Assembly (NCBI GenBank): GCA_963765765.1
Contig: CAVXYC010000023.1
Coordinates: 32,001-96,000 of the forward strand
Direction of reading: 5' to 3'
DNA: 64,000 nt
Source of the DNA: an uncultured Chloroflexia bacterium
Lineage (GTDB): Bacteria; Chloroflexota; UBA6077; JACCZL01
In this document: positions 1 through 64,000 of the stretch, piece by piece
How positions within the stretch are numbered: the stretch's first letter is position 1
Layout of the letters: each line of letters begins with the position of its first letter
The notes under the pieces: generated by a model
The model's database searches: none
What the model was told of the DNA's origin: nothing
Seen by the model: the letters and a program-made list of their open reading frames with translations, nothing else
Position numbers and translations under genes: made by a program

Positions 1-1426
1 GGAGACGATGCGCGCCACATCGCCCGCGCCCGAGCCCAGCTCGGCTTCAGCGCCTCGGCGTCCGGGCCAGGACATACGTGCGCAGGGCTTCGACAAAGGC
101 GAGATACGGCAAGGAGAGCGAGCCCTCCTCGTAGCAATGGCCGACCAGCGTGCGCCCCCACGCACCGCGGCGTAGGTGGCCAATTGCTCGCACAGGGCGG
201 TCTTGCCGATGCCCGGTTCGCCGACCACCATGACCAGCCAGCCCTGACCGGAAGGGCTCGTCAAACGCGGCCTGGAGCTGGCGCAGCTCGCTTCGCGCCC
301 GACGAAGGTCGGCCGGTAGAGTGGGGGCGTCGTCAACCGGCGAAGGCTGCGTGCGGCTGACGGTCGCCGCGCCACGGTCGATAGGTTGATCGCCGCGAGC
401 GCCTGGCAGCACCTCGATTGCCGAGCGGGCGCTTGGCCGGTTCCTTCTCCAGAAGCGCAGAATCAGCGACTCAGTCCCGGCGGACAGTCCGGGCCGATGC
501 CAGGAGGGCGCTACGGGCGGCGTGTTCAAGTGCTGGGTGATGATGGCCACGCTCTCATCGCCCACGAACGGCGGCCGGCCACACACCAGCTCGTAGAGCA
601 CGCAGCCCAGCGCGTAGAGATCGAGCGCGCGTCGACCGACCACCGATGGCCTGCTCCGGGGCCATGTACGAGACGGTGCCGATCATCATCCCCGGCTGGG
701 TATGGCGCGTCTGGTCCAGGGCCACGGCCAGACCGAAGTCGCCGAGCTTGGCCATGCCCTCCGCGGCTCAGCCAGATGTTGCCCGGCTTCAGATCGCGGT
801 GGATCGATGTCTCGGGCATGGGCATGCTCCAGTGCCTGGCACAGCTCCTGTCCAAGATCCAACACCTGCGCGATGGGCAGGCGATGATCGGGCGCGTTTT
901 GAAGAAGGTCGGTCAAGGTCGCCCGCCGGCATCAGCTCAGTGACGAGATAGGGTTGGCCCTGCTCCTCACCGAGGTCCAACACGGCGACGATATTCGGGT
1001 GGGAGCCCAGCCGGCCCATGGCCCGGGCCTCGCGGCGCACGCGCTGCCGGCCGGCTCATCCAGGCCCTCGGTCTTGATCAGGGCCAAGGCGACCTCACGG
1101 TCCAACAGGGTGTCGTGCGCGCGGTAGACCCGCTTCTTGCCGCCCTCGCCCAGCAGCTCCCGCACCTGGTAGCGCCCATTGGCGAAGGTTGGATATTGGC
1201 GTCGCGTGGGGCGGTCCAACGGGAGAGGGCTCGTGCCGCACGGCGGCTGAGACCGACGATCCGAGTGCCCGCTGCGCGGTCAGAGAACTGGCGCGTCCGA
1301 ATTTTCGGGGTCGAGAGCTGGGGCTTCGGCGCGCTCCTTTACCACGGCACCAATCTCGCTGTCGAGTGCCGCATCGGCCTCGTCGAGCAGCGCGTCGATC
1401 TGCCGCTGGATCCGCTCACTGGGCAT
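1..1426 (-). CDS. Kinase-STAND NTPase multidomain protein, copy D (5' part only; runs off the window; frameshifted)
   Basis: ATG at 1426, [20 protein letters not shown]. Fragments across frames read [44 protein letters not shown] (about 200-225) and [14 protein letters not shown], matching copies A-C. Confidence 0.85.
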
Positions 1427-1446
1427 TGTGCATCTCGACTTCCGCA

Positions 1447-4400
1447 TCATGACCAGGCCACGCTAACGCCATGCGTGAGCCGTCGAGGCCCTTGAGCTCT
1501 ACCTGCCGCCCCTCGTCAAACCGCACGTCAGCGCGGCTTTCGGTGAGCTCCTTCAGCAGCGCCGACACCAGAATCTCCCCGCCCCAGTGCCTGGTCCGCG
1601 ATGCGCGCGGCCAGCACCACATCGCGCCCGTGGAAGTCGTCGGCGTCTCGCAGCGCCTCGCCGGTATGCAGGCCCATGCGCACGCGAATTGCCGGCTCCG
1701 AATGGGCTTCGGTCACTGCCCGTTGGATAGCAATCGCGCACTCGAGTGCCCGACGCGCGCTCTGGAATGCCAGCATGAAGCCGTCGCCCTGGCACTTCAC
1801 TTCAAACCCACCGTGCGTCTGCACTTCCTTGCGCACCAGAGCGTGGTGGGTTCGCAGCACATCCAGCCAGCGCTGGTCGCCGAGCTCTAGCGTTAGGCCG
1901 GTGGAATTTTCGATATCGGTGAACAGCAGCGTCACGGTGCCATCGGGTGCGGCGTGCGAGGCGAGGCTCGGCCGCTCCGACTCCAGCACATGGCTGAGTG
2001 CGTCGATCGAGGTGCTCGGGCTGGACTCGGATAGACCCTGGAGCTGCAGCTTTCTACGCAGCGACCGCTCCAGGTAGCTCGTCATCTTCATGTCGCGGAG
2101 CTCACCGATCGCAAAGTCGAGATGGGCCACGCCCTCGGCCTTGAGCTCGTCAGGAGTGAGCGGACGACTGCCGTCCTCGGTTCTGAGAGCTGATGGCCGA
2201 TCGCTGACGGCCTCGTCCAGCAGCAGCTCCGCCAGCTCCAGGCGGCACAGCGCCAGCTCCGGCCGGTGGCGGCCATGCGTGCAGGCAGCGATCCCCTGCT
2301 GGTAATACGCTCGCGCCTTCGCGGGCTGGGCCAGGAGGCGCGCCGCGCCGCCCAGGTCACGGCCCAGGCAGTTGGTGATCGAGGGCTCGGTGAAAAGCAG
2401 ATCGGCCAGGGGCGCCAGCTTCGGCTCGATCATCGCCACGGCCTGCGTGTGGCCCGCGGCCACGGCGGCCTCCAGCAGGTAGCGGAGCAGGGTGGCGGCG
2501 GTGGTGTCGTTCGGGTCGCTCAGGTCCCGCGCGGCCAGGAACTGGTCGATGATCGCGGTGGCTTCGGCGATGCGGCCGGCGTGGGCCAGGTAGATCGCCT
2601 GCTGCGCCGCGAAGGCGCCCCCGGTGGCCCACAGGTTGGCGGGCGTCGGGATGCTAGCCAGGACCTCCGCGGGGCGTCCCAGGTAGAGCAGGGCGCGGCG
2701 GCGGGCGCGGCCCGCGGCCTGCCGACCCAGCCCGGCGCTGCCGGCCTGCTCCCCGAGCCGCTGTGCGGCGTCGGCCAGCTCCAGCGCCCGCCCGAGCGCC
2801 CCGTCCCAGGTGGCCAGGACCGCCCGAAATTCCAGATCCAGGATCCGGGCGGCGGGCTCGTGGCTGCGGGCCGCCGCGGACTCCACGGCGCGCGCGATGG
2901 CTTCGGCGCGTTCGCGGTCCCCCCAGGTCAGGAACGCGCCGCGCCATCCCCCCATCCCGCCCCCAGGGGTCGCGAGGAGGGCGTCCCCCGCGCCCATCCC
3001 GTCTGCCCCATCCTGGCTGAAGCGCAGGTCCCAGATGAGCTGGGCCGCCTCCAGGCGATGGGCGTGCTCCGAGGGGGTGGCGGTGGCGCCGTTAGGCCAC
3101 GTGGCCGGCCGCCGAGAGCTGGGCCTCCCGATCGCCGAGCTCGCGCGCCAGCTCGAACGCCTGCCGCTCCATGCGCCACGATTCGTAATGCCGCCCCGCG
3201 TCCCGCAGTGCCAACGCGAGCCACAGATCCGCGTGCACGCGGTCCACCGTCCCCGGGGCGGCATGCCGATCCGCCCGCTCGACCCACTCCCGGTGGCGCT
3301 CGCTGCCCAGCCCGCGCGGTGACGCCGCCGAACGTCGCCGAGGGCGATCATGGCGAGCTGGCACGCGGCCACGGCCCGGTGCGCGTCGTGCAGCGTCTCG
3401 GCCAGGGCGAAGGCCTCCTCCGCCACGGACGTGAACACCCGCTCCGACTCGCCGGACGGGATCAGCGCCCGACACAGCGCCAGCAGCAGGTCGCAGCGTC
3501 GATCGGCATCGTCGGGATCCAGCACCTCCTGGGCTTCCAGCGCCCGCTCCAGGTGCCGCGCCGCCTCGCCGTAGGCATAGACGCCCATCGCCCGCCGGGC
3601 CGCCAGCTCGCCGTAGCGCACCGCCTTGCCCAGGTCGTCGGGGTCGCTGGAGTTGGCGAAGTGCTCGGCCAGCTCGGCAGCATGCTCGTCCACCCGCCGG
3701 CCGTAGACCCGCTCCAGCGCCCGGCCCACCTGCTGGTGCCAGCGGATGCGCCGCGCGGCGAAGATCTCCTCATAGAGCGTCTGGCGGAAGAAGGCGTGCA
3801 TGAAGCGGAACGCGAGACCCCCGCCGCCGGGGCTCCTGCGCTCCTCGATGATCGCCCGCGCCTGGGCCTCCTCCAGAGCCGCGATCACCGCCTCCTCGGG
3901 CCGGTCGGCCACCTGCTGCAGCGCGTCCAGGCGAAAGTCCCGCCCGATCACGGCCGCGATGGTCAGCACCTGGTTGGTCTCCGGACGCAGCCGGCTCAGG
4001 CGCTTGCCAATCACGTCCCGCAGCCCCTCCGGAATCCCGGCGTCGGCCTCGCCGCCGTCGGCCCGCACCCATTGCCCGCCCTCCCGGACGACGATCCCTT
4101 CCTCGACCAGGTAGCGCAGCACCTCCTGGACGAACAGCGGGTTGCCCTCGGTCTGGCGGTGGATGGCCTCGGCGCGGCCCCAGGGCACCTCCTGGCCGCG
4201 GATCGCCCGCATCATCCGGTGCACCTCGTCCACGGTCAGGCCACGCAGGGCCACACGGGCGAAGGGGGTGGTCCGGCGCAGCTCGGCCAGGGCCGCGCTC
4301 AGCGGGTGGGCGCGGTCCACCTCGACGTCGCGGTAGGTGCCCGACCACCAGCAGGCGGCTGCCCCTCGAGGCTGCGGCTAGACGTGCTGGAGCAGGTCCA

Positions 4401-5993
4401 GCGTGCCGCGATCGGCCCAGTGCAGGTCCTCCAGCACCAGCACCAGCGGCTGCATCGTGGACGCGGTGCGCAGGAAGCCGGTCACCGCCTCCAGCAGGCG
4501 CCAGCGGTCCTCCTCGGCATCGCCGCTCGGCGGGCGCGGCTCCACCGGCGACCCGCTCGCGCACCTCGGAGACGATGCGCGCAACGTCCCCGGCGCCGCT
4601 GCCCAGGGCCGTCGTCAGCGCCTCGGGCTCCTGGCCGAGCACGTAGCCGCGCAGCGCCTCGACGAACGGCAGGTACGGCAGGCTCAAGCGAGCCTTCCTC
4701 GTAGCAGTGGCCCACCAGCGTCGTGCCGCCGCGCACCGCGGCGTAGGTGGCCAGCTGCTCGCACAGGGCGGTCTTGCCGATGCCCGGCTCGCCCACGACC
4801 ATGACCATCCCGCCCTGGCCCGAGAGCGCGGCGTCGTACGCCGGGCTGAGCTGGCGCAGCTCCGCTTCGCGGCCGACGAAGGTCTCGCGGTAGAGCGGGC
4901 CGGGCTCCGATGACCGGCGGGGACTCGGGCTCGGGGGACCCGGTCGCATGACCGCTCCGTGCGGAGTCGATCGCCGGCGAGCGCGATCAGCACCTCGCCG
5001 GCGGAGGCGGGCCGATTGGACGGATCTTTCTCCAGCAGACGCAGGATCAACGTCTCCAGGCCGGTGGGCAATCGGGCCGATGCCAGGTGGGGGCCACCGG
5101 CGGCGTGTTGAGGTGCTGGGTGATGATGGCCACCGATTCGTCGCCCACGAAGGGCGGCCGCCCGCAGACCAGCTCGTACAGCACGCAGCCGAGGGCGTAC
5201 AGATCTGCGCGCGCATCAACGAGACCTCCGATGGCCTGCTCGGGTGCCATGTAGCTGACCGTGCCGATCATCATCCCGGGCTGGGTATGGCGCGTCTGGT
5301 CCAGCGCCACAGCCAGGCCGAAGTCGCCCAGCTTGGCCGTGCCGTCATCCGTGAGCCAGACGTTGCCGGGCTTAAGATCGCGGTGGATGAGGCTTCGTGG
5401 GCGTGGGCGTGCTCCAGCGCCTGACAGAACTGTTCCTAGTACAAGCGCCTGCGCGATCGGCAGGCGATGCTCGGGGCCGCGTCCAGGCAGACTGTGAGGT
5501 CGCCCCCGGCCATGAGCTCGGTGACGAGATACGGCTGGCCGTGCTCCTCGCCGAGGTCGAGGACCGCGACGATGTGCGGATGGGCGCCGAGGCGGCCCAT
5601 GGCCCGGGCTTCCCGGCGCACGCGCTGGCGGCCGGCCTCATCCAGCCCCTCGGTCTTGATCAGGGCGAAGGCGACGTCGCGATCGAGCAACGTGTCATGG
5701 GCGAGATAGACGCGCTTCTTGCCGCCTTCGCCGAGCAGCTCTTGCACCTGATAGCGGCCATTCGCGAACGAGCGTGGGCATGTGCGGCGGCTGTGTGGGA
5801 CAATCTGCGGTCCGATGGAATCCGCTGCTGCGGGCTCGCGCACTGCCGCCGTCAGGAACTCGGGCATCCACTTGCTCGGGTCGAGCCGCGAGGACCGCGT
5901 CGCAGCACTCGGACGCGGCCCAGTCGTGACGATCCAAGGCCGCTCGGCTTCATCGAGCAGAGGTCGATCCGCGCTGAACCGCCCACTGCGCAT
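1447..5993 (-). CDS. Ser/Thr kinase - STAND (AAA_16) NTPase - TPR/helical sensor - class III adenylate cyclase, copy C (frameshifted)
   Basis: Joined from ORFs 5436..5993, 5047..5310, 4482..5219, 4378..4584, 1528..4320 and 1416..1622. Kinase motifs; Walker A GEPGIGKT; Walker B LVLEDLHWAD; GNPLFVQEV; cyclase LLFTDIENST, VKCQGDGFM, RVRMGLHTGE, RDVVLAAR. The stop at 1447 is inferred after correcting a frameshift. Confidence 0.85.
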
Positions 5994-6090
5994 CGGGCTA
6001 GCCGCTTTCTATCCGCCCGATCGCGTCGGAAGACCTGATGTCGCCATCTAGCCCTGGATGGACGCGCTGTACGCCCACTGGCCATTCTCG

Positions 6091-9000
6091 TCAAGTCACA
6101 CGCCTGAAAGACGCCGTGCCGTCGGCGATCCGCGGTGAGCACGCTTCGCGGCCATCATCGAATTGAGCTCGCGCGTCACTCGACCAGGCCGCGCAGCAGC
6201 TCGGAGACGAGGATCTCGCCACCCTGGGCCTGGTCGGCGATGCGCGCGGCCAGGACCACGTCCTGCCGTGGAAGTCGTCGGCTTCTTTCAGCGCTTCGCC
6301 AGTATGCAGTCCGATGCGCACGTCGAATCGGCGAGTCTGGGTATGACGTATTCCCGGCTTCGACGGCCCGCTGAATGGCCACCGCGCAGTCCAGGGCCCG
6401 ACGGGCGCTCTGAAGGCCAGCATGAAGCCATCGCCCTGGCACTTGACCTCGAACCCACTGTGATCTGCACCTGCTCGCGAACGAGCGCGTGATGTGCGCG
6501 CAAGATCTCCAGCCAGCGCTGATCGCCCAGTCGCACGGTTAAGCCGGTGGAGTCTTCGATGTCCGTGAAGAGCAGCGTGACGGTGCCATCGGGCGCGGCG
6601 TGGGGTCTGAAGGTCGGGTCGCTCCGCTGGCGACCGCCAGGCTACCGCGTCGATGGAGGTGCTGGGCGAGACGGAATCGACGCCCTGGAGCTGGAGCTTG
6701 CGGCGGAGGGCCCGTTCCAGCATGGGCTGCATCTTCATCTCGCGCAGCTCGGCGATGGCGAAGTCGAGGTGCTCGAATGGCAGCATTTCGCTCGTCCGGA
6801 TAGTGATCCAGGAGCAGCTCGGCCAGATGGACCTGGATGATGGCGATCTCGGGGCGGAATCGCACCTTTGCACACGCCTCGAGGGCCTGCGTATAGAAGG
6901 AACGCGCGTCATCATACTGACCGAGTTGCGCGGCGGCGTCACCCACCAATCGGCCGATGCTGACATGCATCTCAAACGACCCCACGCGGCTAATCCAAAG
7001 TGAGTTCGAGAGCGGCGCAAATCGAGGCAGGAGCGCGCTCAGGGTTTCCCGGTCGGCACCGAGGATGCTCGCCTGGAGCAAGTACAAGAGAAAGCCTATT
7101 GCAGTTTCGTCGTGGTCTGATCCGATATCACCGAACCGCTCACGATAGGCCCGAGCCTCACTATGTCGAGCCAGCAACGCTAAGATGTGTGCCGTTCTCG
7201 CATTGCTGGCACGCCCCGGCATTTGTTGGTATGCCTCCCGCAATTCTTCGAGGACCGCATTCGGTACCCCGCCCGAGGTACAGGAGTGCCTGGCCGCTCA
7301 TTTCGTGTGGCGTAAACACCCCGACGCCCAGCTCCAGCGCCATCGCGGCGCCTGATTCGTATAGTGTGACCGCCTTTTCGAGACGCCCATCGACGAACGC
7401 CAGGAGGGCGGACGTGGTCAGGGCATGCGCTCGCAAACTTCGATCCTGCGTGTGATCGGCGAGCAGTGTGAGCTCACGCCACAACGTCTCCGCTTGGTGG
7501 CGCCGTCCGCTACTGAGCAGCTCGATACCCCCGGAATAGAGGCACCAGCCCAGGTCAGTCGCCCGAGCACCGTGGTGCGGGCGCCGCAGCACTTCCAGCG
7601 CCAGGCCCGTCACCATCTCACGATCCCGCAAAGCCTGAAGATTCCGAAACGCCCATCCCACGGCGGCGAAGACCACCGAGTCATCATTTAGGCTGAGGGC
7701 GCCTTCCACGGCGCGGCGCAGGAACACGTGCGCCGCCGGGCGGCCGGCACCGATCTCCGCGAGCCCCTGGTAAATATCGGCATAGACGCGTTGGGCGGTC
7801 CTCGTCTGTGCGTGGCGATCAGCACGGTCAGCCCAGTCTTGAAAGCTCTGGGCGGTCGCAGTTCGCAGGCCGGCGCCCGTCGAGCGAATCAAGGATTCCA
7901 ACGCCTGGATAGCCGCGCGGGCGGCGCGGTCTGCGTCGCCGAGCGCTTCGGCCAACGCGAACGCCTCGGGCGCGACCGTGGCACTCACGCGCAGCGGGTC
8001 TTCCAGCGGCAGCATCGCCTCGCCCAGCGCCAGCAGCAGATCGCAGCGCTTCGAATGGTCATCCGGGTCCAGCACCGCCTGGACTTCCAGCGCCTGCTCC
8101 AGGTGCCGGGCCGCCTCGCCGTAGGCGTACACGCTCAGCGCCCGCTGTGCCGCCAGCTCCCCGTACCGAATGGCCTTCTCCAGATCACTCGGCATCCGAG
8201 GAGTGCGCGAAGTGCTCGGCCAACTCCGCCGCGTGCTCTTCCGGTCGCCGCGCGTGGACGTCCTCCAAGGCCCGCGCCACCTGCTGATGCAGCCGGATGC
8301 GCCGCGGCGCGCTCAGCTCCTCGTACAGCGTCTGGCGGAAGAAGGCATGGGTGAAGCGATAGGTCACCGCGCCGGCCGGCCCGCTCGCTCCTCCACCACC
8401 GCCCGATCGCGCGCCTCGTCCAGGGCGCTGTACAGCTCCTCCTCGGGCAGCGCGGCCACGCGCTCCAGCACGTCCAGGCGGAACTCCCGGCCCATCACCG
8501 AGGCCACGCTCAGCACGCGATTGCCCAGCTCGCCCAGGCGTGACAGTCGCTTGCCGATGACATCGCGCAGTCCCTCGGGGATACCGGCCTCGGGATCGCT
8601 GCCATCGGTGCGCACCCACTGCCCGCCCTCGCGCACCACCAGGCCTTCCTCCACCAGGTAGCGCAGCACCTCCTGGACGAACAGCGGGTTGCCCTCGGTC
8701 TGGCGATGGATCGCCTCGGCCCGACTCCAGGGCACCTCCTGTCCGCGGATCAGGTTCATCATCCGATGCACCTCATCCACGGTCAGCCCGCGCAGCGGGA
8801 TGCGGCTGAAGGCGCCGCTGCGCCGCAGCTCGGCCAGCGCCGAGGAGAGCGGGTGGGCGCGATCCACCTCCACGTCCCGATACGTGCCCACGATCAGCAG
8901 TCGCGCCCCGGCCAGGCTGCGGCTCACGTGCTGGAGCAGATCCAGTGTCCCGCGATCGGCCTCGTGCAGGTCTTCCAGGACGATCAGCAGCGGGCGCACC

Positions 9001-10553
9001 TGACTGGCGTTGCGCAGGAAGCCGGTCACCGCCTGCGAGCAAGCGCCAGCGCTCCTCCTCCGGATCGCCCGGGTGGGCGCTCCGGACGGCGATCCGATCG
9101 CGCACTTCGGAGACGATGCGGGCCACGTCCCCGGCGCCGGTGCCGAGATCGCTGGTGAGATCTCCGGATCGCGCGCCAGGACATAGCTGCGCATGGCCTC
9201 GACGAACGGGAGATAGGGCAGGGAGAGCGAGCCTTCCTCGTAGCAGTGGCCCACCAGCGCCGTGCCACCGCGCACCGCGACGTAGGTGGCGAGCTGCTCG
9301 CACAGGCTGGTCTTGCCGATGCCCGGCTCGCCGACGACCATGACCAGGCTGCCCTGCCCGGAGATCGCCCCGTCGAAGGCCGCTTCGAGCTGCTTGCGCT
9401 CGGGCTCGCGGCCCACAAAGGTCGGCCGGTAGAGCGCGGGCTCGATCGACGGAGCGGGAGGCTCGTATCCGAGGCGGTGCACCATTGGCGTCAGGTCAAT
9501 CGCGCTCAGCGCCTGGAGCACTTCGCCGGCCGAGGCGGGCCGTTTCTCGGGATCCTTCTCCAGCAGCCGCAGGATGAGCGCTTCCAGGGCCGGGGGCACA
9601 TCCGGGCGATGCCAGGCGGGGTCGACGGGCGGGGTATTCAGATGCTGGCCGATGATGGCCACGGCTTCGTCGCCGACGAACGGCGGGCGGCCGCAGACCA
9701 GCTCGTAGAGCACGCAGCCCAACGCGTAGAGATCCGACCGTCCATCGACGGCGCCGCCCGTGGCTTGTTCGGGGGCCATGTAGGCCATCGTTCCGACCAT
9801 CATGCCCGGCTGGGTGTGGCGGGTTTGGTCTAATGCCACCGCCAGACCGAAGTCGCCCAGCTTGGCGGTGCCATCGGCGGTCAGCCAGATGTTGCCCGGC
9901 TTGAGGTCGCGGTGAATGACCTGGTGGTCGTGGGCATGCGCCAGCGCCTGGCAAACCTGGCCGGCGATCGTTACGGCTGCTTCAATGGGCAACCGGTGCT
10001 CCGGGGCATCCGCGAGCCGAGTCGCCAGGTCACCACCGGCCACGAGCTGGGAGACGAGATACGGTTGCCCGTCCTGCTCGCCGAGATCGAGCACGGAGAC
10101 GATGTGCGGATGATCGCCGAGGCGGCCCATCGCCCGGGCCTCGCTGCCAATCCGCAGGCCACCGGCGTTATCGAGCCCTTCCGTCTTGATCAGGGCAAAC
10201 GCGACATCGCGGTCGAGCAGGGTGTCATGGGCGAGGTAGACGCGCTTCTTCCCGCCCTCGCCGAGGAGCCTGGCGACCCGGTAACGACCGTTGGCGAAAC
10301 TCGTCGGAGCGGCCGACTTCGGGCCATTGTTTAGGGTCGAGGCGGGCCCATCAAGGGTTGGGGGAGTGGCGGCGTTGGTCGCCAGTGCGCGTTCGGCAGC
10401 CGCCAGGTAGGAGTGCGCATCCGCGCTGTCCGGGTCAAGGGCCAGAACATTCTGGGCCCGATCGCGGACCAAGCCCCAGTTCGACTCGCCAATCCCCGCT
10501 TCCGCTTCGTCGAGCAGCCGATCGATCTGCCGCTGGATGCGCTCACTGGGCAT
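6091..10553 (-). CDS. Ser/Thr kinase - STAND NTPase - TPR/helical sensor - class III adenylate cyclase, copy B (frameshifted)
   Basis: ORF 8364..10562 (ATG at 10553, [18 protein letters not shown]) carries the kinase and NTPase. It continues in 8185..8619, 7161..8195, 6539..7243 and 6091..7020, with cyclase fragments EVKCQGDGFM and IGLHTGEALKEADDFHG. The 3' end is approximate. Confidence 0.88.
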
Positions 10554-10706
10554 GATCACCAACCCTCGAGCGCCGGAAGCTCGGACGCTCCATCACGTAA
10601 CGTGCACGCCGGAGTAGCGCCGGTCGGGATTTCTCGCCTCGCTCGGGCGTGCCTACGCCAGGGGGCATCTTCCCTGTGCTCCGAACGGCTGACGCCGGTC
10701 CGCGCG

Positions 10707-13700
10707 TCATGCCCACTGCACCTGATGTATTTGATAGAGACCGTCCAGGCCTTTCAGCTCGACCTCGCGAACGGCGTCGAATCGGAGATCGCCCCGGCCT
10801 TCGAGCAGGCTCCTGAGCACGGCCGAGACGAGGATCTCGCCACCGCGGGCCTGGTCGGCGATGCGGGCGGCCAGCACCACGTCGCGTCCGTGGAAGTCGT
10901 CCGCGTCCCGCAATGCCTCGCCGGTGTGCAGGCCCATCCGTACGCGGATCGGCACATCGATGTTCTGTGTCGCCACGGAGCGCTGGATCGCCACCGCGCA
11001 GTCCAGCGCTCGGCGCGCGCTATTGAAGGCCAGCATGAAGCCGTCGCCCTGGCACTTGACCTCGAAGCCGCCGTGATGCTGAACTTCTCGGCGGACCAGC
11101 GCGTGGTGGGCACGAAGCAGCTCGAGCCAGCGTTGGTCTCCCAGACGCACGGTGAGATCGGTGGAGCCCTCGATGTCGGTGAACAGGATGGTCACGGTCC
11201 CGTCCGGAGCGGCGTGACGACGGAGGTCGGGCAGCTCCGCATGCAGCGCCCGGGCCACCGCGTCGATGGATGTCCCGGGCGGGACGGTATCGACGCCCTG
11301 GAGCTGGAGCTTGCGGCGCAGCGCCCGCTCGAGAGCGGGCTGCATTTTCATCTCTCGGCATTCATCAATGGCGAAATCCAGGTGCTCCAGCGCCTCGGCC
11401 CGCTCGTCAGGGTACTGGTCCAGGAGCAGCTCGGCCAGCCCCAGGCGGCTTAGAGCAAGCTCAGGGCGACAGCGAACCCGCTCGACACGCCTCAATCGCG
11501 CGACGGTACCAGGCCACAGCTTTTTCAGGTTCGCCCAGCAACGCCGCCGCAGCCCCGAGGTGGCGATGTAGGCAGATGATGCCGGCACCCGCCTCTGCAA
11601 ACGCCGGTCCCTGGTCGAGCTCCGCGGCGAGAACCTCGACCAGCGCGTTGTCTTCGAGCAGAATCGCTGCTTCGAGGCTTCGGGTGAGGTAGGAAACGAG
11701 GTCCGAAGCGAAACGGGGTCTCCCAGACTCCGACAGTTTCGCCCCATCGTGCACCACAAGCTCCTGAAGCTGTCGACGCGCCTGTTCAAGGTCTCCAGCG
11801 AGCGCGTGCGCCAGGGCAAGGGAGAAATTCACCCCGGTTGCCAGCCTCGACCCGCTCAGCCAATCTCGCCATTCAGCGGGACGTCCTAGTAATGGAAGCA
11901 CCGTGCCGCACCGCGCGGCAGCCATTCCGATTCCGACCTGCGGAGAGCCAAGCTCGTGAGCCTGTTCTCGCAGTCGATACCCCAGATCGGCCGCCGCTTC
12001 GAGCCGGCCGTCCAGCGCGGCGACGACCGCCTGGTAACTCAACGCCATGAGCTGAAGCCATGCATCCCGACTCCGGTCGGCCAGCTCCGCAAGCTCACGC
12101 CAGGCTCGCTCCGCGCCATCCCGGTCACCCTTCGTCAGCAGCGCAGCGCCGCAGAACTCCAGGATCTGTCCGTGTGTGCGGACGGATATCCGCTCGCGCG
12201 GGCGCGCCAGCAGCTCATCGGCCAGGGCGACCGCCTCGCGCCACTGCCGCGGTGTCATCTCGAACCGAATCACCTGCCAGGCAGCCGCTGCAAAGAGCTC
12301 CGCGTCCCCCAGATCACGCGCGAGCCCCATCGCCCGGCGGAGCAGGATGACCCCATCCTCGGTGCGCAGCTGAACAATGCGGAGTCGCCCCATCGCCACA
12401 TCGGCGTACGCCCGCTCCGGGCTACCGGCGGCGGCGGTCGCATCCGCCAGCTCGGCCCACTTCTGCCATGCCGGGGCACTGGGCGCCGTCGAGGATAATC
12501 TCCGGTGAATTGCCTCCAGCGCCAGCCGCGACACCCGTCCCACTCGCGTGGTATCACCGTCCTGCTCGGCCAGCGCCAGCGCCTGGGGCGCGATCTCGTC
12601 GCTCACCCGCTGCGGCTCTCCGACCGGCATTAACGCTTCGCCCAATGCCAGGAGCAGATCGTACCGCCTGAGCTTGTCATCCGGGTCCAGTACCGCCTGG
12701 ACATCCAGCGCCTGGTCCAGGTGCCGGGCCGCCTCGCCGTAGGCATAGACGCTCATCGCGCGGCTGGCCGCTAGCTCCCCGTAGTGAATGGCCTTCTGGA
12801 GATCCTCAGGATCCGATGAATGGGCGAAGTGCTCGGCCAGCTCGGGGGCGTGCTCGTCGAGTCGCCGCGCGTGGATTTCCTCCAGTGCCCGTGCCACCTG
12901 CTGGTGCCAGCGGATGCGCCGCGGCGGGCTCAGCTCCTCGTACAGGGTCTGGCGGAAGAAGGCATGCGTAAAATGGTAGGCCACCGCGGCGCCGAGACCC
13001 GTCCGGACCTCCACCACCGCCCGCTCGGTGGCCTCCTCCAGCGCCTCGATCACCGCCTCTTCGGGTAGGCTGCTGACCCGCTGGAGCACGTCCAGACGAA
13101 AGTCCCGGCCGATCACCGCCGCCACGCTGAGCACCTGGTTCGTCGACTCGGACAGCCGTGAGAGCCGCTTGCCGATGACGTCCCGCAGTCCCTCGGGGAT
13201 GTCCTCTCCGGTGCCAATCTGCGGCACATAGCGGTCGCCCTGGCGAACGACCAGGCCGGCTTCCACCAGGTAGCGCAGCACCTCCTGGATGAACAGCGGG
13301 TTGCCCTCCGTTTGTCGGTGGACCGCCTCTGCCTGGGCCCACGAGACCTCATGCCCGCGCAGGACGGTGTACAGCCGATGCACCTCATCGACGGTCAACC
13401 CGCGCAGCGGCACACGCAGGAAGGTCTGGATACGCCGCAGCTCGGCCAGGGTGGAGGACAGCGGATGGCCGCGGTCCACCTCCACGTCGCGGTAGGTTCC
13501 GACCACCAGGAGCCGAGCGCCCTCCAGGTTGCGGGCCAGGTGCACCAACAGGTCCAGCGATCCGTGATCCGCATCGTGCAGGTCTTCCAGCACCAGTAGC
13601 AGCGGTTGGACCAGGGAGGCATTGCGCAGGAAACCTGTCACCGCCTGCAATAGGCGCCAGCGCTGCTCGCCCGGATCGCCGGTATCGGACAGCTCCACCT

Positions 13701-15145
13701 CGACCCGGTCTCGCACCTCACTCACGATTCGAGCCACTTCCCCGGCGCCGGTGCCCAGATCACCCTTGAGCCCTCGGGCTCGCGGGCCAGCACGTAGGAG
13801 CGCATGGCTTCCACGAAGGGCAGATACGGCAGGGAGAGCGAGCCCTCCTCGTAGCAATGGCCGACCAGGCACTTCCCGCCGCGCAGGACGGCGTAGGTGG
13901 CCAATTGCTCGGTTAGGCTGGTCTTGCCGATGCCGGGCTCACCCACGACCATGGCCAGGCCGCCCTGGCCGGAAAGCGCAGCGTCAAAGGCGGCCTGGAG
14001 CTGCTTGAGCTCCGACTTCGCGTCCGACGAAGGCGCGGCGGTAGAGCGGGTTATCCGTCGTCGGTGGCGTCCGGCGCGGGGGCAACGCCTTCCGTTCCCT
14101 GGACCGACGGGGCTGGGGTCGGATCGATCGAGTCCAGCGCCTGGCGCACCTCGGTGGCCGAAGCGGGCCGCTTGCTCGGAACCTTCTCCAGCAGCCGCAG
14201 GATGAGCGCCTCGAGGGCCGCGGGGCAGTCCGGCCGGTGCCAGGACGGGGCCACCGGCGGGGTGTTGAGATGCTGGCCGATGATCGCCACGGCGTCATCG
14301 CCCACGAAGGGCGGTCGGCCGCCGACGAGCTCGTAGAGCACGCAACCGAGAGCGTACAGGTCGCTTTGGGGGCGTGACCTCGGCACCCGTGGCCTGCTCA
14401 GGGGCCATGGCGCTGACCGTGCCGATCATCATCCCCGGCTGGGTGTGGCGCGTCTGATCCAGCGCCACGGCCAGCCCGAAGTCGCCGAGCTTGGCCGTGC
14501 CGTCGTCGGTCGAGCCAGATGTTGCCCGGCTTGAGGTCGCGGTGGATCAGGTCGCGGGCGTGGGCGTGCTCCAGGGCCCGGCAGAGCTGCTGGCCGAGCT
14601 CTAGAACCTGGGGGATCGGCAGGCGATGCTCGGGAGCGGCTGCAGGAGCGTGGTGAGATCTCCACCGGGCATGAGCTCGGTGACCAGATACGGCTGGCCC
14701 TGGTCCTCGCCCAGGTCGAGGACACTCACGATATTCGGATGCGAGCCCAATCGCCCCATGGCGCGGGCCTCGCGGCGGACCCGCTCGCGGCCGACCTGGT
14801 CCAGCCCGTCGGTCTTGATCAGCGCGAACGCGACCTCGCGATCAAGCAGCGTGTCATGCGCCCGGTAGACGCGCTTCTTGCCGCCCTCGCCGAGGAGCTC
14901 GCGCGTCTCATACCGCCCGCCGACAAACGCTCGGGGTGACGTCGCGGCGCTTATCCGGGACGGAGGGTCGCTCGCCAGTCTGGCGAGGCGTTTCAGCCAG
15001 TGACGACGCCGCACGATCCACAGAATCTGGCATGGGGGCTGACACTGCTGCCGCACGATCCGCACACGCGACTCAATGTCGCGCCGCACCCCTCGCAGAA
15101 CGCGGCTTCCTGCGGAGGCTCGGTTCCACAGGCGGCGCAGCGCAT
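10707..15145 (-). CDS. Double zinc ribbon - Ser/Thr kinase - STAND NTPase - TPR/helical sensor - class III adenylate cyclase, copy A (frameshifted)
   Basis: ATG at 15145 after a GAGGA RBS. MRCAACG..FCEGCG..VCGSCG..FCGSCG gives four CxxC. Kinase in 14601..15428 and 14051..14386; Walker A in 13722..13952; NTPase and sensor in 11461..13872; cyclase in 10707..11819 ending YQIHQVQWA*. Confidence 0.88.
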
Positions 15146-15282
15146 GGCTTTCCTCAATGAAGGACGCCTGGTCATCCCGTTGGATGGCTGGAATCCGATA
15201 GTACACCCGATACGGCACGCGCGAAAGTGACACGTGGGCCGAAAAGCGAGGAAGCCCCGGATGCGGGGTGTGCCAGTGCGAC

Positions 15283-15733
15283 TTACGGGCTGAAGGGAGT
15301 GCCTCCGCGGCCGAGGCCCCGAGTGGAGTCAACCATTCCCGGGTGCCAGGCCGGCTGGACGTCGATGTACAGCTCCACGTTGTTGCCGTCGGGATCGTCA
15401 AAGAACGCCGAGTGGGAGACGCCGCCATGATCCACGACTCTGCGTCGGCCGAACGCCTTTGCCTTCGAGGTCCGATAGGGCGTTGCGCAGCTCATCGTCG
15501 GTTGTGCCGATCCGAAAGGCCAGGTGGTTCAATCCGAGTCGTCCGCGCTCGGCATCAGGGCCGACCTCGATCAGCAGCAGCTCATGGTGCGTGCGGCCGG
15601 CTGCGCCAGCCAGGAAAGCCGCGCGGCCCATCTCACCAGTTATGTGCAAACCGAGCCGGTCGCGATAGAAATCAACTGAATCCTCGAGATTGCGCACATT
15701 GAGCACGACGTGTCCGAGCTCTTGAATCTGCAT
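15283..15733 (-). CDS. VOC family (glyoxalase/extradiol dioxygenase-like) protein, frameshifted
   Basis: MQIQELGHVVLNVRNLEDSVDFY..HHELLL..GLNHLAFRI, continuing in 15283..15495 as DHGGVSHSAFFDDPDGNNVELY. Confidence 0.85.
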
Positions 15734-15860
15734 ACTGATCCTTCCTCAATCCAGGGCGACCGCTAGAGCCGCAGCATCCAGAGTTAACAGTCGACAGCCA
15801 GCAGTCTATGATTCGAGCACCGGGCTGGCTCCGACTGTTAACTGTCGACTGTCAAGCTAA

Positions 15861-17039
15861 CTAGTGCTCGTCACCCCACTCGCCGTCCTGCGTCGGCCCG
15901 AGCTCGCCGGTGCAGTACGGCGAGAGCGCGCGCATTCGGCACGGCACACCATGCCGCTTGAGCTCATCCTCAAACAATGGCATGTACGTCCGGGTTCTCG
16001 TCCTCGTACTCCGTCTGGATGCCACCCTGTTTCACGCTGAGATCGGCAGTGTTCCGGTCCGTGGGCATATCGTCCCACCGGCCCGAGACGTAGCGACGAG
16101 ACCTGTTCACACCCACAACCAGGTACGTGGCAGACGATTCCGACACATTAAAGTGCTGGTGGTACCACAGGCCCGGGCCCGCGCCACTCAGGAAGATGCT
16201 GCCCGGGTTTCCAGTCATAACGCACGGCTGGCTCATCATCGCCACGCTGGGTGGTGGTGTAGCCCTCACCGTTCAATATGAACAGGTGCGCGCCCGACGG
16301 GCTGCGGTGGCCCTTCTTGTAGCAGACCGGCCTGGAAACGCGAGATGTGCGAGTTGATCGTGCCGCCGGCCAGCAGGAAGAATGCGTTGGTACCGCCGCC
16401 CCCACGCTCCTTCCACTCCCACAGCTTCATTCGGCGTACATCCGGCTCGAAGTTCGTCTCCCAGAGACGACCCCGCCAGAGCTTTCCCTCTTTCCCAAAG
16501 TAGTCCGATTCACCCGAGTACCGGTCGGTAAAGGCGTAGGGATTGTCGAAGAGGAATCCTTCGTTGTGGAACTGCCGCATCATTGAGGGCAGGTTGGTCA
16601 CCGAGAAGTACCGAACTGGATCCTGGCCACTGCCATTGTGTGACTGGAAATAGGCGTTGGTCGGGATGGCGAAGAAGCTGCCCTCGGACCACTCGAACGT
16701 CTGCTTGGTGTCCTCATCGAACCAGACCGTGGTCGCGCCGCGGCCGCTCAAGATGTAGATCGCCTCATCGTAGATGTGGTGCTCAGGGACGGTGGATTGT
16801 CCTGGTGGGATCTCCACGATATGGATGTCACTGCTATCGTCGCCATCGAGATAGGCGACGGCGCCCTTGACGCCCTTGCGTGGCCAATCCCCTAGCTCCG
16901 CGGCCCGCATATCCGGGATATACACGCCGTCGATGATCGGCACGCCTTCGTTCTTCAGCCAATCATCGTAGGGATCGACCTTTTTCATAAGCGGCGCTTC
17001 GGCCGCGGCACCGGTGTAGGTCAGGGTGTTCACTGCCAT
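15861..17039 (-). CDS. Bicupin protein (gentisate dioxygenase-like cupin superfamily), frameshifted
   Basis: Cupin 1 PEHHIYDEAIYILSGRG..FFAIPTNAYFQSHN. Cupin 2 after a frameshift: YKKGHR..GAHLFILNGEGYT..WYHQHFN. C-terminus GEWGDEH* at 15861. Confidence 0.8.
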
Positions 17040-17530
17040 CTGAGAGCTCCTCATTGTGCAGCTCTGATCCTCGAAGCTATCGAATAAGAAGTCTCCTTTC
17101 CGCCGAAATGCTTGTCGTGTGTGAATGACTCTCATCATTGGTCCAACGCAGGACGCGCGTCAATAGATTGCCCAACCGGTCTCTCTATATGACGCATCAG
17201 GTAGATGCAACTTCGAGTAGTTCGGGAAAACATCATGGGCTTGAGGCGCACCACCATGAACACCATGGCAATCCCGATCGTCCCCACGCTACGACAGCTT
17301 GGATGCGGACACCCCGCACTCATCCTCGTCATGTCCGGGGAGCTCAAGTTCGTGAGAGGGAGCGGAACGTCCTACCTGCTGGTTTCTTTGACGCCGGTGG
17401 GGAGATCCTTCGCTGCACTCAGGATGGCCGGGATACTGGAATTGATCGGTGTGTACCGGCGATGGACGCCGTTGGCCGGCATTCATGGACCATAAGCGCG
17501 GCAAAGACGCACACGCGGTGTAGAGGGCAA

Positions 17531-17578
17531 CAAAAACCCGGGGCTGACTACGTTGACGTAGCCAGTCCCGGGTTTTTG
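17531..17578 (-). terminator. Intrinsic terminator (possibly bidirectional)
   Basis: caaaaacccggggctgactacg-ttga-cgtagccagtcccgggtttttg: a long stem with A/T tails on both sides, just past the stop at 17587. Confidence 0.8.
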
Positions 17579-17586
17579 GACTGTAG

Positions 17587-18604
17587 CTAGACGCGCTCCT
17601 CGGCGATCATCACCGATTCGGGGAAGATCTCGTCCAAGGCCTGCTTCTTCGGCGAGAGACCTTGCTCGACTGAGATTTGCTGAATGAAGTCGATCGCCTT
17701 CGCGTTGGCCTTGACGCCGTAAGCAAAGGGATCGGGACCCATTAGCTCATCGATTTGCGCCTGGTATTGAGGCCCAAAGACCATGAGGGTCGGCGGGTGC
17801 TCGCGCTGGCGCTGAATGGCGATCTTCTTGGCGCGCTCGAACGCTTCCATCAGACTCATCGCCACCCACGGATGCTTGTCCAGGATCTCCTGGCGCACGA
17901 CGGTGGTGTGGTGCGGTGGGAAGATACCCGGTCTTCTTGTAGTAGCGCGCGCCCTCCGCAATCGGGTCGGAGAAGAGGAGCGGGAAGTCCGGGTTGCCAC
18001 GGATGTTCTTCATGGGGCGGTCAACGGATGAGTCCGCCGGCGGGCCGTAGCCCATGGCTGCATCCATCGTTCCGTCGTAGAACATCGTGCCCCAGTCCGT
18101 CTGGACATAGGTTAGGCGCACGCCCGGAGGGAGGGTGGTACCGCTGGCGCCAGTGTGGCTGTAGTTCTTGCCACGCGTCTGGTACCAATCCATGTCCTCG
18201 GCTTCAACGCCAAACTCGTGCTTGAGCACACCACGGATCCACAGACCGGCCGTCTGCTGATAGTCCATCAGTGCGAAGCGCTTGCCCTTGAGATCCTCAG
18301 GATGGTCCTGACGGATTCCCGAAGCCGTGCGGATCACAATGCTGCAATACGAGAAATTGCGGTTGTGGAAGACCGGCAGCAATCGATAAGGATAACCGTG
18401 GGCGCGCTCCACCATAAATGACGACATGGAGAACTCGGACAGATCGTACCGGTGGTACTTGATCTGATCGAAAAACACCTGGGGCACCCCGCCTGGCATG
18501 CCCAGGTACTCCAGCGTGATACCGACCGGCTTCACCTCGCCGGTGATGAGCGGCATCACCCGGTCGTACGGGGTCATGGCGAAGCTCAATGTGAGATCTG
18601 GCAT
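17587..18604 (-). CDS. 4,5-dihydroxyphthalate decarboxylase-like / periplasmic-binding-fold protein, frameshifted near 17930
   Basis: MPDLTLSFAMTPYDRVMPLITGEVKPVGITL, YDLSEFSMSSF, LLPVFHNRNF, DLKGKRF, YQQTAGLWIRGVL and GIFPPHHTTVVRQE match the OphC/Pht5-like family pattern. Confidence 0.8.
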
Positions 18605-19053
18605 AGGGCTCGATCCTTTCGTCTCCCAGTTCAAAATCGCAGGCGACCGTTTGGTCCTGCATACGGTAGTGCGAGTTGAGTTTGATGTCAACTTGCACTT
18701 AGACCCCTCGCGCCCTGGGAAGGGTTTGGTGACGACTCGCGATGGGGACCAGGTTACCCTCACCAACCCTCCCCAGGCCTGCTCAAGGTGCGGACACCCG
18801 GTGCATGTAGTGTGCGCTTGAGCGCTTTTTACGAGCACCGCTAGCGAGCACAGCGATGCGACGAGCGACATTGGGAACCACACCGTCCATATCCGTCGAT
18901 CGCGGGCCGCCGCATCGCTGCGCTCGCTTGCCGACATCGCTGAAAAAGCACTGAAGCACTCACTACATGCACCGGGGTGTCCGCCATTGAACAAAGGAGA
19001 AGGAGTCGGGCGCTCTTGATTCACCGGTGGCTATGATTTACCACTGGTCTCAC

Positions 19054-19173
19054 TGTCATCCTGAGGAAGGAAGGATCTGCACGGACATCGGCGACAGCGA
19101 TTACACCTTGGGGCCTTTGGCTTCCCTCCGTGGGCATCAACATCCTGGAGATCCTTCGTTCCTCAGGATGACA
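19054..19173. repeat. Inverted repeat element, GTCATCCTGAG..GAAGGATCT family
   Basis: tgtcatcctgaggaaggaaggatct (19054-19078) and agatccttcgttcctcaggatgaca (19149-19173). A related single arm lies at 17403-17428. Confidence 0.8.
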
Positions 19174-19223
19174 AGGAGACGTGTACCCGATGAAACGAGG
19201 CCGGTGAATAACCGGGCTAAGGA

Positions 19224-19256
19224 GGAACCGCACCCTTTTACGGATGCGGCTCTGTT
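19224..19256. repeat. REP-like hairpin
   Basis: ggaaccgcacccttttacggatgcggctctgtt; near-identical copies at 26175-26204 and 26234-26265. Confidence 0.75.
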
Positions 19257-19269
19257 CGACTGGTTTCTG

Positions 19270-20172
19270 TTACCGACCCTTGAGTCGTGGATCCAGAACG
19301 TCCCGCAGGGCATCACCAAATAGCGCGAATGCGAAGACGACACTGGACAGGGCAAGGCCCGGGAAGAGCGTGAGCCACGGGGCTGACTCTAGATAACCCT
19401 TCGCGCCAAACTGCAACATGCCGCCCCACGACGGATGTGGCGGCGGAACGCCCAGCCCCAGGAAGCTCAGCGTGGCCTCCGCGACAATCGAATTTCCTAA
19501 CTGACCTGTCGCGAGTACGAAGACCGGTGTGAGGCTGTTGGGAATGACGTGCTGCAGCATGATCCTGGGCGTGGTACAGCCTACGGTGCGCGCCGAGTCC
19601 ACGTAGGCCTCCTCCTTGATCGACAATGCGCTGCTCCGCGCCAGTCGAGCCACGCGAGGGAGGTACGTGATTGCGATGGCCACGGTAACACTGTTGAGCG
19701 AGGGACCGAGTGCGACAACGAGGATCAACGCCAGGACGATCGGCGGAAAGCCCATCAGCGCGTCCATGATCCGCTGAGCCAGGATGTCGAAACGACCTCC
19801 CATAAAACCGGACGCCACACCAATGAGCAAGCCGACAATAGTGCCAATCAAGACAGAGAGAATACCCACGTATAGTGACACCCTGGCGCCGTAGACGATT
19901 CGACTGAATACGTCTCTTCCGTAGATATCCGTGCCGAACCAGAACGACTCATCCGGCGGGCGGAGACGGTACGGAACGTTCTGCTGAATGGGATCGTACG
20001 GTGCAATCCAATCCGCGAAGATCGCGGTCAGACAAAGAATAATGAGAATGCCGGCCCCGAATGCACCCAGAGGCTTGTTCCGGACGAACGAAATAACAGG
20101 ATGTCGCGACAGACCGCGTCCAGTCGCGGCACGGGAGGCCGGAATTGGTTGGGCGATCGCTTCAACGGTCAT
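19270..20172 (-). CDS. dppC: Peptide/nickel ABC transporter permease (DppC/OppC)
   Basis: FWFGTDIYGRDVFSRIVYGARVSL, EAA-loop region EEAYVDSARTVG, EATLSFLGLG, ending FGDALRDVLDPR. Confidence 0.93.
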   Translation of the reverse strand: MTVEAIAQPIPASRAATGRGLSRHPVISFVRNKPLGAFGAGILIILCLTAIFADWIAPYDPIQQNVPYRLRPPDESFWFGTDIYGRDVFSRIVYGARVSLYVGILSVLIGTIVGLLIGVASGFMGGRFDILAQRIMDALMGFPPIVLALILVVALGPSLNSVTVAIAITYLPRVARLARSSALSIKEEAYVDSARTVGCTTPRIMLQHVIPNSLTPVFVLATGQLGNSIVAEATLSFLGLGVPPPHPSWGGMLQFGAKGYLESAPWLTLFPGLALSSVVFAFALFGDALRDVLDPRLKGR

Positions 20173-20191
20173 CGCTGACCCCTTTCCACGC

Positions 20192-21151
20192 TCATTTGTA
20201 GCTGATGCGCGGGTCAACAACCGCGTAGCACAGATCGACCAGTAAATTCAGGCACAACATCAGCAATACCAGTAGCATCGCGAGCGTCTGAATGACAGGG
20301 TAATCTCGACTGTTCGCCGCCAGCACGATCCCCTGACCGATGCCTGGCATACCGAAAATGGACTCCAGAATGACCGTACCCCCTAGCAGACCCGCAAGCT
20401 GCAAGCCCGAGAGCGTCAGCACCGGGATTAGCGCATTCTGTAGCGCGTGCTTGGAGACCACAACCTTCTCCACAAGCCCCTTGGCTCGAGCAGTTCGAAC
20501 AAAATCCTGCCCCAGCACTTCCAGCATGTTGGACCGAGTGATACGGGTGATGTTTGCGCTAAACCCCCAGGCCAATACCAGCGCCGGCCAGATCGCCTTC
20601 TGAAGATGCAGCACTGGATCCTCCCAGAGGTTCTTGTAGAACACCGGCGGACTCCAGGCAAACTGGACCGAGAGAAACAGCAAAAGCATCAGGGCGAGCC
20701 AGAAGTTGGGCAGCGCGTGTCCGCTGAGCGTGACGATTCGTACCAGGTAGTCTGGCCACTTGTCCTGACGAACGGCGGCAATGATCCCGAGCGGAATCGA
20801 GACGATCATCGAAAGTACGAGCGCGTACGCCGCGAGCTGTAGGGTAACCGGCAGCCGTCGTGCCAGGATCCCCCCAATGGGCTCCCGGTCGGCCAATGAG
20901 CGGCCACCGAATTCGCCGTTCACCAGTGACCACACCCACTTGCCGTACTGGACCGGCAATGGGTCTCGGAGTCCCAGCGCCTCGCGATACGCCTCCAGCT
21001 GCTCGGTGGCCATCGCCGAGCTGGCCTCGCCGCCGAGTATGACCAGCGCAACGTCGCCGGGCAGCGCTCGCATGATCGTGAAAATGGCCAGCGACGCCAG
21101 CAGCAGCGTTGGGCCGAAGAGGATCAGGCGCCTCAGGATGTATTGCTGCAT
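20192..21151 (-). CDS. dppB: Peptide/nickel ABC transporter permease (DppB/OppB)
   Basis: MQQYILRRL, RITRSNMLEVLGQDFVRTARAKGL, ESIFGMPGIG, RDYPVIQ, VDLCYAVVDPRI. Confidence 0.93.
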   Translation of the reverse strand: MQQYILRRLILFGPTLLLASLAIFTIMRALPGDVALVILGGEASSAMATEQLEAYREALGLRDPLPVQYGKWVWSLVNGEFGGRSLADREPIGGILARRLPVTLQLAAYALVLSMIVSIPLGIIAAVRQDKWPDYLVRIVTLSGHALPNFWLALMLLLFLSVQFAWSPPVFYKNLWEDPVLHLQKAIWPALVLAWGFSANITRITRSNMLEVLGQDFVRTARAKGLVEKVVVSKHALQNALIPVLTLSGLQLAGLLGGTVILESIFGMPGIGQGIVLAANSRDYPVIQTLAMLLVLLMLCLNLLVDLCYAVVDPRISYK

Positions 21152-21237
21152 CGAGCTCCTCGGGGATTGATGGAAAGTGAGTCATGAGCGATGAGCCGAG
21201 CGCAACGCGCCGCCCCATCACTCATGACTTGCATTTG

Positions 21238-23026
21238 TTACTTATCCAGCCAGACAGTCGCGAAGCTGATGTTCGCGGTGATGTCTTCCTGGGGAATCGC
21301 CATTCCCTTCACATGTGACCGATATGGGATGGTTTGAATCTGGTCGTACAGCGGCACGCCGTAGACTTGATCCACGAGCAGATACTTCTCCAACTCTCGA
21401 TAGATGGTGACGCGCTCCTCCATCGACTTTGCTCGATCGAATCGATCGAAGAAGTCCGCCACCTTCTGGTCCTCGTGAACAGCAAAGGCATTGTTTGCCA
21501 GGCTTTGCTTGTTGACCAGTACGGAAAGACCTTCCGGGAAGGTGATGGTCGCGCCCTTCCCCGTCTGGATGTAGAAATCCTTGCGAGCAGCGCGCTCGTT
21601 GTACGTGGCGACGTCCACCAGGTCCAAACGCGCTTGAACACCGATGGTGGCAAGCTGGCCCTGGAGCCATTCATGCTCCGCCTGCCAGGTCCGCTGGCCA
21701 AAAGTCGCAGTCTCGAACCCGTTGGGGTGTCCCGCTTCGGCAAGCAAACGCTTGGCCTCGGCACGGTCCCTATCGCGACCACCTTCCGCGTAGCCGGGCC
21801 AGGATCAGCCAGTCCGGATTCGGCCAGGGCGACTTCGGAGCCTGCAGAGTCGTCAGGAAGCCGTTGCCACTCTCCACAGCTTGAATACCTTCACGCTTGT
21901 CAATCGCGAGAGAGATGGCCTTGCGGACCTTGGCGTCCTGCAGCGGGCTTTCGCGGAGCGTATTGAACCAGAGCGTCTCGCGCTGACCGCCGAGCTCAGC
22001 AAACCAAACCTGGTCGCCGAACGCTTGCTCGAGAGAAGCCTTCTGCTCTGGCTTCAGCGTGAAGCCGAGTCCGCGAGTTCCGCCGTCAAGTCGGCCGGCT
22101 CGGAACGCAGCCACGACAGCCGACAGATCATTGATGATTGGGAAATCGATGCCGTCAAGATACGGAAGCTGCTTGCCCTGGGCATCCTTCTCCCAGTACT
22201 TGTCGAACTTACGCACCGATACCACGGAGCCTTTTTCGATCTTGTCGACCTTGAAAGGTCCGAGCGCGACGAAGCCGATGTCAGCCGGAGCCACCATGAC
22301 CTCTCCAGCCGCGATTTTTGGCGCCATCAGGTGCCGGGGATGGGCGATCTGCACGTTGCGCGACGCAATCAGATCCATGAAATACGGGGTGGGATTTTTC
22401 AAGGTGAAGCGCACTGTTCGCTCATCGGGCGCCTCAACCTTGTCGAGGTTTCCGAAGTACGCCTTGAAGCGCGAGACGGGGCGTGTCTTGTCCCCAGATT
22501 TGGCGCCGTTGTAGGCGAGATCTACCCAGAAGACGATGTCTTCCGCGGTCAATTTGGTGCCGTCATGCCAGAGCACATTGTCACGAAGCTTGAATGTGTA
22601 CTGAGTAAATTCGGGATTGTTCTCCCAGGATTCAGCTAACCCCGCGCAGACTTTGTACAGGTCATCGCGGCAGGGCCGTACCAGCGAGCCATCACCGAAC
22701 ACGCTCGCGGATACGTGCGTCAGACTGATCGACGTCTGGAACATAGGGTCCCAGGTCGCCGGCGGATCTTCGCGATGGGCAATGACGGCAACACCGCCAG
22801 TTTTGATGGTTGCATCAGCCGCGACTTTCGGAGCAGCTTGACGCGGGTCCGTGGCCGGGGGTTCGGGCGCCTTGGCCGGTGCCTGCGCCTCCTTGGCCGC
22901 CGGTTGAGCCGGCGCGGCAGACGGCTCCTTGGGCGCTGGGGGCACGGGACGACAAGCGAGCGTGGCCGTCAGCGCTAGCAGCGCAAAGACGCTCACGGTT
23001 CGTTTGCGGGAGTTTCCAAACATCAT
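21238..23026 (-). CDS. ABC substrate-binding lipoprotein, family 5 (frameshifted near 21780)
   Basis: Lipobox TLAC; LAESWE, FKLRDNVLWHDG, GPFKV, VRKAISLAID. The C-terminus is in ORF 21238..21747. Paralogue of the next gene. Confidence 0.88.
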
Positions 23027-23066
23027 CCTCGGGGCTCCTCTCGGCGGTCAGCCCGCCTTCCCTTTC

Positions 23067-24845
23067 CTATTTATCAAGCCAGACACCGGCGAAGCTCAGG
23101 TTCGCCGTAATGTCTTCAGGCGGTACCTGCATGCCCTTGAGATGCGACCGGTACGGAGTCGTCTGGGTTTCGTCGTAGAGCGGGACACCGTATACCTGGT
23201 CCACAAGTACGTATTTCTCGAGATCACGATAGATCTTGATGCGATCCTCGAGTGATCGAGCAGAATCAAACTGCTTGAACATCTCGATGACCTTAGGGTC
23301 CTCATGGACACCGAAGGTGTTATTTGCCACGCTTGCAGCGTTGATGATCGACGAGAGCCCCTCAGGGAACGTGACCGTGGAGCCCTTGGCCGCCTGCATG
23401 TAGAAATCCTTACGGAAGCCGCGATCGTTATACGTCGCGATGTCCGCCAAGTCTAGCTTGAGCCTTACGCCCAATCCAGCCAGATTTCCCTGCATCCACT
23501 CATATCGACCGGACCAGCTCTGCTGTCCGAAGACCGGAATATCGAACCCACCGCCGTATCCCGCCTCGTTCATGAGTCGGCGCGCCTCAGTACGATCGGC
23601 ATCGCGAGTCGTCTCGTTGTAACCGGGCCAGGTCAGCCAATCCGGATTGGGGAAGGGTGACCGAGGATCCAGGATTGTTGATAGCTGGCCGTTTCCGCCC
23701 TCAATCGCGTTGAGCCCCTCGCGTTTGTCGACCCAGAGCGAGATGGCTTTACGGACGCGAACATCCTGCAGCGGGCTGTCCTTAAGTATGTTGAACCAGA
23801 GCACCTGGCGCTGACCGTTGATGGCCGCGAACCAGACCTGATCGCCGAACGCCTTCTGAAGACTTTCAATTTGATCCGGTAGCAGCGTAAAGCCGCCGCC
23901 TCGCGTCCCGCCGTCAAGGCGACCGGCGCGGAATGCAGCGAGTACGGCAGAGAAATCGGTCATGATCGGGAAATCAATCCCATCCAGATACGGGAGCGGG
24001 CGCCCTTGCGCGTCTTTTTCCCAGTACTTGTCGAACTTGCGGACCTGGACCACGGAGCCCTTCTCAACCTTATCCATCTTGAAGGGACCGAGAGCGACGA
24101 AGCCTACGTCTGCCGGTCCGATGCTGACTTCGCCCGCCTGAATCCGTGACTCCATCAGGTGCCGTGGATGGGCGACGAGTCCCTGACGGCCGGCGAGGAG
24201 ATCAAGGTAGGAAGGAGTTGGCGAAGCGACGGTGATGCGAACCTGGTTGCCATCCACAATCTCGGTCTGCTTGATCTCACCAAGATTTGCCTTGAACCGA
24301 GCCGGCGGCCGCGTCTTGTCACCGACTTTCGCGCCGTTATAGGCCAGGTCCAACCAAAATTTCAGGTCGGGCGCCGTGAGCGGGGTACCGTCATGCCAGA
24401 AGACACCGTCACGGATCTTGAACGTGAACTGCGTGAAATCGGGATTGATCTCCCAGCTCTCAGCGAGCGCAGGGCAGATCTTGTAGATGTTATCGGGACA
24501 CGTCTTGACCAGGTTGCCGTCGCCATAGATGCTCGTTCCCACGTAGGAGAGTGAGATCGACGTCTGGAACATCGGGTCCCAGTTGGACGGCGGGTCCTCA
24601 CGGGTGGCAATTACCGCGACGCCGCCAGTCTTGACCTGGCCGGTTGTTGCCACGGTGGGTGGCGGGGCAACGGCCACTGGCGCCTGAGGAGCCTGGGTGG
24701 CCGCGGGCGCAGCGCCCGAGGCTGGCTGGGCCGGTGCCTCCTTAGGTGCGGGCGGAACTGGCCGGCAAGCAGCCAGAACAAGCGCTGCGATGAGCAGCGC
24801 AGAAGCGCGACGAGGCAACGACATAGGTGGTGTTCGCCCGGGCAT
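23067..24845 (-). CDS. ABC substrate-binding lipoprotein, family 5
   Basis: GGAGG RBS upstream; lipobox LAAC; ALAESWE, FKIRDGVFWHDG, GPFKMDK, VRKAISLWVD. Confidence 0.92.
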   Translation of the reverse strand: MPGRTPPMSLPRRASALLIAALVLAACRPVPPAPKEAPAQPASGAAPAATQAPQAPVAVAPPPTVATTGQVKTGGVAVIATREDPPSNWDPMFQTSISLSYVGTSIYGDGNLVKTCPDNIYKICPALAESWEINPDFTQFTFKIRDGVFWHDGTPLTAPDLKFWLDLAYNGAKVGDKTRPPARFKANLGEIKQTEIVDGNQVRITVASPTPSYLDLLAGRQGLVAHPRHLMESRIQAGEVSIGPADVGFVALGPFKMDKVEKGSVVQVRKFDKYWEKDAQGRPLPYLDGIDFPIMTDFSAVLAAFRAGRLDGGTRGGGFTLLPDQIESLQKAFGDQVWFAAINGQRQVLWFNILKDSPLQDVRVRKAISLWVDKREGLNAIEGGNGQLSTILDPRSPFPNPDWLTWPGYNETTRDADRTEARRLMNEAGYGGGFDIPVFGQQSWSGRYEWMQGNLAGLGVRLKLDLADIATYNDRGFRKDFYMQAAKGSTVTFPEGLSSIINAASVANNTFGVHEDPKVIEMFKQFDSARSLEDRIKIYRDLEKYVLVDQVYGVPLYDETQTTPYRSHLKGMQVPPEDITANLSFAGVWLDK

Positions 24846-25027
24846 CCTGTACCTCCGTGGACACGCGCCTGCCGGTTTGGGGCGCGAAGCAGCTCACTAA
24901 ACTCTGTTCAGGGGAGTCCAAAGCTCACCCGAAGAATTGATCTCCTACCCCGTCCTTTCTGTTTCTGGCCAGCTGACACGTGTGGCGTGTGCGGCGACTT
25001 TCGACGCGCATGCCTGAAAGGTCTCGT

Positions 25028-26146
25028 CTAGGCGGGAACCGGAACCCGACTAAACGCCGGGATCACTTCCTTCCCGAACAACTCGATTGATTTGCTCACG
25101 AGCTCGCGAGGCATGGCGCCAATCTCAAAGTTGCCACAGAACACGTCATAGCCAATGTTCTCGCGGCCCTCTTCCAGCTTGCGGATGACGGTCTCAGGAC
25201 TGCCTACGATCGCCAGACCGCTGTCCAGTGTGAAATCAAACGACTGACTCATCTCCTGGAACACGCGCGCGCGCTCTGCGTCATGAGGTCGTTCGCTATC
25301 TCGACCCATTCCACGCGCGTTGGAGCCCCAGCCGACGCGCGTATTGTTGATCTTGCCGCGGCCAGTGGTATTGGCATCGCGCATAGTCATCACATACTGC
25401 TCGGCCTGCTCGCGAGCCCTGGCATCAGTCTCGGCAACGAAAATCGCGCGCTGAAGGAAGATCCGAGGCATCGGCCCGGGATGGTTCTGCTCGCGCCATA
25501 CCTGACGGTAGTACTCAAATTTTTCCGCCACCACCGCATCGGTATCGAGGTTTTGCGAGACGTTCCAATTATTCTTGGCGGCGTATTCCATGGACGCGTT
25601 GCTGTGCGCGGCAATCCAGACGGGCGGGTGCGGTTGCTGGTACGGCTTGGGCGCGGGCAGGGCCTCGTCAAAACTCCAGTACTTGCCCTGGTACGTCACC
25701 TCTGGCTCTGTCCAGGCCTTGATGATGATCTCCATGGCTTCCAGGGACATAGGCGCACGCTGGTAATAGTCCAACCCCCAGCGAATGAACTCGTGCTCGT
25801 GAACGCCGATGCCGCTGCCGAACTCCACGCGTCCGTGCGAGAGGTGGTCAAGCATGGCCACTTCTTCTGCGAGGCGCATGGGGTTGTGAAACGGAATTTG
25901 CCAGATCATCGCGCCGAAGCGGAGGGTGCTGGTTCGCATCGCGATCGCGGTGAGATAAACGCTGGGAGAGGTGATCTCGCCCACGGGTGAGTTCTGGTGC
26001 TCGATGATCCAGTAGGAGTGAAAGCCGAGCTCCTCCAACCGCACGGCTCGATTGACGTGGTAGTCGTACACATCGGCGGTGCGGGGCGCCTGGGACATCT
26101 GATAGGCACCCATTGAGTCCCAGAACGCGAGGTCCAGTTCAGTCAT
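25028..26146 (-). CDS. LLM class flavin-dependent oxidoreductase (luciferase-like)
   Basis: LEELGFHSYWIIEHQ, PMRLAEEVAMLDHLSHGRVEFGSG, PKPYQQPHPPVW, IVGSPETV. Confidence 0.92.
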   Translation of the reverse strand: MTELDLAFWDSMGAYQMSQAPRTADVYDYHVNRAVRLEELGFHSYWIIEHQNSPVGEITSPSVYLTAIAMRTSTLRFGAMIWQIPFHNPMRLAEEVAMLDHLSHGRVEFGSGIGVHEHEFIRWGLDYYQRAPMSLEAMEIIIKAWTEPEVTYQGKYWSFDEALPAPKPYQQPHPPVWIAAHSNASMEYAAKNNWNVSQNLDTDAVVAEKFEYYRQVWREQNHPGPMPRIFLQRAIFVAETDARAREQAEQYVMTMRDANTTGRGKINNTRVGWGSNARGMGRDSERPHDAERARVFQEMSQSFDFTLDSGLAIVGSPETVIRKLEEGRENIGYDVFCGNFEIGAMPRELVSKSIELFGKEVIPAFSRVPVPA

Positions 26147-26174
26147 TCATTGTCCTTTCGAATTTCTCGATATC

Positions 26175-26265
26175 GGAGCCGCATCCCGTAAGGGTGCGGT
26201 TCCTCTTGTGTCATCCTCATGTCCTGGAATGAAGGAACCGCACCCTTACGGGATGCGGCTCTGTT
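26175..26265. repeat. Inverted pair of REP-like hairpins (BIME-like)
   Basis: ggagccgcatcccgtaagggtgcggttcct followed by ggaaccgcacccttacgggatgcggctct in the opposite orientation. Confidence 0.8.
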
Positions 26266-26273
26266 GTGTCCGG

Positions 26274-27665
26274 CTACGGAACAATCGTTTCCATCATCTT
26301 CCGGGCTTCCGGATCGCTCAAGAAGTTGTCATTACGGCGCAGCAATCCCGACCACGCGCGATCGCGATAGGCCGCGCCGTGGCTCGGCCCAAACGGCTCT
26401 TCTCCGTTCTGCATCTTCTTGGCTTCCCGAAGGAGGATGCGGCGCAAGGCGATCACGGCCATATCGGCGGTGCCCAGATGCTCCTTGGTGCGATCCACGA
26501 TGGGGCCCATGCCCAGGGTCACGCAGCCGTCTTGCTCCCGAATGCCACGGACTCCTGAGAACGACTCGGTCTTCTGCAACTGGCGATCCTGGAAGAAATG
26601 ATTCTCCCGATTCGCGAACAAACCGCCCGTCTCCGGGTTGTACGTTCCAATGTGAGCGTAAGGGCCGCTGAACATCATTGCCCGTTCTTCATCGTTCAAG
26701 GGACTCTCGGGACACCAGTACACCGTCCAGATGTCCGTGTGGTGGTCGTCCGTGGGAACCCAGAAGTGGGCCAGAAACATACTCTGGTCTAGCGCCCCAG
26801 CGACGAGCGTGTAATACGGGAAATAGACCTGGTTTATCCGCCAGTAGTACGTGTCCGGATCGGCGTCACGGCGCGCGGCGATCATCATGCCCACATCATT
26901 CGGCTGAATGATCCAGCGCGGTGCAGTGTCTTTCCCTACGTAATAGCCATCCTGCTGGCCGACGAAGAAACGCGACTTGTAGGCCGGCGGCGAGTCATAC
27001 CTGAGCTGGGAATGCAGGAAGGGCACATGGCTGGAATCCACGTCGCCCTCCATCGCCTGGACCCAGTTGCCTTCCAGATTGAACTTGGCGATGTTGCGGT
27101 GGCCAGGCTGGACGCGCATCCACTCCATGTCCGGAACTTCCGGCTGCAAATGCTTCGGGCCCATGTAGACCCAGATCACGCCGGCAACTTCCCGCGCCGG
27201 GTACGAAGTTGTCCGCACCTTGTGCTTGAAGTCTGAATCCGCGGGCTCGTTTGGCATGTCAAGGCAAATGCCGTTCACATCAAACTTCCATCCGTGGTAG
27301 ATACAGCGGAGGCCGTTTTCCTCATTTCGCCCGTAGACCAGCGGCGCTTGACGGTGCGGGCAGAGCGGCTGGATGACCCCGATGCGCCCGCTGGTGTCTC
27401 GGAACACCAGCAAGTCCTCGCCGAACATGCGCGCCTCTTTGGGCGCACCGTCGGCCTCCGGTAAGGCATCAGCCAGCATGAGGGGTGTCCAGAACCGTCG
27501 TAGCCATTGGCCCATCGGTGTATCCGCGCCGACGCCGGTGAGGAGTGCGTTGTCAGTAGCGTTGAGCACGGTGAAGCTCCTGGGGGTTGAGGCGAGAGTC
27601 GGCGGAGGGCGCCAACTGCTCGCCGGCGAGTGAGATTGCGTGGTCATCGTAGACCGCGACGGCAA
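26274..27665 (-). CDS. Rieske non-heme iron oxygenase alpha subunit (phthalate 4,5-dioxygenase/LigX-like)
   Basis: Rieske CPHR..RCIYHGWKFD; mononuclear iron DSSHVPFLH and EQD; GADTPMGQWLRRFW; EHLGTADMAVIALRR. The start is uncertain. Confidence 0.92.
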   Translation of the reverse strand: MPSRSTMTTQSHSPASSWRPPPTLASTPRSFTVLNATDNALLTGVGADTPMGQWLRRFWTPLMLADALPEADGAPKEARMFGEDLLVFRDTSGRIGVIQPLCPHRQAPLVYGRNEENGLRCIYHGWKFDVNGICLDMPNEPADSDFKHKVRTTSYPAREVAGVIWVYMGPKHLQPEVPDMEWMRVQPGHRNIAKFNLEGNWVQAMEGDVDSSHVPFLHSQLRYDSPPAYKSRFFVGQQDGYYVGKDTAPRWIIQPNDVGMMIAARRDADPDTYYWRINQVYFPYYTLVAGALDQSMFLAHFWVPTDDHHTDIWTVYWCPESPLNDEERAMMFSGPYAHIGTYNPETGGLFANRENHFFQDRQLQKTESFSGVRGIREQDGCVTLGMGPIVDRTKEHLGTADMAVIALRRILLREAKKMQNGEEPFGPSHGAAYRDRAWSGLLRRNDNFLSDPEARKMMETIVP

Positions 27666-27786
27666 ATCTCGTCAAAGAAATCGAGGACCATTGTTGGGTA
27701 TGTCCTCATGTGCGTAAGCACCACGTCCATCACCTGTCTTTGCAGGGGATGGATGGCGGGCGCGGTTGCGCGCCGCACTTCAAGGC

Positions 27787-29034
27787 CTACTGCGGAATCG
27801 TGATCTCCCCGCCCGTCTGTCCGTTCTGCTTACTCTCCCATTCTTTGATGGCGGCGTTAACTTTGGACTCGAATTCCGCCAACGGAATTCCGTCCGTCAG
27901 CTTCTGGAAGATGTCACCATTGTTGAGCTCAGCACCGAGCACCGTCTGAGCGGGACTCGCGACCACGATTGGACCAAACTTCCCTCCGCCAATGACCTCG
28001 CCCTTGAGTAGGTCCGGCACGTAGCTGGGAACGTCGCGTCGTGGCCCGTCGTCGCTGCCCTTGAGCTTCTTGATGAACTCCTGCCCTTCACGACTCGACA
28101 TCCAGTTGATAAAGACCATCCCGGCATTCGGACGCTGCCCGGTCTTGAGCACGCCCATCATCTGTGGAAAGCCCACGATGGGCGTATCAGCAAACGCCAG
28201 GATCTTGATCGGCGCGCCCGCTTCAGCAATGCTGCCCAGCCGATCGCTGCCCGAGCCAATGGCTATCCAGGCTTCGCCGCGCGCCACAGCGGCTTCCTGA
28301 TCCCCCGGCCGAGCAAAGAGCATGGATTCCTGCCTGGCATATAAGGACCAGACATCCTCGAGCGTCATCGTCTTCGAGATGTAGCCCTGCTTGACGAAGT
28401 GCGCGGCGACATTACCGGTCGTCTTGGGATCGTTGAAGGCGATTCTGCCCTTGTACTTCGGATTGGTGGCCAGATCGTGATAGCTGGTCGGGTAGTCGGC
28501 GGGCTTCAGCAGGTTGGTGTTGATGGTCAGGTGTCCGTCTGCCTTGGTCGGGCGGCTGACCACCACGTCCACCATGTCGCCCATGAAGGTGGGCGGCGTC
28601 CGCCAGGCATCTGGCGGGTCGTTGAGGATCGGCATCGGCTGGTCTTTGAGGGGGACGAACCCGCCTTCCCGCCGAAGGTCCGACAGGAACTGCGGCGAGC
28701 CTTCAATCACGTCGGCAGATGGAACGCCGCCCTTGGTCTCCGTGTAGTAGCGCTGAACCAGCACGGCACCGTTGCCCGTAATGAAGTCGACAGGAATTCC
28801 GCTCACCCGCTTGAACTCTTCCGCGATGGTGGTTGCCTCGGTGCCGGTGAACCATTGGGCGTAGACCAGCAGCGTTCCCTCGGTTTTGGCCTTGTCCACA
28901 ATTGCCTGCCAGCCGGTGCTGCTCGGCGCCGCCCCGGACTGGGAGCTGCTTGGAGCGGCGGGTCCGCCCATGCAGGCGGTGGACAGGAGCACCGCGATCA
29001 CGCCGAAGCTGAGACTCGAACGAAGCGTGCGCAT
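27787..29034 (-). CDS. ABC substrate-binding lipoprotein (iron/thiamine/polyamine-type)
   Basis: Lipobox STAC; WQAIVDKAKTEGTLLVY; PTSYHDLATNPKYKG; PNAGMVFINWM. Confidence 0.85.
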   Translation of the reverse strand: MRTLRSSLSFGVIAVLLSTACMGGPAAPSSSQSGAAPSSTGWQAIVDKAKTEGTLLVYAQWFTGTEATTIAEEFKRVSGIPVDFITGNGAVLVQRYYTETKGGVPSADVIEGSPQFLSDLRREGGFVPLKDQPMPILNDPPDAWRTPPTFMGDMVDVVVSRPTKADGHLTINTNLLKPADYPTSYHDLATNPKYKGRIAFNDPKTTGNVAAHFVKQGYISKTMTLEDVWSLYARQESMLFARPGDQEAAVARGEAWIAIGSGSDRLGSIAEAGAPIKILAFADTPIVGFPQMMGVLKTGQRPNAGMVFINWMSSREGQEFIKKLKGSDDGPRRDVPSYVPDLLKGEVIGGGKFGPIVVASPAQTVLGAELNNGDIFQKLTDGIPLAEFESKVNAAIKEWESKQNGQTGGEITIPQ

Positions 29035-29094
29035 CAGGACGACCTCCTTTGCATGCGGGCCAGCGCGATGCGCGTTACATCGCGCTTGAGAACA

Positions 29095-29805
29095 TCAATG
29101 CTGTGAGAGCAATCGACCGTAGCCGGGAATTGACTCCGTTAAACCCACGAGCCGCATGGCGTGCCAGATGATGGCCTGGCTGGCGCTGAGCACGTTGACG
29201 TTGAGCTCGTCTTCCAGCTTCTGGATCTGGTCCAGGGTGGCCCAATGGGCGCACTTAAAGAAGACCGTGTCTGTTTCCGGGTGGTCGCCCACGACCTCGC
29301 GCGCAAGCTGGGCCGGCACGTCACTCGGGATCGCGCCAACCTGGATGAACGGGTAGTCGGCGCCTCGCTCGTCCACCACTTCGCAGCCCTCGCGAACCAT
29401 ATGCTCGGACACGGCCGACCGATTGCCGGGTGATACCAGCGCCACTTTGCGAGCGCCGACGGCCTCGAGGGCTCGCATCTGAGCAGTAAGGCTGGTGGTA
29501 ACGGGCACACCGCATTCGTCCGACGTGCGGCGCATCAGGTCATCCACGTTATCGAGGCCGACCGACAAATTGACTGGCGCGCCGCCCAGGACCACGGCGT
29601 CAACGCCGGCGTGAGCCATCTCCTTAGCCGCGCGCAGGCTGAGCGCCAGGCTCTGATCGATCTCGTCAGACTTGACTTCCAGCACTGCCAGCGTTGTAAA
29701 CGCCAGCGTCACCCCCTCGGGAGCAACCTTGTAGAACTCCCGAGGAAAAACCTCCGTCACCATTGGCGGTGACGTGTACCCAATTCGTGCCTGGTGACCG
29801 TACAT
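29095..29805 (-). CDS. Arylmalonate decarboxylase / maleate isomerase (Asp/Glu racemase) family protein
   Basis: ARIGYTSP..EFYKVAPEGVT, VPVTTSLTA, FFKCAHW, LEDELNVNVLSASQAIIWHAMR, GYGRLL. Confidence 0.87.
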   Translation of the reverse strand: MYGHQARIGYTSPPMVTEVFPREFYKVAPEGVTLAFTTLAVLEVKSDEIDQSLALSLRAAKEMAHAGVDAVVLGGAPVNLSVGLDNVDDLMRRTSDECGVPVTTSLTAQMRALEAVGARKVALVSPGNRSAVSEHMVREGCEVVDERGADYPFIQVGAIPSDVPAQLAREVVGDHPETDTVFFKCAHWATLDQIQKLEDELNVNVLSASQAIIWHAMRLVGLTESIPGYGRLLSQH

Positions 29806-29860
29806 CGCTGTCCCCTTTCAAATGACCGCGTCTGCTAGGTCGTCTAAGTCGGGCTGATCG

Positions 29861-30647
29861 CTAGGTCGCCTCCTGGAGCAGCCGGCCATATCCGGCGACT
29901 CGTGGTGAAACGTGGGCAAGCCGCAGCCCAGCCCAGAACATCGCCTGCATGCTCGAGACCACCGGAACGCCCAGGTCGGTCTCGAGAGCGTCGATCATGC
30001 CGACACTCGGCAGCGCAGCCCCGGTGATCCAAACGCCGTCCGCGCTCTTTGCCGATTGAAAGAGGGCCCGCGCGGCGCGATATGGGTAGCTCAGCGGCGC
30101 GATCGTGAAGTCAGCAAACTCCGGTGTGCGGCAGGAGCGCGCCGAGACAACGTCAATGCCCGGCGTTGGCGACGTATCGGCTCAATTGCTCGTGCAGCGC
30201 ATCGTCGAATGGGGTAAGCATAGCCACGTGGCGCATACCGAGCGCCTGCATCGCCGCGATACACGCCCCGATGTCGGTGGCCACCGGGAGGGCGGTAACC
30301 TCCGCAACGACATCGCGTAGGCGGTCCTCGAAGCCCCACCCACCCGTGACGATCTGCGGTACGCCGGCCTGGACGAGGACATCGACCTTGCGATTCACCA
30401 GCTCGCGCGTCGCCGCCGGCAGACGACTCAGAAAATCATCAGCCGCACCGGGCGCAAAGACGTCCATCCCCATCGGCGTGAGTGCGATGGTCACACCGCG
30501 CGGGGCCATCAAGTAGAACTCGTAGGCATTGTTCTCGACCACCGCCGACGGCGTAATAAAGCCAATGCGAGCGCGCCACCCGTACGAGGCGCCCTGCTCG
30601 GAAGTAAGTGTCGCGGGCTGATCCCCGACTGGCCGATCCTGGTCCAT
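29861..30647 (-). CDS. Arylmalonate decarboxylase / maleate isomerase family protein, frameshifted near 30150
   Basis: YGWRARIGFITPS..YEFYLMAPRGVT. The C-terminus in a shifted frame reads ADGVWITGAALP..LETDLGVPVVSSMQAM..GYGRLLQEAT*. Confidence 0.82.
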
Positions 30648-30782
30648 GGCGACTCCTACAATCGCGCGACTCGCCCGCTACCTGGCCGCACTGTACGACC
30701 GCTCCCGGAAGCTGTCAATTTGGCTGTCTGTCTCAATTTGGCTGTCTGTCTAATGAGCGCCCTCGAGCATGTGGGGGCGCTA

Positions 30783-30889
30783 CACGTAGCGCGGGGGCTT
30801 GTCTCCTGTACCTGGGAGAGACCGGGTTTACTAAACGGACGTGGGGCGAGGGCGCTCCAGGCACAGGGGACAAGCCCCCGTGCTACGTG
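30783..30889. repeat. Long imperfect inverted repeat (REP/MITE-like)
   Basis: cacgtagcgcgggggcttgtctcctgtacctgg ... ccaggcacaggggacaagcccccgtgctacgtg. Confidence 0.75.
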
Positions 30890-30940
30890 TGACTCTGCGC
30901 TATTGGGAAATGGCGAGACTCGCCGACTCCGAAAAATGCG

Positions 30941-30969
30941 TTGACAGGGCTCCGACCCGGGTCTAGAGT
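30941..30969 (+). promoter_or_regulatory. Sigma70-type promoter
   Basis: TTGACA (30941-30946), 17 nt spacer, TAGAGT (30964-30969), upstream of the GGAGG RBS and ATG at 31064. Confidence 0.65.
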
Positions 30970-31063
30970 GCTAGCGCGCCCGCAGGTCTCGTGATCCGCA
31001 GACAACCGGGCCGGACACGTCCCGGCCCGACCCTGGTGTCCATCAAGTCAACCGGAGGTTTCA

Positions 31064-31780
31064 ATGTCTGTCTATGGTTATCGCGCTCGCATCGGCTATA
31101 CGTCGCCGCCAGTGGTGACCGAGGTCTTCCCGTACGAGTTCTATCGGATGGTGCCGGAGGGCGTGACGCTGGGCGTCACTACGCTCGCCATCCTCGATGT
31201 GACCGCGGATGAGATGCAGCAGAGCATGCAGATCAGCCTGCGGGCCGTCCGAGAGATGGGCAAGGCGGGCATGAACCTCGCTGTGCTGGGCGGATTGCCG
31301 ATCAATCTCACCGTTGGCGTTGACAACGTGGACAATTTGATCAAGGAGACCGAACAGGCTGCCGGTATCCCCATCGCCACTAGCTTCACTTCGCAGATGC
31401 ACGCGCTCGAGACACTCGGAGCTAAGAAGGTAGCCATGGTCCAGCCCGGCGCCCCGGGCGGCTACGAGTTCATGGAGAAGAACGGCTACGAGGTCGTCGG
31501 CTGTGCTGGCGCCGGATTTCCGCTGGCCAACGACTGGGGCAAGGTCCCGATCGACAAAGCCAGAACGATCGCGCGCGAGCTGGTGAAGACGCACCCTGAC
31601 GCCGACACGATCCACTTTCTCTGCCCCCACTGGGCCACCAACTCGGTCATCGATGAGCTGGAGCAAGAGCTCGGCGTGAACGTGTTGACGGCGAGTCAGG
31701 CCATCATCTGGGAGTCCTTGCGCCGCAGTGGCATCGATGATCGGCTTCCCGGCTGGGGCCGGCTGCTACGCGACCACTGA
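31064..31780 (+). CDS. Arylmalonate decarboxylase / maleate isomerase family protein
   Basis: YGYRARIGYTSPPVVTEVFPYEFY, HFLCPHW, GWGRLLRDH; close paralogue of 29095..29805. Confidence 0.88.
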   Translation: MSVYGYRARIGYTSPPVVTEVFPYEFYRMVPEGVTLGVTTLAILDVTADEMQQSMQISLRAVREMGKAGMNLAVLGGLPINLTVGVDNVDNLIKETEQAAGIPIATSFTSQMHALETLGAKKVAMVQPGAPGGYEFMEKNGYEVVGCAGAGFPLANDWGKVPIDKARTIARELVKTHPDADTIHFLCPHWATNSVIDELEQELGVNVLTASQAIIWESLRRSGIDDRLPGWGRLLRDH

Positions 31781-31845
31781 TCACTGGTTTTTGACCGCGG
31801 CGCCGGCGAGTCAGCTCGCGGCGCATTCGTGCAGGAGGTCCATCC

Positions 31846-33090
31846 GTGATCACTCACACCGCGCGCCACGCCATTTTGATAATCGCTGCCGCGCTACTCG
31901 TCGCCTGCAGTTCGGCCGCCCCCGCGGGCAAGCCAACTGGCGCTGCCAGCGAGCCAAGCACCGCCTGGCAACAGGTCCTTGACGCGGCCAAAACCGAGGG
32001 AACGCTGGTCGTCTACCACAATCTGTTCCCCGGCGCCGAAGGCACGAAGGTGGCCGATGAGTTCAAAGCAAAAACGGGTGTCACCGTCGATTTCATCAGC
32101 GGTCTGGGCGCACCGCTCTCTCAGCGCATTCGTACTGAGGTCGCCGGCAACGCTCCTTCGGCGGATATTTTTGAAGGCTCTTCGCAGTTCCTGCTGCCGA
32201 TGCAGAAAGACCAGTTCTTCGTCTCACTCAAAGACAAAGTCCCCGCGCTCCAAGAGTCAGCCGATACCTGGAGGGTCCATCCCGGCTACATGAGCGAGAC
32301 GGGTGAGCTGCTGGTGAGCCGCGCAATGACTCAATACCCAGCGCATCTCACCGTCAACACGAGCAAGCTCGCTGCGAGCGACTACCCGACGAGCTACAAC
32401 GATCTGGCCACCAACCCGAAGTTCAAGGGCAAGATTGGCTATGTGGACCCGAAGACCACCGGTGATACGGCGGCCGTCTTCATTCGCCAGGGCTACGTCG
32501 GTCAGGCGTATAGCATGGACAACGTCTGGACGTTGTATGCCAACCAGCAGATGATGCTCTTCCCCGGCCCGGGCGAACAGGGCGCAGCGGCGGGGCGAGG
32601 CGAGGTTGACATCGCTATCGGCGCCACATACGGCAATCTCCTGCAGCTCGCCGGCGCCAATGCGCCGATTAAGCTCCTGGCCTTTGCCGATACGCCGATC
32701 GTGAGCAACCCGACAACGATGGGCATGTTGAAGTCAAGCGCCCACCCCAACGCCGCGCTGGTCTTCATCAACTGGTTCTACAGCAAGGAGGGCCAGGACT
32801 ACGTCAACAACCTTCTGCAGCTCCCCGGGACCATGCGGCGCGACGTGACCCAGTACACACACCAGGCGCTGACTCCCGAAGTCGTCGGTGGCGGTAAGCG
32901 CGGTCCATCGGTCGCGCTGACGCTGCCGCAGTCCTTGCTGGCCGTCGAGCTCAACACGAGCGGGCTATTCCAGAAGCTGACCGAGGGCATCGGCCAGGCC
33001 GAATTCACCAGCGGCGTGAACGACTACATCAAGAAGTGGGAAGACGCCCAGGGCGGCCCCAAGCGCGAGGGCGTCACGCTGAAGGACTAG
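31846..33090 (+). CDS. ABC substrate-binding lipoprotein (paralogue of 27787..29034)
   Basis: Lipobox LVAC; WQQVLDAAKTEGTLVVY; YPTSYNDLATNPKFKGKI; HPNAALVFINW. Confidence 0.85.
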   Translation: MITHTARHAILIIAAALLVACSSAAPAGKPTGAASEPSTAWQQVLDAAKTEGTLVVYHNLFPGAEGTKVADEFKAKTGVTVDFISGLGAPLSQRIRTEVAGNAPSADIFEGSSQFLLPMQKDQFFVSLKDKVPALQESADTWRVHPGYMSETGELLVSRAMTQYPAHLTVNTSKLAASDYPTSYNDLATNPKFKGKIGYVDPKTTGDTAAVFIRQGYVGQAYSMDNVWTLYANQQMMLFPGPGEQGAAAGRGEVDIAIGATYGNLLQLAGANAPIKLLAFADTPIVSNPTTMGMLKSSAHPNAALVFINWFYSKEGQDYVNNLLQLPGTMRRDVTQYTHQALTPEVVGGGKRGPSVALTLPQSLLAVELNTSGLFQKLTEGIGQAEFTSGVNDYIKKWEDAQGGPKREGVTLKD

Positions 33091-33185
33091 ACGGACGACG
33101 GACGACCGATGACGAAGGACGGAGGAACGTCCGCGGAACATAGGCGGCGATATCCTCATTCCCCGTCGGCCGTCGCCCGTCGCCG

Positions 33186-33214
33186 TTGACGCATCCGCCA
33201 AATCCGGGTATTGT
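33186..33214 (+). promoter_or_regulatory. Sigma70-type promoter
   Basis: TTGACG, 17 nt spacer, TATTGT, then a GAGGAG RBS and ATG at 33252. Confidence 0.55.
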
Positions 33215-33251
33215 CCCGGCTCACACTGTCTTTATATGAAGAGGAGATTGC

Positions 33252-34250
33252 ATGACCACTGCTACCGCGCTTGAGGTCGCGCTCGAGGCCCAGGGATCGC
33301 TGCCGAATTTCCGTTACGAGCAGATCCTGCCACTCATGGCCGGTCGAGTGAACATCGACGGCGTCACACTCGTCCCCAGCGCGCCGATGGAGGCGTGCGG
33401 CTATTACGCGAAAGACAAATTCAAGAACGGCGAGTTCGGTCTGGTCGATACCAACATCGGGGATATTGTCCCAGCGATTGACTCCGGCTGGAAGATCACC
33501 TGCTTGCCGGTGTTCATCAAGCGCAAGCCCCACTGGAACTACTGCTGGGTGCGCACCGACCGCGGTATCAATAACCCCAAGGACCTCGAGGGCAAGACGT
33601 TCGCCAGCGTGGGCTACGGTAGCACCATCACGATCTACACACGCGGGTTCCTGGCGCGCGACCACGGTGTGGATATTCTCAAGATCAATTGGCTTCTCAA
33701 TGGCAAGCACCCCTTTGATCTCCATGGGCCACAGCCGGAGATCACAATCGCCTCTGGGCCACCCAAGCCACCGTGGCGCCGACTCCTGGACGGTGAGGTG
33801 GACGCCATCACCGGCGACATCACCGACTCCGAAGCCTGGAAGCTCCTCGAGAGCGACTCCGGCGTGCGGCGCCTGTTCCCGGATTACCGCGAGAAGAACG
33901 ACGCGCTGATCAAGCAGGGAATCTTCACACCCGTGCACGCAATGGCGATGAGTAGCACCCTGAACGATGCGCACCCAGGCCTCAGCAAGAAGCTCTATGA
34001 CGCCTTCAATGAGTCCAAAGAGCTGGCCTATGACGATCACCTGAGCGACAAGGCGAGTTCATCTCTGCTGCACTACAGTCGGGAAGCCATGCGCGATCAG
34101 CTGAAAGCCTACGGAGACATCTACGCGCACGGCGTCAAAGCCAACGCGAAGGCCATGGACATCTATTTCCAGTTCAGCCAGGAACAGGGGATCACCAAGG
34201 AGCTCATGACGGCCGAGCGCTTCTACGCGAAGGGCACGCTGGACACGTAA
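33252..34250 (+). CDS. 4,5-dihydroxyphthalate decarboxylase-like protein
   Basis: ILPLMAGRVNIDGVTL, CLPVFIKR, PKDLEGK, LLDGEVDA, RRLFPDYR, GIFTPVH, AHGVKANAKA. Confidence 0.8.
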   Translation: MTTATALEVALEAQGSLPNFRYEQILPLMAGRVNIDGVTLVPSAPMEACGYYAKDKFKNGEFGLVDTNIGDIVPAIDSGWKITCLPVFIKRKPHWNYCWVRTDRGINNPKDLEGKTFASVGYGSTITIYTRGFLARDHGVDILKINWLLNGKHPFDLHGPQPEITIASGPPKPPWRRLLDGEVDAITGDITDSEAWKLLESDSGVRRLFPDYREKNDALIKQGIFTPVHAMAMSSTLNDAHPGLSKKLYDAFNESKELAYDDHLSDKASSSLLHYSREAMRDQLKAYGDIYAHGVKANAKAMDIYFQFSQEQGITKELMTAERFYAKGTLDT

Positions 34251-34254
34251 GCCG

Positions 34255-34365
34255 GCTCCCTCTCTCGTTGGGAGAGGGCTGGGGTGAGGGGACTTGGCTT
34301 CCCCTCACCCCGAGTCCCTCAACCGCGAGCCCTCACCCCAACCCTCTCCCAGGGGAAGAGGAAGT
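34255..34365. repeat. CCCTCACCCCAACCCTCTCCC-family inverted repeat between convergent genes
   Basis: gggagagggctggggtgagggg ... ccctcaccccaaccctctccc; same family at 45041-45150, with a degenerate copy at about 18712-18778. Confidence 0.8.
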
Positions 34366-34376
34366 CGCCGTCGCGA

Positions 34377-35384
34377 TTATTCGCAGACGGTATCGCCTTT
34401 ATAGACCTGTAGTTTCAGAGATACGTCTGGTCCGCTCACGCCGCGGGCAATGGCGCCACCCGGGATGTAGACAGAGCCGCCAATAGCAGCGGCTCCGGTC
34501 AAGCCATGCGTGGGCAGCGGCATCGGCTGGAGCCGCACCCACTCGTTCGTCCGCGGGTTGAACATCTCGTTTTCCTCGAAGATGCCACGGGGGTCGGGAT
34601 CGTTACCCTCCCCACCGACCGCGTAGAAGCAGCCATTGGAAACGACGCTCGCCATTCCCGCGCGAGGCTTCAGGAGGGGCGTTGCTGGCGACCATGAGCC
34701 CGTTGCTGGATCGTAGACCTCGACGATGTCGGTCATCTCACTGCCCACGCCACTACCAAAACGACCGCCAGCCACCATGACCTTGCCGTCAACGGCGCCC
34801 ACCGCTAGATGATTGCGAGCGGTGGGCATGTCCGGCAGCGTCGTCCAGGTATCGGCGGCGGGGTCATACATCGCGAAATCAGCGCCGCTAGGTGGACGGC
34901 CGCCGGCTACGTAAATCTTGCCATCGATAACAGCAGCTCCACCGCCACTGCGACGAGTCGGCATCTCCGCGCGGGCTTCCCAGGTTCCTGCTTCCTCATT
35001 GAGGACGTGAGTTAGATCGAGGAAAACGGGCTGACCGCCGCCGAGAGTTGCCTCCCCGCCTATGATGTAGACCCTGCCGTCGATGGTGGCGGCCATGGTG
35101 TGATGCATCGTCATCGGCAAGGCCGGCCCGAGGCTCCAACTATCCGTGGCGGAGTCGTACACCTGCACCTCGTCCGAGACGATGCGCTCACCCGGGTAAC
35201 CGCCCATCACGTAGATCTTTCCGTTGTTCTCCGTGACGGAGATCTCGGAGCGGCGCAGCAGCAGATCGGCTCGCTCGCTCCAGCTTCCTTGCGCGGCGGA
35301 GGGCACTGGCGATAGCACAATGGCAACCGCGCCGAGCGCCGCGAATGCGACCATGAACATTGAGTACGGGCGAAATCGTGTCAT
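34377..35384 (-). CDS. Secreted Kelch-repeat (beta-propeller) protein
   Basis: Signal peptide and about six repeats of G(K/R)IY(V/I)xGG..YD..W. Confidence 0.9.
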   Translation of the reverse strand: MTRFRPYSMFMVAFAALGAVAIVLSPVPSAAQGSWSERADLLLRRSEISVTENNGKIYVMGGYPGERIVSDEVQVYDSATDSWSLGPALPMTMHHTMAATIDGRVYIIGGEATLGGGQPVFLDLTHVLNEEAGTWEARAEMPTRRSGGGAAVIDGKIYVAGGRPPSGADFAMYDPAADTWTTLPDMPTARNHLAVGAVDGKVMVAGGRFGSGVGSEMTDIVEVYDPATGSWSPATPLLKPRAGMASVVSNGCFYAVGGEGNDPDPRGIFEENEMFNPRTNEWVRLQPMPLPTHGLTGAAAIGGSVYIPGGAIARGVSGPDVSLKLQVYKGDTVCE

Positions 35385-35738
35385 GACTCCTCTCCTGAAC
35401 GGGCACTGGTGGAGAATAGCTTACTACTTCGATTGCGACGAAGTAATTGAGACTACCCGACTGAAACCGCACAAGGAGCGATTACGGACTCGGGAAGCTC
35501 CGTCCGAGCTGCGCCGATCCCCTGGCCAGACACTGCCGGAAGCCGTCGGCCCGGTCCTGCGCGCCGCCGGACAGATACCGATACGGGGGAGCCGGGCCTG
35601 GCGCTGTGGACCGATCGGCAGGGTCATGCACCCCGGTATCAGGCCAAGAACGGCTAGGGCGATGCCGCATCGCAGGAGCTCGAGACGGGTCGTAACAGAT
35701 TCCCGCTGTGTCAAGTGATTTGCTTTAGGCGCCTCGGT

Positions 35739-36755
35739 TTACTGAATGAGCTCGGTTGCTTGCTGGAGGACGTCCTGCCGGATTTTCAGGCCGAGGGCCT
35801 GCGCTGTTTTAAGATTGATGACGAACTCGAAGTCCGTCGGCCGCTCCATCGGCAGGTCGCCGGGGCGGGCACCTCGCAGGATTTTGTCCACGTACGGGGC
35901 TGCACTCCGGTAGATCTCGGGTTGACTCACGCCATAGGCCAGCAAGCCTCCCGCCCGAGCGAACTCCCGATTTTCGGTGATACACGGCAGCCGATACTGG
36001 AGCGCTAACTCGGCGACGCGCACCCACGCAGAGTTCCACTGGGTGCTGTTGAGAATCTTGATGGCATCAGCGCCGGCTGTGGACATGGCCGCGAACGCGT
36101 CGTCGAGGCCGCTGATGTCAGGCATGGTGACGACGTGAAGGTGTACCCCGAGGCCGGGCGCGGCCTCCTCGAGCGCCTGCGTGCGCCTCTGCATTGAATC
36201 TGAGCTGGTTACGCGGAGCACGGCTACACGGGAGACGTGCGGGACCGCTTCCTTCAAGAGTTGAAGCTGCTTGCCTTCCAGCTGCTGCCCGCTTACGCCG
36301 GCAATCCCGGTGATGTTCCCGCCGGGTCGCGCGATGTTGTCCACGAGCCCGCTCTCGATTGCCTCCCCGCTGATCAGGATCGCCACGAGCGGGACAGTGG
36401 CGGTCGCCTCCTTGGCGGCGACGCTGGCCCCGGACGTCTGCACTACAACCAGCTCGACCTTCCGCTCGACGAGCTCGGTCGCGAGGGCCCGCCACCGTTG
36501 GGAGTCTCCCTCGGCCCAGCGGGACTCCACGGCGAGGTTCCGGCCCTCGACCCAGCCCAGCTCCCGCAGTCCATCCCAGAACCCGTCCCAATGGTCACCA
36601 GACAAATTTCCGAGGATCCCGATCAGGCGCACCCGCTCGGACGTTGGGGCCTGGGGAGTGGGCAGCCCGCAGCCGGCCAGCAGACCGAGGCCGGCCACGG
36701 ACAGACTGCCACGGAGGAACCCGCGACGGGTGCGGGCGGACCCGGTTGGCGTCAT
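35739..36755 (-). CDS. ABC transporter substrate-binding protein (ABC_sub_bind family), Tat-type lipoprotein signal
   Basis: TRRGFLRG..LLAGC; LRELGWVEGRNL; ARPGGNITG; YVDKILRGARPGDLPMERPT; INLKTAQALG. The start may be 36809. Confidence 0.9.
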   Translation of the reverse strand: MTPTGSARTRRGFLRGSLSVAGLGLLAGCGLPTPQAPTSERVRLIGILGNLSGDHWDGFWDGLRELGWVEGRNLAVESRWAEGDSQRWRALATELVERKVELVVVQTSGASVAAKEATATVPLVAILISGEAIESGLVDNIARPGGNITGIAGVSGQQLEGKQLQLLKEAVPHVSRVAVLRVTSSDSMQRRTQALEEAAPGLGVHLHVVTMPDISGLDDAFAAMSTAGADAIKILNSTQWNSAWVRVAELALQYRLPCITENREFARAGGLLAYGVSQPEIYRSAAPYVDKILRGARPGDLPMERPTDFEFVINLKTAQALGLKIRQDVLQQATELIQ

Positions 36756-37145
36756 GATGGCAGTAGTGTACGCCCGCCCTCGTGGTGCTACAACACAGGT
36801 GATGGCCATGGAGGAGACGGAGGAGCGGATTGGTGGAAGTCGGGTTCACAGCCCGCGCAAGTACGGGGTCGGCAGCAGTGCCACAGCGCCCGCGAGCGAT
36901 CTCAATTCCTTATATAAGAACGAGCGACCGCTCTGTCCGTCTCCGGCATTACGAGTGTCTAACGGCTCGTGAGCCAGCAGCTCGACCGTTTGAGGAGAAG
37001 AGTGCGCCGGCATCCGTCAAAGATCATCCCGCGAATCGGTTGATGTATGTACGTGTGGACCGCGCAGGGAGTAAGCTAGGATCGCCACCGGCCGCATCGG
37101 GCAAATGGATTCACACAGCCTCGCGTTGCTGGAAGGAGATGACTC

Positions 37146-38201
37146 ATGGCCGAGATCGTCGCTGGATTTGCATCGTCACATAGTCCGCTCATGGCATTGA
37201 CAGGACCTCTCTGGGATCAGTTCGCCAAGCAGAACGATCCGCGGAACCGAGAGCTGGTGAAGCCGCCACACGGTCGACACCTGACGTTCGAGCAAATGAT
37301 GGCTGAGGCCGATCCGGCCCTCGCTGGCGTCGCCACCGTTGAGCGATTCGAAGAACGAGCTGATGCTATTCAGGCCGCGCTGAACGACCTGAGCAAGACG
37401 TTCGCGGAGGTAAACCCGGACGTGGTCGTGATGGTCGGCGACGATCAGAACGAGCTCTTCTACGATGACAACATGCCGTCGATCAGTGTCTATTGGGGAG
37501 ATTCGATCTCGATGCTCCCGCGACCGGTCCCTGATTCCGCCTCTGATGCGAACAAGATGTACTCGGCCGTGTATGGGACGGAGGCGATTGATTATCCGGT
37601 CGATGCCAAGCTTGGCCTGCACATCATCGAGTCACTGATGGACCAGGACTTCGATGTGTCCCACTCCCGCTACCTGCGCGAGGAATACGGCGGCAAGATC
37701 GGTCCCGCGACGTGGTATCTGGACTTTGGTCGCGAAACAGCCCCTCGGCCCCAGGGTCTCGGGCACGCCTTCGCGTTTCCGATCAACCGTTGGTTCGCCG
37801 GCAAGATGCCGCCGATTGTGCCGATCTCGATCAACACGTGCTATCCACCCAACTGGATCAGCCCCCGCCGGGCTTACGCGCTTGGTCGGGCGGTGCGTGA
37901 GGCCGTTCATAGCTGGGACAGCAACCTGAGAGTGGCCATTGCCACATCCGGCGGGCTTAGCCATTTTGTGGTCGATGAGGAGCTTGACCGGCAGGTCCTC
38001 AATGCGCTGGGGGAATGCGACAGCCAGACGCTCTCGACACTGCCCCGCGTTCGTCTTCAGTCGGCGACAACTGAGATTCTCAACTGGGTTGCAGTGTCAG
38101 GCATGATGGGCGACACACCTATGGAGACCCTCGCCTACGAGCCGGGTTACCGCACGCCGGCCGGCACCGGTTGCGGCTGCGGGGTGGGTCGCTGGCTCTA
38201 G
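37146..38201 (+). CDS. Class III extradiol ring-cleavage dioxygenase (LigB/DesZ family)
   Basis: MAEIVAGFASSHSP, PDVVVMVGDDQNELF, GHAFAF, SGGLSHFVVDEELD, YRTPAGTG. Confidence 0.88.
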   Translation: MAEIVAGFASSHSPLMALTGPLWDQFAKQNDPRNRELVKPPHGRHLTFEQMMAEADPALAGVATVERFEERADAIQAALNDLSKTFAEVNPDVVVMVGDDQNELFYDDNMPSISVYWGDSISMLPRPVPDSASDANKMYSAVYGTEAIDYPVDAKLGLHIIESLMDQDFDVSHSRYLREEYGGKIGPATWYLDFGRETAPRPQGLGHAFAFPINRWFAGKMPPIVPISINTCYPPNWISPRRAYALGRAVREAVHSWDSNLRVAIATSGGLSHFVVDEELDRQVLNALGECDSQTLSTLPRVRLQSATTEILNWVAVSGMMGDTPMETLAYEPGYRTPAGTGCGCGVGRWL

Positions 38202-38394
38202 CCGCGCTCAGCCGTAGACTTTTGTCATCGATTCATGATTGGTCTCCTCAGCTCGACGCTGTGGGGACCATGACTCATCCGTGGCGCTTGACGGTGCGAT
38301 AGGCGTCTCGCCTGTGTCCGGTTGCCCGGGAGCGTCGCGGCGTGTTCCGTGATTCCTCGTTTCTTCATCCGCTCCCATCGGAGGTACATAGCAC

Positions 38395-39384
38395 ATGACC
38401 ACAACCACATTCGGTATCTCTCTGCCGTCCGCGGGAGCCATGGCCGCGCCAGCGAACATGCGGGCTATCGCCAGCGCGGCCGAATCACTGGGGTATGACT
38501 CTGTCTGGGTCTCCGATCACGTCGTTGCTCCCGAGAAACCCGATTCGGTGTACCCCTACGGTGGTGGCGGTCCCTTCGCATCGCCGGGCGCGGGCACCTA
38601 CTACGAGCCGCTGACTACTCTTGCCTGGATCGCCGGGGCAACAGAGCGCGTGCGGCTGGGTATCAGCGTGTTGGTCATCCCGCTCCGCAACCCGGTCTAC
38701 GCGGCCAAGACCATCGCCACGTTGGACGCGCTCTCGGACGGCCGAGTCATCCTGGGCATCGGCGTGGGCTGGCTCAGCGAGGAGTTTGAGGCATTGGGTG
38801 AGGCGCGTTTTGACAAACGCGGTCCAATCACAGACGAATGGATCGACATTTATCGAAAGCTCTGGGCTCAAGACCCAACCACGAGCCATCAAGGAGCGCA
38901 CTACAGCTTTGAGCCATTGCGGTCGCTCCCCAAACCGGTCCAACGACCGATGAATCACGGGGAGCAGTGGCCCGGTCCACCCATCTGGGTGGGCGGCAAC
39001 TCGCTACCGGCGCTGCGGCGCACAGCCCGTCTCGGCGATGGCTGGCAGGGATTGCGAACAAACGTGGATGAGACTCAGGCGTGTTTGGTGCAGCTTGATG
39101 AGCTTCTCGCGGAAGTCGGACGGTCGCGTGAATCGCTGGCAATCTCGTCGCGGTTGAATGTCTCACAGCAGGCAAACCCAGAAGCCTCGCTTGATTACGA
39201 CATCGCCGGCGATCCCGACCTGGCCGCCGAGCGCATTGGCCGCTATCAAAAGCTCGGGTGCGACGATTTCATGCTGATCCCGCAGCCACGCGACTCAGTG
39301 ACGGGGATGGTCGAGTCAATGGAATGGTTCGCTACGGAGGTTCGGCCGCGAGTGCGGGAGGCATCACCAGCGGGTCAGGGCTAA
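38395..39384 (+). CDS. LLM class, probably F420-dependent, oxidoreductase
   Basis: AESLGYDSVWVSDHVV, EPLTTLAWIAGATERVRLG, TLDALSDGRVILGIGVGW, PPIWVGGNS. Confidence 0.9.
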   Translation: MTTTTFGISLPSAGAMAAPANMRAIASAAESLGYDSVWVSDHVVAPEKPDSVYPYGGGGPFASPGAGTYYEPLTTLAWIAGATERVRLGISVLVIPLRNPVYAAKTIATLDALSDGRVILGIGVGWLSEEFEALGEARFDKRGPITDEWIDIYRKLWAQDPTTSHQGAHYSFEPLRSLPKPVQRPMNHGEQWPGPPIWVGGNSLPALRRTARLGDGWQGLRTNVDETQACLVQLDELLAEVGRSRESLAISSRLNVSQQANPEASLDYDIAGDPDLAAERIGRYQKLGCDDFMLIPQPRDSVTGMVESMEWFATEVRPRVREASPAGQG

Positions 39385-39391
39385 CAAGGAC

Positions 39392-39769
39392 ATGCTGCAG
39401 TCAAGCGACCTGATGGCCTTTGTGGCCACGGCCAATGCAGACCTTGCCCGCGAGTTCTATCGAGACGTACTGGGCCTCACCCTCATCGATGAGCACGCAT
39501 TTGCCCTCGTCTTCGACAGCAACGGCACAAGATTGCGGGTGCAAAAGGTTCACACGGTCAGCCCCATCCCATACACAGCACTGGGTTGGCGTGTCGAAGA
39601 CATTCATGCCTCTATTCGCGGTCTAGAAGACCGCGGCGTGAGCTTCGAGCGCTTCGAAGGCCTGCAGCAGGACGATGACGGCGTGTGGACCACGCCCGAC
39701 GGTGTCGCCGTGGCGTGGTTCAAAGACCCAGACGGGAATCTGCTGAGCCTGTCACAGGAGCCGACATAG
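39392..39769 (+). CDS. VOC family (glyoxalase/bleomycin resistance) protein
   Basis: AREFYRDVLGL..VAWFKDPDGNLLSL. Confidence 0.9.
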   Translation: MLQSSDLMAFVATANADLAREFYRDVLGLTLIDEHAFALVFDSNGTRLRVQKVHTVSPIPYTALGWRVEDIHASIRGLEDRGVSFERFEGLQQDDDGVWTTPDGVAVAWFKDPDGNLLSLSQEPT

Positions 39770-39794
39770 TTGGGGCAACCCCCGCCTGGGATCG

Positions 39795-39959
39795 CTACAT
39801 CGATGGTTTGTAATCGGGCGCCAGGAACTTTGCCGGGTCGGCATCAAACGCCTTCTTACAACCAGGAGCGCAGAAATAATAGGTAGTCCCTTGATGCTCT
39901 GTCGTGTGTCGAGCGGTCTGCGTATCGACTTCCATACCGCACACTGGATCCTTCGCCAC
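39795..39959 (-). CDS. YHS/TRASH small metal-binding protein
   Basis: GTG start after GGGAGG; MAKDPVCGMEVD..YYFCAPGCKKAFDADP. Confidence 0.88.
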   Translation of the reverse strand: MAKDPVCGMEVDTQTARHTTEHQGTTYYFCAPGCKKAFDADPAKFLAPDYKPSM

Positions 39960-40269
39960 GAGTGCCCTCCCTGAGCCGTTCGCTCTCTTCACCCTACCCC
40001 TCAGAAGAGCGAGTTGGAATGGTTGTCCAGGCTCCCATTCTTGAAAGTTGACTGGTTCATGTACTCTTGAGCCCGCGGTTTGAGCCCGTTTCGAGCCATG
40101 TGGATATACGATAAAGCTGGCTCGATATACGAGGGAGACTAAACTCGTCCTCGGGAGTCTGAATCTCCGAACTGGCTGGTTTTTTCTGAGCATCATGCAC
40201 GCTGATCACCGAGACCCTCGCAGTGATGGTCGGCCACACTCGCGACCACGGGCTACATCGCTCGTACTC

Positions 40270-41009
40270 GTGTTGCCTGATAGCATCTCGGCCTGCCTGT
40301 TCGACATGGACGGCGTACTCACCGAAACAGCAAAGGTACACGCGGCAGCCTGGAAGCAGATGTTCGATGCGTACTTGCTCGATCGCAGCAAACAGGCCGG
40401 CGAGCCATTCCGTCCCTTCGAGATTGCCAGCGATTATGCCGAGCTCGTCGACGGTAAACTTCGGCTCGATGGGGTCCGTGGCTTCCTGGCGTCGCGTGGG
40501 ATTCGAGATCCCGGAGGGCTCGGCCGACGATCCGCCAACGGCACTGACAGTGCATGGCCTGGGGAGACAGAAGAACGACCTGGTGCAAGAGCTCATCAGG
40601 GAAAACGGCGTCGAGGTGTACGAAGGATCGGTCCGGTTCCTGAAGGTCGTACGTGATGCCGGGCTGCGGCGAGCAGTGGTCTCGGCGAGCAAGAATTGCC
40701 AGGAGGTGCTGGAAGCCGCCGGCATAGACCACCTGTTCGAGGTGCGCATCGATGGCATCGTCGCCGATGAGGCCCACCTGCGCGGGAAACCAGCACCGGA
40801 CCTATTCCTTGCCGCCGCGGCCGCGTTGGGTGTCGAGCCTGCACGGTTGTGCCGTCTTCGAAGATGCCATCGCTGGCGTCGAAGCGGGACGGGGCGGTGG
40901 GTTTGGATTGGTTGTCGGCGTCGACCGCGTTGGGCAGGCCCAGGCGCTGCGCGATCACGGCGCCGACCAGGTCGTTGCCGACCTGAGCGAATTGCTGGCC
41001 TCACGGTGA
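40270..41009 (+). CDS. Beta-phosphoglucomutase family HAD hydrolase (frameshifted)
   Basis: [11 protein letters not shown] (motif I), [17 protein letters not shown] and [14 protein letters not shown] across three frames. The stop overlaps the next GTG. Confidence 0.85.
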
Positions 41010-43396
41010 TCGAGCCAGACGTATTCTCGGTCGAGCCGTGGGCCGTTGTGGAGCCCACCCTGCGACTCGACCTGCTCGCGCAGACCGAGTCGATCTTCGC
41101 CCTGTCCAACGGGCACATCGGAATGCGTGGCAACCTCGACGAAGGGGAGCCGCACGTCATCCCCGGCACCTATTTGAACGGGTTCTTCGAGACACTACCG
41201 CTGCCGTACGCCGAGGGAGGCTACGGGTATCCCACAGAGGGCCAGTCGCTGATCGACGTGACCAACGGCAAGATCCTGCGCCTCCTCGTCAACGACGAGC
41301 CGTTCGACGTTCGCTACGGCACCGTACTGCGCCACGAACGGGAGCTCGATCTACGCGACGGCGTGTTGCGGCGGGTGGTGGAGTGGGTCTCTCCAGCCGG
41401 CCAGGCTGTCCGCGTCCGCTCCACAAGGCTCGTCTCGTTCGTCCAGCGTGCGGTGGCAGCAATCCACTACGAGGTCGAGCCGCTCGGCGAGTCGGTCGGC
41501 GTCGTCGTGCAGTCTGTCCTGGTGGCCAACGAACCGGTACCCCAGCAGACCGACGACCCTCGTGCAGCCGCCGCGCTGAGATCGCCGCTCATCGGGGAGT
41601 ATCACGCGATCCATGACCTCAAGGCTTCGCTCGGTCATCGGACGCGCGTCAGTGGGTTGGGGATGGCAGCCGGGATGGACCACATCATCGAAGGCCCGGC
41701 AGGGACGGTGACCGCGGCAGAGTGCGAGCCGGACTTGGCGCGGGTCACGATCACCACGGAGCTGTCCCCGGGGCAGAAGCTGCAGGTGATCAAACTGCTC
41801 GCCTACGGATGGTCGAGCGAACGCTCCATGCCGGGGTTGCGGGATCAAGTGGACGGAGCGCTCGCGGCGGCTAAGCGAACTGGCTGGGATGGGCTCCTGG
41901 CCGGCCAGCGTGCGTACCTCGGCGACGTGTGGGATCGAGCCGACGTAGAGCTAGACGGTGACCCCGAGCTGCAGCAGGCGGTGCGATTCGCACTCTTCCA
42001 GGTGCTCCAGGCCGCCGCCCGCGCGGAGCAACGTGCGATCCCGGCCAAGGGGTTCACCGGCCGAGGCTACGATGGGCACACCTTCTGGGACATGGAGACC
42101 TACACCTTGCCGGTCCTGACCTACTCCGCGCCGGAAATGGCCCGCGACGCCCTGCGCTGGCGACACTCGACGCTCGACCTGGCACGAGCACGAGCGCGCG
42201 AGCTGCGATTAGCAGGCGCGGCGTTCCCCTGGCGCACGATTCGCGGCGAGGAATGCTCAGGCTACTGGCCGGCCGCTACCGCGGCATTCCACATCAACGC
42301 CGACATTGCCGACGCGGTGCGCCGTTACGTCGCCGCGACCGGCGATACCGAGTTCGATCGCGGGCTTGGCCTGGAGCTACTGGTCGAGACGGCACGCCTC
42401 TGGCTCTCGGTGGGACATCATGATACCGAGGGCTGCTTTCGGATCGACGGCGTGACCGGGCCGGATGAGTACACGGCGATCGCCGACAACAATGTGTTCA
42501 CCAACTTGATGGCGGCTCGCAATCTTCGAGCCGCCGCTGATGTAGTGACCCGGCACCCGCAACGAGCGGCTGAGCTCGCCGTGGACGAACGTGAGGTTGA
42601 CGCGTGGCGGAGGGCAGCCAGCACCATGGTGGTGCCCTTCGACGAAGAGCTGGGCGTAACCTCCCAGTCGGCAGGCTTCACCCGCTACCGCCGCTGGGAC
42701 TTCGAGGCGACCGGAGCCGACGACTACCCGCTGCTCCTCCACTATCCGTACTACCTTCTCTACTCCAGTCAAGTAGTCAAGCAAGCCGACCTCGTCTTGG
42801 CCCTGTACCTCTGCGGCGACCGCTTTACGCTCGAGCAGAAGCGGCGTGACTTCGAGCACTACGAGGCCATCACGGTGCGGGACTCGTCGTTATCCGCATC
42901 TATTCAGGCAATCGTCGCGGCGGAGGTGGGGCACCTGGAGCTCGCTTATGACTACTTCCGTGAGACGGCCTTTATCGATCTGCACGACCTCTCTGGCAAC
43001 ACAGACGATGGTCTGCACCTCGCCTCGCTGGCCGGCGCCTGGCTTGTCGCGGTCGCCGGGTTTGGCGGCATGCGTGACCACGGCGATATTCTTGCGTTCG
43101 CTCCTCGACTGCCCGCGCGGCTCACCAGGCTGTGCTTCCACCTGCTGTACCGCGGTCGACGCCTTCGCATCGAGGTCAGCTCCAATCACACTCAGTACGA
43201 GCTGGTTGCTGGCGAGCCAGTCGACTTGATCCACCACGGCCAGCCGTTCACACTGCTGCTGGCGTCGCCGCAGACTCATGCGAATCCGACACTGCCAGTG
43301 CCACCGGCGGTCAAGCCCCCGCCGTGTCGGGAGCCGGGCCGGCGCGGCGTTGGCGCGAGCGCCAGCAGCGCCCGGATCTCTCCACTGGCAGAGTAG
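41006..43396 (+). CDS. Glycoside hydrolase family 65 (trehalose/maltose/kojibiose phosphorylase-like)
   Basis: [45 protein letters not shown]; GTG at 41006 is coupled to the beta-PGM stop. Confidence 0.92.
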
Positions 43397-43551
43397 GACC
43401 GCGGGCCTTGCAAGTCCTACTCGGTGCTCGTGCTGTGCCGCTCGCTCGGCGTATTGCTCGGTGCGAAGTTTGGCGTCATGACGGAACCGCCGCGCCCCAC
43501 TGGTGAAAGCCGAGTGCCCGTTAATGCCCGGTGCGGAGCGCTTTTAGTGAT

Positions 43552-45015
43552 CTAGCGGCGGTGGCTTCGCTGCTTGCTCCGGACATAGTCCGTGACGTGG
43601 TCACCGTAGCGATCGGCGAACCAGGGCTGGAGGTGATCATCCGCCCGCCAGACGCCGCGACACTGGGCCGTGCCGCAGGTGCAGTCAAACATTTGCTGCT
43701 GCTCGGTGTACATGGTGGCGTAATCCATGGTGATCTCCTCGCCGACGCCTATCGCACGGCGAGCGCATAGGTCCAGGCCCGTAACCCAGGCGTTGGGATC
43801 ACACGAGTGGTTGATCGGCCTCCACGTATCAGGATCGTCATCCCAGAGCGCATAGATCTCGTCCGTCAGCGGGTAAGCAAAGTCGCGAAAGAACTCTCGA
43901 TAGCGGGGACTCCAGGTGCGCTCGACGCGTGAGCGTGAGACCAGCACGTGCGGACGCTCCTCGAGCTGATAGATGACCTCGCCGGCTGCCAGGTCTCGCG
44001 TGGCGAACATGCCGTGCCCGCGCGTCGGATCTAGACAGACTCGGTAAGGACGCTCCAGGCTTCGTTGCCGGGCAAAGGCGAACTCGATCATCTGCTGGAG
44101 AAACCGCTCCTTGCCTGTACCGTCCAGGATAAGGATGTCGTCCGCGGTGCCGCCGTCCTCATCTGAATAGAAGATGCCGCAGTTGGGGTTGATCTCCAGG
44201 AAATAGGGACGTCCTTCGCGGTCCACTCGGATGTCCGTGCGGGCATAGCCATTTCCGCGTAACGCCAAGAACACTGCTGTCGACATTTCACGCAGCCGGC
44301 CCCCAAGCTCCTCGTCCAGGCACGGTAGCCGAACATGCGCCGCCGGCCATTTCCACTTGTAGTCGAACGACTTGAACGTTATGCCCGGCTCGAACTGGTG
44401 CTCGATGGGTAAGTAGGTGAGCGGCTCCTGCCAGCTCAATGGATTGCTGGCGACGAGCACCGAGAACTCGCGTCCTTCGATGAACTCCTCGATCAGCGCG
44501 CCGCCGAATGTGCCGATCATCTCGGCCGCTTGTTCACGCAACTGGGCGGCGTTCTCCACGCGCGAATGCTCGGTGACTCCCACGCTGGAATACCCCTGCT
44601 CCGGCTTAACGATGCACGGGAAGCGCAGGCAGTCGAGCGCTTGCTCCACCCCGGCCCGGTCTCGTGCGAAGGCGTAAGCCGGAGTGTCGACACCCCAGTA
44701 CGCGCACACCCGCTTCATTGCCTCGCGTGTCGGGTCGTAAAAGACCGAATCGGCGCCAGTGAAGGCGCGCTTGAGTCGTTCCAGCGCCTGGACGACCTCG
44801 ATTCCGGGGGTGTCTTCCTCCCACGAGCCGTCACACAGGTTCACGTAAACGTCCGCTTCCGTCGCTCTCACCTGAGCCACGGCCCGTATCTTCTTGATGA
44901 AGACGTCCTCCACATCGTGTCCTCGCAGCCACGGTCGAAGGTCCACGCGGCTGTCATATGGGAGGTAGTTGGCGGTGCTCCCTTCTCGCGAGGCCTGCAG
45001 CACGGCTACCTTCAT
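43552..45015 (-). CDS. D-Ala-D-Ala ligase-like ATP-grasp fused to a SET/post-SET methyltransferase domain
   Basis: ATP-grasp PCIVKP, LIEEFIEGREFSV, YARTDIRV, FLEINPNCG. SET GHGMFATRDL, INHSCDPN, GEEITMDY. Post-SET CTCGTAQCRG. Confidence 0.9.
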   Translation of the reverse strand: MKVAVLQASREGSTANYLPYDSRVDLRPWLRGHDVEDVFIKKIRAVAQVRATEADVYVNLCDGSWEEDTPGIEVVQALERLKRAFTGADSVFYDPTREAMKRVCAYWGVDTPAYAFARDRAGVEQALDCLRFPCIVKPEQGYSSVGVTEHSRVENAAQLREQAAEMIGTFGGALIEEFIEGREFSVLVASNPLSWQEPLTYLPIEHQFEPGITFKSFDYKWKWPAAHVRLPCLDEELGGRLREMSTAVFLALRGNGYARTDIRVDREGRPYFLEINPNCGIFYSDEDGGTADDILILDGTGKERFLQQMIEFAFARQRSLERPYRVCLDPTRGHGMFATRDLAAGEVIYQLEERPHVLVSRSRVERTWSPRYREFFRDFAYPLTDEIYALWDDDPDTWRPINHSCDPNAWVTGLDLCARRAIGVGEEITMDYATMYTEQQQMFDCTCGTAQCRGVWRADDHLQPWFADRYGDHVTDYVRSKQRSHRR

Positions 45016-47358
45016 CCCCGATGCTCCGTTCGCGGGGCCTCCTGGAGGCTCCCTCGCCCTCTGGGAGAGGGTTGGGGTGAGGGGCTCTCGGTGGGCGATC
45101 TCAGTGGACCCTCACCCCAACCCTCTCCCAGCGGGCGAGGGAGCCTCCAGGCATCTACAAACTGCTCCATCTCAGATCGACGTTTCGCGGCGGTCTGCTC
45201 GAACGTCGTCCGCAGTCGGGGCGCCACTCGCAGGAGATTCTGGAACTGCTGACGGTCAAGTGTGAGCACCTGGCAACGGGAGCGAGCTCGTACCGTCGCG
45301 GTGCGCGGCACCTCCTCCAGGAGCGCGATCTCGCCAAAGTACTCGCCAGCGTCAAGCACGGCCAGAAGTTGCGGTGGACCGGCATCAACGTCCTTCAGCA
45401 CCTCCACCGTTCCACGCGCCAGCAGATAAAAGCGTTGGCCAACCTCACCCTCGACGCATATCGGCTGGTCGGGCTCAAACCACTCGGTGATGAAGCGGTC
45501 CGCGATCGCGATCAGGTCGGCCTCGTCCAGGTCGGCGAACAGGGGAACGCTCCGCAAGCGCTGAGCTTCTACCCGTGCGTGCCGACCGTCTTCACTCGCG
45601 GGGACGAATCCGTCCTGCCGGGCCCACAATCGCGAGTACAACCCGGCCGCCTGAAGCAGATCCTGATGCTGCCCCTCCTCTACGAGACGGCCGCGCTCGA
45701 GCACGAAGATGCAGTCGGAGTCCGTCACCGTGGCCAACCGGTGGGTGGCCGAGACGATCGTGCAGCTTCCGTCCAGGCGGCGGAGCGTTTCGATGATGGC
45801 CGACTCGCTTAGCGGATCGAGCGCCGAGGTGGCCTCATCCAGGAGAAGCATTCGCGGCGATCGGATAAGTGCCCGGGCCAGCGCAAGCCGCTGACGCTGG
45901 CCGCCGGAGAGACGTCCGCCGCGCTCGCCAACCCGCGTGTCGTATCCATCCGGAAGGCCGAGGATGGCCTCATGGAGCTCCGCCGCCCGGGCCGCGCGCT
46001 CGACATCCTCATCACTGGCATCGAGTCGCCCCAACCGAATGTTCTCTCGAACCGACGCGTCGAACAATAGACTCTCCTGGAAGACAATCCCAATTTGCTG
46101 GCGTAATGAATGGATCGTATCGGGTTCCAGCTCCTTGTCGTCCAACAGGATGCGCCCATCGCTGGGCTCATAGAACTGCAGGAGCATGCTCAATAGTGTG
46201 CTCTTCCCCGAGCCACTCGGCCCAACGATGGCGATAGTCTTGAACGCGGGGAGCTCCAGTGAGACGTGGTCCAGAGCCAGCGACCCATCGTCATATTTGT
46301 AGGAGATGTCCTGGAGCTCAATCTGCCGCATCAGAGGCGCCAGCGCAGGCGCCCCGGGCGAAGCTGCAGACTCAGTCGGCTGACCGAGCACGTCGTCCAG
46401 GCGACGTTGGGCCGTGGCTGCCGTCTGGAGGGTTGGCACCGCGTCAGCCAGCGATTGGAACGCGGCGACCATCCACCACAGAAGCTCGAAGAAGGCCACC
46501 AGTGAGCCCACCGAAAGCGTGCCCTGGAGCGCCATCAGCGATCCGACGCTCAGACACACTACCAGCAGCACCGCACCACTCCGCCACAGCGTGGTGACGA
46601 GCAAGCTGCTCAAGAACCCGAATCGCACGCTGCTCAGCCAGTACTGTCTCAGTCCCGGCCTCGAACCGCTCCCGCGATACCTCCCGCAGCCCGAACGCCT
46701 TGACCACGAGCTGCGTGGCCAGGTTCTCCTGGAGGGCGCCAACCAACGTTGCGGCATCCGACTGGCGCTCTATGCTTGCCTGCTCCACCCGCCGACCGAA
46801 AATGCGAGGGCCGATATACACGATGGGCATGAGTGCCAGGCAGAGCAAGGCCAGTCGCCACTCGATCCAGAACAGCACCGCGCCGCCCACGATAATGGTG
46901 GCCACCTGAGGCAGGAGATTGGAGAATACGAGAGTCAGCGCCTGCTCGATCGCTTCGGCGCCCGCCATGCAGCGGGCGAGAATGTCGCCGCCTTCGAAGC
47001 GGGCATACGCCCGCACCTGGAGGTCCTGGAGGTGCTGGAAGACCCGAAGCCGCAGGGCGTTTCCCGCGTCTGCCACGAGGCGCGCAACCAGGTACTGATG
47101 GAGCACGTCACCGAGCCAGGTGAGTACGAGCAAGGCGACGAGGCCGGTAATGAGCGATACGGCGACCGCGCCCTGGCCCGGTATGATCGCTTGATCGATC
47201 AATGCTTGCAGGATCAGCGGATAGACCGCGGTGTACGCCACCGCTGGGGCCATGGCTAGCAGGACCACCAGGATATGACGCCAATACGGTGCCACGAGCC
47301 GGACACAGAACCGCGCGAAGCCGCCCATTCCCGTGCTCTCGCGCTGGGCCTCGCTCAT
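45012..47358 (-). CDS. ABC exporter (TMD + NBD) with C-terminal cyclic-nucleotide-binding domain, frameshifted near 46650
   Basis: TMD in 46444..47550; Walker A GPSGSGKST, LSGGQRQR, LLLDEATSALD; cNMP domain FYLLARGTVEV..GEYFGEIALL..PRTATVRA. Confidence 0.88.
45041..45150. repeat. CCCTCACCCCAACCCTCTCCC-family inverted repeat inside the 3' end of the ABC gene
   Basis: ctggaggctccctcgccctctgggagagggttggggtgaggg ... ccctcaccccaaccctctcccagcgggcgagggagcctccag. Confidence 0.85.
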
Positions 47359-47754
47359 GGCTACAGTCTCATTCACACCGAATACGGTCGCGTTGTCCTG
47401 CGCCACGCTACCGAATCGCCGCTCGGGTGTCAAACTCAGGCCGGGCCGGCCAAGACAGCCGCGGCTGTTGGTCTCTGAACAATGGATGGTCCGCCTCGCC
47501 GCCCCCGAGCTCAGTGCATCACGCCAGCCATAGGAACTGAGATGCGTCACACGACAGACCTGAGCGGCTCAGGCAGCGATTCTCAGCAGAATGAGTTTGC
47601 GGACCTTATGATCTCATAGACGCCAGCGCGCTACAGGTAGGCCGGTGGCGCCTGGAGGTATGGAGCTTAGTAGGCGTGAGTAAGCGGACCGACTGAGCAG
47701 TCGACCCGCTTCAACCTACTCGGCAATCCCGGTGCTACGAGTCGCGGCGGACGG

Positions 47755-48126
47755 TCAATCAGTGAGCTTCTTGATCGTCTGGATTGTCTGCTCGGGTGCG
47801 AGCTCGGTCTGCTTCATGCCTTCCAGGCCCTTCCGCGCCAGGAAAGCGCCGCCGCCGGTAAAGAGCAGGCCGACGACAAAAGCCGCGAACCAGCGGGGAA
47901 AGATCGACTCCAGTATTCGTACCATCGCGGCCATGATTGCGAGCGCTCCGGCGTAGGCCATCGCCGTTCCGCCCGCCACGAAACCGGCATCTTTGCCAAT
48001 CCTGAATGCCTTGCCCGACATTTCGGTCGTTGCGAGATCGACTTCGGCGCGTGCCAGTGTGCCGATATTGCGGAAGAGTCCGCTTAACACCTCGCGCATC
48101 GAGTCATTTCGTCCACCGTTCTGCAT
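47755..48126 (-). CDS. Phage_holin_3_6-like (holin-X/YhjD-type) membrane protein
   Basis: SMREVLSGLFRNIGTLARAEVDLATTEM, two hydrophobic segments, C-terminal LAPEQTIQTIK. Confidence 0.75.
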   Translation of the reverse strand: MQNGGRNDSMREVLSGLFRNIGTLARAEVDLATTEMSGKAFRIGKDAGFVAGGTAMAYAGALAIMAAMVRILESIFPRWFAAFVVGLLFTGGGAFLARKGLEGMKQTELAPEQTIQTIKKLTD

Positions 48127-48364
48127 CCATTGCTCCAGCTGAGAGATTCGCCGTTCGGGTTGCGCCTGGTGGACTGCTTTCACGGGAAGTCACCGGCCCA
48201 ATAGAACCTGCCGGTCTCAGGAAATATGCCCGTATGAACAGCCGTGCAGAGTCGTACCGGACGCCGCGCCCCCAGGTCAGCACGGCCCGTGCCAGGACGG
48301 ACGATTGAAGGCCAAAGCCTAGTCGATGGTGTGGGGATTCGGATTGGGAGGAAGAGCCTGGAGC

Positions 48365-49972
48365 TCAACACACTGCCTCATTCCTTTCCGCAGCGGGTCC
48401 TGAATCAGCTGTCATGCTGCGGAGAATGGGCTCCATCACTCGATTCGCCACACCCGCTATGGGCCCGCTCGTGTCCACCACAACGTGGTTTCCCTCCGAA
48501 GGAAGGATCGGCTCGTATCGGGACCGCTGCGCCATGTAGATGTTCGTGTCCGCGTCCGAAGCACCCTCACCGCTGGCCTGTCGGTCGACTATCCGCCGTA
48601 GCGCCACGGCCTCTGGAAGTTGGCACTCCACGATCCAGCATGGGCAACCACGCACGCGTGCCAGGTCAATCATGGACGCACGCTCGTCTTGAGTCCAGTA
48701 GGTGGCATCCACCACCGCCGATTGACCAGCCGCCAAGGACTCCGCGCTCAGCTCGCGCAGCCTGGCATACGTCCGTCGACTCATTTCAACGCTGTACAGG
48801 CCTGTGTCAAGCTCGTCATGTGTCCGGTGCGTCGCCTCGAGCTCTGCGAGATTCTTTCGGACGCGATCGGACGAGTACACGACCGCTCCCAAGCGCATCG
48901 CCAACGAGCGGGCGACCGTCGTCTTGCCGGTACCCGGCAGACCGACAACGAGTACCAACAGGGGCCGGTCAGAAACACGCGCGTACGTCCAGGCGAGCCG
49001 AAGGTAGTGCCGAGCCCGCCGCTGCGCTGACCGGTGGATCCGCTCATCCTCCACCGCCTGCTCGAGCCGAAAGCTCTGAACCTTCCCTCGCACAAAGGCG
49101 CGATAGGAGGCGTAGAACAGGAGTAGCTTCCGGAGCGAGGTGTCGTGGCTCGCTTCGATATAGCGGTCAACGAGCCAGTACGCCAGATCGGGCCTCCCAC
49201 GGGCATCCATGTCCATCGCCAGAAACGCGACTTCGGATGCCGTGTCGCCGCTTCGCAAGCGAGTGCTGAATTCAATGCAGTCGAAGATGCACAGTCCATC
49301 AGTCACGCAGATACTCTCGGCACGCATGTCACCGTGACAGTCGCGAATACAGCCGTCAACCTGCCGTTGCCTGAAAGTGTCAGCGTTTCGATTCAGAAAC
49401 GTATTGACGTAGTGCCGTAGTGCATCGAGTCGACTCGCGGAGATGGTGCGACTGATGTAGGGTGCGATCTGATCGAAATTCTCCTCCCAGTTAGCTTGAA
49501 CAGTTTGAATGGATCCGTATTGGTCCACTTCAGGACCGCTCTCCGCGCTGGCGTGGAATGCCGCGATGCGACGCGCCACGCGGTCAATGATCTCCTCACC
49601 CACTTGACCGCGCCGGAGCAGGGCATCAAGCATGCGACGCGCCGGCAGCCGTCGCATCTCCACCGCATACTCCACCGCGGGGCCCGGCCCTCCGATTCGA
49701 AGGCCACCGGGCGTCGCGACAATCTGGACGACGCCGACGTAGGCATCCGCACACAGGCGACGGTTCAGCCGCACCTCCTCCTCGCAAAAGTGTTTGCGTC
49801 GGCCCAGTGTCGAATAGTCAAGAAATCCGAAGTCAACGGGTTTCTTGACCTTGTACACGCGGTCATCTGCCAGAAAGACCCAGGAGATATGCGTTTCTAC
49901 GAGCCGTACCCGGCGCGGCGTGTGGGGATAGGATGCGCGATCAAGGAGTAATTCGGGGGCAAACTCGGTCAT
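48365..49972 (-). CDS. Bifunctional aminoglycoside phosphotransferase-like / AAA_33 (gluconokinase-like) protein
   Basis: ETHISWVFL..YKVKKPVDFGFLDYST, DCHGDMR, FDCIEF; C-terminal GLPGTGKTT, SDRVRK, VVDATY. Confidence 0.9.
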   Translation of the reverse strand: MTEFAPELLLDRASYPHTPRRVRLVETHISWVFLADDRVYKVKKPVDFGFLDYSTLGRRKHFCEEEVRLNRRLCADAYVGVVQIVATPGGLRIGGPGPAVEYAVEMRRLPARRMLDALLRRGQVGEEIIDRVARRIAAFHASAESGPEVDQYGSIQTVQANWEENFDQIAPYISRTISASRLDALRHYVNTFLNRNADTFRQRQVDGCIRDCHGDMRAESICVTDGLCIFDCIEFSTRLRSGDTASEVAFLAMDMDARGRPDLAYWLVDRYIEASHDTSLRKLLLFYASYRAFVRGKVQSFRLEQAVEDERIHRSAQRRARHYLRLAWTYARVSDRPLLVLVVGLPGTGKTTVARSLAMRLGAVVYSSDRVRKNLAELEATHRTHDELDTGLYSVEMSRRTYARLRELSAESLAAGQSAVVDATYWTQDERASMIDLARVRGCPCWIVECQLPEAVALRRIVDRQASGEGASDADTNIYMAQRSRYEPILPSEGNHVVVDTSGPIAGVANRVMEPILRSMTADSGPAAERNEAVC

Positions 49973-50492
49973 GGATCACTCAGAATCTTCGGCATGCGAT
50001 CGTTTCATCGTGAACGATCGCTGACGGCCGGAAAGGCTGGATCTGCTTCTGGACGTGTTCTGAGGATTCGCAGGACATCGGTTTCAGGCTGCGTCCAGTA
50101 CGTCGCTCGCGATTCCGTCTGGTGCGGAGCGGGAGTGCTCGCGGCCACATCCCCGCCCTGTCGTGGCATCAGTTCCATGGTTCGAGTGCCAGCATAGCGC
50201 TGCCTCGCCGTCTTCGCCCGACTCGATGTGATAGCAATCGGATTGACGATGTGGAGGGTCGCCGATATTGAGCGCGAATCCACCTACTAATCTCTCATCG
50301 CTTGGGGAGTGTGCCCGATTCGGTTTCCGCCTCGATGGGCGCCACGAGTCCATCACAGTTGCGACACTACCCGATTTCTCCCCTATTGCGCGGGACCGTC
50401 CGCACAGTCTGCAGCAATAGGCTTATCTTTGACCTACTGGCACCGCGACTCCGGCACGGGCCGCGGCCGCGGGTCAGATTTGGAGGTACACC

Positions 50493-51160
50493 GTGCAAGC
50501 GAACACCGACCCGCCGGCCTCAGTCCCACAAGTACCCCAGCCCTCCGACTATCCGATCGACCTTGAAATCGATTACCCCGACAGGGAGTTGAATCGCCTC
50601 TCAACATTCTTCCGGACGCTCACCGTAATCCCTATCGCCATCGTGCTGGGGCTGCTCAGCGGCGAATCGATCCGCCAGGGCGATGGGCAGGTGACCTACC
50701 AGCTTGCTGCGCCAGGCGTCCTGGTGCTCCCGGTGATGGTCATGTTGCTCTTCCGACAGAAGTACCCTCGCTGGTGGTACGAGTGGAACGTGGCGTTCTC
50801 GGCATTCAGCTACCGAGTCGCGAGCTACATGGCACTTCTGCGCGATGAGTACCCGGCCACGGACGAGGAGCAGGCGGTACATCTGACCATTCCGTATCCG
50901 GATGCTCGGGACGGCCTGAACCGCTGGATGCCCTCGTGAAATGGCTCCTTGCGATCCCGCACTTTGTTGCGCTGGCCTTCCTGGCGCTCGCGGCCGTCAT
51001 CTGCGTCATCATCGCCTGGTTCGCCATCCTATTTACCGGCCGTTACCCACGCCCGCTCTTCGACTTCGTCGTCGGAGTGTTGCGGTGGTCGCTGCGGGTG
51101 AGTGCGTACACCCTGATGCTAGTGACGGACCGCTACCCGCCGTTCCGTCTCCGGCCTTGA
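50493..51160 (+). CDS. DUF4389 membrane protein (frameshifted near 50935)
   Basis: Two repeats of LNR..IP..LF..YPR..RV.AY..L..D.YP. Confidence 0.85.
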
Positions 51161-51180
51161 CCGATTGAAGGAGAGCCCAC

Positions 51181-52671
51181 ATGAATGCAACTGTCAAGAC
51201 TCGTCAGGGTGAGGTGCGCGGGACCGTTGTCGATGGCGTGAACACCTTCAAAGGCATCCCCTATGCGGCGCCGCCATTCGGAGTCAATCGCTTTCTGCCG
51301 CCACAACAGGTCGCTCCCTGGAGTGGCGTGCGCGACGCGCTCACCTACGGACCGAAGTCGCCTCAGCCGCTCTACCCTCCACAAATCGCGCTGCTTCTCA
51401 ATGAATCTGTCGATTCCGGCGAGGATTGCCTGAGTCTCAATATCTGGTCCGCGGATCTCGGATCCGCTGCGCAGCCGGTGATGGTCTGGATTCCCGGCGG
51501 CATGTACGCGTACCACGGAACGGGTGGGTCACCCTGGTATGACGGCAGTCGGTTCGCCCGCGACGGCGTCGTCTGCGTGACCATCAACTACCGCGTCGCC
51601 GCCGACGGCTTCCTGTATCTCGGCGACGACAACACCAACCGCGGCTTGCTCGACCAGATTGCCGCGCTCGAGTGGGTACGAGACAACATCGCCGCCTTCG
51701 GTGGGAATCCTGATAACGTCACTATCTTCGGCGAATCGGCCGGGGCCCTGAGCGTCGGCACGCTCTTGGCCATGCCCCGAGCTGAGGGGCTGTTTCAGCG
51801 CGCCATCGCCCAGAGTGGCGGAGCGCAGCACGTAAGCTCAGCCTCAACCGCGCGACAAATAGCCCGGCGCCTCGCTGAGCAGCTTGGCGTGGAAGCCACG
51901 CGTGAGGCGATCGCGGCGGTCCCGATTGATCGCCTGCTTCAGGCTCAAACCGCTCTGGAGGGAGACCTGGCGGCCCATCCCGACCCGTCCCGCTGGGGTT
52001 TGGAGGTGATTCTCACGATGCTACCCTGGCAGCCGGTAGTTGACGGCGACGTCGTCCCCGCGCCGCCGATGGAGCGCATCGGCGCCGGGGCCGGCGCGGA
52101 CATCGACCTTCTGATCGGCACGAACACCGACGAGCACCGATTATTCCTGGTACCCGGCGACGTGATCGACCAGATCACCCCCGAGGCCCTGGCTGGCGCC
52201 ATCGCGGCCTACGGTCTCCCAATCGAGCGGGCCCTGACCACCTATCGCGCCGCGGATCCGGACGGGAGCCCAGGTGACCTGCTGGCGGCGGTACAGACCG
52301 ACTGGTACTGGCGCATCCCTGCCATCAATCTGGCTAACGCCCATGTCAAGAACGGCGCCCCAACATATATGTATGAATTCGCCTGGCGCTCGCCCCAGTT
52401 CAACGGACGCCTCGGCGCCTGCCATGCGCTCGAGATCCCATTCGTGTTCGACACGCTGGGCAACGAGACTGAAGCGCTGTGGGGAGCCGACCCACCTCAG
52501 CGGCTCGCCGACACCATGCACGCGGCCTGGGTCGCCTTCGCCACAAACGGTGAGTGCGATTGGCCGCGATACGACCTTAGCCGTCGGGCGACGATGCGCT
52601 TCGGTGGAGCGCCGGAGATAGTGGACGATCCACGCTCGGCGGAGCGGGCGCTGTGGGAGGGTGTGCGTTAA
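51181..52671 (+). CDS. Carboxylesterase type B (para-nitrobenzyl esterase-like)
   Basis: FKGIPYAAPP, EDCLSLNIW, FGESAG nucleophile motif, ACHALEIPFVF. Confidence 0.93.
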   Translation: MNATVKTRQGEVRGTVVDGVNTFKGIPYAAPPFGVNRFLPPQQVAPWSGVRDALTYGPKSPQPLYPPQIALLLNESVDSGEDCLSLNIWSADLGSAAQPVMVWIPGGMYAYHGTGGSPWYDGSRFARDGVVCVTINYRVAADGFLYLGDDNTNRGLLDQIAALEWVRDNIAAFGGNPDNVTIFGESAGALSVGTLLAMPRAEGLFQRAIAQSGGAQHVSSASTARQIARRLAEQLGVEATREAIAAVPIDRLLQAQTALEGDLAAHPDPSRWGLEVILTMLPWQPVVDGDVVPAPPMERIGAGAGADIDLLIGTNTDEHRLFLVPGDVIDQITPEALAGAIAAYGLPIERALTTYRAADPDGSPGDLLAAVQTDWYWRIPAINLANAHVKNGAPTYMYEFAWRSPQFNGRLGACHALEIPFVFDTLGNETEALWGADPPQRLADTMHAAWVAFATNGECDWPRYDLSRRATMRFGGAPEIVDDPRSAERALWEGVR

Positions 52672-52787
52672 CTCGAGAGCGGGCCGCGGAGCCCGCAGCC
52701 CGGATCACAGTGCTTGACCTGACGGAATATTCGACATTCGCCATCGTGCGCGGAGTCACGCCGCGATTCAGCCTCGATAGTCCGGGA

Positions 52788-53385
52788 TTAGGCCGCACGA
52801 TCTCGAATAGATCGTTCACGTGCGTGTACCAATTGCCCGGCAAGTCGGCCAACGGGTTTGAGCTTCTCCATATTGATGCGGCCCGTGGCGGCATCGTAGA
52901 CCTCATCGGCGATATGGAAGTGCACGATCTCACCGAGCACAACGAAGTAGCCGTCGTTGCCGACTGGGATCGTTTGCGTAAGTCGGCATTCCATGCTGAT
53001 GGGGGCCTCAGCCACGCGCGGCGCCTTGACTTTCATGCTGGGCGCGCTCGTCAGTCCGGTCAGGGCGAATTCGTCCACATCCGGCGGATACTCCCCGGAC
53101 GTCAGGTTCATCTGCTCCACCAGAGCGTCGTTGACTACGTTGATCACGTACTCGCCGGTCGCCTTGACGTTCCTGCACGGTGTCTTTGGCCACGCCTTCT
53201 CGCGAGCCGGCAGAGAACATCACCGTGGGCGGATTGGAGCAGACCGCGTTGAAAAAGCTGAATGGCGCCAGGTTGTGCACGCCTTCCGAGCTTACCGACG
53301 ACACCCACGCAATGGGGCGAGGCACGACGCAGCCAATGAGCACCTTGTACGCTGCCGACGGAGTCTGTTCCGGATCGATCTGCAC
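52788..53385 (-). CDS. Flavin reductase family protein (frameshifted)
   Basis: VVPRPIAWVSS..NLAPFSFFN..KDT, then VINVV..PRVAEAPISMEC..VGRLAG. Confidence 0.87.
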
Positions 53386-53518
53386 GGCTATGTTCCTCGC
53401 CTCACTGTGTCGTTGAGCCCTGATGATACTGTCGCCGGGCCCTCGATGCGCGCAACAGCGTAGCGCACGAAGAGCCTAGCTCTTGCTGGTGACGAGCTCT
53501 CGCTCGGGCTGGCGCTCC

Positions 53519-54694
53519 TTAACGAAGAGCCAGAACATTGCCAGCGAAAGCAGGCTCAACAGTCCAGCCGTCGGACCAATCGCGGTATAGCCCAGGAGGC
53601 CCACTACGATGCCCGCGATGCTCGCCCCCCACGGAGGCGCCCAGATTTCCAGCCGCGCCAGAGAGTGACGTCACGGTCGCTCGAGCGTTTGGCTCCAGCT
53701 CCGACATCACTGCCTGAGTGCTACTTCCGCGCGCGCCATTCGGTAGAGCGAATAGAAAGAGACACACGAAGCCGGCCACAATCGTCGGCGCCAGTGTTGT
53801 CAGGGCCACGCCGAAGACCGTACTGATCAGCCCGGCGCTGAGTAGCACGGAACGCTTGCCAAATCGATCGGCCAGACGGCCGCCAAGGGTACTGCCGAGC
53901 ATCATGGCGGAGCCTGTGGTGAAGTTCAGGGCGCCCAGCGCCCACTCCGCCAGGTTGAATCGATCGAAGAAGAACGCTGCCATGAAGCTCAGCACGCAGA
54001 ACCAGCACGCTGAGTGCAGGCCCATGCCCAGGACACCGAACGCGACGGATTGATTCCGTAATGTGCCCAGTGCCGACGGCCGAGGCGCAAGTGAGCTTCG
54101 TGGGGCTTGAGTCGGAAGCTTCCGCCAGAGCGTGAGGGCCAGAATAATCCCCAGAGCTCCGAGCAGGACGAATGTCCAGCGCCACGAAGTGAACCCAGCG
54201 ATTGCCGCGCCCAGCGGCACTCCAACCACTGGGGCCACGCCGTTCGCGGAAATAGCCCAGCCCATCGCCTTGCCGCGCTCTTCATAAGGGAAATACTCAC
54301 CCGCGGCCGAGATCGTTGCCGGCATCAATCCAGCCATCCCAAGCCCAGCGATCGCCCGCAGGCCAACCACCATCCAGAAATTGGGTGACAAGGCTGCCAT
54401 CAAGATCGCCGTGCCGACCAGCGACAGTCCCACGATGACGAACGGCTTACGGCCATGGCGATCCATCGCGGGCCCAATCCACAGCGCAGTACCTGCGCTG
54501 ATCAACGTCGGTGCCGCCACCAGCAACCCGCCCAGCGATACGTCTACACCGAAATCTCGCACGATCAATGGGAGTAGTGGAATCACGAACAACGAATTGA
54601 ACGCGCCCAGAAAGCTCCCGCAGCAGAGGAGGCCGAAGATGAGATGTCGGTTGGGAGGAGGGGAATTGGTCAGGTACTGGTCCTTGTGCTGCAC
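53519..54694 (-). CDS. MFS transporter
   Basis: About 12 hydrophobic segments; GPAMDRHGRKP and GRLADRFGKR loop motifs; probable frameshift near the 3' end. Confidence 0.9.
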   Translation of the reverse strand: MQHKDQYLTNSPPPNRHLIFGLLCCGSFLGAFNSLFVIPLLPLIVRDFGVDVSLGGLLVAAPTLISAGTALWIGPAMDRHGRKPFVIVGLSLVGTAILMAALSPNFWMVVGLRAIAGLGMAGLMPATISAAGEYFPYEERGKAMGWAISANGVAPVVGVPLGAAIAGFTSWRWTFVLLGALGIILALTLWRKLPTQAPRSSLAPRPSALGTLRNQSVAFGVLGMGLHSACWFCVLSFMAAFFFDRFNLAEWALGALNFTTGSAMMLGSTLGGRLADRFGKRSVLLSAGLISTVFGVALTTLAPTIVAGFVCLFLFALPNGARGSSTQAVMSELEPNARATVTSLSGAAGNLGASVGGEHRGHRSGPPGLYRDWSDGWTVEPAFAGNVLALR

Positions 54695-54841
54695 CGGCTT
54701 AGCGACGACGCGTCGCGCATCTTACCAGCCAATGCATCGGCAAGGCGCTGCGCGGGCTGTCATGCTGCGATGTGCCAGGCTCGTGGAGCAGCAGCTTGCC
54801 TGCTCAAGGATCGCTGTCATTTGCTCTGGCGTATCCCGCCG

Positions 54842-55681
54842 TTATTGACCCTTGGGCGGACCCGCCTCCAGACGTCTGCGCACCTCTTCCGTGCGCTCGG
54901 GAGATATCTGTAAATCCCCCCAGCGAGTCTCCAGCCACCAGGTGCAGCCGGCCTCTGTCCAGGGAGCGACGAACTCGGCGGCAGCCGCGGCGTCATCGAC
55001 TGGCGTCTCGCCTTCCGTGATGATGTCAAAGCCTTCGATCGAGCGGCCGTGCTCGCGAAGCCAGTCGATGATGTCGGGAACATCGTCGGGCCGCATCTCG
55101 CGCGGTCCGTTCGCATCCATCGCCTGCGGGATAAGACCGTCACATCGCAGCACACGCTCCATTGACTTTGGCCTTGGCCAGGCACCGACCACCCAAATCG
55201 GCACACGCGGTTGCTGTACTGAAGCAGTAGAAGAAGCGAGGTCCGTTCGTGCCTCCAGGTTCACCTGGTAATGCTGCCCGTCATATCGGAGCTGCTGGTT
55301 CCACAAGCCGGCGATCAGGTCGATTCCCTCGTCCATCATCCCAGCACGCGTACGCAGATCGGTGATCTCGCCCGTGCTGCCGAGCGCGTCATCCACCGCG
55401 CCGAGTCCAACAGCCAGGATGGCGCGACCATTGGAGACCTGGTCCAAAGTGACCGCCTGACCGGCCAGCTTCCAGGGCCGCCGCCAGGGCAGCGGCGTGA
55501 GCATAGTGCCCAGCTTGACGTGCGATGTGCGCTGGGCCATGGCACCCATGAGCGTCCAGGGGTCCACCCCGTAGCTCGTCTCCCAGACGAATATTCCATC
55601 CCAGCCCGATTGATCGGCGATGACCGCCTGCTCCAACTGCTGCCGGGCATCTCCGCCGGGGAGCACGAATCCAAATTTCAC
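54842..55681 (-). CDS. LLM class flavin-dependent oxidoreductase
   Basis: VKFGFVLPGG, GWDGIFVWE, RRPWKLAGQAVTLDQVSNGRAILAVGLG, QQPRVPIWV. Confidence 0.9.
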   Translation of the reverse strand: MKFGFVLPGGDARQQLEQAVIADQSGWDGIFVWETSYGVDPWTLMGAMAQRTSHVKLGTMLTPLPWRRPWKLAGQAVTLDQVSNGRAILAVGLGAVDDALGSTGEITDLRTRAGMMDEGIDLIAGLWNQQLRYDGQHYQVNLEARTDLASSTASVQQPRVPIWVVGAWPRPKSMERVLRCDGLIPQAMDANGPREMRPDDVPDIIDWLREHGRSIEGFDIITEGETPVDDAAAAAEFVAPWTEAGCTWWLETRWGDLQISPERTEEVRRRLEAGPPKGQ

Positions 55682-55881
55682 GAGCTTCCCTCCTTGGTTC
55701 GGTTGATGGAGCGATTCGCCTAACGACTCCACTCTATAACGCGACAGTCGATCAGACGGAAGTAATTGCCATGCCCCCAAATGGCACGCGCACTGCGTTC
55801 GCGAGCCAGACAGCGTGACCCGTATCGGTAATCCGCGGCGGTCGACGGCAATGATGCCGGAGCGACCAGTGGGAGGGCGCA

Positions 55882-57214
55882 ATGGCATGGAAGAGGAGTT
55901 TCACTAGTCTGCGCACCGTGGCGGGCGCACTGGCGCTGAGCGTGGTGATCTCAGCCTGTGGCCAGAGCGCTCAGCAACAAACCGGCGGAGCGGATGCGTC
56001 TCGCATCGGCGGCACCGTGAACGTGCTGGCAACCTGGGGCGGCGACGAGCAGGACAGCTTCCTTGCCATGGTGAAACCGTTCGAGGATCGCACGGGTGTC
56101 CGCATTCAGTACGAAGGAACCCGTGATCTCAGTGCCGTACTTACGACACGAGTTCAGGGCGGCAATCCCCCCGACGTGGCCGGACTCCCTGGCCCGGGCC
56201 AGATGGCCGAGCTGGCACGTGGTGGGCGCCTCATCGACCTCAGCTCCGTCGTGGATATGACATCCCTGCAAGCTGATTACTCCCAGGACTGGATTCGCCT
56301 CGGGCAGGTGGACAATCGGCTGGTCGGCATTTTCATCAAGACCGCCCTGAAAGGTCAGATCTGGCACAACCCAGCAGCGTTCAACCAGGCCGGATACGCC
56401 GTTCCGCGTACCTGGGATCGAGACGATGGCGCTCTCCGAGCGCATCGCTCAATCCGGCACGGCTCCCTGGTGCATCGGTCTGGAAAGTGGCGCCACCAGC
56501 GGCTGGCCTGGCACGGACTGGATCGAGAACATCGTGCTGCGACAGTCTGGGACGGACGTATACGATCGCTGGCATTCTGGTCAGCTTCGCTGGACATCGC
56601 CAGAGATTCAACGCGCCTGGCAGACATGGGGTCAGATCGTCGGCAATCCGTCCATGGTATTCGGCGGTCGGCAGGGCATGCTTGCCACCAACTTCGGCGA
56701 CGCCGGCGCTCAGCTTTTCACCACTCCGCCGCGCTGCTATCTGCACGAACAGGGCAGCTTTATTACCAGCTTCTACACGAAATCCGATCCCAACCTTCAG
56801 GCTGCACAGGATTTCGATTTCTTCATGTTCCCGCCTTTCGACCAGGCGCAGGCTTCCAGCAGTATCGAAGTCGCTGGCGACTTGTTTGGAATGTTCAAAG
56901 ACACTCCTCAGGCCCGGGCTCTGATGCAATACCTCGTGACGCCGGAGGCGCAGTCCATCTGGACTCGACGTGGCGGTGCCATCTCGCCAAATCGTCAGGT
57001 GGGCGCGGATGCGTACCCGGACACCATGGCGGCGAAGGCCGCGCAGACAATGACAAGCGCAAGCACGGTGCGCTTCGATGCCTCGGACCTCATGCCTGAG
57101 GGGATGAACAACGCGTTCATGCGCGGTCTTCTCGATTACGTGAACGATCCGACCCGCCTGAATGAGATTCTTGCGAGCCTGGACCGCGTGCAAGCCGACA
57201 CCTACAGTCGGTAG
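55882..57214 (+). CDS. aglE: Alpha-glucoside ABC substrate-binding lipoprotein (frameshifted near 56420)
   Basis: Lipobox ISAC; GNPPDVAGLPGPG; APWCIGLESGATSGWPGTDWIENIVLRQ; RFDASDLMP. Confidence 0.8.
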
Positions 57215-57223
57215 AACGTCTGG

Positions 57224-58198
57224 GTGGATCGGCTTCTATTTGCTCTTCTTGTTATCGTGGCCGCGCCAGCGGCCACGGCTCTTTATATCGTCCTTGCCGA
57301 GCGGGCGTTGCGTGTGCTTCCGGAACGACGCCAGAGGCGTATTCGCCCCTGGCTGTGGATCGGCCCTGCACTGCTGTTGCTTACCGTCTTCCTGATTTAT
57401 CCATCGGTGCATACGCTCGTGCTCAGCTTCTTCAACGCCGACAGCACACGTCCAGTCGGGCTGGACAACTACGCGTACATCGCCACCGATCAGAGCATGC
57501 TCATCGCTCTGCGTAATAACCTGCTATGGGTCGTCCTGTTCAGCGGTTTGACCGTAGCGCTTGGCTTGCTCACAGCGATACTCACCGACCGGGTTCCGTA
57601 CGAGGGCGTGGCAAAGGGCGTGATATTTCTGCCTATGGCCATCTCGTTCGTTGCGGCGGGTGTCATCTGGCGCTTTATGTACGACTATCGGCCGCCAGGC
57701 ATACCCCAAACCGGCACTCTTAACGCGGTGCTCACCGCCCTGATCCCCGGATTCGAACCGCAGGCCTGGCTGATCAATCCGTCCGTAAACAACCTGGGAC
57801 TCATCGTCGCCGGCGTATGGACGTGGACGGGATTCTGCCTGGTGATTCTTTCAGCTGCACTTAAAGGAATCCCGAGCGACGTCATCGAGGCCGCGCGAGT
57901 TGACGGTGCCACTGAGCTCCAGATCTTCCGACGCATCATCCTGCCGATGATGAGCCCGACGATCGCGGTTGTCGTCACGACCATGATCATCTTTGCCCTC
58001 AAAGCATTCGACATCGTCTACGTCATGACCAACGGAAACTACGACACAGAAGTCATCGCCAACCGCATGTACAAGGAGCTATTCAACTTCCGCAACTTTG
58101 GTCGCGCCAGCGCCATTGCGGTGCTGCTTCTGGCGGCGATTGTGCCCGTCATGATCTTGAACATCAGCCGATTTCGCGCTCAGGAAGAGCGCCGTTAG
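57224..58198 (+). CDS. aglF: Carbohydrate ABC permease
   Basis: FLPMAISFVAAGVIWRFMY; SAALKGIPSDVIEAARVDGA. Confidence 0.85.
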   Translation: MDRLLFALLVIVAAPAATALYIVLAERALRVLPERRQRRIRPWLWIGPALLLLTVFLIYPSVHTLVLSFFNADSTRPVGLDNYAYIATDQSMLIALRNNLLWVVLFSGLTVALGLLTAILTDRVPYEGVAKGVIFLPMAISFVAAGVIWRFMYDYRPPGIPQTGTLNAVLTALIPGFEPQAWLINPSVNNLGLIVAGVWTWTGFCLVILSAALKGIPSDVIEAARVDGATELQIFRRIILPMMSPTIAVVVTTMIIFALKAFDIVYVMTNGNYDTEVIANRMYKELFNFRNFGRASAIAVLLLAAIVPVMILNISRFRAQEERR

Positions 58199-59085
58199 TG
58201 GCCACTATCGCTGTACCGCGTAGACGCGGGCTCACAGGTGAGCGACTGGAGCACTGGCTTCGCTCCGCCCCCGTACACCTGGCGCTTCTGATCATTAGCC
58301 TGGTCTGGCTCGCTCCGGCTGTCGCGCTTCTAGTCAGCTCGTTTCGACCACCAGGACAGGTGTCGAGCACGGGCTGGTGGACGGCGCTCCGCCCACCTTT
58401 CACCTTCACGTTAGAAAACTACGAGCGCGTGCTGACGAACAACAATCTCGGCCAGAGCTTCATCAACAGCCTGGTAATCACAGTGCCGGCCACGGTCATC
58501 CCGCTGCTCATCGCCGCGTTCGCCGCGTACGCCTTCGCTTGGATGAGCTTTCCGGGCCGAAACCTTCTTTTCTTCATCATCGTGGGTCTCCTGGTGGTTC
58601 CGCTCCAGATGACGCTGATCCCCGTCCTACGCCTGTTCAATGCCACCGGACTCACCGGGACGTTTGTCGGAATCTGGCTGGCCCACACAGCTTACGGTCT
58701 GCCCTTTGCCATCTATCTGCTGCGCAACTTCTTCGGTGAATTGCCACGGGAGATGTTGGAGTCGGCGTATATCGACGGGGCATCGCCCGTGACGGTGTTC
58801 TTCCGCCTGGTGTTGCCGACATCCGTGCCGGCGCTGGCCTCCCTGGCGATATTCCAATTTCTCTGGGTGTGGAACGACCTGCTGGTGGCGCTCATCTATT
58901 TGGGCGGAGATCCGAGTGTTGCGCCGCTCACCGTGACGGTGAGCAACCTTGTGAACTCGCTCGGGCAGGACTGGCAGCTTCTCACCGCCGCGGCATTCAT
59001 TTCAATGGCACTGCCACTGGTAGTTTTTCTCACCCTCCAGCGCTACTTCGTGCGCGGCATCCTGGCTGGCTCCGTGAAGGGGTAA
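58198..59085 (+). CDS. aglG: Carbohydrate ABC permease
   Basis: AFAAYAFAWMSFPGR; LESAYIDGA; FQFLWVWNDLLVAL; QRYFVRGILAGSVKG. Confidence 0.85.
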   Translation: MATIAVPRRRGLTGERLEHWLRSAPVHLALLIISLVWLAPAVALLVSSFRPPGQVSSTGWWTALRPPFTFTLENYERVLTNNNLGQSFINSLVITVPATVIPLLIAAFAAYAFAWMSFPGRNLLFFIIVGLLVVPLQMTLIPVLRLFNATGLTGTFVGIWLAHTAYGLPFAIYLLRNFFGELPREMLESAYIDGASPVTVFFRLVLPTSVPALASLAIFQFLWVWNDLLVALIYLGGDPSVAPLTVTVSNLVNSLGQDWQLLTAAAFISMALPLVVFLTLQRYFVRGILAGSVKG

Positions 59086-59104
59086 GGCGAATGAGGAGCT
59101 AAGA

Positions 59105-60217
59105 GTGGCGGGCATCTACTATCAGCATGTGTTCAAGCGGTTCGGCGACGTCACGGTCCTGAACGATTTCAACTTGGGCGTTAAAGATGGCACCTTTCTT
59201 GCGCTGCTTGGTCCGTCAGGCTCGGGCAAATCCACGGCGCTCCGGCTCCTGGCAGGACTGGACGAGACGACGAAGGGTGAGATCTACATAGGCGATCGCG
59301 TCGTCACACAGCTGGCGCCCCGCGATCGCGATATAGCCATGGTGTTCCAGTCCTACGCCCTATATCCCCACATGTCGGTGTACGACAATGTCGCCTTTGG
59401 CCTTCAGATCCGAAAGACGCCCAAGGGCGAGATTGGTCGACGAGTGGATGACGCGGCGAGGATCCTTGGCATCGAGTCGCTCCTCGACCGAAAACCGGGT
59501 CAGCTCTCCGGAGGTCAGCGCCAGCGCGTGGCTCTAGCCCGCGCGATTGTGCGTGAGCCGAGTGTCTTCCTGCTCGATGAGCCGCTTTCAAATTTGGACG
59601 CGAAATTGCGCGTCCATACGCGCACCGAAATCAGTCAGCTTCACGATCGACTCGGAACCACGTTCGTCTACGTGACGCATGACCAGGTGGAAGCCATGAC
59701 CATGGCGGAGCAGATAGCCGTCCTGGATCAGGGCGTCATCCAGCAAGTTGGAACGCCCCATGACCTCTATAACCGCCCCGCAAATCGCTTCGTCGGTGGC
59801 TTCATTGGAAGCCCGGCGATGAACTTCTTCGATGTGCTGGTCAAGGCGAACGAAGGGGACCTACGGATCGATAGCGGTTCATTCCAGCTTCCGGTTCCGG
59901 ATTCCACCGTCGGATCCCTCAGGCCGTACATTGGCCAGCACATCACGCTGGGGATCCGGCCTGAGCACATTCATGCTCGAGACTTCGCACCGCCCGGGAT
60001 ATCCGGCGCGCCGCTCCGTGCCAGAGTCTCAGTCACCGAGTGGCTCGGAAATGAGCTATTTCTTTATTTGTCCAGCGGCAGCGCCGCGTTCGCGGCGCGA
60101 GTGGATCCGCGAACGCAAGCCCGCCCGCGAGAGGAGCTTAGCTTGGTCGTGGATATCAACAATCTCCATTTTTTTGACGCTGAGAGCGAAAAGTCCATCT
60201 CAGGCATAGCGGTATGA
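59105..60217 (+). CDS. Carbohydrate ABC ATP-binding protein (MalK/UgpC/AglK type)
   Basis: GPSGSGKST, MVFQSYALYPHM, LSGGQRQR, LLDEPLSNLDAKLR, TOBE-like C-terminus. Confidence 0.93.
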   Translation: MAGIYYQHVFKRFGDVTVLNDFNLGVKDGTFLALLGPSGSGKSTALRLLAGLDETTKGEIYIGDRVVTQLAPRDRDIAMVFQSYALYPHMSVYDNVAFGLQIRKTPKGEIGRRVDDAARILGIESLLDRKPGQLSGGQRQRVALARAIVREPSVFLLDEPLSNLDAKLRVHTRTEISQLHDRLGTTFVYVTHDQVEAMTMAEQIAVLDQGVIQQVGTPHDLYNRPANRFVGGFIGSPAMNFFDVLVKANEGDLRIDSGSFQLPVPDSTVGSLRPYIGQHITLGIRPEHIHARDFAPPGISGAPLRARVSVTEWLGNELFLYLSSGSAAFAARVDPRTQARPREELSLVVDINNLHFFDAESEKSISGIAV

Positions 60218-61020
60218 CGATGATTGAACGCACCATTCCATGGGCACGCCCGGCATCGCGGGCACCGTCATCCACGCGGCTCGTGAGCCAATACATTGAC
60301 GTGGATCGCATCACCATGCATACGAAGGTCTCGGCCGGCCCCATTCCGGTGCGAAGACCACCGGTAGTGCTGGTGCACGGCCTGGTGGTTTCCAGTCGTT
60401 ATATGGAACCGCTCGCGGAGTGCCTGGCCACCGATACTCGAGTCTTTGCTCCGGACCTTCCCGGATACGGTCGAAGTGACAAGCCGCGTGGAACGACTGA
60501 TGTGCCCTCACTTGCATCGTCATTGGACCGCTGGATGGAGGCGGTTGGCCTGGAACAAGCCATTATCGTGGCGAACTCATTTGGCTGCCAGATTGCCGCG
60601 CATCTGGCAGCAACGTACCCTGCAAGGGTGAGCGAGCTGGTCTTGCTTGGGCCGATGGTGGAGCCTTCCGCGCGCAACGCCCTCGTGCTTGCTGCCAGGG
60701 GACTCGCGAATGTCCGATTCGAGCCCGCCTCGCTCGGATGGATCATTGCTCAGGACCTCTGGGCCATGGGCGTACCACGGGCACTTTCGCTCATATACAC
60801 CATGCTGACGGATCACATTGAAGTCACACTTCCTCATGTACGGGCACGAACCCATATTGTTCGTGGAGAGCGAGATACATTGGCATCGGGGGGCTGGGTC
60901 AGGGAGCTTATGGGCGTAACTCCAATCGGCGAATCTGCCGAAATCCCTGGGGCGGGGCATGCCTTGAATTACAATGCTCCTGGCCGGGTCGCAACGCTCG
61001 TGCGCAGCTTGATCCACTAG
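60214..61020 (+). CDS. Alpha/beta fold hydrolase
   Basis: VVLVHGL, APDLPGYGRS, ANSFG nucleophile elbow, GAGH. Confidence 0.9.
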   Translation: MTMIERTIPWARPASRAPSSTRLVSQYIDVDRITMHTKVSAGPIPVRRPPVVLVHGLVVSSRYMEPLAECLATDTRVFAPDLPGYGRSDKPRGTTDVPSLASSLDRWMEAVGLEQAIIVANSFGCQIAAHLAATYPARVSELVLLGPMVEPSARNALVLAARGLANVRFEPASLGWIIAQDLWAMGVPRALSLIYTMLTDHIEVTLPHVRARTHIVRGERDTLASGGWVRELMGVTPIGESAEIPGAGHALNYNAPGRVATLVRSLIH

Positions 61021-61099
61021 CTCAACCAGGTGATGCTCGCGCCTGAGTGCCTGCTCAAAACGTCGTGGACTGTTCGAGCTCCAACGGTCCGGACCTTGC

Positions 61100-61525
61100 C
61101 TAGTACCTTGTCATGATTGAGATGTCAGGTCGGAGTATCGAGACGGTCGTGTGATGGCCGCGGGGCCACACTGGGCTTATGCCCAAGCATGCACGTCTCC
61201 TCCTCTCTCCAGAACAGCGCGGCGCGCGCGCCGCGCTCATCGCAGCCGGCTCGGCGCCGACGCAGAAATTGACCAAACTGGAGCTGCACTACACCCCGAA
61301 ACACGGCAGTTGGTTGGATATCGCCGAGATCGAGCTCAGTCCCGTCGCCCGCCAATGCCTGGACCGCCGTATCCCCGATACAGCGACGCTGGAAACCGAA
61401 GTGGCTGCCTGGGTCGCCGACCGCAACGCAGCGCAGGTGACCGTCTCCTGGCGCTTCACGACCGACGATGCCCGCATCAAGCTCCACCATCTCTACCCGA
61501 CTCTTCAATCCTGACGGTGCACTAG
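61100..61525 (+). mobile_element. Internally deleted IS630-family element
   Basis: Imperfect terminal inverted repeats ctagtaccttgtcatgattga / tcaatcctgacggtgcactag, with CTAG (containing the TA target) at both ends. ORF 61179..61514 carries the IS630 C-terminus YTPKHGSWLDIAEIE..WRFTTDDARIKL. Confidence 0.85.
61179..61514 (+). pseudogene. Truncated IS630 transposase
   Basis: About 32 N-terminal residues are fused in frame to the last ~80 residues; the HTH and the first two catalytic Asp regions are missing. Confidence 0.8.
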
Positions 61526-61527
61526 TC

Positions 61528-62316
61528 GTGAAGACCATGCGCTTTCGAGGTGTTGTCGGCGGCTCAGTAAACGGGCATTACGCTCAAGTTGGCAATATTT
61601 CGGTCTATTACGAGGTGAACGGCGCGGGCGAGCCGCTGATGCTGATCCACGGGTTATCCGGATCGGGACGGTGGTGGTCAAGAAACGTGGCGGCGCTCGC
61701 GGAGCACTACCGGGTCCATGTCGTAGACCTGGCAGGCTTCGGCAGGAGTCGCTCCGCGCCACGCGTGGCACTTAAAGCAAGTGGGGACTTTCTGACGCGC
61801 TTGATGGACGCGTTGGAGATCGAACAAGCATCCATAGTGGGTCACTCTATGGGCGGATTGTTCGCAGCGAGTCTGGCGGCCGACGCACCGGCGCGAGTGA
61901 ACCGGCTGATGTTGGTCAACGCCGCTGTTCTGCCACTTCGGCGGACGGGCATAGCGCTGCGCTTTGGAACCGGCCAAGCGGCTACATCAGTGTCAGCATC
62001 CTTCCTACCTGTGGTTCTGTCTGATGGTTTGAGGGCAGGCCCCATGAGCCTGATCGGCGCCGCCCGAGATCTGCTGCAAGCGGACGCACGCGCGAAGTTG
62101 AATCAGATTGCGGCCCCGACACTGGTCATCTGGGGCGCGGGAGATCGTCTCCTTCCAGTGCAGCTAGGCGAAGAGATCAGGGCAAGCATTCAACTTGCTC
62201 GCCTGCAGATCGTTCATGGCGCCGGTCACAACCCCATGTGGGACCAACCCGTTGTCTTTAACCAGGCGATACTGAGCTTTATGGCGGAGAGGGCGCTCGT
62301 CCCGAACGTCGCCTGA
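61528..62316 (+). CDS. Alpha/beta fold hydrolase
   Basis: LMLIHGL, VDLAGFGRS, GHSMGG, TLVIWGAGD, GAGHNP. Confidence 0.9.
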   Translation: MKTMRFRGVVGGSVNGHYAQVGNISVYYEVNGAGEPLMLIHGLSGSGRWWSRNVAALAEHYRVHVVDLAGFGRSRSAPRVALKASGDFLTRLMDALEIEQASIVGHSMGGLFAASLAADAPARVNRLMLVNAAVLPLRRTGIALRFGTGQAATSVSASFLPVVLSDGLRAGPMSLIGAARDLLQADARAKLNQIAAPTLVIWGAGDRLLPVQLGEEIRASIQLARLQIVHGAGHNPMWDQPVVFNQAILSFMAERALVPNVA

Positions 62317-62423
62317 GTGGTCCGCGACGACCGTCGGACCGCTGCATGTTCTGAGACCGCCCAGGCCGCTATGATTGGCGGACCTAGAAAATGTTCGAAG
62401 TCGAACATGGGAGGACGTATTCA

Positions 62424-63221
62424 ATGGCAACGGAGCTAGATGACGTCAAGCGTCAAGTAGCTATTGCGAACCGCGTGCTGGCAGAGATCGGCCTGGCATC
62501 GGGAGTGCTCGCAACGCTGGGCCATGCGAGCATGCGCGTGCCTGGCGATCCAGATAAGTTCGTGGTGAAGGGTCGCGGCTACACGATTGACGCGCTAGCC
62601 AAAATGACTCCGGAAGACATGGTCGTCGTGGACCTCGAAGGCAATAAAGTCGGCGGACCACCGAATGCCACTCAGTGCTTCGAAGTAAAAATGCACTCCT
62701 GCCTGTACCGCACACGACCGGACGTGCAGGGCGTGGTGCATTCGCACCCACGTTACGCGGTGGTGATGGGCATCCTGGGCGCAACCCTTGTGCCCATGTG
62801 CAACGAAGGCATTGATCTGGTCCGCAAACCGCTGCCCGTCTATCCGCACAACAAGATCATCCTTTCCGACGAGGAAGGCATGGACGTGGTTAACGCCATG
62901 GGCGACGGCGCGGCGGTGCTGCTCTTCGGACATGGCGCGACGACTTCCGGTGCGTCGGTCGACCAGGCTGTCATGAACATGTGGCTCCTGGAGGAGCAGG
63001 CACGTATGAACTGGATTGCCTACTGTGCCGCCGGTCCAAATCACGCCTACATTCCGGAGGAGCTCATTGAGGAAGGCAAGAACCGTCCTCAGCTTCCGGA
63101 CCTGGCGCATTTCGCCGACTCGTTCGGAGCCGGGAAAGCGCGAGCCAACGTGAACGGCAACTGGATGTACTACTCAGACAAGGTCACCAAGGAGCTCGAT
63201 CGGGACCTGGCCGGGCAGTAG
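62424..63221 (+). CDS. Class II aldolase/adducin family protein
   Basis: LGHASMR, EVKMHSCLYRTRPDVQGVVHSHP, LLFGHGA; GGGAGG RBS. Confidence 0.9.
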   Translation: MATELDDVKRQVAIANRVLAEIGLASGVLATLGHASMRVPGDPDKFVVKGRGYTIDALAKMTPEDMVVVDLEGNKVGGPPNATQCFEVKMHSCLYRTRPDVQGVVHSHPRYAVVMGILGATLVPMCNEGIDLVRKPLPVYPHNKIILSDEEGMDVVNAMGDGAAVLLFGHGATTSGASVDQAVMNMWLLEEQARMNWIAYCAAGPNHAYIPEELIEEGKNRPQLPDLAHFADSFGAGKARANVNGNWMYYSDKVTKELDRDLAGQ

Positions 63222-63433
63222 AAACACCGGGCTCGGCACTGAGCTTCACCGCCCAATGTCGAGCTCGATCCTTGCACAGAATCATCATGGCGTTGCGGCG
63301 CTCTTTTACGGGTGCCAGTCGGAGATCCTTCACACCGATCGCATTCGAGGATTTCGAGATCGCGCTCGCAAGGAAGCGCCACTACGTCTTGGATGGACGT
63401 TCGCGCACTGACGAGCTGCGTATCGACCAGGCA

Positions 63434-64000
63434 GTGATCCGTCGTCGCTCCTTGATCATCGGCGCCCTCTGCATGTTCGGACTCGTCGCTGGATGCCTGC
63501 TCGTCCTTCGCGAGTACATCCGGTCAGCTAGCCTTTCGCCAACCGGTACCGCGGCCCTTCACGCTGCCTGGATCGCCGAGCACGGCAAGCAGCTCCCACA
63601 AAATGGGGCATGCACCTCCTGTTGGACGACGGTGAGATCCAGTGGCCTACCGAGGTCTGGAATGACCATCTCGCGTATACGCGTGCGCTGGTGGGCGAAG
63701 GCGGCTACGTCTGCAGCTCATCCGACTCGGAGATCTCGATTCAGCGAAGTGGCAGCACTACATCGATCGAGCGCTGGCCAATGGGCTCAAGCCAATGATC
63801 CGTCTGGCCAGTTACTCCGATCCTCAGAATGAGCGCTGGAAGGCGCCGCCGAAAGACGCGAACGGCGCACCTACCACGAGGTCGCTCAAGAATTTGCGCG
63901 GTTCATCAGCGCTTTGTCCTACCCGGGAGTGCTCTACGTCACCGTGGGCAATGAGCCCAATCGCGGCGATGAATGGGGCGGCAGTCCGAACCCCGCGGAG
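63434..64000 (+). CDS. Putative secreted clan-A (TIM-barrel) glycoside hydrolase, partial and frameshifted
   Basis: N-terminal RRR plus hydrophobic segment; fragments HLLLDDG..VGEGGYV, LKPMIRLASY, YVTVGNEPNRGDEWGG (NEP acid/base motif); runs off the window. Confidence 0.55.

Follow-up and report, generated by a model that had tools for sequence, protein, structure and literature searches.

The question raised by this locus is whether kinase domains whose beta3 lysine is replaced by alanine, and whose glycine-rich loop (G-loop) carries a lysine at its third glycine, can still be active kinases. The window, i.e., the whole 64,000-nucleotide stretch that was analysed, contains four such genes in tandem, each ~4.5 kb in size and all on the minus strand. 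The likeness among these four copies is a matter of paralogy and not of chance. Paralog 1 continues past the left edge of the window, to about position 29031 of the contig (C23:29031), and two more copies are found at the start of another contig (C20), bringing the total in this genome to six. The features used below are the following:

10707-15145, minus strand: paralog 4, double zinc ribbon - kinase - AAA_16 - TPR - class III cyclase (start MRCAACG at 15145, last residue at 10710, stop codon 10709-10707)
15008-15157, minus strand: double zinc-ribbon N-terminus of paralog 4, with four CxxC pairs
14814-14894, minus strand: G-loop to beta3 segment of paralog 4, 27 residues (motif scan)
10713-11258, minus strand: class III nucleotidyl cyclase domain of paralog 4, closest solved chain Ma1120 (4wp3, E 5.1e-44)
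6094-10553, minus strand: paralog 3 (start MPSERIQ at 10553, 3' end approximate)
10562-8367, minus strand: kinase-bearing open frame P0001 of paralog 3, 732 aa
9516-10283, minus strand: Pkinase domain of paralog 3 (PF00069, residues 94-349 of P0001, 158.1 bits against a cut-off of 31.7)
10185-10265, minus strand: G-loop to beta3 segment of paralog 3 (six-frame regex and motif scan)
10247-10245, 10196-10194 and 10187-10185, minus strand: codons of paralog 3 for the loop Lys K22, the Ala A39 and the ALIK Lys K42, respectively (numbering of the modelled domain)
8889-9422, minus strand: AAA_16 STAND ATPase of paralog 3 (PF13191, residues 381-558, 100.5 bits against 32.6)
9332-9309, minus strand: Walker A motif GEPGIGKT of paralog 3
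1416-6010, minus strand: paralog 2, kinase - AAA_16 - TPR - cyclase (5' end approximate)
5655-5735, minus strand: G-loop to beta3 segment of paralog 2 (motif scan)
1-1426, minus strand: paralog 1, 5' part only (start MPSERIQ at 1426)
1073-1153, minus strand: G-loop to beta3 segment of paralog 1, VALALIK variant

A six-frame regex search and a motif scan of the window identified exactly four occurrences, all on the minus strand, of the 27-residue segment that ends in [LR]AHDTLLDR[DE]VA[FL]ALIK (in short form, the four N-lobes end in [FL]ALIK). A second, 19-letter motif and MAPEQA were also found four times each by the motif scan. The four kinase segments and the coordinates given in an earlier note, made from the DNA letters, were thereby reproduced. 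A phmmer comparison with PDB chains pairs the segment with StkP and PknB in a gap-free alignment. The Lys of VAVK is matched there by the Ala of VAFA, and the beta3 VAIK lysine site (subdomain II) is Ala in 4/4 window copies. The second Lys of GEGGKK takes the third-glycine position of the G-loop, and the ALIK Lys lies opposite the Arg of VAVKVLR in StkP. The exchange of the two positions that the earlier note had proposed is thus upheld by the alignment to solved kinases. The alphaC Glu, HRD Asp, catalytic Asn, DFG Asp and APE are present in all four copies, as had also been claimed for the alphaC Glu and APE; they are, however, in a single reading frame only in the copy starting at 10553. 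A register shift bringing the ALIK Lys to the canonical beta3 site had been named as one of the findings that would overturn the proposal, and none was found, since the spacing between the G-loop and 'VA' is canonical.

The arrangement is not restricted to this genome. An alignment was made of 358 kinase domains from 267 proteins, sampled as the top matches to a loop-Lys query. In 189 of the 358, Lys at the third-Gly site is combined with a small beta3 residue, namely Ala in 175, Ser in 13 and Gly in 1. The third-Gly Lys is found in none of the 169 remaining domains, and no domain among the 358 aligned has Lys at both sites. Within the loop-Lys set, the HRD Asp, the catalytic Asn and the DFG Asp are present in all 189 domains, the alphaC Glu in 188 and the HRDxK Lys in 186. 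The first Lys of the KK pair varies (K in 133, R in 37, another residue in 19), while the second is invariant, indicating a constraint on one specific lysine. In a 60-sequence alignment, the activation-loop residues R164, T166 and T174 are at least 90% conserved, and P180 and E181 of the APE motif are invariant; the RD arginine, the activation-loop Thr and the APE motif are retained in the family. Constraints specific to the family concentrate at the pocket-lining sites K22, A39, W142 and G152. The position two residues after the catalytic Asn is Trp, compared with Leu or Met in canonical kinases, and a Gly precedes DFG. A G-loop Met, present in 102 of the 149 canonical domains, is replaced in the family by Lys, Arg or polar residues. 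Because the swap arose only once in the sampled tree, the 189-to-149 split represents one event and not a replicated covariation.

An AlphaFold2 model of the kinase domain was obtained with high confidence (pLDDT 90.7, pTM 0.89). Foldseek comparison of the fold with PknB, PknA and Stk1 gave TM scores of 0.81-0.90 at 34-40% identity. According to DSSP, strand beta2 of the model spans residues 22-29 and beta3 residues 34-41. K22, the loop Lys, is the first residue of beta2, and K42, the ALIK Lys, lies just beyond the end of beta3. By hairpin pairing, K22 is predicted on the sheet face of V24 and A39, with K42 on the opposite face; this argument combines the DSSP assignments with generic geometry. 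Complex predictions with two kinase copies, ATP and Mg reached 0.23 and 0.17 compared with a mark of 0.42 and contained no contacts, and carry weight neither way.

This lysine swap has a known counterpart in eukaryotes. As described in the cited parts of PMC1821047, PMC10211241 and PMC12599244, the beta3 VAIK Lys of WNK kinases is replaced by a small residue, and the third glycine of the G-loop, where beta2 begins, is a Lys. The beta2 lysines of WNK and of POMK (protein O-mannose kinase, SGK196) are needed for catalysis (PMC10211241, PMC13519141 and PMC1821047, cited in part). Compared with the published descriptions of WNK and the WNK motif quoted in the earlier note, the bacterial family likewise combines the third-Gly Lys with loss of the beta3 Lys and keeps the alphaC Glu, HRD and the metal-binding Asp. 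Its third-Gly position corresponds to WNK1 K233 and to position 55 of PKA (PMC1821047, in the part cited), and its small beta3 residue is Ala, Ser or Gly. Unlike WNK, its nearest solved chains are StkP and PknB, and no WNK-type accessory domains were found with Pfam. POMK also has its lysine moved to beta2, where it is required for activity (PMC10211241 and PMC13519141, cited in part). POMK, however, has no canonical HRD, DFG or alphaC Glu and phosphorylates a sugar, whereas the bacterial family keeps all three elements. In the choline/aminoglycoside-type CAK-chloro kinases, the positive charge has moved from position 72 to 55 (Kannan et al. 2007, PMC1821047, in the part cited). These kinases act on small molecules and have Met at 72, Arg at 55 and a Phe where the alphaC Glu would be, whereas the family studied here is of the Hanks protein-kinase type, with Lys at 55 and the alphaC Glu kept. 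PknB, StkP and Stk1 share its fold, its RD-type catalytic loop and its activation-loop threonines and are its best sequence matches (E 1e-57 to 1e-45). What sets these canonical kinases apart from the family is the presence of the beta3 Lys and of the G-loop Met, together with a third G-loop residue that is Gly, Ala or Ser.

The closest PDB matches found by phmmer are StkP (1.1e-57) and PknB (5.8e-52). The best eukaryotic match, Nek7, follows far behind (3e-29), and no WNK chain is among the best 60 matches. In the tree, the 190 loop-Lys domains group together as a single clade within the bacterial kinases, with an SH-like support of 0.99. Because the nearest solved relatives are bacterial and the family is one clade among bacterial kinases, the sequence comparisons support convergence with WNK, as the earlier note had argued, and not descent from the eukaryotic WNK clade. 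The idea of chloride or osmotic sensing by analogy with WNK found no support; the copies have DFG. Hundreds of relatives carry the swap, mostly labelled Chloroflexota, and in 33 of 80 loci of other genomes an open frame of 1,200 aa or more carries the motif. HLF07967.1 and MCI0859064.1 are examples of intact members. Only four sequencing runs, from soil or rhizosphere, were found to contain 0.05-0.06 of the words, and no claim about habitat or the indels is drawn from them.

The kinase is one part of a much larger protein, predicted to be ~1,450-1,500 residues long. The family order is (zinc ribbon)-kinase-AAA_16 STAND ATPase-TPR-(class III cyclase). A matching ATPase region follows the kinase in 156 of the 156 family members that are 1,200 aa or longer, and a double zinc ribbon is present in 44 of these 156. 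The Walker A motif GEPGIGKT is found in 4/4 window copies. The TPR region, putatively MalT-like, reached only 27.8 with the TPR_MalT profile, against a cut-off of 45. A C-terminal class III cyclase is found in about a third of the relatives and in all window copies, scoring 42.4 bits with PF00211 (cut-off 21.9). FTDIE.ST and GDGFM are conserved between the window cyclase and Ma1120, so that the two metal-binding Asp are in place. The Asn of GRNVAMAAR in Ma1120, which we take to be the catalytic Asn, corresponds to an Asp in the window cyclase. In the NCBIfam search, every match remained under its cut-off. PADLOC matched only the kinase domain, with generic kinase models (PD-T4-6, mad6 and PglW), and is thus uninformative about a defence system. 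ORF all-against-all clustering of 41 loci of at least 8 kb, a crude comparison made without profile annotation, returned as conserved neighbours only the kinase gene, overlapping spurious frames and tandem paralogs.

Related architectures have been described. Proteins of the CP1 group (O'Boyle et al. 2025) also have a cytoplasmic kinase N-terminal to a predicted STAND-type ATPase (COG3899), and 34% of them have no VAIK Lys (PMC12599244 and 10.1101/2025.01.12.632604, cited in part). Unlike the present family, the CP1 proteins are reported from cyanobacteria and proteobacteria, have lost the HRD Asp in 37% and the DFG Asp in 17% of cases, and have FhlA/GAF or PAS partners (PMC12599244, same part). 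The cited part of the CP1 description makes no mention of a loop lysine, and the two groups are compared here by description only (PMC12599244). The TOMM kinase/cyclase fusion (TIGR03903) likewise joins a kinase, a STAND-like region and a cyclase homology domain; however, three full-length relatives scored only 285-308 bits where 705.75 are required, most of the match being to the ATPase region. Kinase-STAND proteins of the M. tuberculosis PknK type also combine a kinase with a STAND-like region, and one family member is named PknK by NCBI. M. tuberculosis PknK itself has the canonical lysine.

Taken from sequence and model, the family probably represents active Ser/Thr kinases whose lysine has moved to beta2, an arrangement reached by convergence with WNK and POMK. 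Each gene would encode a self-contained cytoplasmic signalling protein with a PknB-like Hanks-type Ser/Thr kinase. Its ATP-anchoring lysine would come not from beta3, but from the first residue of beta2, at the third Gly of GxGxxG (PKA G55, WNK1 K233). The small beta3 residue (Ala, Ser or Gly) would leave space for the side chain of the relocated lysine, which may reach into the active site and, in the manner of WNK1, pair with the ATP phosphates and the retained alphaC glutamate. The swap would have been accompanied by changes in the pocket, i.e., the Trp at catalytic Asn +2, the Gly before DFG and the loss of the G-loop Met. It is assumed that the TPR, STAND, kinase and cyclase parts form one signalling chain: binding of a ligand at the TPR region would lead to STAND oligomerisation. 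The oligomer would pair the cyclase domains and hold the kinase domains close enough to each other to trans-autophosphorylate the conserved activation-loop Thr. Several points count against active kinases. The ALIK Lys is also highly conserved, for which this reading offers no explanation, the VAIK Lys is absent, CP1 proteins with a kinase plus COG3899 include many presumed pseudokinases (PMC12599244, in the part cited), and three of the four kinase domains of this assembly are frame-broken.

It is unlikely, but deserves consideration, that these domains are nucleotide-binding pseudokinases, in which the loop Lys binds ATP or another ligand without phosphotransfer and the domain exerts allosteric or scaffolding control over the STAND ATPase and the cyclase. 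Under the sequence-based definition (VAIK Lys, HRD Asp or DFG Asp absent), they would formally be classed as pseudokinases, the VAIK Lys being absent. As for WNK, this definition does not decide activity. The missing canonical beta3 Lys, in 189 of 189 loop-Lys domains, is compatible with a pseudokinase, as is the presence of two other nucleotide-using domains in the protein, AAA_16 and the cyclase. CP1 kinase-COG3899 fusions are often without catalytic residues, and several bacterial families without the VAIK Lys have been modelled as ATP binders (both in the cited parts of PMC12599244 and 10.1101/2025.01.12.632604). On the other hand, residues that serve phosphotransfer and its regulation alone (HRD Asp, catalytic Asn, DFG Asp and HRDxK Lys) are near-universal in the counts given above, and the RD arginine, the activation-loop Thr and APE are kept as well. 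Scattered catalytic losses, as expected of pseudokinases, are seen in the 20 degenerate domains of the sample; there are none in the loop-Lys clade.

A second alternative concerns only the source genome, whose six copies might be decaying pseudogenes, a dead array, even though the family functions elsewhere. We judge this rather improbable. All four 4.5-kb genes of the window contain many single-base frameshifts: about 9 frame switches in paralog 4, about 8 in paralog 2, about 11 in paralog 3, all downstream of its kinase, and about 12 within the 1.4 kb of paralog 1. In the copy at 10265, the inter-motif distances (123, 228, 60 and 75 nt) are all in frame, and it is the only such copy of the four; the frame changes inside the kinase domain in the other three (e.g., 227 and 61 nt in the copy at 14894). 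The earlier note made no mention of frameshifts, and three of its four kinase domains are frame-broken. Decay would account for about 8-12 frame switches per 4.5-kb gene and for a single window kinase domain of four in one frame. The array is moreover a GC-rich island (0.68-0.72 compared with 0.612 for the genome), in a lineage where most relatives do not have the family. However, the single-base indels sit at different places in each copy and look like assembly errors, and third codon positions predominate among the substitutions that separate the copies (e.g., 53, 35 and 129). When the indel codons are skipped, 5 of the 6 copies give complete conserved kinase domains with no in-frame stop. 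The unrelated neighbouring genes for a glyoxalase and a cupin are also frame-broken, whereas long intact frames run through the remaining 47 kb of the window, which indicates errors of the local consensus. Frames of this gene family are shortened in a similar way in several long-contig assemblies from other genomes. Programmed frameshifting and an alternative genetic code were rejected, because the indel places differ between the paralogs and are non-homologous.

It is highly improbable that the lysine that binds ATP is the ALIK Lys, at the canonical site +3, brought into place by a beta-bulge or a local shift of register, with the loop Lys otherwise employed: a basic residue is found there in 187 of the 189 family domains (K 178, R 9) compared with 46 of 149 canonical ones (R 34, K 12), but Arg, Ser and Gln are tolerated (11/189) while the loop Lys is never replaced, the aligned StkP Arg occupies a site where ordinary active kinases often have a basic residue, the conserved V36-A37 hold the canonical G-loop spacing, and in the model this Lys follows the end of beta3 on the face opposite A37 and A39.

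A literature search covering the main text of open-access papers returned no description of a bacterial WNK-like kinase family, in agreement with the earlier note, which knew of none. We lean slightly towards the view that, within the protein-kinase fold, the catalytic lysine has here moved to beta2 independently for a third time, WNK and POMK being the other two cases, and that this is the first such case among bacterial Hanks-type protein kinases. The relocation would have become fixed in a large, multi-copy Chloroflexota family of STAND-coupled kinases and kinase-cyclases and co-evolved with a remodelled pocket (Trp at an adenine-contacting catalytic-loop position, Gly before DFG). The enzymes would be active, and the lysine may, as in WNK, confer sensitivity to a small ligand or ion in the active site.

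If this is true, sequence-based screens would mislabel these active enzymes as pseudokinases, and kinome surveys that count VAIK-lysine-less proteins as such would have to be corrected. The same solution in a bacterial family would demonstrate that the relocation route, for which Kannan et al. provide the background, is repeatedly accessible to evolution. The family would also offer a simple, bacterially expressible system in which lysine relocation can be tested by swap mutants. Since the family is large in uncultured members and combines three nucleotide-using domains in each chain, it would provide an entry point into the signalling of the poorly studied phylum Chloroflexota.

The kinase genes of the window are four paralogs of ~4.5 kb each, arranged head-to-tail. 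A six-frame scan for [10 protein letters not shown][LR]AHDTLLDR[DE]VA[FL]ALIK, the segment from the glycine-rich loop (G-loop) to strand beta3, gave four occurrences, all on the minus strand and at the positions reported in the earlier note. A motif scan of the window found four copies each of [19 protein letters not shown] and MAPEQA at offsets matching the segment. The features are as follows:

15145 to 10707, minus strand: paralog 4, tandem kinase gene
10553 to ~6094, minus strand: paralog 3, tandem kinase gene
~6010 to 1416, minus strand: paralog 2, tandem kinase gene
1426 to past the window's left edge, minus strand: paralog 1, tandem kinase gene
14894-14814, 10265-10185, 5735-5655 and 1153-1073, minus strand: copies of the G-loop to beta3 segment
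10713-11258, with equivalents near 6179-6640 and 1461-1990: predicted cyclase domain, ~50% identical to the solved Ma1120 cyclase
15745-15286: glyoxalase, unrelated neighbour, frame-broken
17159-15973: cupin, unrelated neighbour, frame-broken

Open pieces of the kinase genes match the Pfam families Pkinase (158.1 bits, cut-off 31.7), AAA_16 (100.5 bits, cut-off 32.6) and Guanylate_cyc (42.4 bits, cut-off 21.9), and weakly a MalT-type TPR (27.8 bits, cut-off 45); a double zinc ribbon forms the N-terminus of paralog 4. Two more copies are found at the start of a second contig of the same genome (C20). Few other Hanks-type kinase loci were detected in this genome, and two of them carry a canonical VAIK. 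The start codon of paralog 1 (MPSERIQ, 1426) is located ~10 nt ahead of the apparent paralog 2 stop (1418-1416), so that the tandem genes abut or overlap; an indel may affect the tail of paralog 2.

Alignment of the kinase domain by phmmer to the PDB sequences of StkP (1.1e-57) and PknB (5.8e-52) is gap-free. The Ala of VAFA stands opposite the catalytic Lys of VAVK and the ALIK Lys opposite the Arg of VAVKVLR, which confirms the earlier reading of Ala at the beta3 Lys site and Lys at the third G-loop Gly. This second Lys of GEGGKK (the loop Lys) takes the place of the third Gly in GxGxxG; 143 of the 149 canonical domains have Gly, Ala or Ser there. According to Kannan et al. 2007 (PMC1821047), the WNK lysine is PKA 55, the same position. 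The likeness to WNK draws, on the WNK side, on that paper, on two reviews (PMC10211241 and PMC13519141) and on the motif in the earlier note.

A word-indexed search of longer proteins listed at least 120 relatives (54-76% identity). Their source MAGs are labelled Chloroflexota or Dehalococcoidia, and their own annotations go no further than "protein kinase", "PknK", "AAA family ATPase", "class 3 adenylate cyclase" or "TPR repeat protein". An exhaustive HMMER search over 1.84 billion representatives added 147 proteins. In total, 358 kinase domains from 267 proteins, a sample biased toward hits of the loop-Lys query, were aligned to the window domain. The loop-Lys class (189 domains in 188 proteins) has Lys at the third-Gly site and Ala (175), Ser (13) or Gly (1) at the beta3 site. 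The canonical class (149 domains) has Lys at beta3 only, 20 domains have it at neither site, and none of the 358 has it at both. All 120 listed word-search relatives, and 68 of the 147 proteins unique to HMMER, are of the loop-Lys type. With FastTree, 190 loop-Lys domains were split from 173 others (149 canonical, 20 "neither" and four further kinases of the window's genome) by one branch (SH-like support 0.99, length 0.39), pointing to a single origin of the lysine swap within this sample. The proposed co-variation of the two sites therefore holds as strict co-occurrence (189 vs. 149, none with both), but would represent one event followed by strict maintenance rather than repeated covariation. 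The most divergent member seen, P0002 (3024 aa), has two kinase domains of the loop-Lys type on a single chain (GEGAYK and GEGAFK; 47% and 55% identity), together with GAF and AAA domains.

The remaining catalytic residues, described as intact in the window copies, are kept throughout the loop-Lys class: the alphaC Glu in 188/189 domains, the HRD Asp, catalytic Asn and DFG Asp in 189/189 each, and the HRDxK Lys in 186/189. The constraint falls on a single lysine, as the first Lys of "KK" varies (K 133, R 37, others 19). From the demonstrated sequence arrangement, conservation, fold and architecture, we infer catalysis and the signalling logic: the protein is probably an active RD-type Ser/Thr kinase taking its ATP-anchoring lysine from beta2, like WNK and POMK. 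That a domain with no beta3 Lys serves instead as a regulatory module, binding ATP without catalysis, seems unlikely beside these counts; scattered losses typical of pseudokinases occur in the 20 "neither" domains and nowhere in the loop-Lys clade. Chloride or osmotic sensing by the window kinases, raised earlier as a speculation, finds nothing in its support.

All four paralogs are broken by frameshifts, with ~8-12 frame switches per gene (ungapped tblastn, seven full-length relatives). The earlier reading of four kinase domains holds for the motifs, present in all four, but a single reading frame exists only in the copy at 10553, where the motif spacing is in frame and the kinase lies within a ~732-742-codon open frame. 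The breaks are single-base indels at sites differing from copy to copy, and inter-copy substitutions fall mostly at the third codon position (e.g., 53, 35 and 129). When indel codons are skipped, five of the six copies give a complete conserved kinase domain without stops. The unrelated glyoxalase and cupin are broken as well, and long intact frames fill the other 47 kb of the window. Local errors in the consensus, rather than old pseudogenes, are consequently the preferred reading of the indels; that the copies are real pseudogenes, in this genome only, is judged improbable. A run search found no sequencing run holding the array region. Single-base frameshifts are limited to 1-17159, in contrast to intact ORFs at 17200-64000; the first 10 kb of contig C20 is affected likewise.

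AlphaFold2 with a 60-sequence family alignment gave a confident kinase fold for the paralog 3 domain (mean pLDDT 90.7, pTM 0.89), which Foldseek grouped with PknB, PknA and Stk1 (TM 0.81-0.90, 34-40% identity). In the model (strands 10-18, 22-29 and 34-41; helix C 48-63), beta2 begins with the loop Lys, K22; the beta3-site Ala, A39, is mid-strand and the ALIK Lys, K42, is just beyond that strand. A hairpin with its turn at 30-33 would pair V24 with A39 and K22 with I41; by DSSP and ordinary sheet geometry, K22 would thus lie on the ATP-facing side with V24, A37 and A39, and K42 on the other face. The ALIK position is itself well conserved (K 178, R 9, S 1, Q 1), yet a catalytic role for this Lys is very hard to credit.

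Residues under family-specific constraint (85% or more in the family but 15% or less in canonical domains) include K22, A39, K42, M61, W142 (two residues past the catalytic Asn) and G152 (preceding DFG). Several line the nucleotide pocket, which fits a remodelled, working ATP site better than decay. In the paralog 3 kinase (9500-10310, minus strand), the invariant family-specific residues beyond the swap are at 42, 61, 142, 152 and 233-234: the ALIK Lys, a Met four after the alphaC Glu, the Trp, the Gly and a C-lobe Trp-His pair. In place of the bacterial G-loop Met, the family has Lys, Arg or polar residues.

Consistent with the earlier note, which knew of no bacterial WNK-type family, full-text searches of openly accessible papers turned up no account of bacterial Hanks-type kinases whose lysine sits in the G-loop or beta2, though a prior mention elsewhere is possible. 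The 2025 bacterial Ser/Thr kinase atlas (10.1101/2025.01.12.632604) and its companion review (PMC12599244) describe seven families without the VAIK Lys (ActPs1, ActPs2, ActPs3, GLW, CP1, DYD and DLHK) and cite WNK solely as a eukaryotic analogy. As described there, CP1 shares the kinase-COG3899 architecture but differs in its reported phyla and in having also lost HRD and DFG residues.

Of 599 pattern matches in GTDB species genomes, 346 encode a relative. The motif is present at 79 of the best 80 loci, at 33 of them within an open frame of 1,200 aa or more; 70 of the 80 have a Chloroflexota-type label. The other ten are labelled Deltaproteobacteria RBG_13_43_22 (3), Thermodesulfobacteriota (2), Binatia (2), Acidimicrobiia (1), Planctomycetota (1) and "bacterium" (1). 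The nine with a named group (L005, L035, L058, L027, L053, L050, L070, L018 and L062) are on MAG contigs, and one non-Chloroflexota-labelled contig spans 295 kb with three tandem copies. Such labels could reflect inter-phylum transfer, mislabelling or binning error. Tandem copies recur in L005, L035, L053 and L074, and a crude comparison of 41 loci revealed no conserved neighbour gene. Using a 78-residue N-lobe (E <=1e-20), the family was detected in 4/21 close relatives, the window's own genome included, and in 6/401 genomes sampled across the phylum, with 1-8 matches per genome where present. This patchiness is consistent with horizontal acquisition, as is the GC-rich island formed by the array (1-15145), whose genes are at 0.68-0.72 compared with 0.612 genome-wide and 0.616 in the rest of the window.

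In all 156 loop-Lys proteins with a length of 1,200 aa or more, the kinase is followed by an AAA_16-type region; 55 end in a C-terminal cyclase and 44 start with a zinc ribbon. The cyclase is nearest to Ma1120 (E 5.1e-44). In the window copies of this predicted cyclase, the Asn of Ma1120 "GRNVAMAAR" aligns with Asp ("GRDVVLAAR"). The kinase is part of a STAND-type signalling protein, in which the TPR region would sense a ligand and the NTPase would then drive oligomerisation, joining kinase domains for activation-loop phosphorylation and also pairing the cyclase domains.

Follow-up and report, generated by a model that had tools for sequence, protein, structure and literature searches.

The window, a 64,000-nucleotide stretch of the genome of an uncultured Chloroflexia bacterium, carries at its start a tandem array of four paralogous genes. 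These are best explained, with somewhat better than even confidence, as ligand-gated switch proteins of the MalT/PknK type that would pair protein phosphorylation with cAMP synthesis, and whose many reading-frame breaks are probably errors of the assembly consensus. The product of each gene is about 1450-1500 amino acids long and is composed, from N- to C-terminus, of a short helical cap, a Hanks-type Ser/Thr kinase, a nucleotide-binding oligomerization module (STAND) of the MalT/PknK type with an AAA_16 P-loop, a winged helix and an arm, a superhelical TPR-like sensor of about 350 amino acids, a conserved helical linker and a predicted class III adenylyl cyclase resembling Ma1120. The proteins would be cytoplasmic.

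The genes lie head to tail on the minus strand with a period of 4.53-4.63 kb (Table 1). Spacers between copies measure about 28, 97 and 145 bp, which bears out the original observation of at least four head-to-tail genes with spacers of about 20-150 bp. Direct-repeat families with a period of 4529-4647 bp and 63-89% nucleotide identity fall on the kinase, NTPase and cyclase regions but are absent from the sensor regions. Copies A, B and C are complete within the window, and copy D runs past the window start to a gene end at position 29031 of the same contig (C23), 2969 bases before the window begins. The array is flanked by a methyltransferase/PanE on one side and a cupin/ABC transporter on the other, and therefore contains exactly four copies.

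Table 1. Positions of the array genes and their parts in the window
Feature	Position	Strand	Basis or remark
Copy A, whole gene	10707..15428	-	Start between ~15083 and ATG at 15428; stop 10707-10709
Copy A, Ser/Thr kinase domain	14120..14888	-	FALIK lysine and APE motif present
Copy A, STAND NTPase (AAA_16), winged helix, arm	12640..14019	-	Walker A GEPGIGKT, Walker B LEDLH, GNPLF
Copy A, sensor, divergent TPR-like, 355 aa	11563..12627	-	0.33-0.35 identical to B, C and D sensors
Copy A, conserved helical linker and class III adenylyl cyclase	10713..11550	-	phmmer vs Ma1120 (4WP3), E 4e-44
Copy B, whole gene	6091..10562	-	TTG start 10562; stop 6091-6093
Copy B, sensor, divergent, 353 aa	6950..8009	-	Interparalogue identity
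Copy C, whole gene	~1455..5993	-	ATG at 5993
Copy C, sensor, divergent, 366 aa	2359..3459	-	All-helical repeat in model
Copy D, N-terminal 460 residues only in window	1..1426	-	Frameshift-aware alignment

An independent assembly from the same genus (the congener, G001) has tandem junctions too, on its contigs C261 and C600, where the cyclase end of one copy gives way to the kinase of the next. The window's own assembly (G000) holds a second array of at least three copies on contig C20 and a fragment on contig C1, and its genome has at least seven family members. A search of sequencing runs yielded only four from soil metagenomes, which contained 0.05-0.09 of the sampled words and in which the conserved motifs are deeply covered. 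Assembly of the soil runs gave short contigs of relatives stacked on these motifs, with no piece that spans a copy. Promoter and terminator scans returned counts not above those of shuffles.

Pfam searches of the minus-strand ORFs recover Pkinase, AAA_16, TPR/TPR_MalT (below cut-off) and Guanylate_cyc in a repeated order. All four are present on the ORF pieces of copy A (Guanylate_cyc, PF00211, at 66.7 bits). The longest ORF, a 742-amino-acid piece of copy B at 8364-10592 that includes a compensated pair of shifts, matches Pkinase (PF00069) at 158.1 bits, and the copy B match to AAA_16 (PF13191) scores 100.4 bits against a cut-off of 32.6. TPR_MalT matches reach 26.6-27.8 bits, below the gathering cut-off of 45. 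The kinase of copies A-D keeps its catalytic Lys, HRD Asp, DFG and APE, and its G-loop has Lys in place of the third glycine. In the NTPase, every copy has the Walker A sequence GEPGIGKT and the Walker B sequence LEDLH, the GNPLF.QEV block after the P-loop is conserved, and an RPE..A...LAELLL motif is common to all copies. The cyclase carries the motifs FTDIEGST, KCQGDG and DDFHGRDVVLAAR. Both metal-binding Asp residues, a Lys/Asp pair of the ATP type and the Arg are present, with Val at the position of the transition-state Asn. Judged by these sequences, the kinase and the cyclase both look catalytically competent.

Pfam matches of the NTPase include AAA_16, AAA_22, nSTAND3 (below cut-off) and others, and neither NACHT nor NB-ARC was reported in the array ORFs. 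The original description of the receptors as NLR-like holds only in the broad STAND sense, as the NTPase is of the AAA_16 MalT/PknK kind. A structure model of the 949-amino-acid open piece of copy C (1528-4377; pLDDT 75.6) shows helical and winged-helix elements, followed by an all-helical TPR-like repeat sensor and a cyclase fold. Its Foldseek matches are to Ma1120, Rv1900c, TPR superhelices and the STAND-TPR protein 6MFV.

Identity between copies is 0.71-0.82 in the kinase, 0.70-0.76 in the NTPase and arm and 0.68-0.75 in the linker and cyclase, versus 0.33-0.40 in the sensor, which is nevertheless homologous among the copies (z 17-45 versus shuffles). Divergence is thus not uniform along the genes, at 68-82% versus 33-40% identity, as had been claimed for a conserved kinase, NTPase and cyclase combined with a divergent sensor, and the sensor positions first proposed for copies A, B and C agree with those in Table 1. 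Because 22 intact homologues show the same profile, the contrast between chassis and sensor is a trait of the family. Judged by median terminal branches (0.83 versus 0.15), the sensor evolves at about five times the rate of the NTPase. To call the sensor hypervariable is nonetheless too strong, since its length is kept at 341-366 amino acids and its types recur on C20, in the congener and in metagenome proteins. For example, the copy B sensor is 0.70 identical to that of C20_Y, the copy A sensor 0.54 identical to that of C20_Z, and the copy C sensor 0.60 identical to that of G001_C600 over the C-terminal half of the sensor only. In trees, copy C groups with P0002, an intact homologue of 1504 amino acids, and copy B groups with the metagenome protein P0008. 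No template/variable repeat pair of a diversity-generating retroelement was found besides the paralogous blocks, and no reverse transcriptase was recognized in the flanks.

The family is widespread. Among 8000 candidates, 5260 long homologues were recovered at an E value of 0.001 or below, and a relative is encoded in 567 of the 599 stretches that were matched in species-representative genomes, which gives at least 567 family loci, mostly in Dehalococcoidia/Chloroflexota metagenome-assembled genomes. Near-full matches at 60% identity or above are restricted to G000, G001, G018 and G029 among the 31 genomes searched, which include the unpublished G006. A C-terminal cyclase is present in 34 of the best 120 long homologues, and three of the 120 end in a TIR domain. 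The original view that two effectors, one at each end, are unusual is correct in that the arrangement is uncommon, but it recurs in these 34 proteins, and a family of kinase/cyclase/STAND fusions (TIGR03903) already exists in NCBIfam. The genome of the window is itself rich in signalling of the STAND and cyclase type, with 18 cyclase-domain matches and 32 AAA_16 matches.

Several known systems share parts of this architecture. The kinase-AAA_16-TPR family exemplified by PknK of Mycobacterium tuberculosis has the same N-terminal Hanks-type kinase, MalT-type AAA_16 and C-terminal TPR-like sensor, and the nearest intact relatives, in G018 and G029, follow this plan (1310-1358 amino acids, 66% identity over kinase and NTPase). 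In the array genes, by contrast, the sensor is followed by a linker and a class III cyclase, which places an effector at each end, and the genes stand in tandem. MalT of Escherichia coli resembles the array proteins in its NTPase clade and its TPR-like sensor (the TPR_MalT matches of the array are sub-threshold), but it responds to maltotriose and acts through a LuxR-type DNA-binding domain, whereas the array proteins would have two enzymes as outputs.

The TOMM system kinase/cyclase fusions of TIGR03903 are likewise long proteins, in which a Ser/Thr kinase and a cyclase homology domain are combined with an NTPase and a helical region of the kind found in the array. This is the best NCBIfam match for P0002, but its score of 300.5 bits is far below the cut-off of 705.75, which is also not reached by the array pieces (236.5 bits for the 742-amino-acid piece of copy B and 101.1 bits for the 949-amino-acid piece of copy C). 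The best matched stretch covers only the NTPase and arm (profile positions 482-960). In the TIGR03903 family the cyclase directly follows the kinase, and the neighbourhood holds cyclodehydratase and TOMM precursor genes. No thiazole/oxazole-peptide (TOMM) families were found in the flanks of the array or among 151 neighbour ORFs of relatives. A further group, the cyclase-AAA_16-TPR proteins, such as those of the mycobacterial Rv0386 type, also couples a class III cyclase to a MalT-type STAND and a TPR sensor. There the cyclase is N-terminal and replaces the kinase, whereas the cyclase of the array is C-terminal and stands alongside the kinase. Genes of this group occur in the genome of the window as well (e.g. 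C25:55114-56184 and C8:26176-27315).

No copy of the array is a single open frame. Copy limits were set by frameshift-aware alignment to P0002, which matched its residues 30-1503 with copy A (7 frameshift moves, 0 in-frame stops), 1-1486 with copy B (12 moves), 11-1503 with copy C (17 moves) and 1-1503 with copy D (29 moves and one stop, in an inserted codon at window position 1280). A hidden Markov model of GC3 phase was too noisy, since it switched about 1-1.5 times per kb even where control genes are intact, and could not separate regions of normal GC; it was dropped, and protein-guided alignment with controls was used in its place. The same alignment method gave no moves in eight of nine intact homologues from other genomes, and 2, 0 and 0 moves in the copies of the congener. 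Because the GH65 gene of the window matches the congener at only 36-37% and its ATP-grasp/SET gene has no match there, leaving both without an orthologue, rpoB was used as the yardstick of divergence. The single rpoB of G000 is 96% identical to that of the congener over 997 amino acids, yet has three clustered frameshifts, and at least three ordinary genes are split in the normal-GC part of the window.

These observations bear on whether the four copies might be decaying pseudogenes, a dead array derived from a donor of higher GC content and without present function. Every copy is broken many times, and the breaks are not in homopolymers. The array has 1.6-6.6 of them per kb, 5 to 90 times as many as the rest (the other 48 kb of the window have about 0.07 per kb), rpoC and gyrA of the same genome are open, and the array has a foreign GC content (0.65-0.74 versus 0.61 for the genome), such that real decay has to be weighed. 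However, copies A-D together combine 65 frameshift moves with one in-frame stop in about 5800 codons, and six copies of the genome, with 7-36 moves each, have three such stops in about 8700 codons. Neutral decay in bacterial pseudogenes is expected to add many more substitutions and stops than indels, and the scarcity of stops thus counts against decay. In addition, no catalytic motif is damaged, and the copies share 68-82% identity in the chassis. Because in-frame stops are few, motifs are intact, the essential rpoB shows the same kind of clustered frameshifts, and homologues in other genomes have only 0-2, we consider it highly probable from the sequence data that the breaks are patchy consensus errors, so that the genes are probably intact in the organism; a dead array is very improbable. 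The assembly evidently has dense patches of indel errors, even in rpoB, and therefore its apparent pseudogenes should not be taken at face value.

The cyclase might also be something other than a cAMP producer, for example a dimerization or nucleotide-binding module or a source of another cyclic nucleotide, which would leave the kinase as the sole real output. The position of the transition-state Asn is Val in all copies and in P0002, and about 70% of the closest members (86 of the best 120) lack the cyclase, from which it could be argued that the kinase alone suffices for the ancestral function. Against this, the cyclase domain and about 20 preceding residues align to Ma1120 of Mycobacterium avium, the closest solved relative, at E 4e-44. 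K101, D157 and R168 of Ma1120 are conserved in the array cyclases when the alignment is read against Ma1120 numbering, both metal Asp residues are kept, and the Val of the array corresponds to Ala164 of Ma1120, which likewise takes the place of the canonical Asn. Ma1120 is nonetheless reported to work as an adenylyl cyclase and, at alkaline pH, to show some guanylyl cyclase activity as well, and changing its Ala164 to Asn lowers activity (PMC4215837). The array domain and Ma1120 thus have in common the metal Asp residues, ATP specificity of the Lys101/Asp157 type, Arg168 and a non-Asn residue at 164. The solved Ma1120 constructs are chains of 171-210 residues, whereas the array cyclase is the C-terminal module of a 1500-amino-acid switch; the related Rv1900c (LipJ) is annotated as a lipase/cyclase fusion, and no STAND or kinase fusion appears in the Ma1120 and Rv1900c records. 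Since the domain is also as similar between paralogues as selection for catalysis would predict (68-75%), we give a non-producing cyclase a very low probability. Cyclase activity of the array proteins is thus predicted by likeness to Ma1120 only, with Val in the transition-state Asn position.

An immune role is a further alternative, in which the array would be a repertoire of innate immune receptors whose sensors recognize proteins of phages or mobile elements and whose oligomerization would trigger, through kinase and cAMP signals, an abortive or alarm-type response like that of Avs and NLR-related bacterial proteins. Those STANDs share with the array the succession of effector, NTPase and TPR-like sensor and the diversity of sensors among paralogues. 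A rapidly evolving repeat sensor and the tandem placement of paralogues with different sensors suit such a role. TPR sensors are reported to dominate among defence STANDs (PMC13581612). The array is also a compositional island, whose GC content fits foreign or recently moved DNA as expected for accessory or defence genes, and its near-full relatives are patchy (4 of 31 genomes). However, the array NTPase is of another clade than that of Avs, it carries no effector of the nuclease or protease type, and its context is not a defence island. PADLOC-DB 2.0 yields generic kinase-domain matches (PD-T4-6, mad6, MkoA and PglW), beside a 22.5-bit match to PycC on the 949-amino-acid piece of copy C (arm, sensor and cyclase); no Avs or other STAND defence model is matched in the array pieces, and the 825-amino-acid NTPase-sensor piece of copy A has no match. 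Unlike in Pycsar and CBASS, no adjacent effector carries a cyclic-nucleotide sensor: no effector gene lies between or beside the copies, and the only cNMP-binding domain in the window is within an ABC transporter about 30 kb from the array.

Gene neighbourhoods were scanned for 151 ORFs in 20 loci, comprising 38 around the copies in G018 and G029 and 113 in 13 further loci (113 of 276 prepared ORFs and 13 of 23 loci, with four ORFs that overlap family genes left out). The neighbours encode transporters, central metabolism, tRNA synthetases, two-component systems and one GGDEF-EAL protein. Among them neither a recurrent partner gene nor a defence cluster was found, and no restriction, CRISPR or Abi-type families were recognized; an association with an SBP_bac_5 transporter and a cupin, seen in G000 and G029, was dropped when it recurred in only one of the 13 further loci. 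The sole defence-like neighbour is one ORF that matches TIR_2 and Tn3 transposase, which together with the TIR-ended members suggests that some branches of the family may have conflict functions. The neighbourhoods therefore lend no support to the suggested role in immunity. Moreover, sensor types persist across arrays, the congener and metagenome proteins, and the closest characterized relatives, MalT and PknK, are regulators. We regard the immune reading as unlikely. The original proposal of a diversified receptor repertoire is accordingly upheld as to STAND switches that join one enzymatic chassis to divergent TPR-like sensors, but not as to an immune role, which the genomic context does not support.

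A related and quite improbable scheme would have cassettes of sensor plus cyclase swapped between kinase-NTPase chassis, with the arrays serving soil Chloroflexota as a repertoire for innate immunity or danger sensing that fires two signals at once. It is suggested because the trees of sensor and cyclase are congruent and, for P0002 and P0008, both contradict the tree of the NTPase (support 95-100). If true, it would describe a bacterial STAND receptor with dual second-messenger output that is new to the literature searched.

For the ligand-gated switch that we prefer, a mechanism can be proposed because the biochemistry of STAND proteins and class III cyclases is established. In MalT, the ligand is bound by the arm and the sensor, and ATP-dependent oligomerization follows; the same source presents the general switch logic of STANDs and PknK as a STAND kinase (PMC4381067). 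By analogy, a ligand would bind the sensor of an array protein together with its arm and relieve autoinhibition, the NTPase would exchange ADP for ATP, and the protein would oligomerize. Induced proximity could then turn on both enzymes at once, the kinase by trans-autophosphorylation and the cyclase, which would be active only as a dimer, by forming shared active sites. In this way every paralogue would translate a ligand of its own into one shared pair of signals, protein phosphorylation and cAMP. Because the neighbourhoods are chromosomal and of a metabolic or housekeeping kind, and because sensor types are conserved across genomes, we think it more likely that the proteins sense intracellular metabolites or the state of the cell than that they act in antiviral immunity.

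STAND kinases (PknK) and STAND cyclases are each already known. No description of a kinase-STAND-TPR-cyclase protein was found in the open-access PMC and bioRxiv literature, and as far as these searches reach, a single switch that bears a kinase at its N-terminus and an adenylyl cyclase at its C-terminus is undescribed in print. The design is suited to a clean test of whether one oligomerization switch activates two enzymes by induced proximity. Though common in soil Chloroflexota, the family is unstudied there, and its arrays of paralogues with different sensors suggest that distinct ligands feed one output in these uncultured bacteria.

The window corresponds to C23:32001-96000 of the source genome, G000. 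Window bases 1-15500 have a GC content of 0.65-0.74, compared with about 0.60 in the remainder of the window and a mean of 0.612 for the genome (3-kb windows). No long ORF crosses the array region, and its minus-strand ORF pieces match Pkinase, AAA_16, TPR or TPR_MalT (the latter two below cut-off) and Guanylate_cyc profiles in a repeating order. Direct-repeat families with a period of 4529-4647 bp and 63-89% nucleotide identity span the parts that encode kinase, NTPase and cyclase and leave the stretch between NTPase and cyclase uncovered. Copies were mapped using a frameshift-aware dynamic programme with P0002 as reference, an intact 1504-aa metagenome homologue that shares 66% identity with the longest ORF of the window. 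Four collinear copies, A to D, were obtained, which bears out the original observation of at least four tandem genes. Methyltransferase, PanE and MFS genes border the array at one end and cupin and ABC-transporter genes at its opposite end, and therefore the copy number at this site is exactly four. Contig C20 begins with a second array, of three copies or more, and contig C1 carries a family fragment. In the main texts of open-access PMC articles and bioRxiv preprints, no description of a kinase-STAND-TPR-cyclase protein was found; databases already give such proteins automatic labels.

Array copies and split genes, in window coordinates
Feature	Position	Strand	Basis
Copy A	about 10707-15083; ATG at 15428	-	P0002 alignment
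Copy B	6091-10562	-	P0002 alignment
Copy C	about 1455-5993	-	P0002 alignment
Copy D	1426 to 2969 bases left of window start	-	P0002 alignment
SBP_bac_5 solute-binding gene	21241-23047	-	two ORFs matching consecutive parts of one Pfam profile
Arylmalonate-decarboxylase-like gene (Amdase)	29864-30677	-	two ORFs matching consecutive parts of one Pfam profile
ABC exporter (ABC_membrane, ABC_tran, cyclic-nucleotide-binding domain)	45015-47568	-	apparently one frameshift-split gene

All copies carry the kinase motifs (the FALIK lysine, [11 protein letters not shown] and APE), with Lys at the third glycine of the G-loop, and the NTPase has Walker A GEPGIGKT, Walker B LEDLH and a GNPLF.QEV block. Among solved cyclase structures, the nearest is that of Ma1120 from Mycobacterium avium (E 4e-44), an enzyme described as an active adenylyl cyclase in which Lys101 and Asp157 specify ATP, with Arg168 also noted (PMC4215837). 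Both metal-binding Asp residues, the Lys, the Asp and the Arg are retained in the window cyclases, as judged by alignment to Ma1120 and its numbering. The canonical Asn is missing from both: Ma1120 has Ala164, and the A164N change is reported to reduce its activity (PMC4215837), whereas the window copies have Val. The open 949-aa stretch of copy C was modelled with AlphaFold (mean pLDDT 75.6). Winged-helix elements are visible in the model, together with an extended series of helical hairpins and a cyclase fold, and its Foldseek matches include Ma1120, Rv1900c, TPR superhelices and the TPR-bearing STAND protein 6MFV.

Divergence among the copies is uneven, as expected from the proposed conserved chassis. 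Identity is 0.71-0.82 in the kinase, 0.70-0.76 in the NTPase and its arm, and 0.68-0.75 in the linker and cyclase, whereas it is 0.33-0.40 in the sensor (341-366 aa; z 17-45 against shuffles) and 0.32-0.45 in the N-terminal ~90 aa; a 50-residue sliding profile drops at reference positions of about 850 to 1200. The same profile is seen in 22 intact homologues that carry the cyclase and come from other sources (sensor 0.24-0.34, kinase and NTPase 0.47-0.84, linker and cyclase 0.44-0.59). In a 16-homologue alignment, invariant columns are dense as far as position 840 and from 1341 onwards, with nearly none between. The contrast is thus a trait of the family rather than of this array.

The P0002-guided alignment requires 7, 12, 17 and 29 frameshift moves for copies A to D; two copies on C20 require 35 and 36. 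With the identical programme and reference, eight of nine intact homologous genes from other genomes need none and the ninth needs two, and in G001, a genome of the same genus, three pieces need 2, 0 and 0; the breaks are therefore a property of the G000 sequence. Very probably, this assembly contains patches of dense indel error, and the arrays are among them. That the copies are real pseudogenes is a minority possibility, in favour of which rpoC and gyrA are open in G000, frameshift density is 1.6-8 per kb in the arrays against a background of about 0.07-0.3 per kb, and the breaks do not fall in homopolymers. Decay is nevertheless opposed by the rarity of in-frame stops after frame correction (1 in about 5800 codons in A-D; 3 in about 8700 across all six G000 copies), by the intact catalytic motifs, and by the 68-82% identity of the conserved parts. 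Moreover, the single rpoB gene, 96% identical in protein to that of G001 over 997 residues, contains three frameshifts of one base each in a stretch of 540 bases (C20:327268-327804), a clear sign of local assembly error, and at least three ordinary genes are split in the normal-GC part of the window (SBP_bac_5, Amdase and the ABC exporter). Public reads yielded only soil metagenome contigs of relatives.

Genome-wide, 64 merged intervals reach a GC content of at least 0.665 in 3-kb windows (e.g. C15:762001-824000, C21:1-13000, C26:83001-92000 and C20:1-10000); several are terminal on their contigs, and one spans 62 kb. Codon phase switches 2-7 times per kb in all 20 islands tested, versus a rate of about 1-1.5 in the nearest intact genes used as controls, and the estimated contamination of this MAG is 6.85%. 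Foreign DNA, chimeric joins or error-prone high-GC patches could each account for these islands.

The sensors were originally called hypervariable. They do evolve faster than the NTPase (median terminal branches 0.83 versus 0.15), but their types recur across arrays and genomes: the sensor of B is 0.70 identical to that of C20_Y, the sensor of A is 0.54 identical to that of C20_Z (both in the second array), and the C sensor matches a G001 copy at 0.60 identity over its C-terminal half. Maximum-likelihood sensor trees group C with P0002 (support 99/98) and B with C20_Y and P0008, a metagenome protein (95/99; B with P0008 97/97), and the cyclase tree gives the same groupings. The sensors therefore represent old, distinct lineages kept across arrays and genomes. 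The NTPase tree conflicts with both, uniting P0002 with C20_Z (100/98) and placing P0008 outside the group (99/98). Judging from these sequences, sensor-cyclase cassettes may have been exchanged between paralogues, although the P0002 and P0008 contigs (4.9 and 17 kb) could themselves be chimeric across paralogues. A G001 copy on contig C552 (L100/L105) shifts frame twice, at reference residue 424 and at residue 852, the latter being the exact border of conserved arm and divergent sensor; this second shift may be a recombination scar, or short-read assembly may have switched between paralogues there.

Of 8000 candidates in a search for longer relatives, 5260 scored at E <= 0.001. The best 120 of these include 34 with a C-terminal cyclase, three with a TIR domain and one with a GerE domain, and the others end after the sensor; named members are from Dehalococcoidia or Chloroflexota MAGs. 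At least 567 stretches of species-representative genomes encode a relative (567 of the 599 matches listed). The 79 loci retained, mostly from Dehalococcoidia or Chloroflexota MAGs with GC contents of 0.44 to 0.70, include seven with a C-terminal cyclase; NTPase modules number two or three at seven of the loci, and a second kinase stands at the end of another four. At two loci (L017:8689-12618 and L095:14224-15426), a double zinc-ribbon (DZR, DUF7577) precedes the kinase, replacing or beside the helical N-terminal cap. Five cyclase-less kinase-NTPase copies, three in direct tandem, lie within about 47 kb of one 294,789-base contig (L081 and L072) from a MAG labelled Deltaproteobacteria, and thus arrays of the family are not peculiar to G000. 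Among 31 same-order genomes, including the unpublished G006, near-full matches of at least 60% identity occur only in G000, G001, G018 and G029; the remainder match one domain at about 40% identity. On short contigs, G001 has copies of the cyclase type that show tandem junctions (70-79% nucleotide identity to the window; 67% for the flanking cupin gene), and therefore the family was probably already present in the genus ancestor.

Immunity and environmental sensing had both been proposed as roles. Neighbours were examined at seven loci in G018 and G029, which carry the nearest intact relatives, of cyclase-less plan (38 ORFs), and at 13 further loci (113 ORFs). They include genes for solute-binding proteins, amidohydrolases, central-metabolism and biosynthesis enzymes, tRNA synthetases, two-component systems and one GGDEF-EAL protein, and no recurrent partner gene or defence cluster occurs among them. 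One ORF between two convergent family copies (L069:5849-6886) matches TIR_2 and part of the Tn3 transposase DDE domain. PADLOC returned generic kinase matches and one 22.5-bit PycC match, and nothing else. The best non-generic NCBIfam match, TIGR03903 (TOMM system kinase/cyclase fusion protein), scores 300.5 bits, under its cut-off of 705.75. In G000, cyclase domains are matched 18 times and AAA_16 32 times, cyclase-headed STANDs included, and the characterised members of this NTPase clade, MalT and PknK, are described as regulators (PMC4381067). The split ABC exporter might respond to cAMP; it lies about 30 kb away from the array of cyclase genes.

Given these neighbourhoods, profile results, signalling content and characterised relatives, we favour ligand-gated signalling switches; a function as immune receptors appears unlikely. 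By analogy with established STAND and class III cyclase biochemistry, activation would proceed by induced proximity, such that the kinase would be switched on by trans-autophosphorylation and the cyclase by dimerisation.
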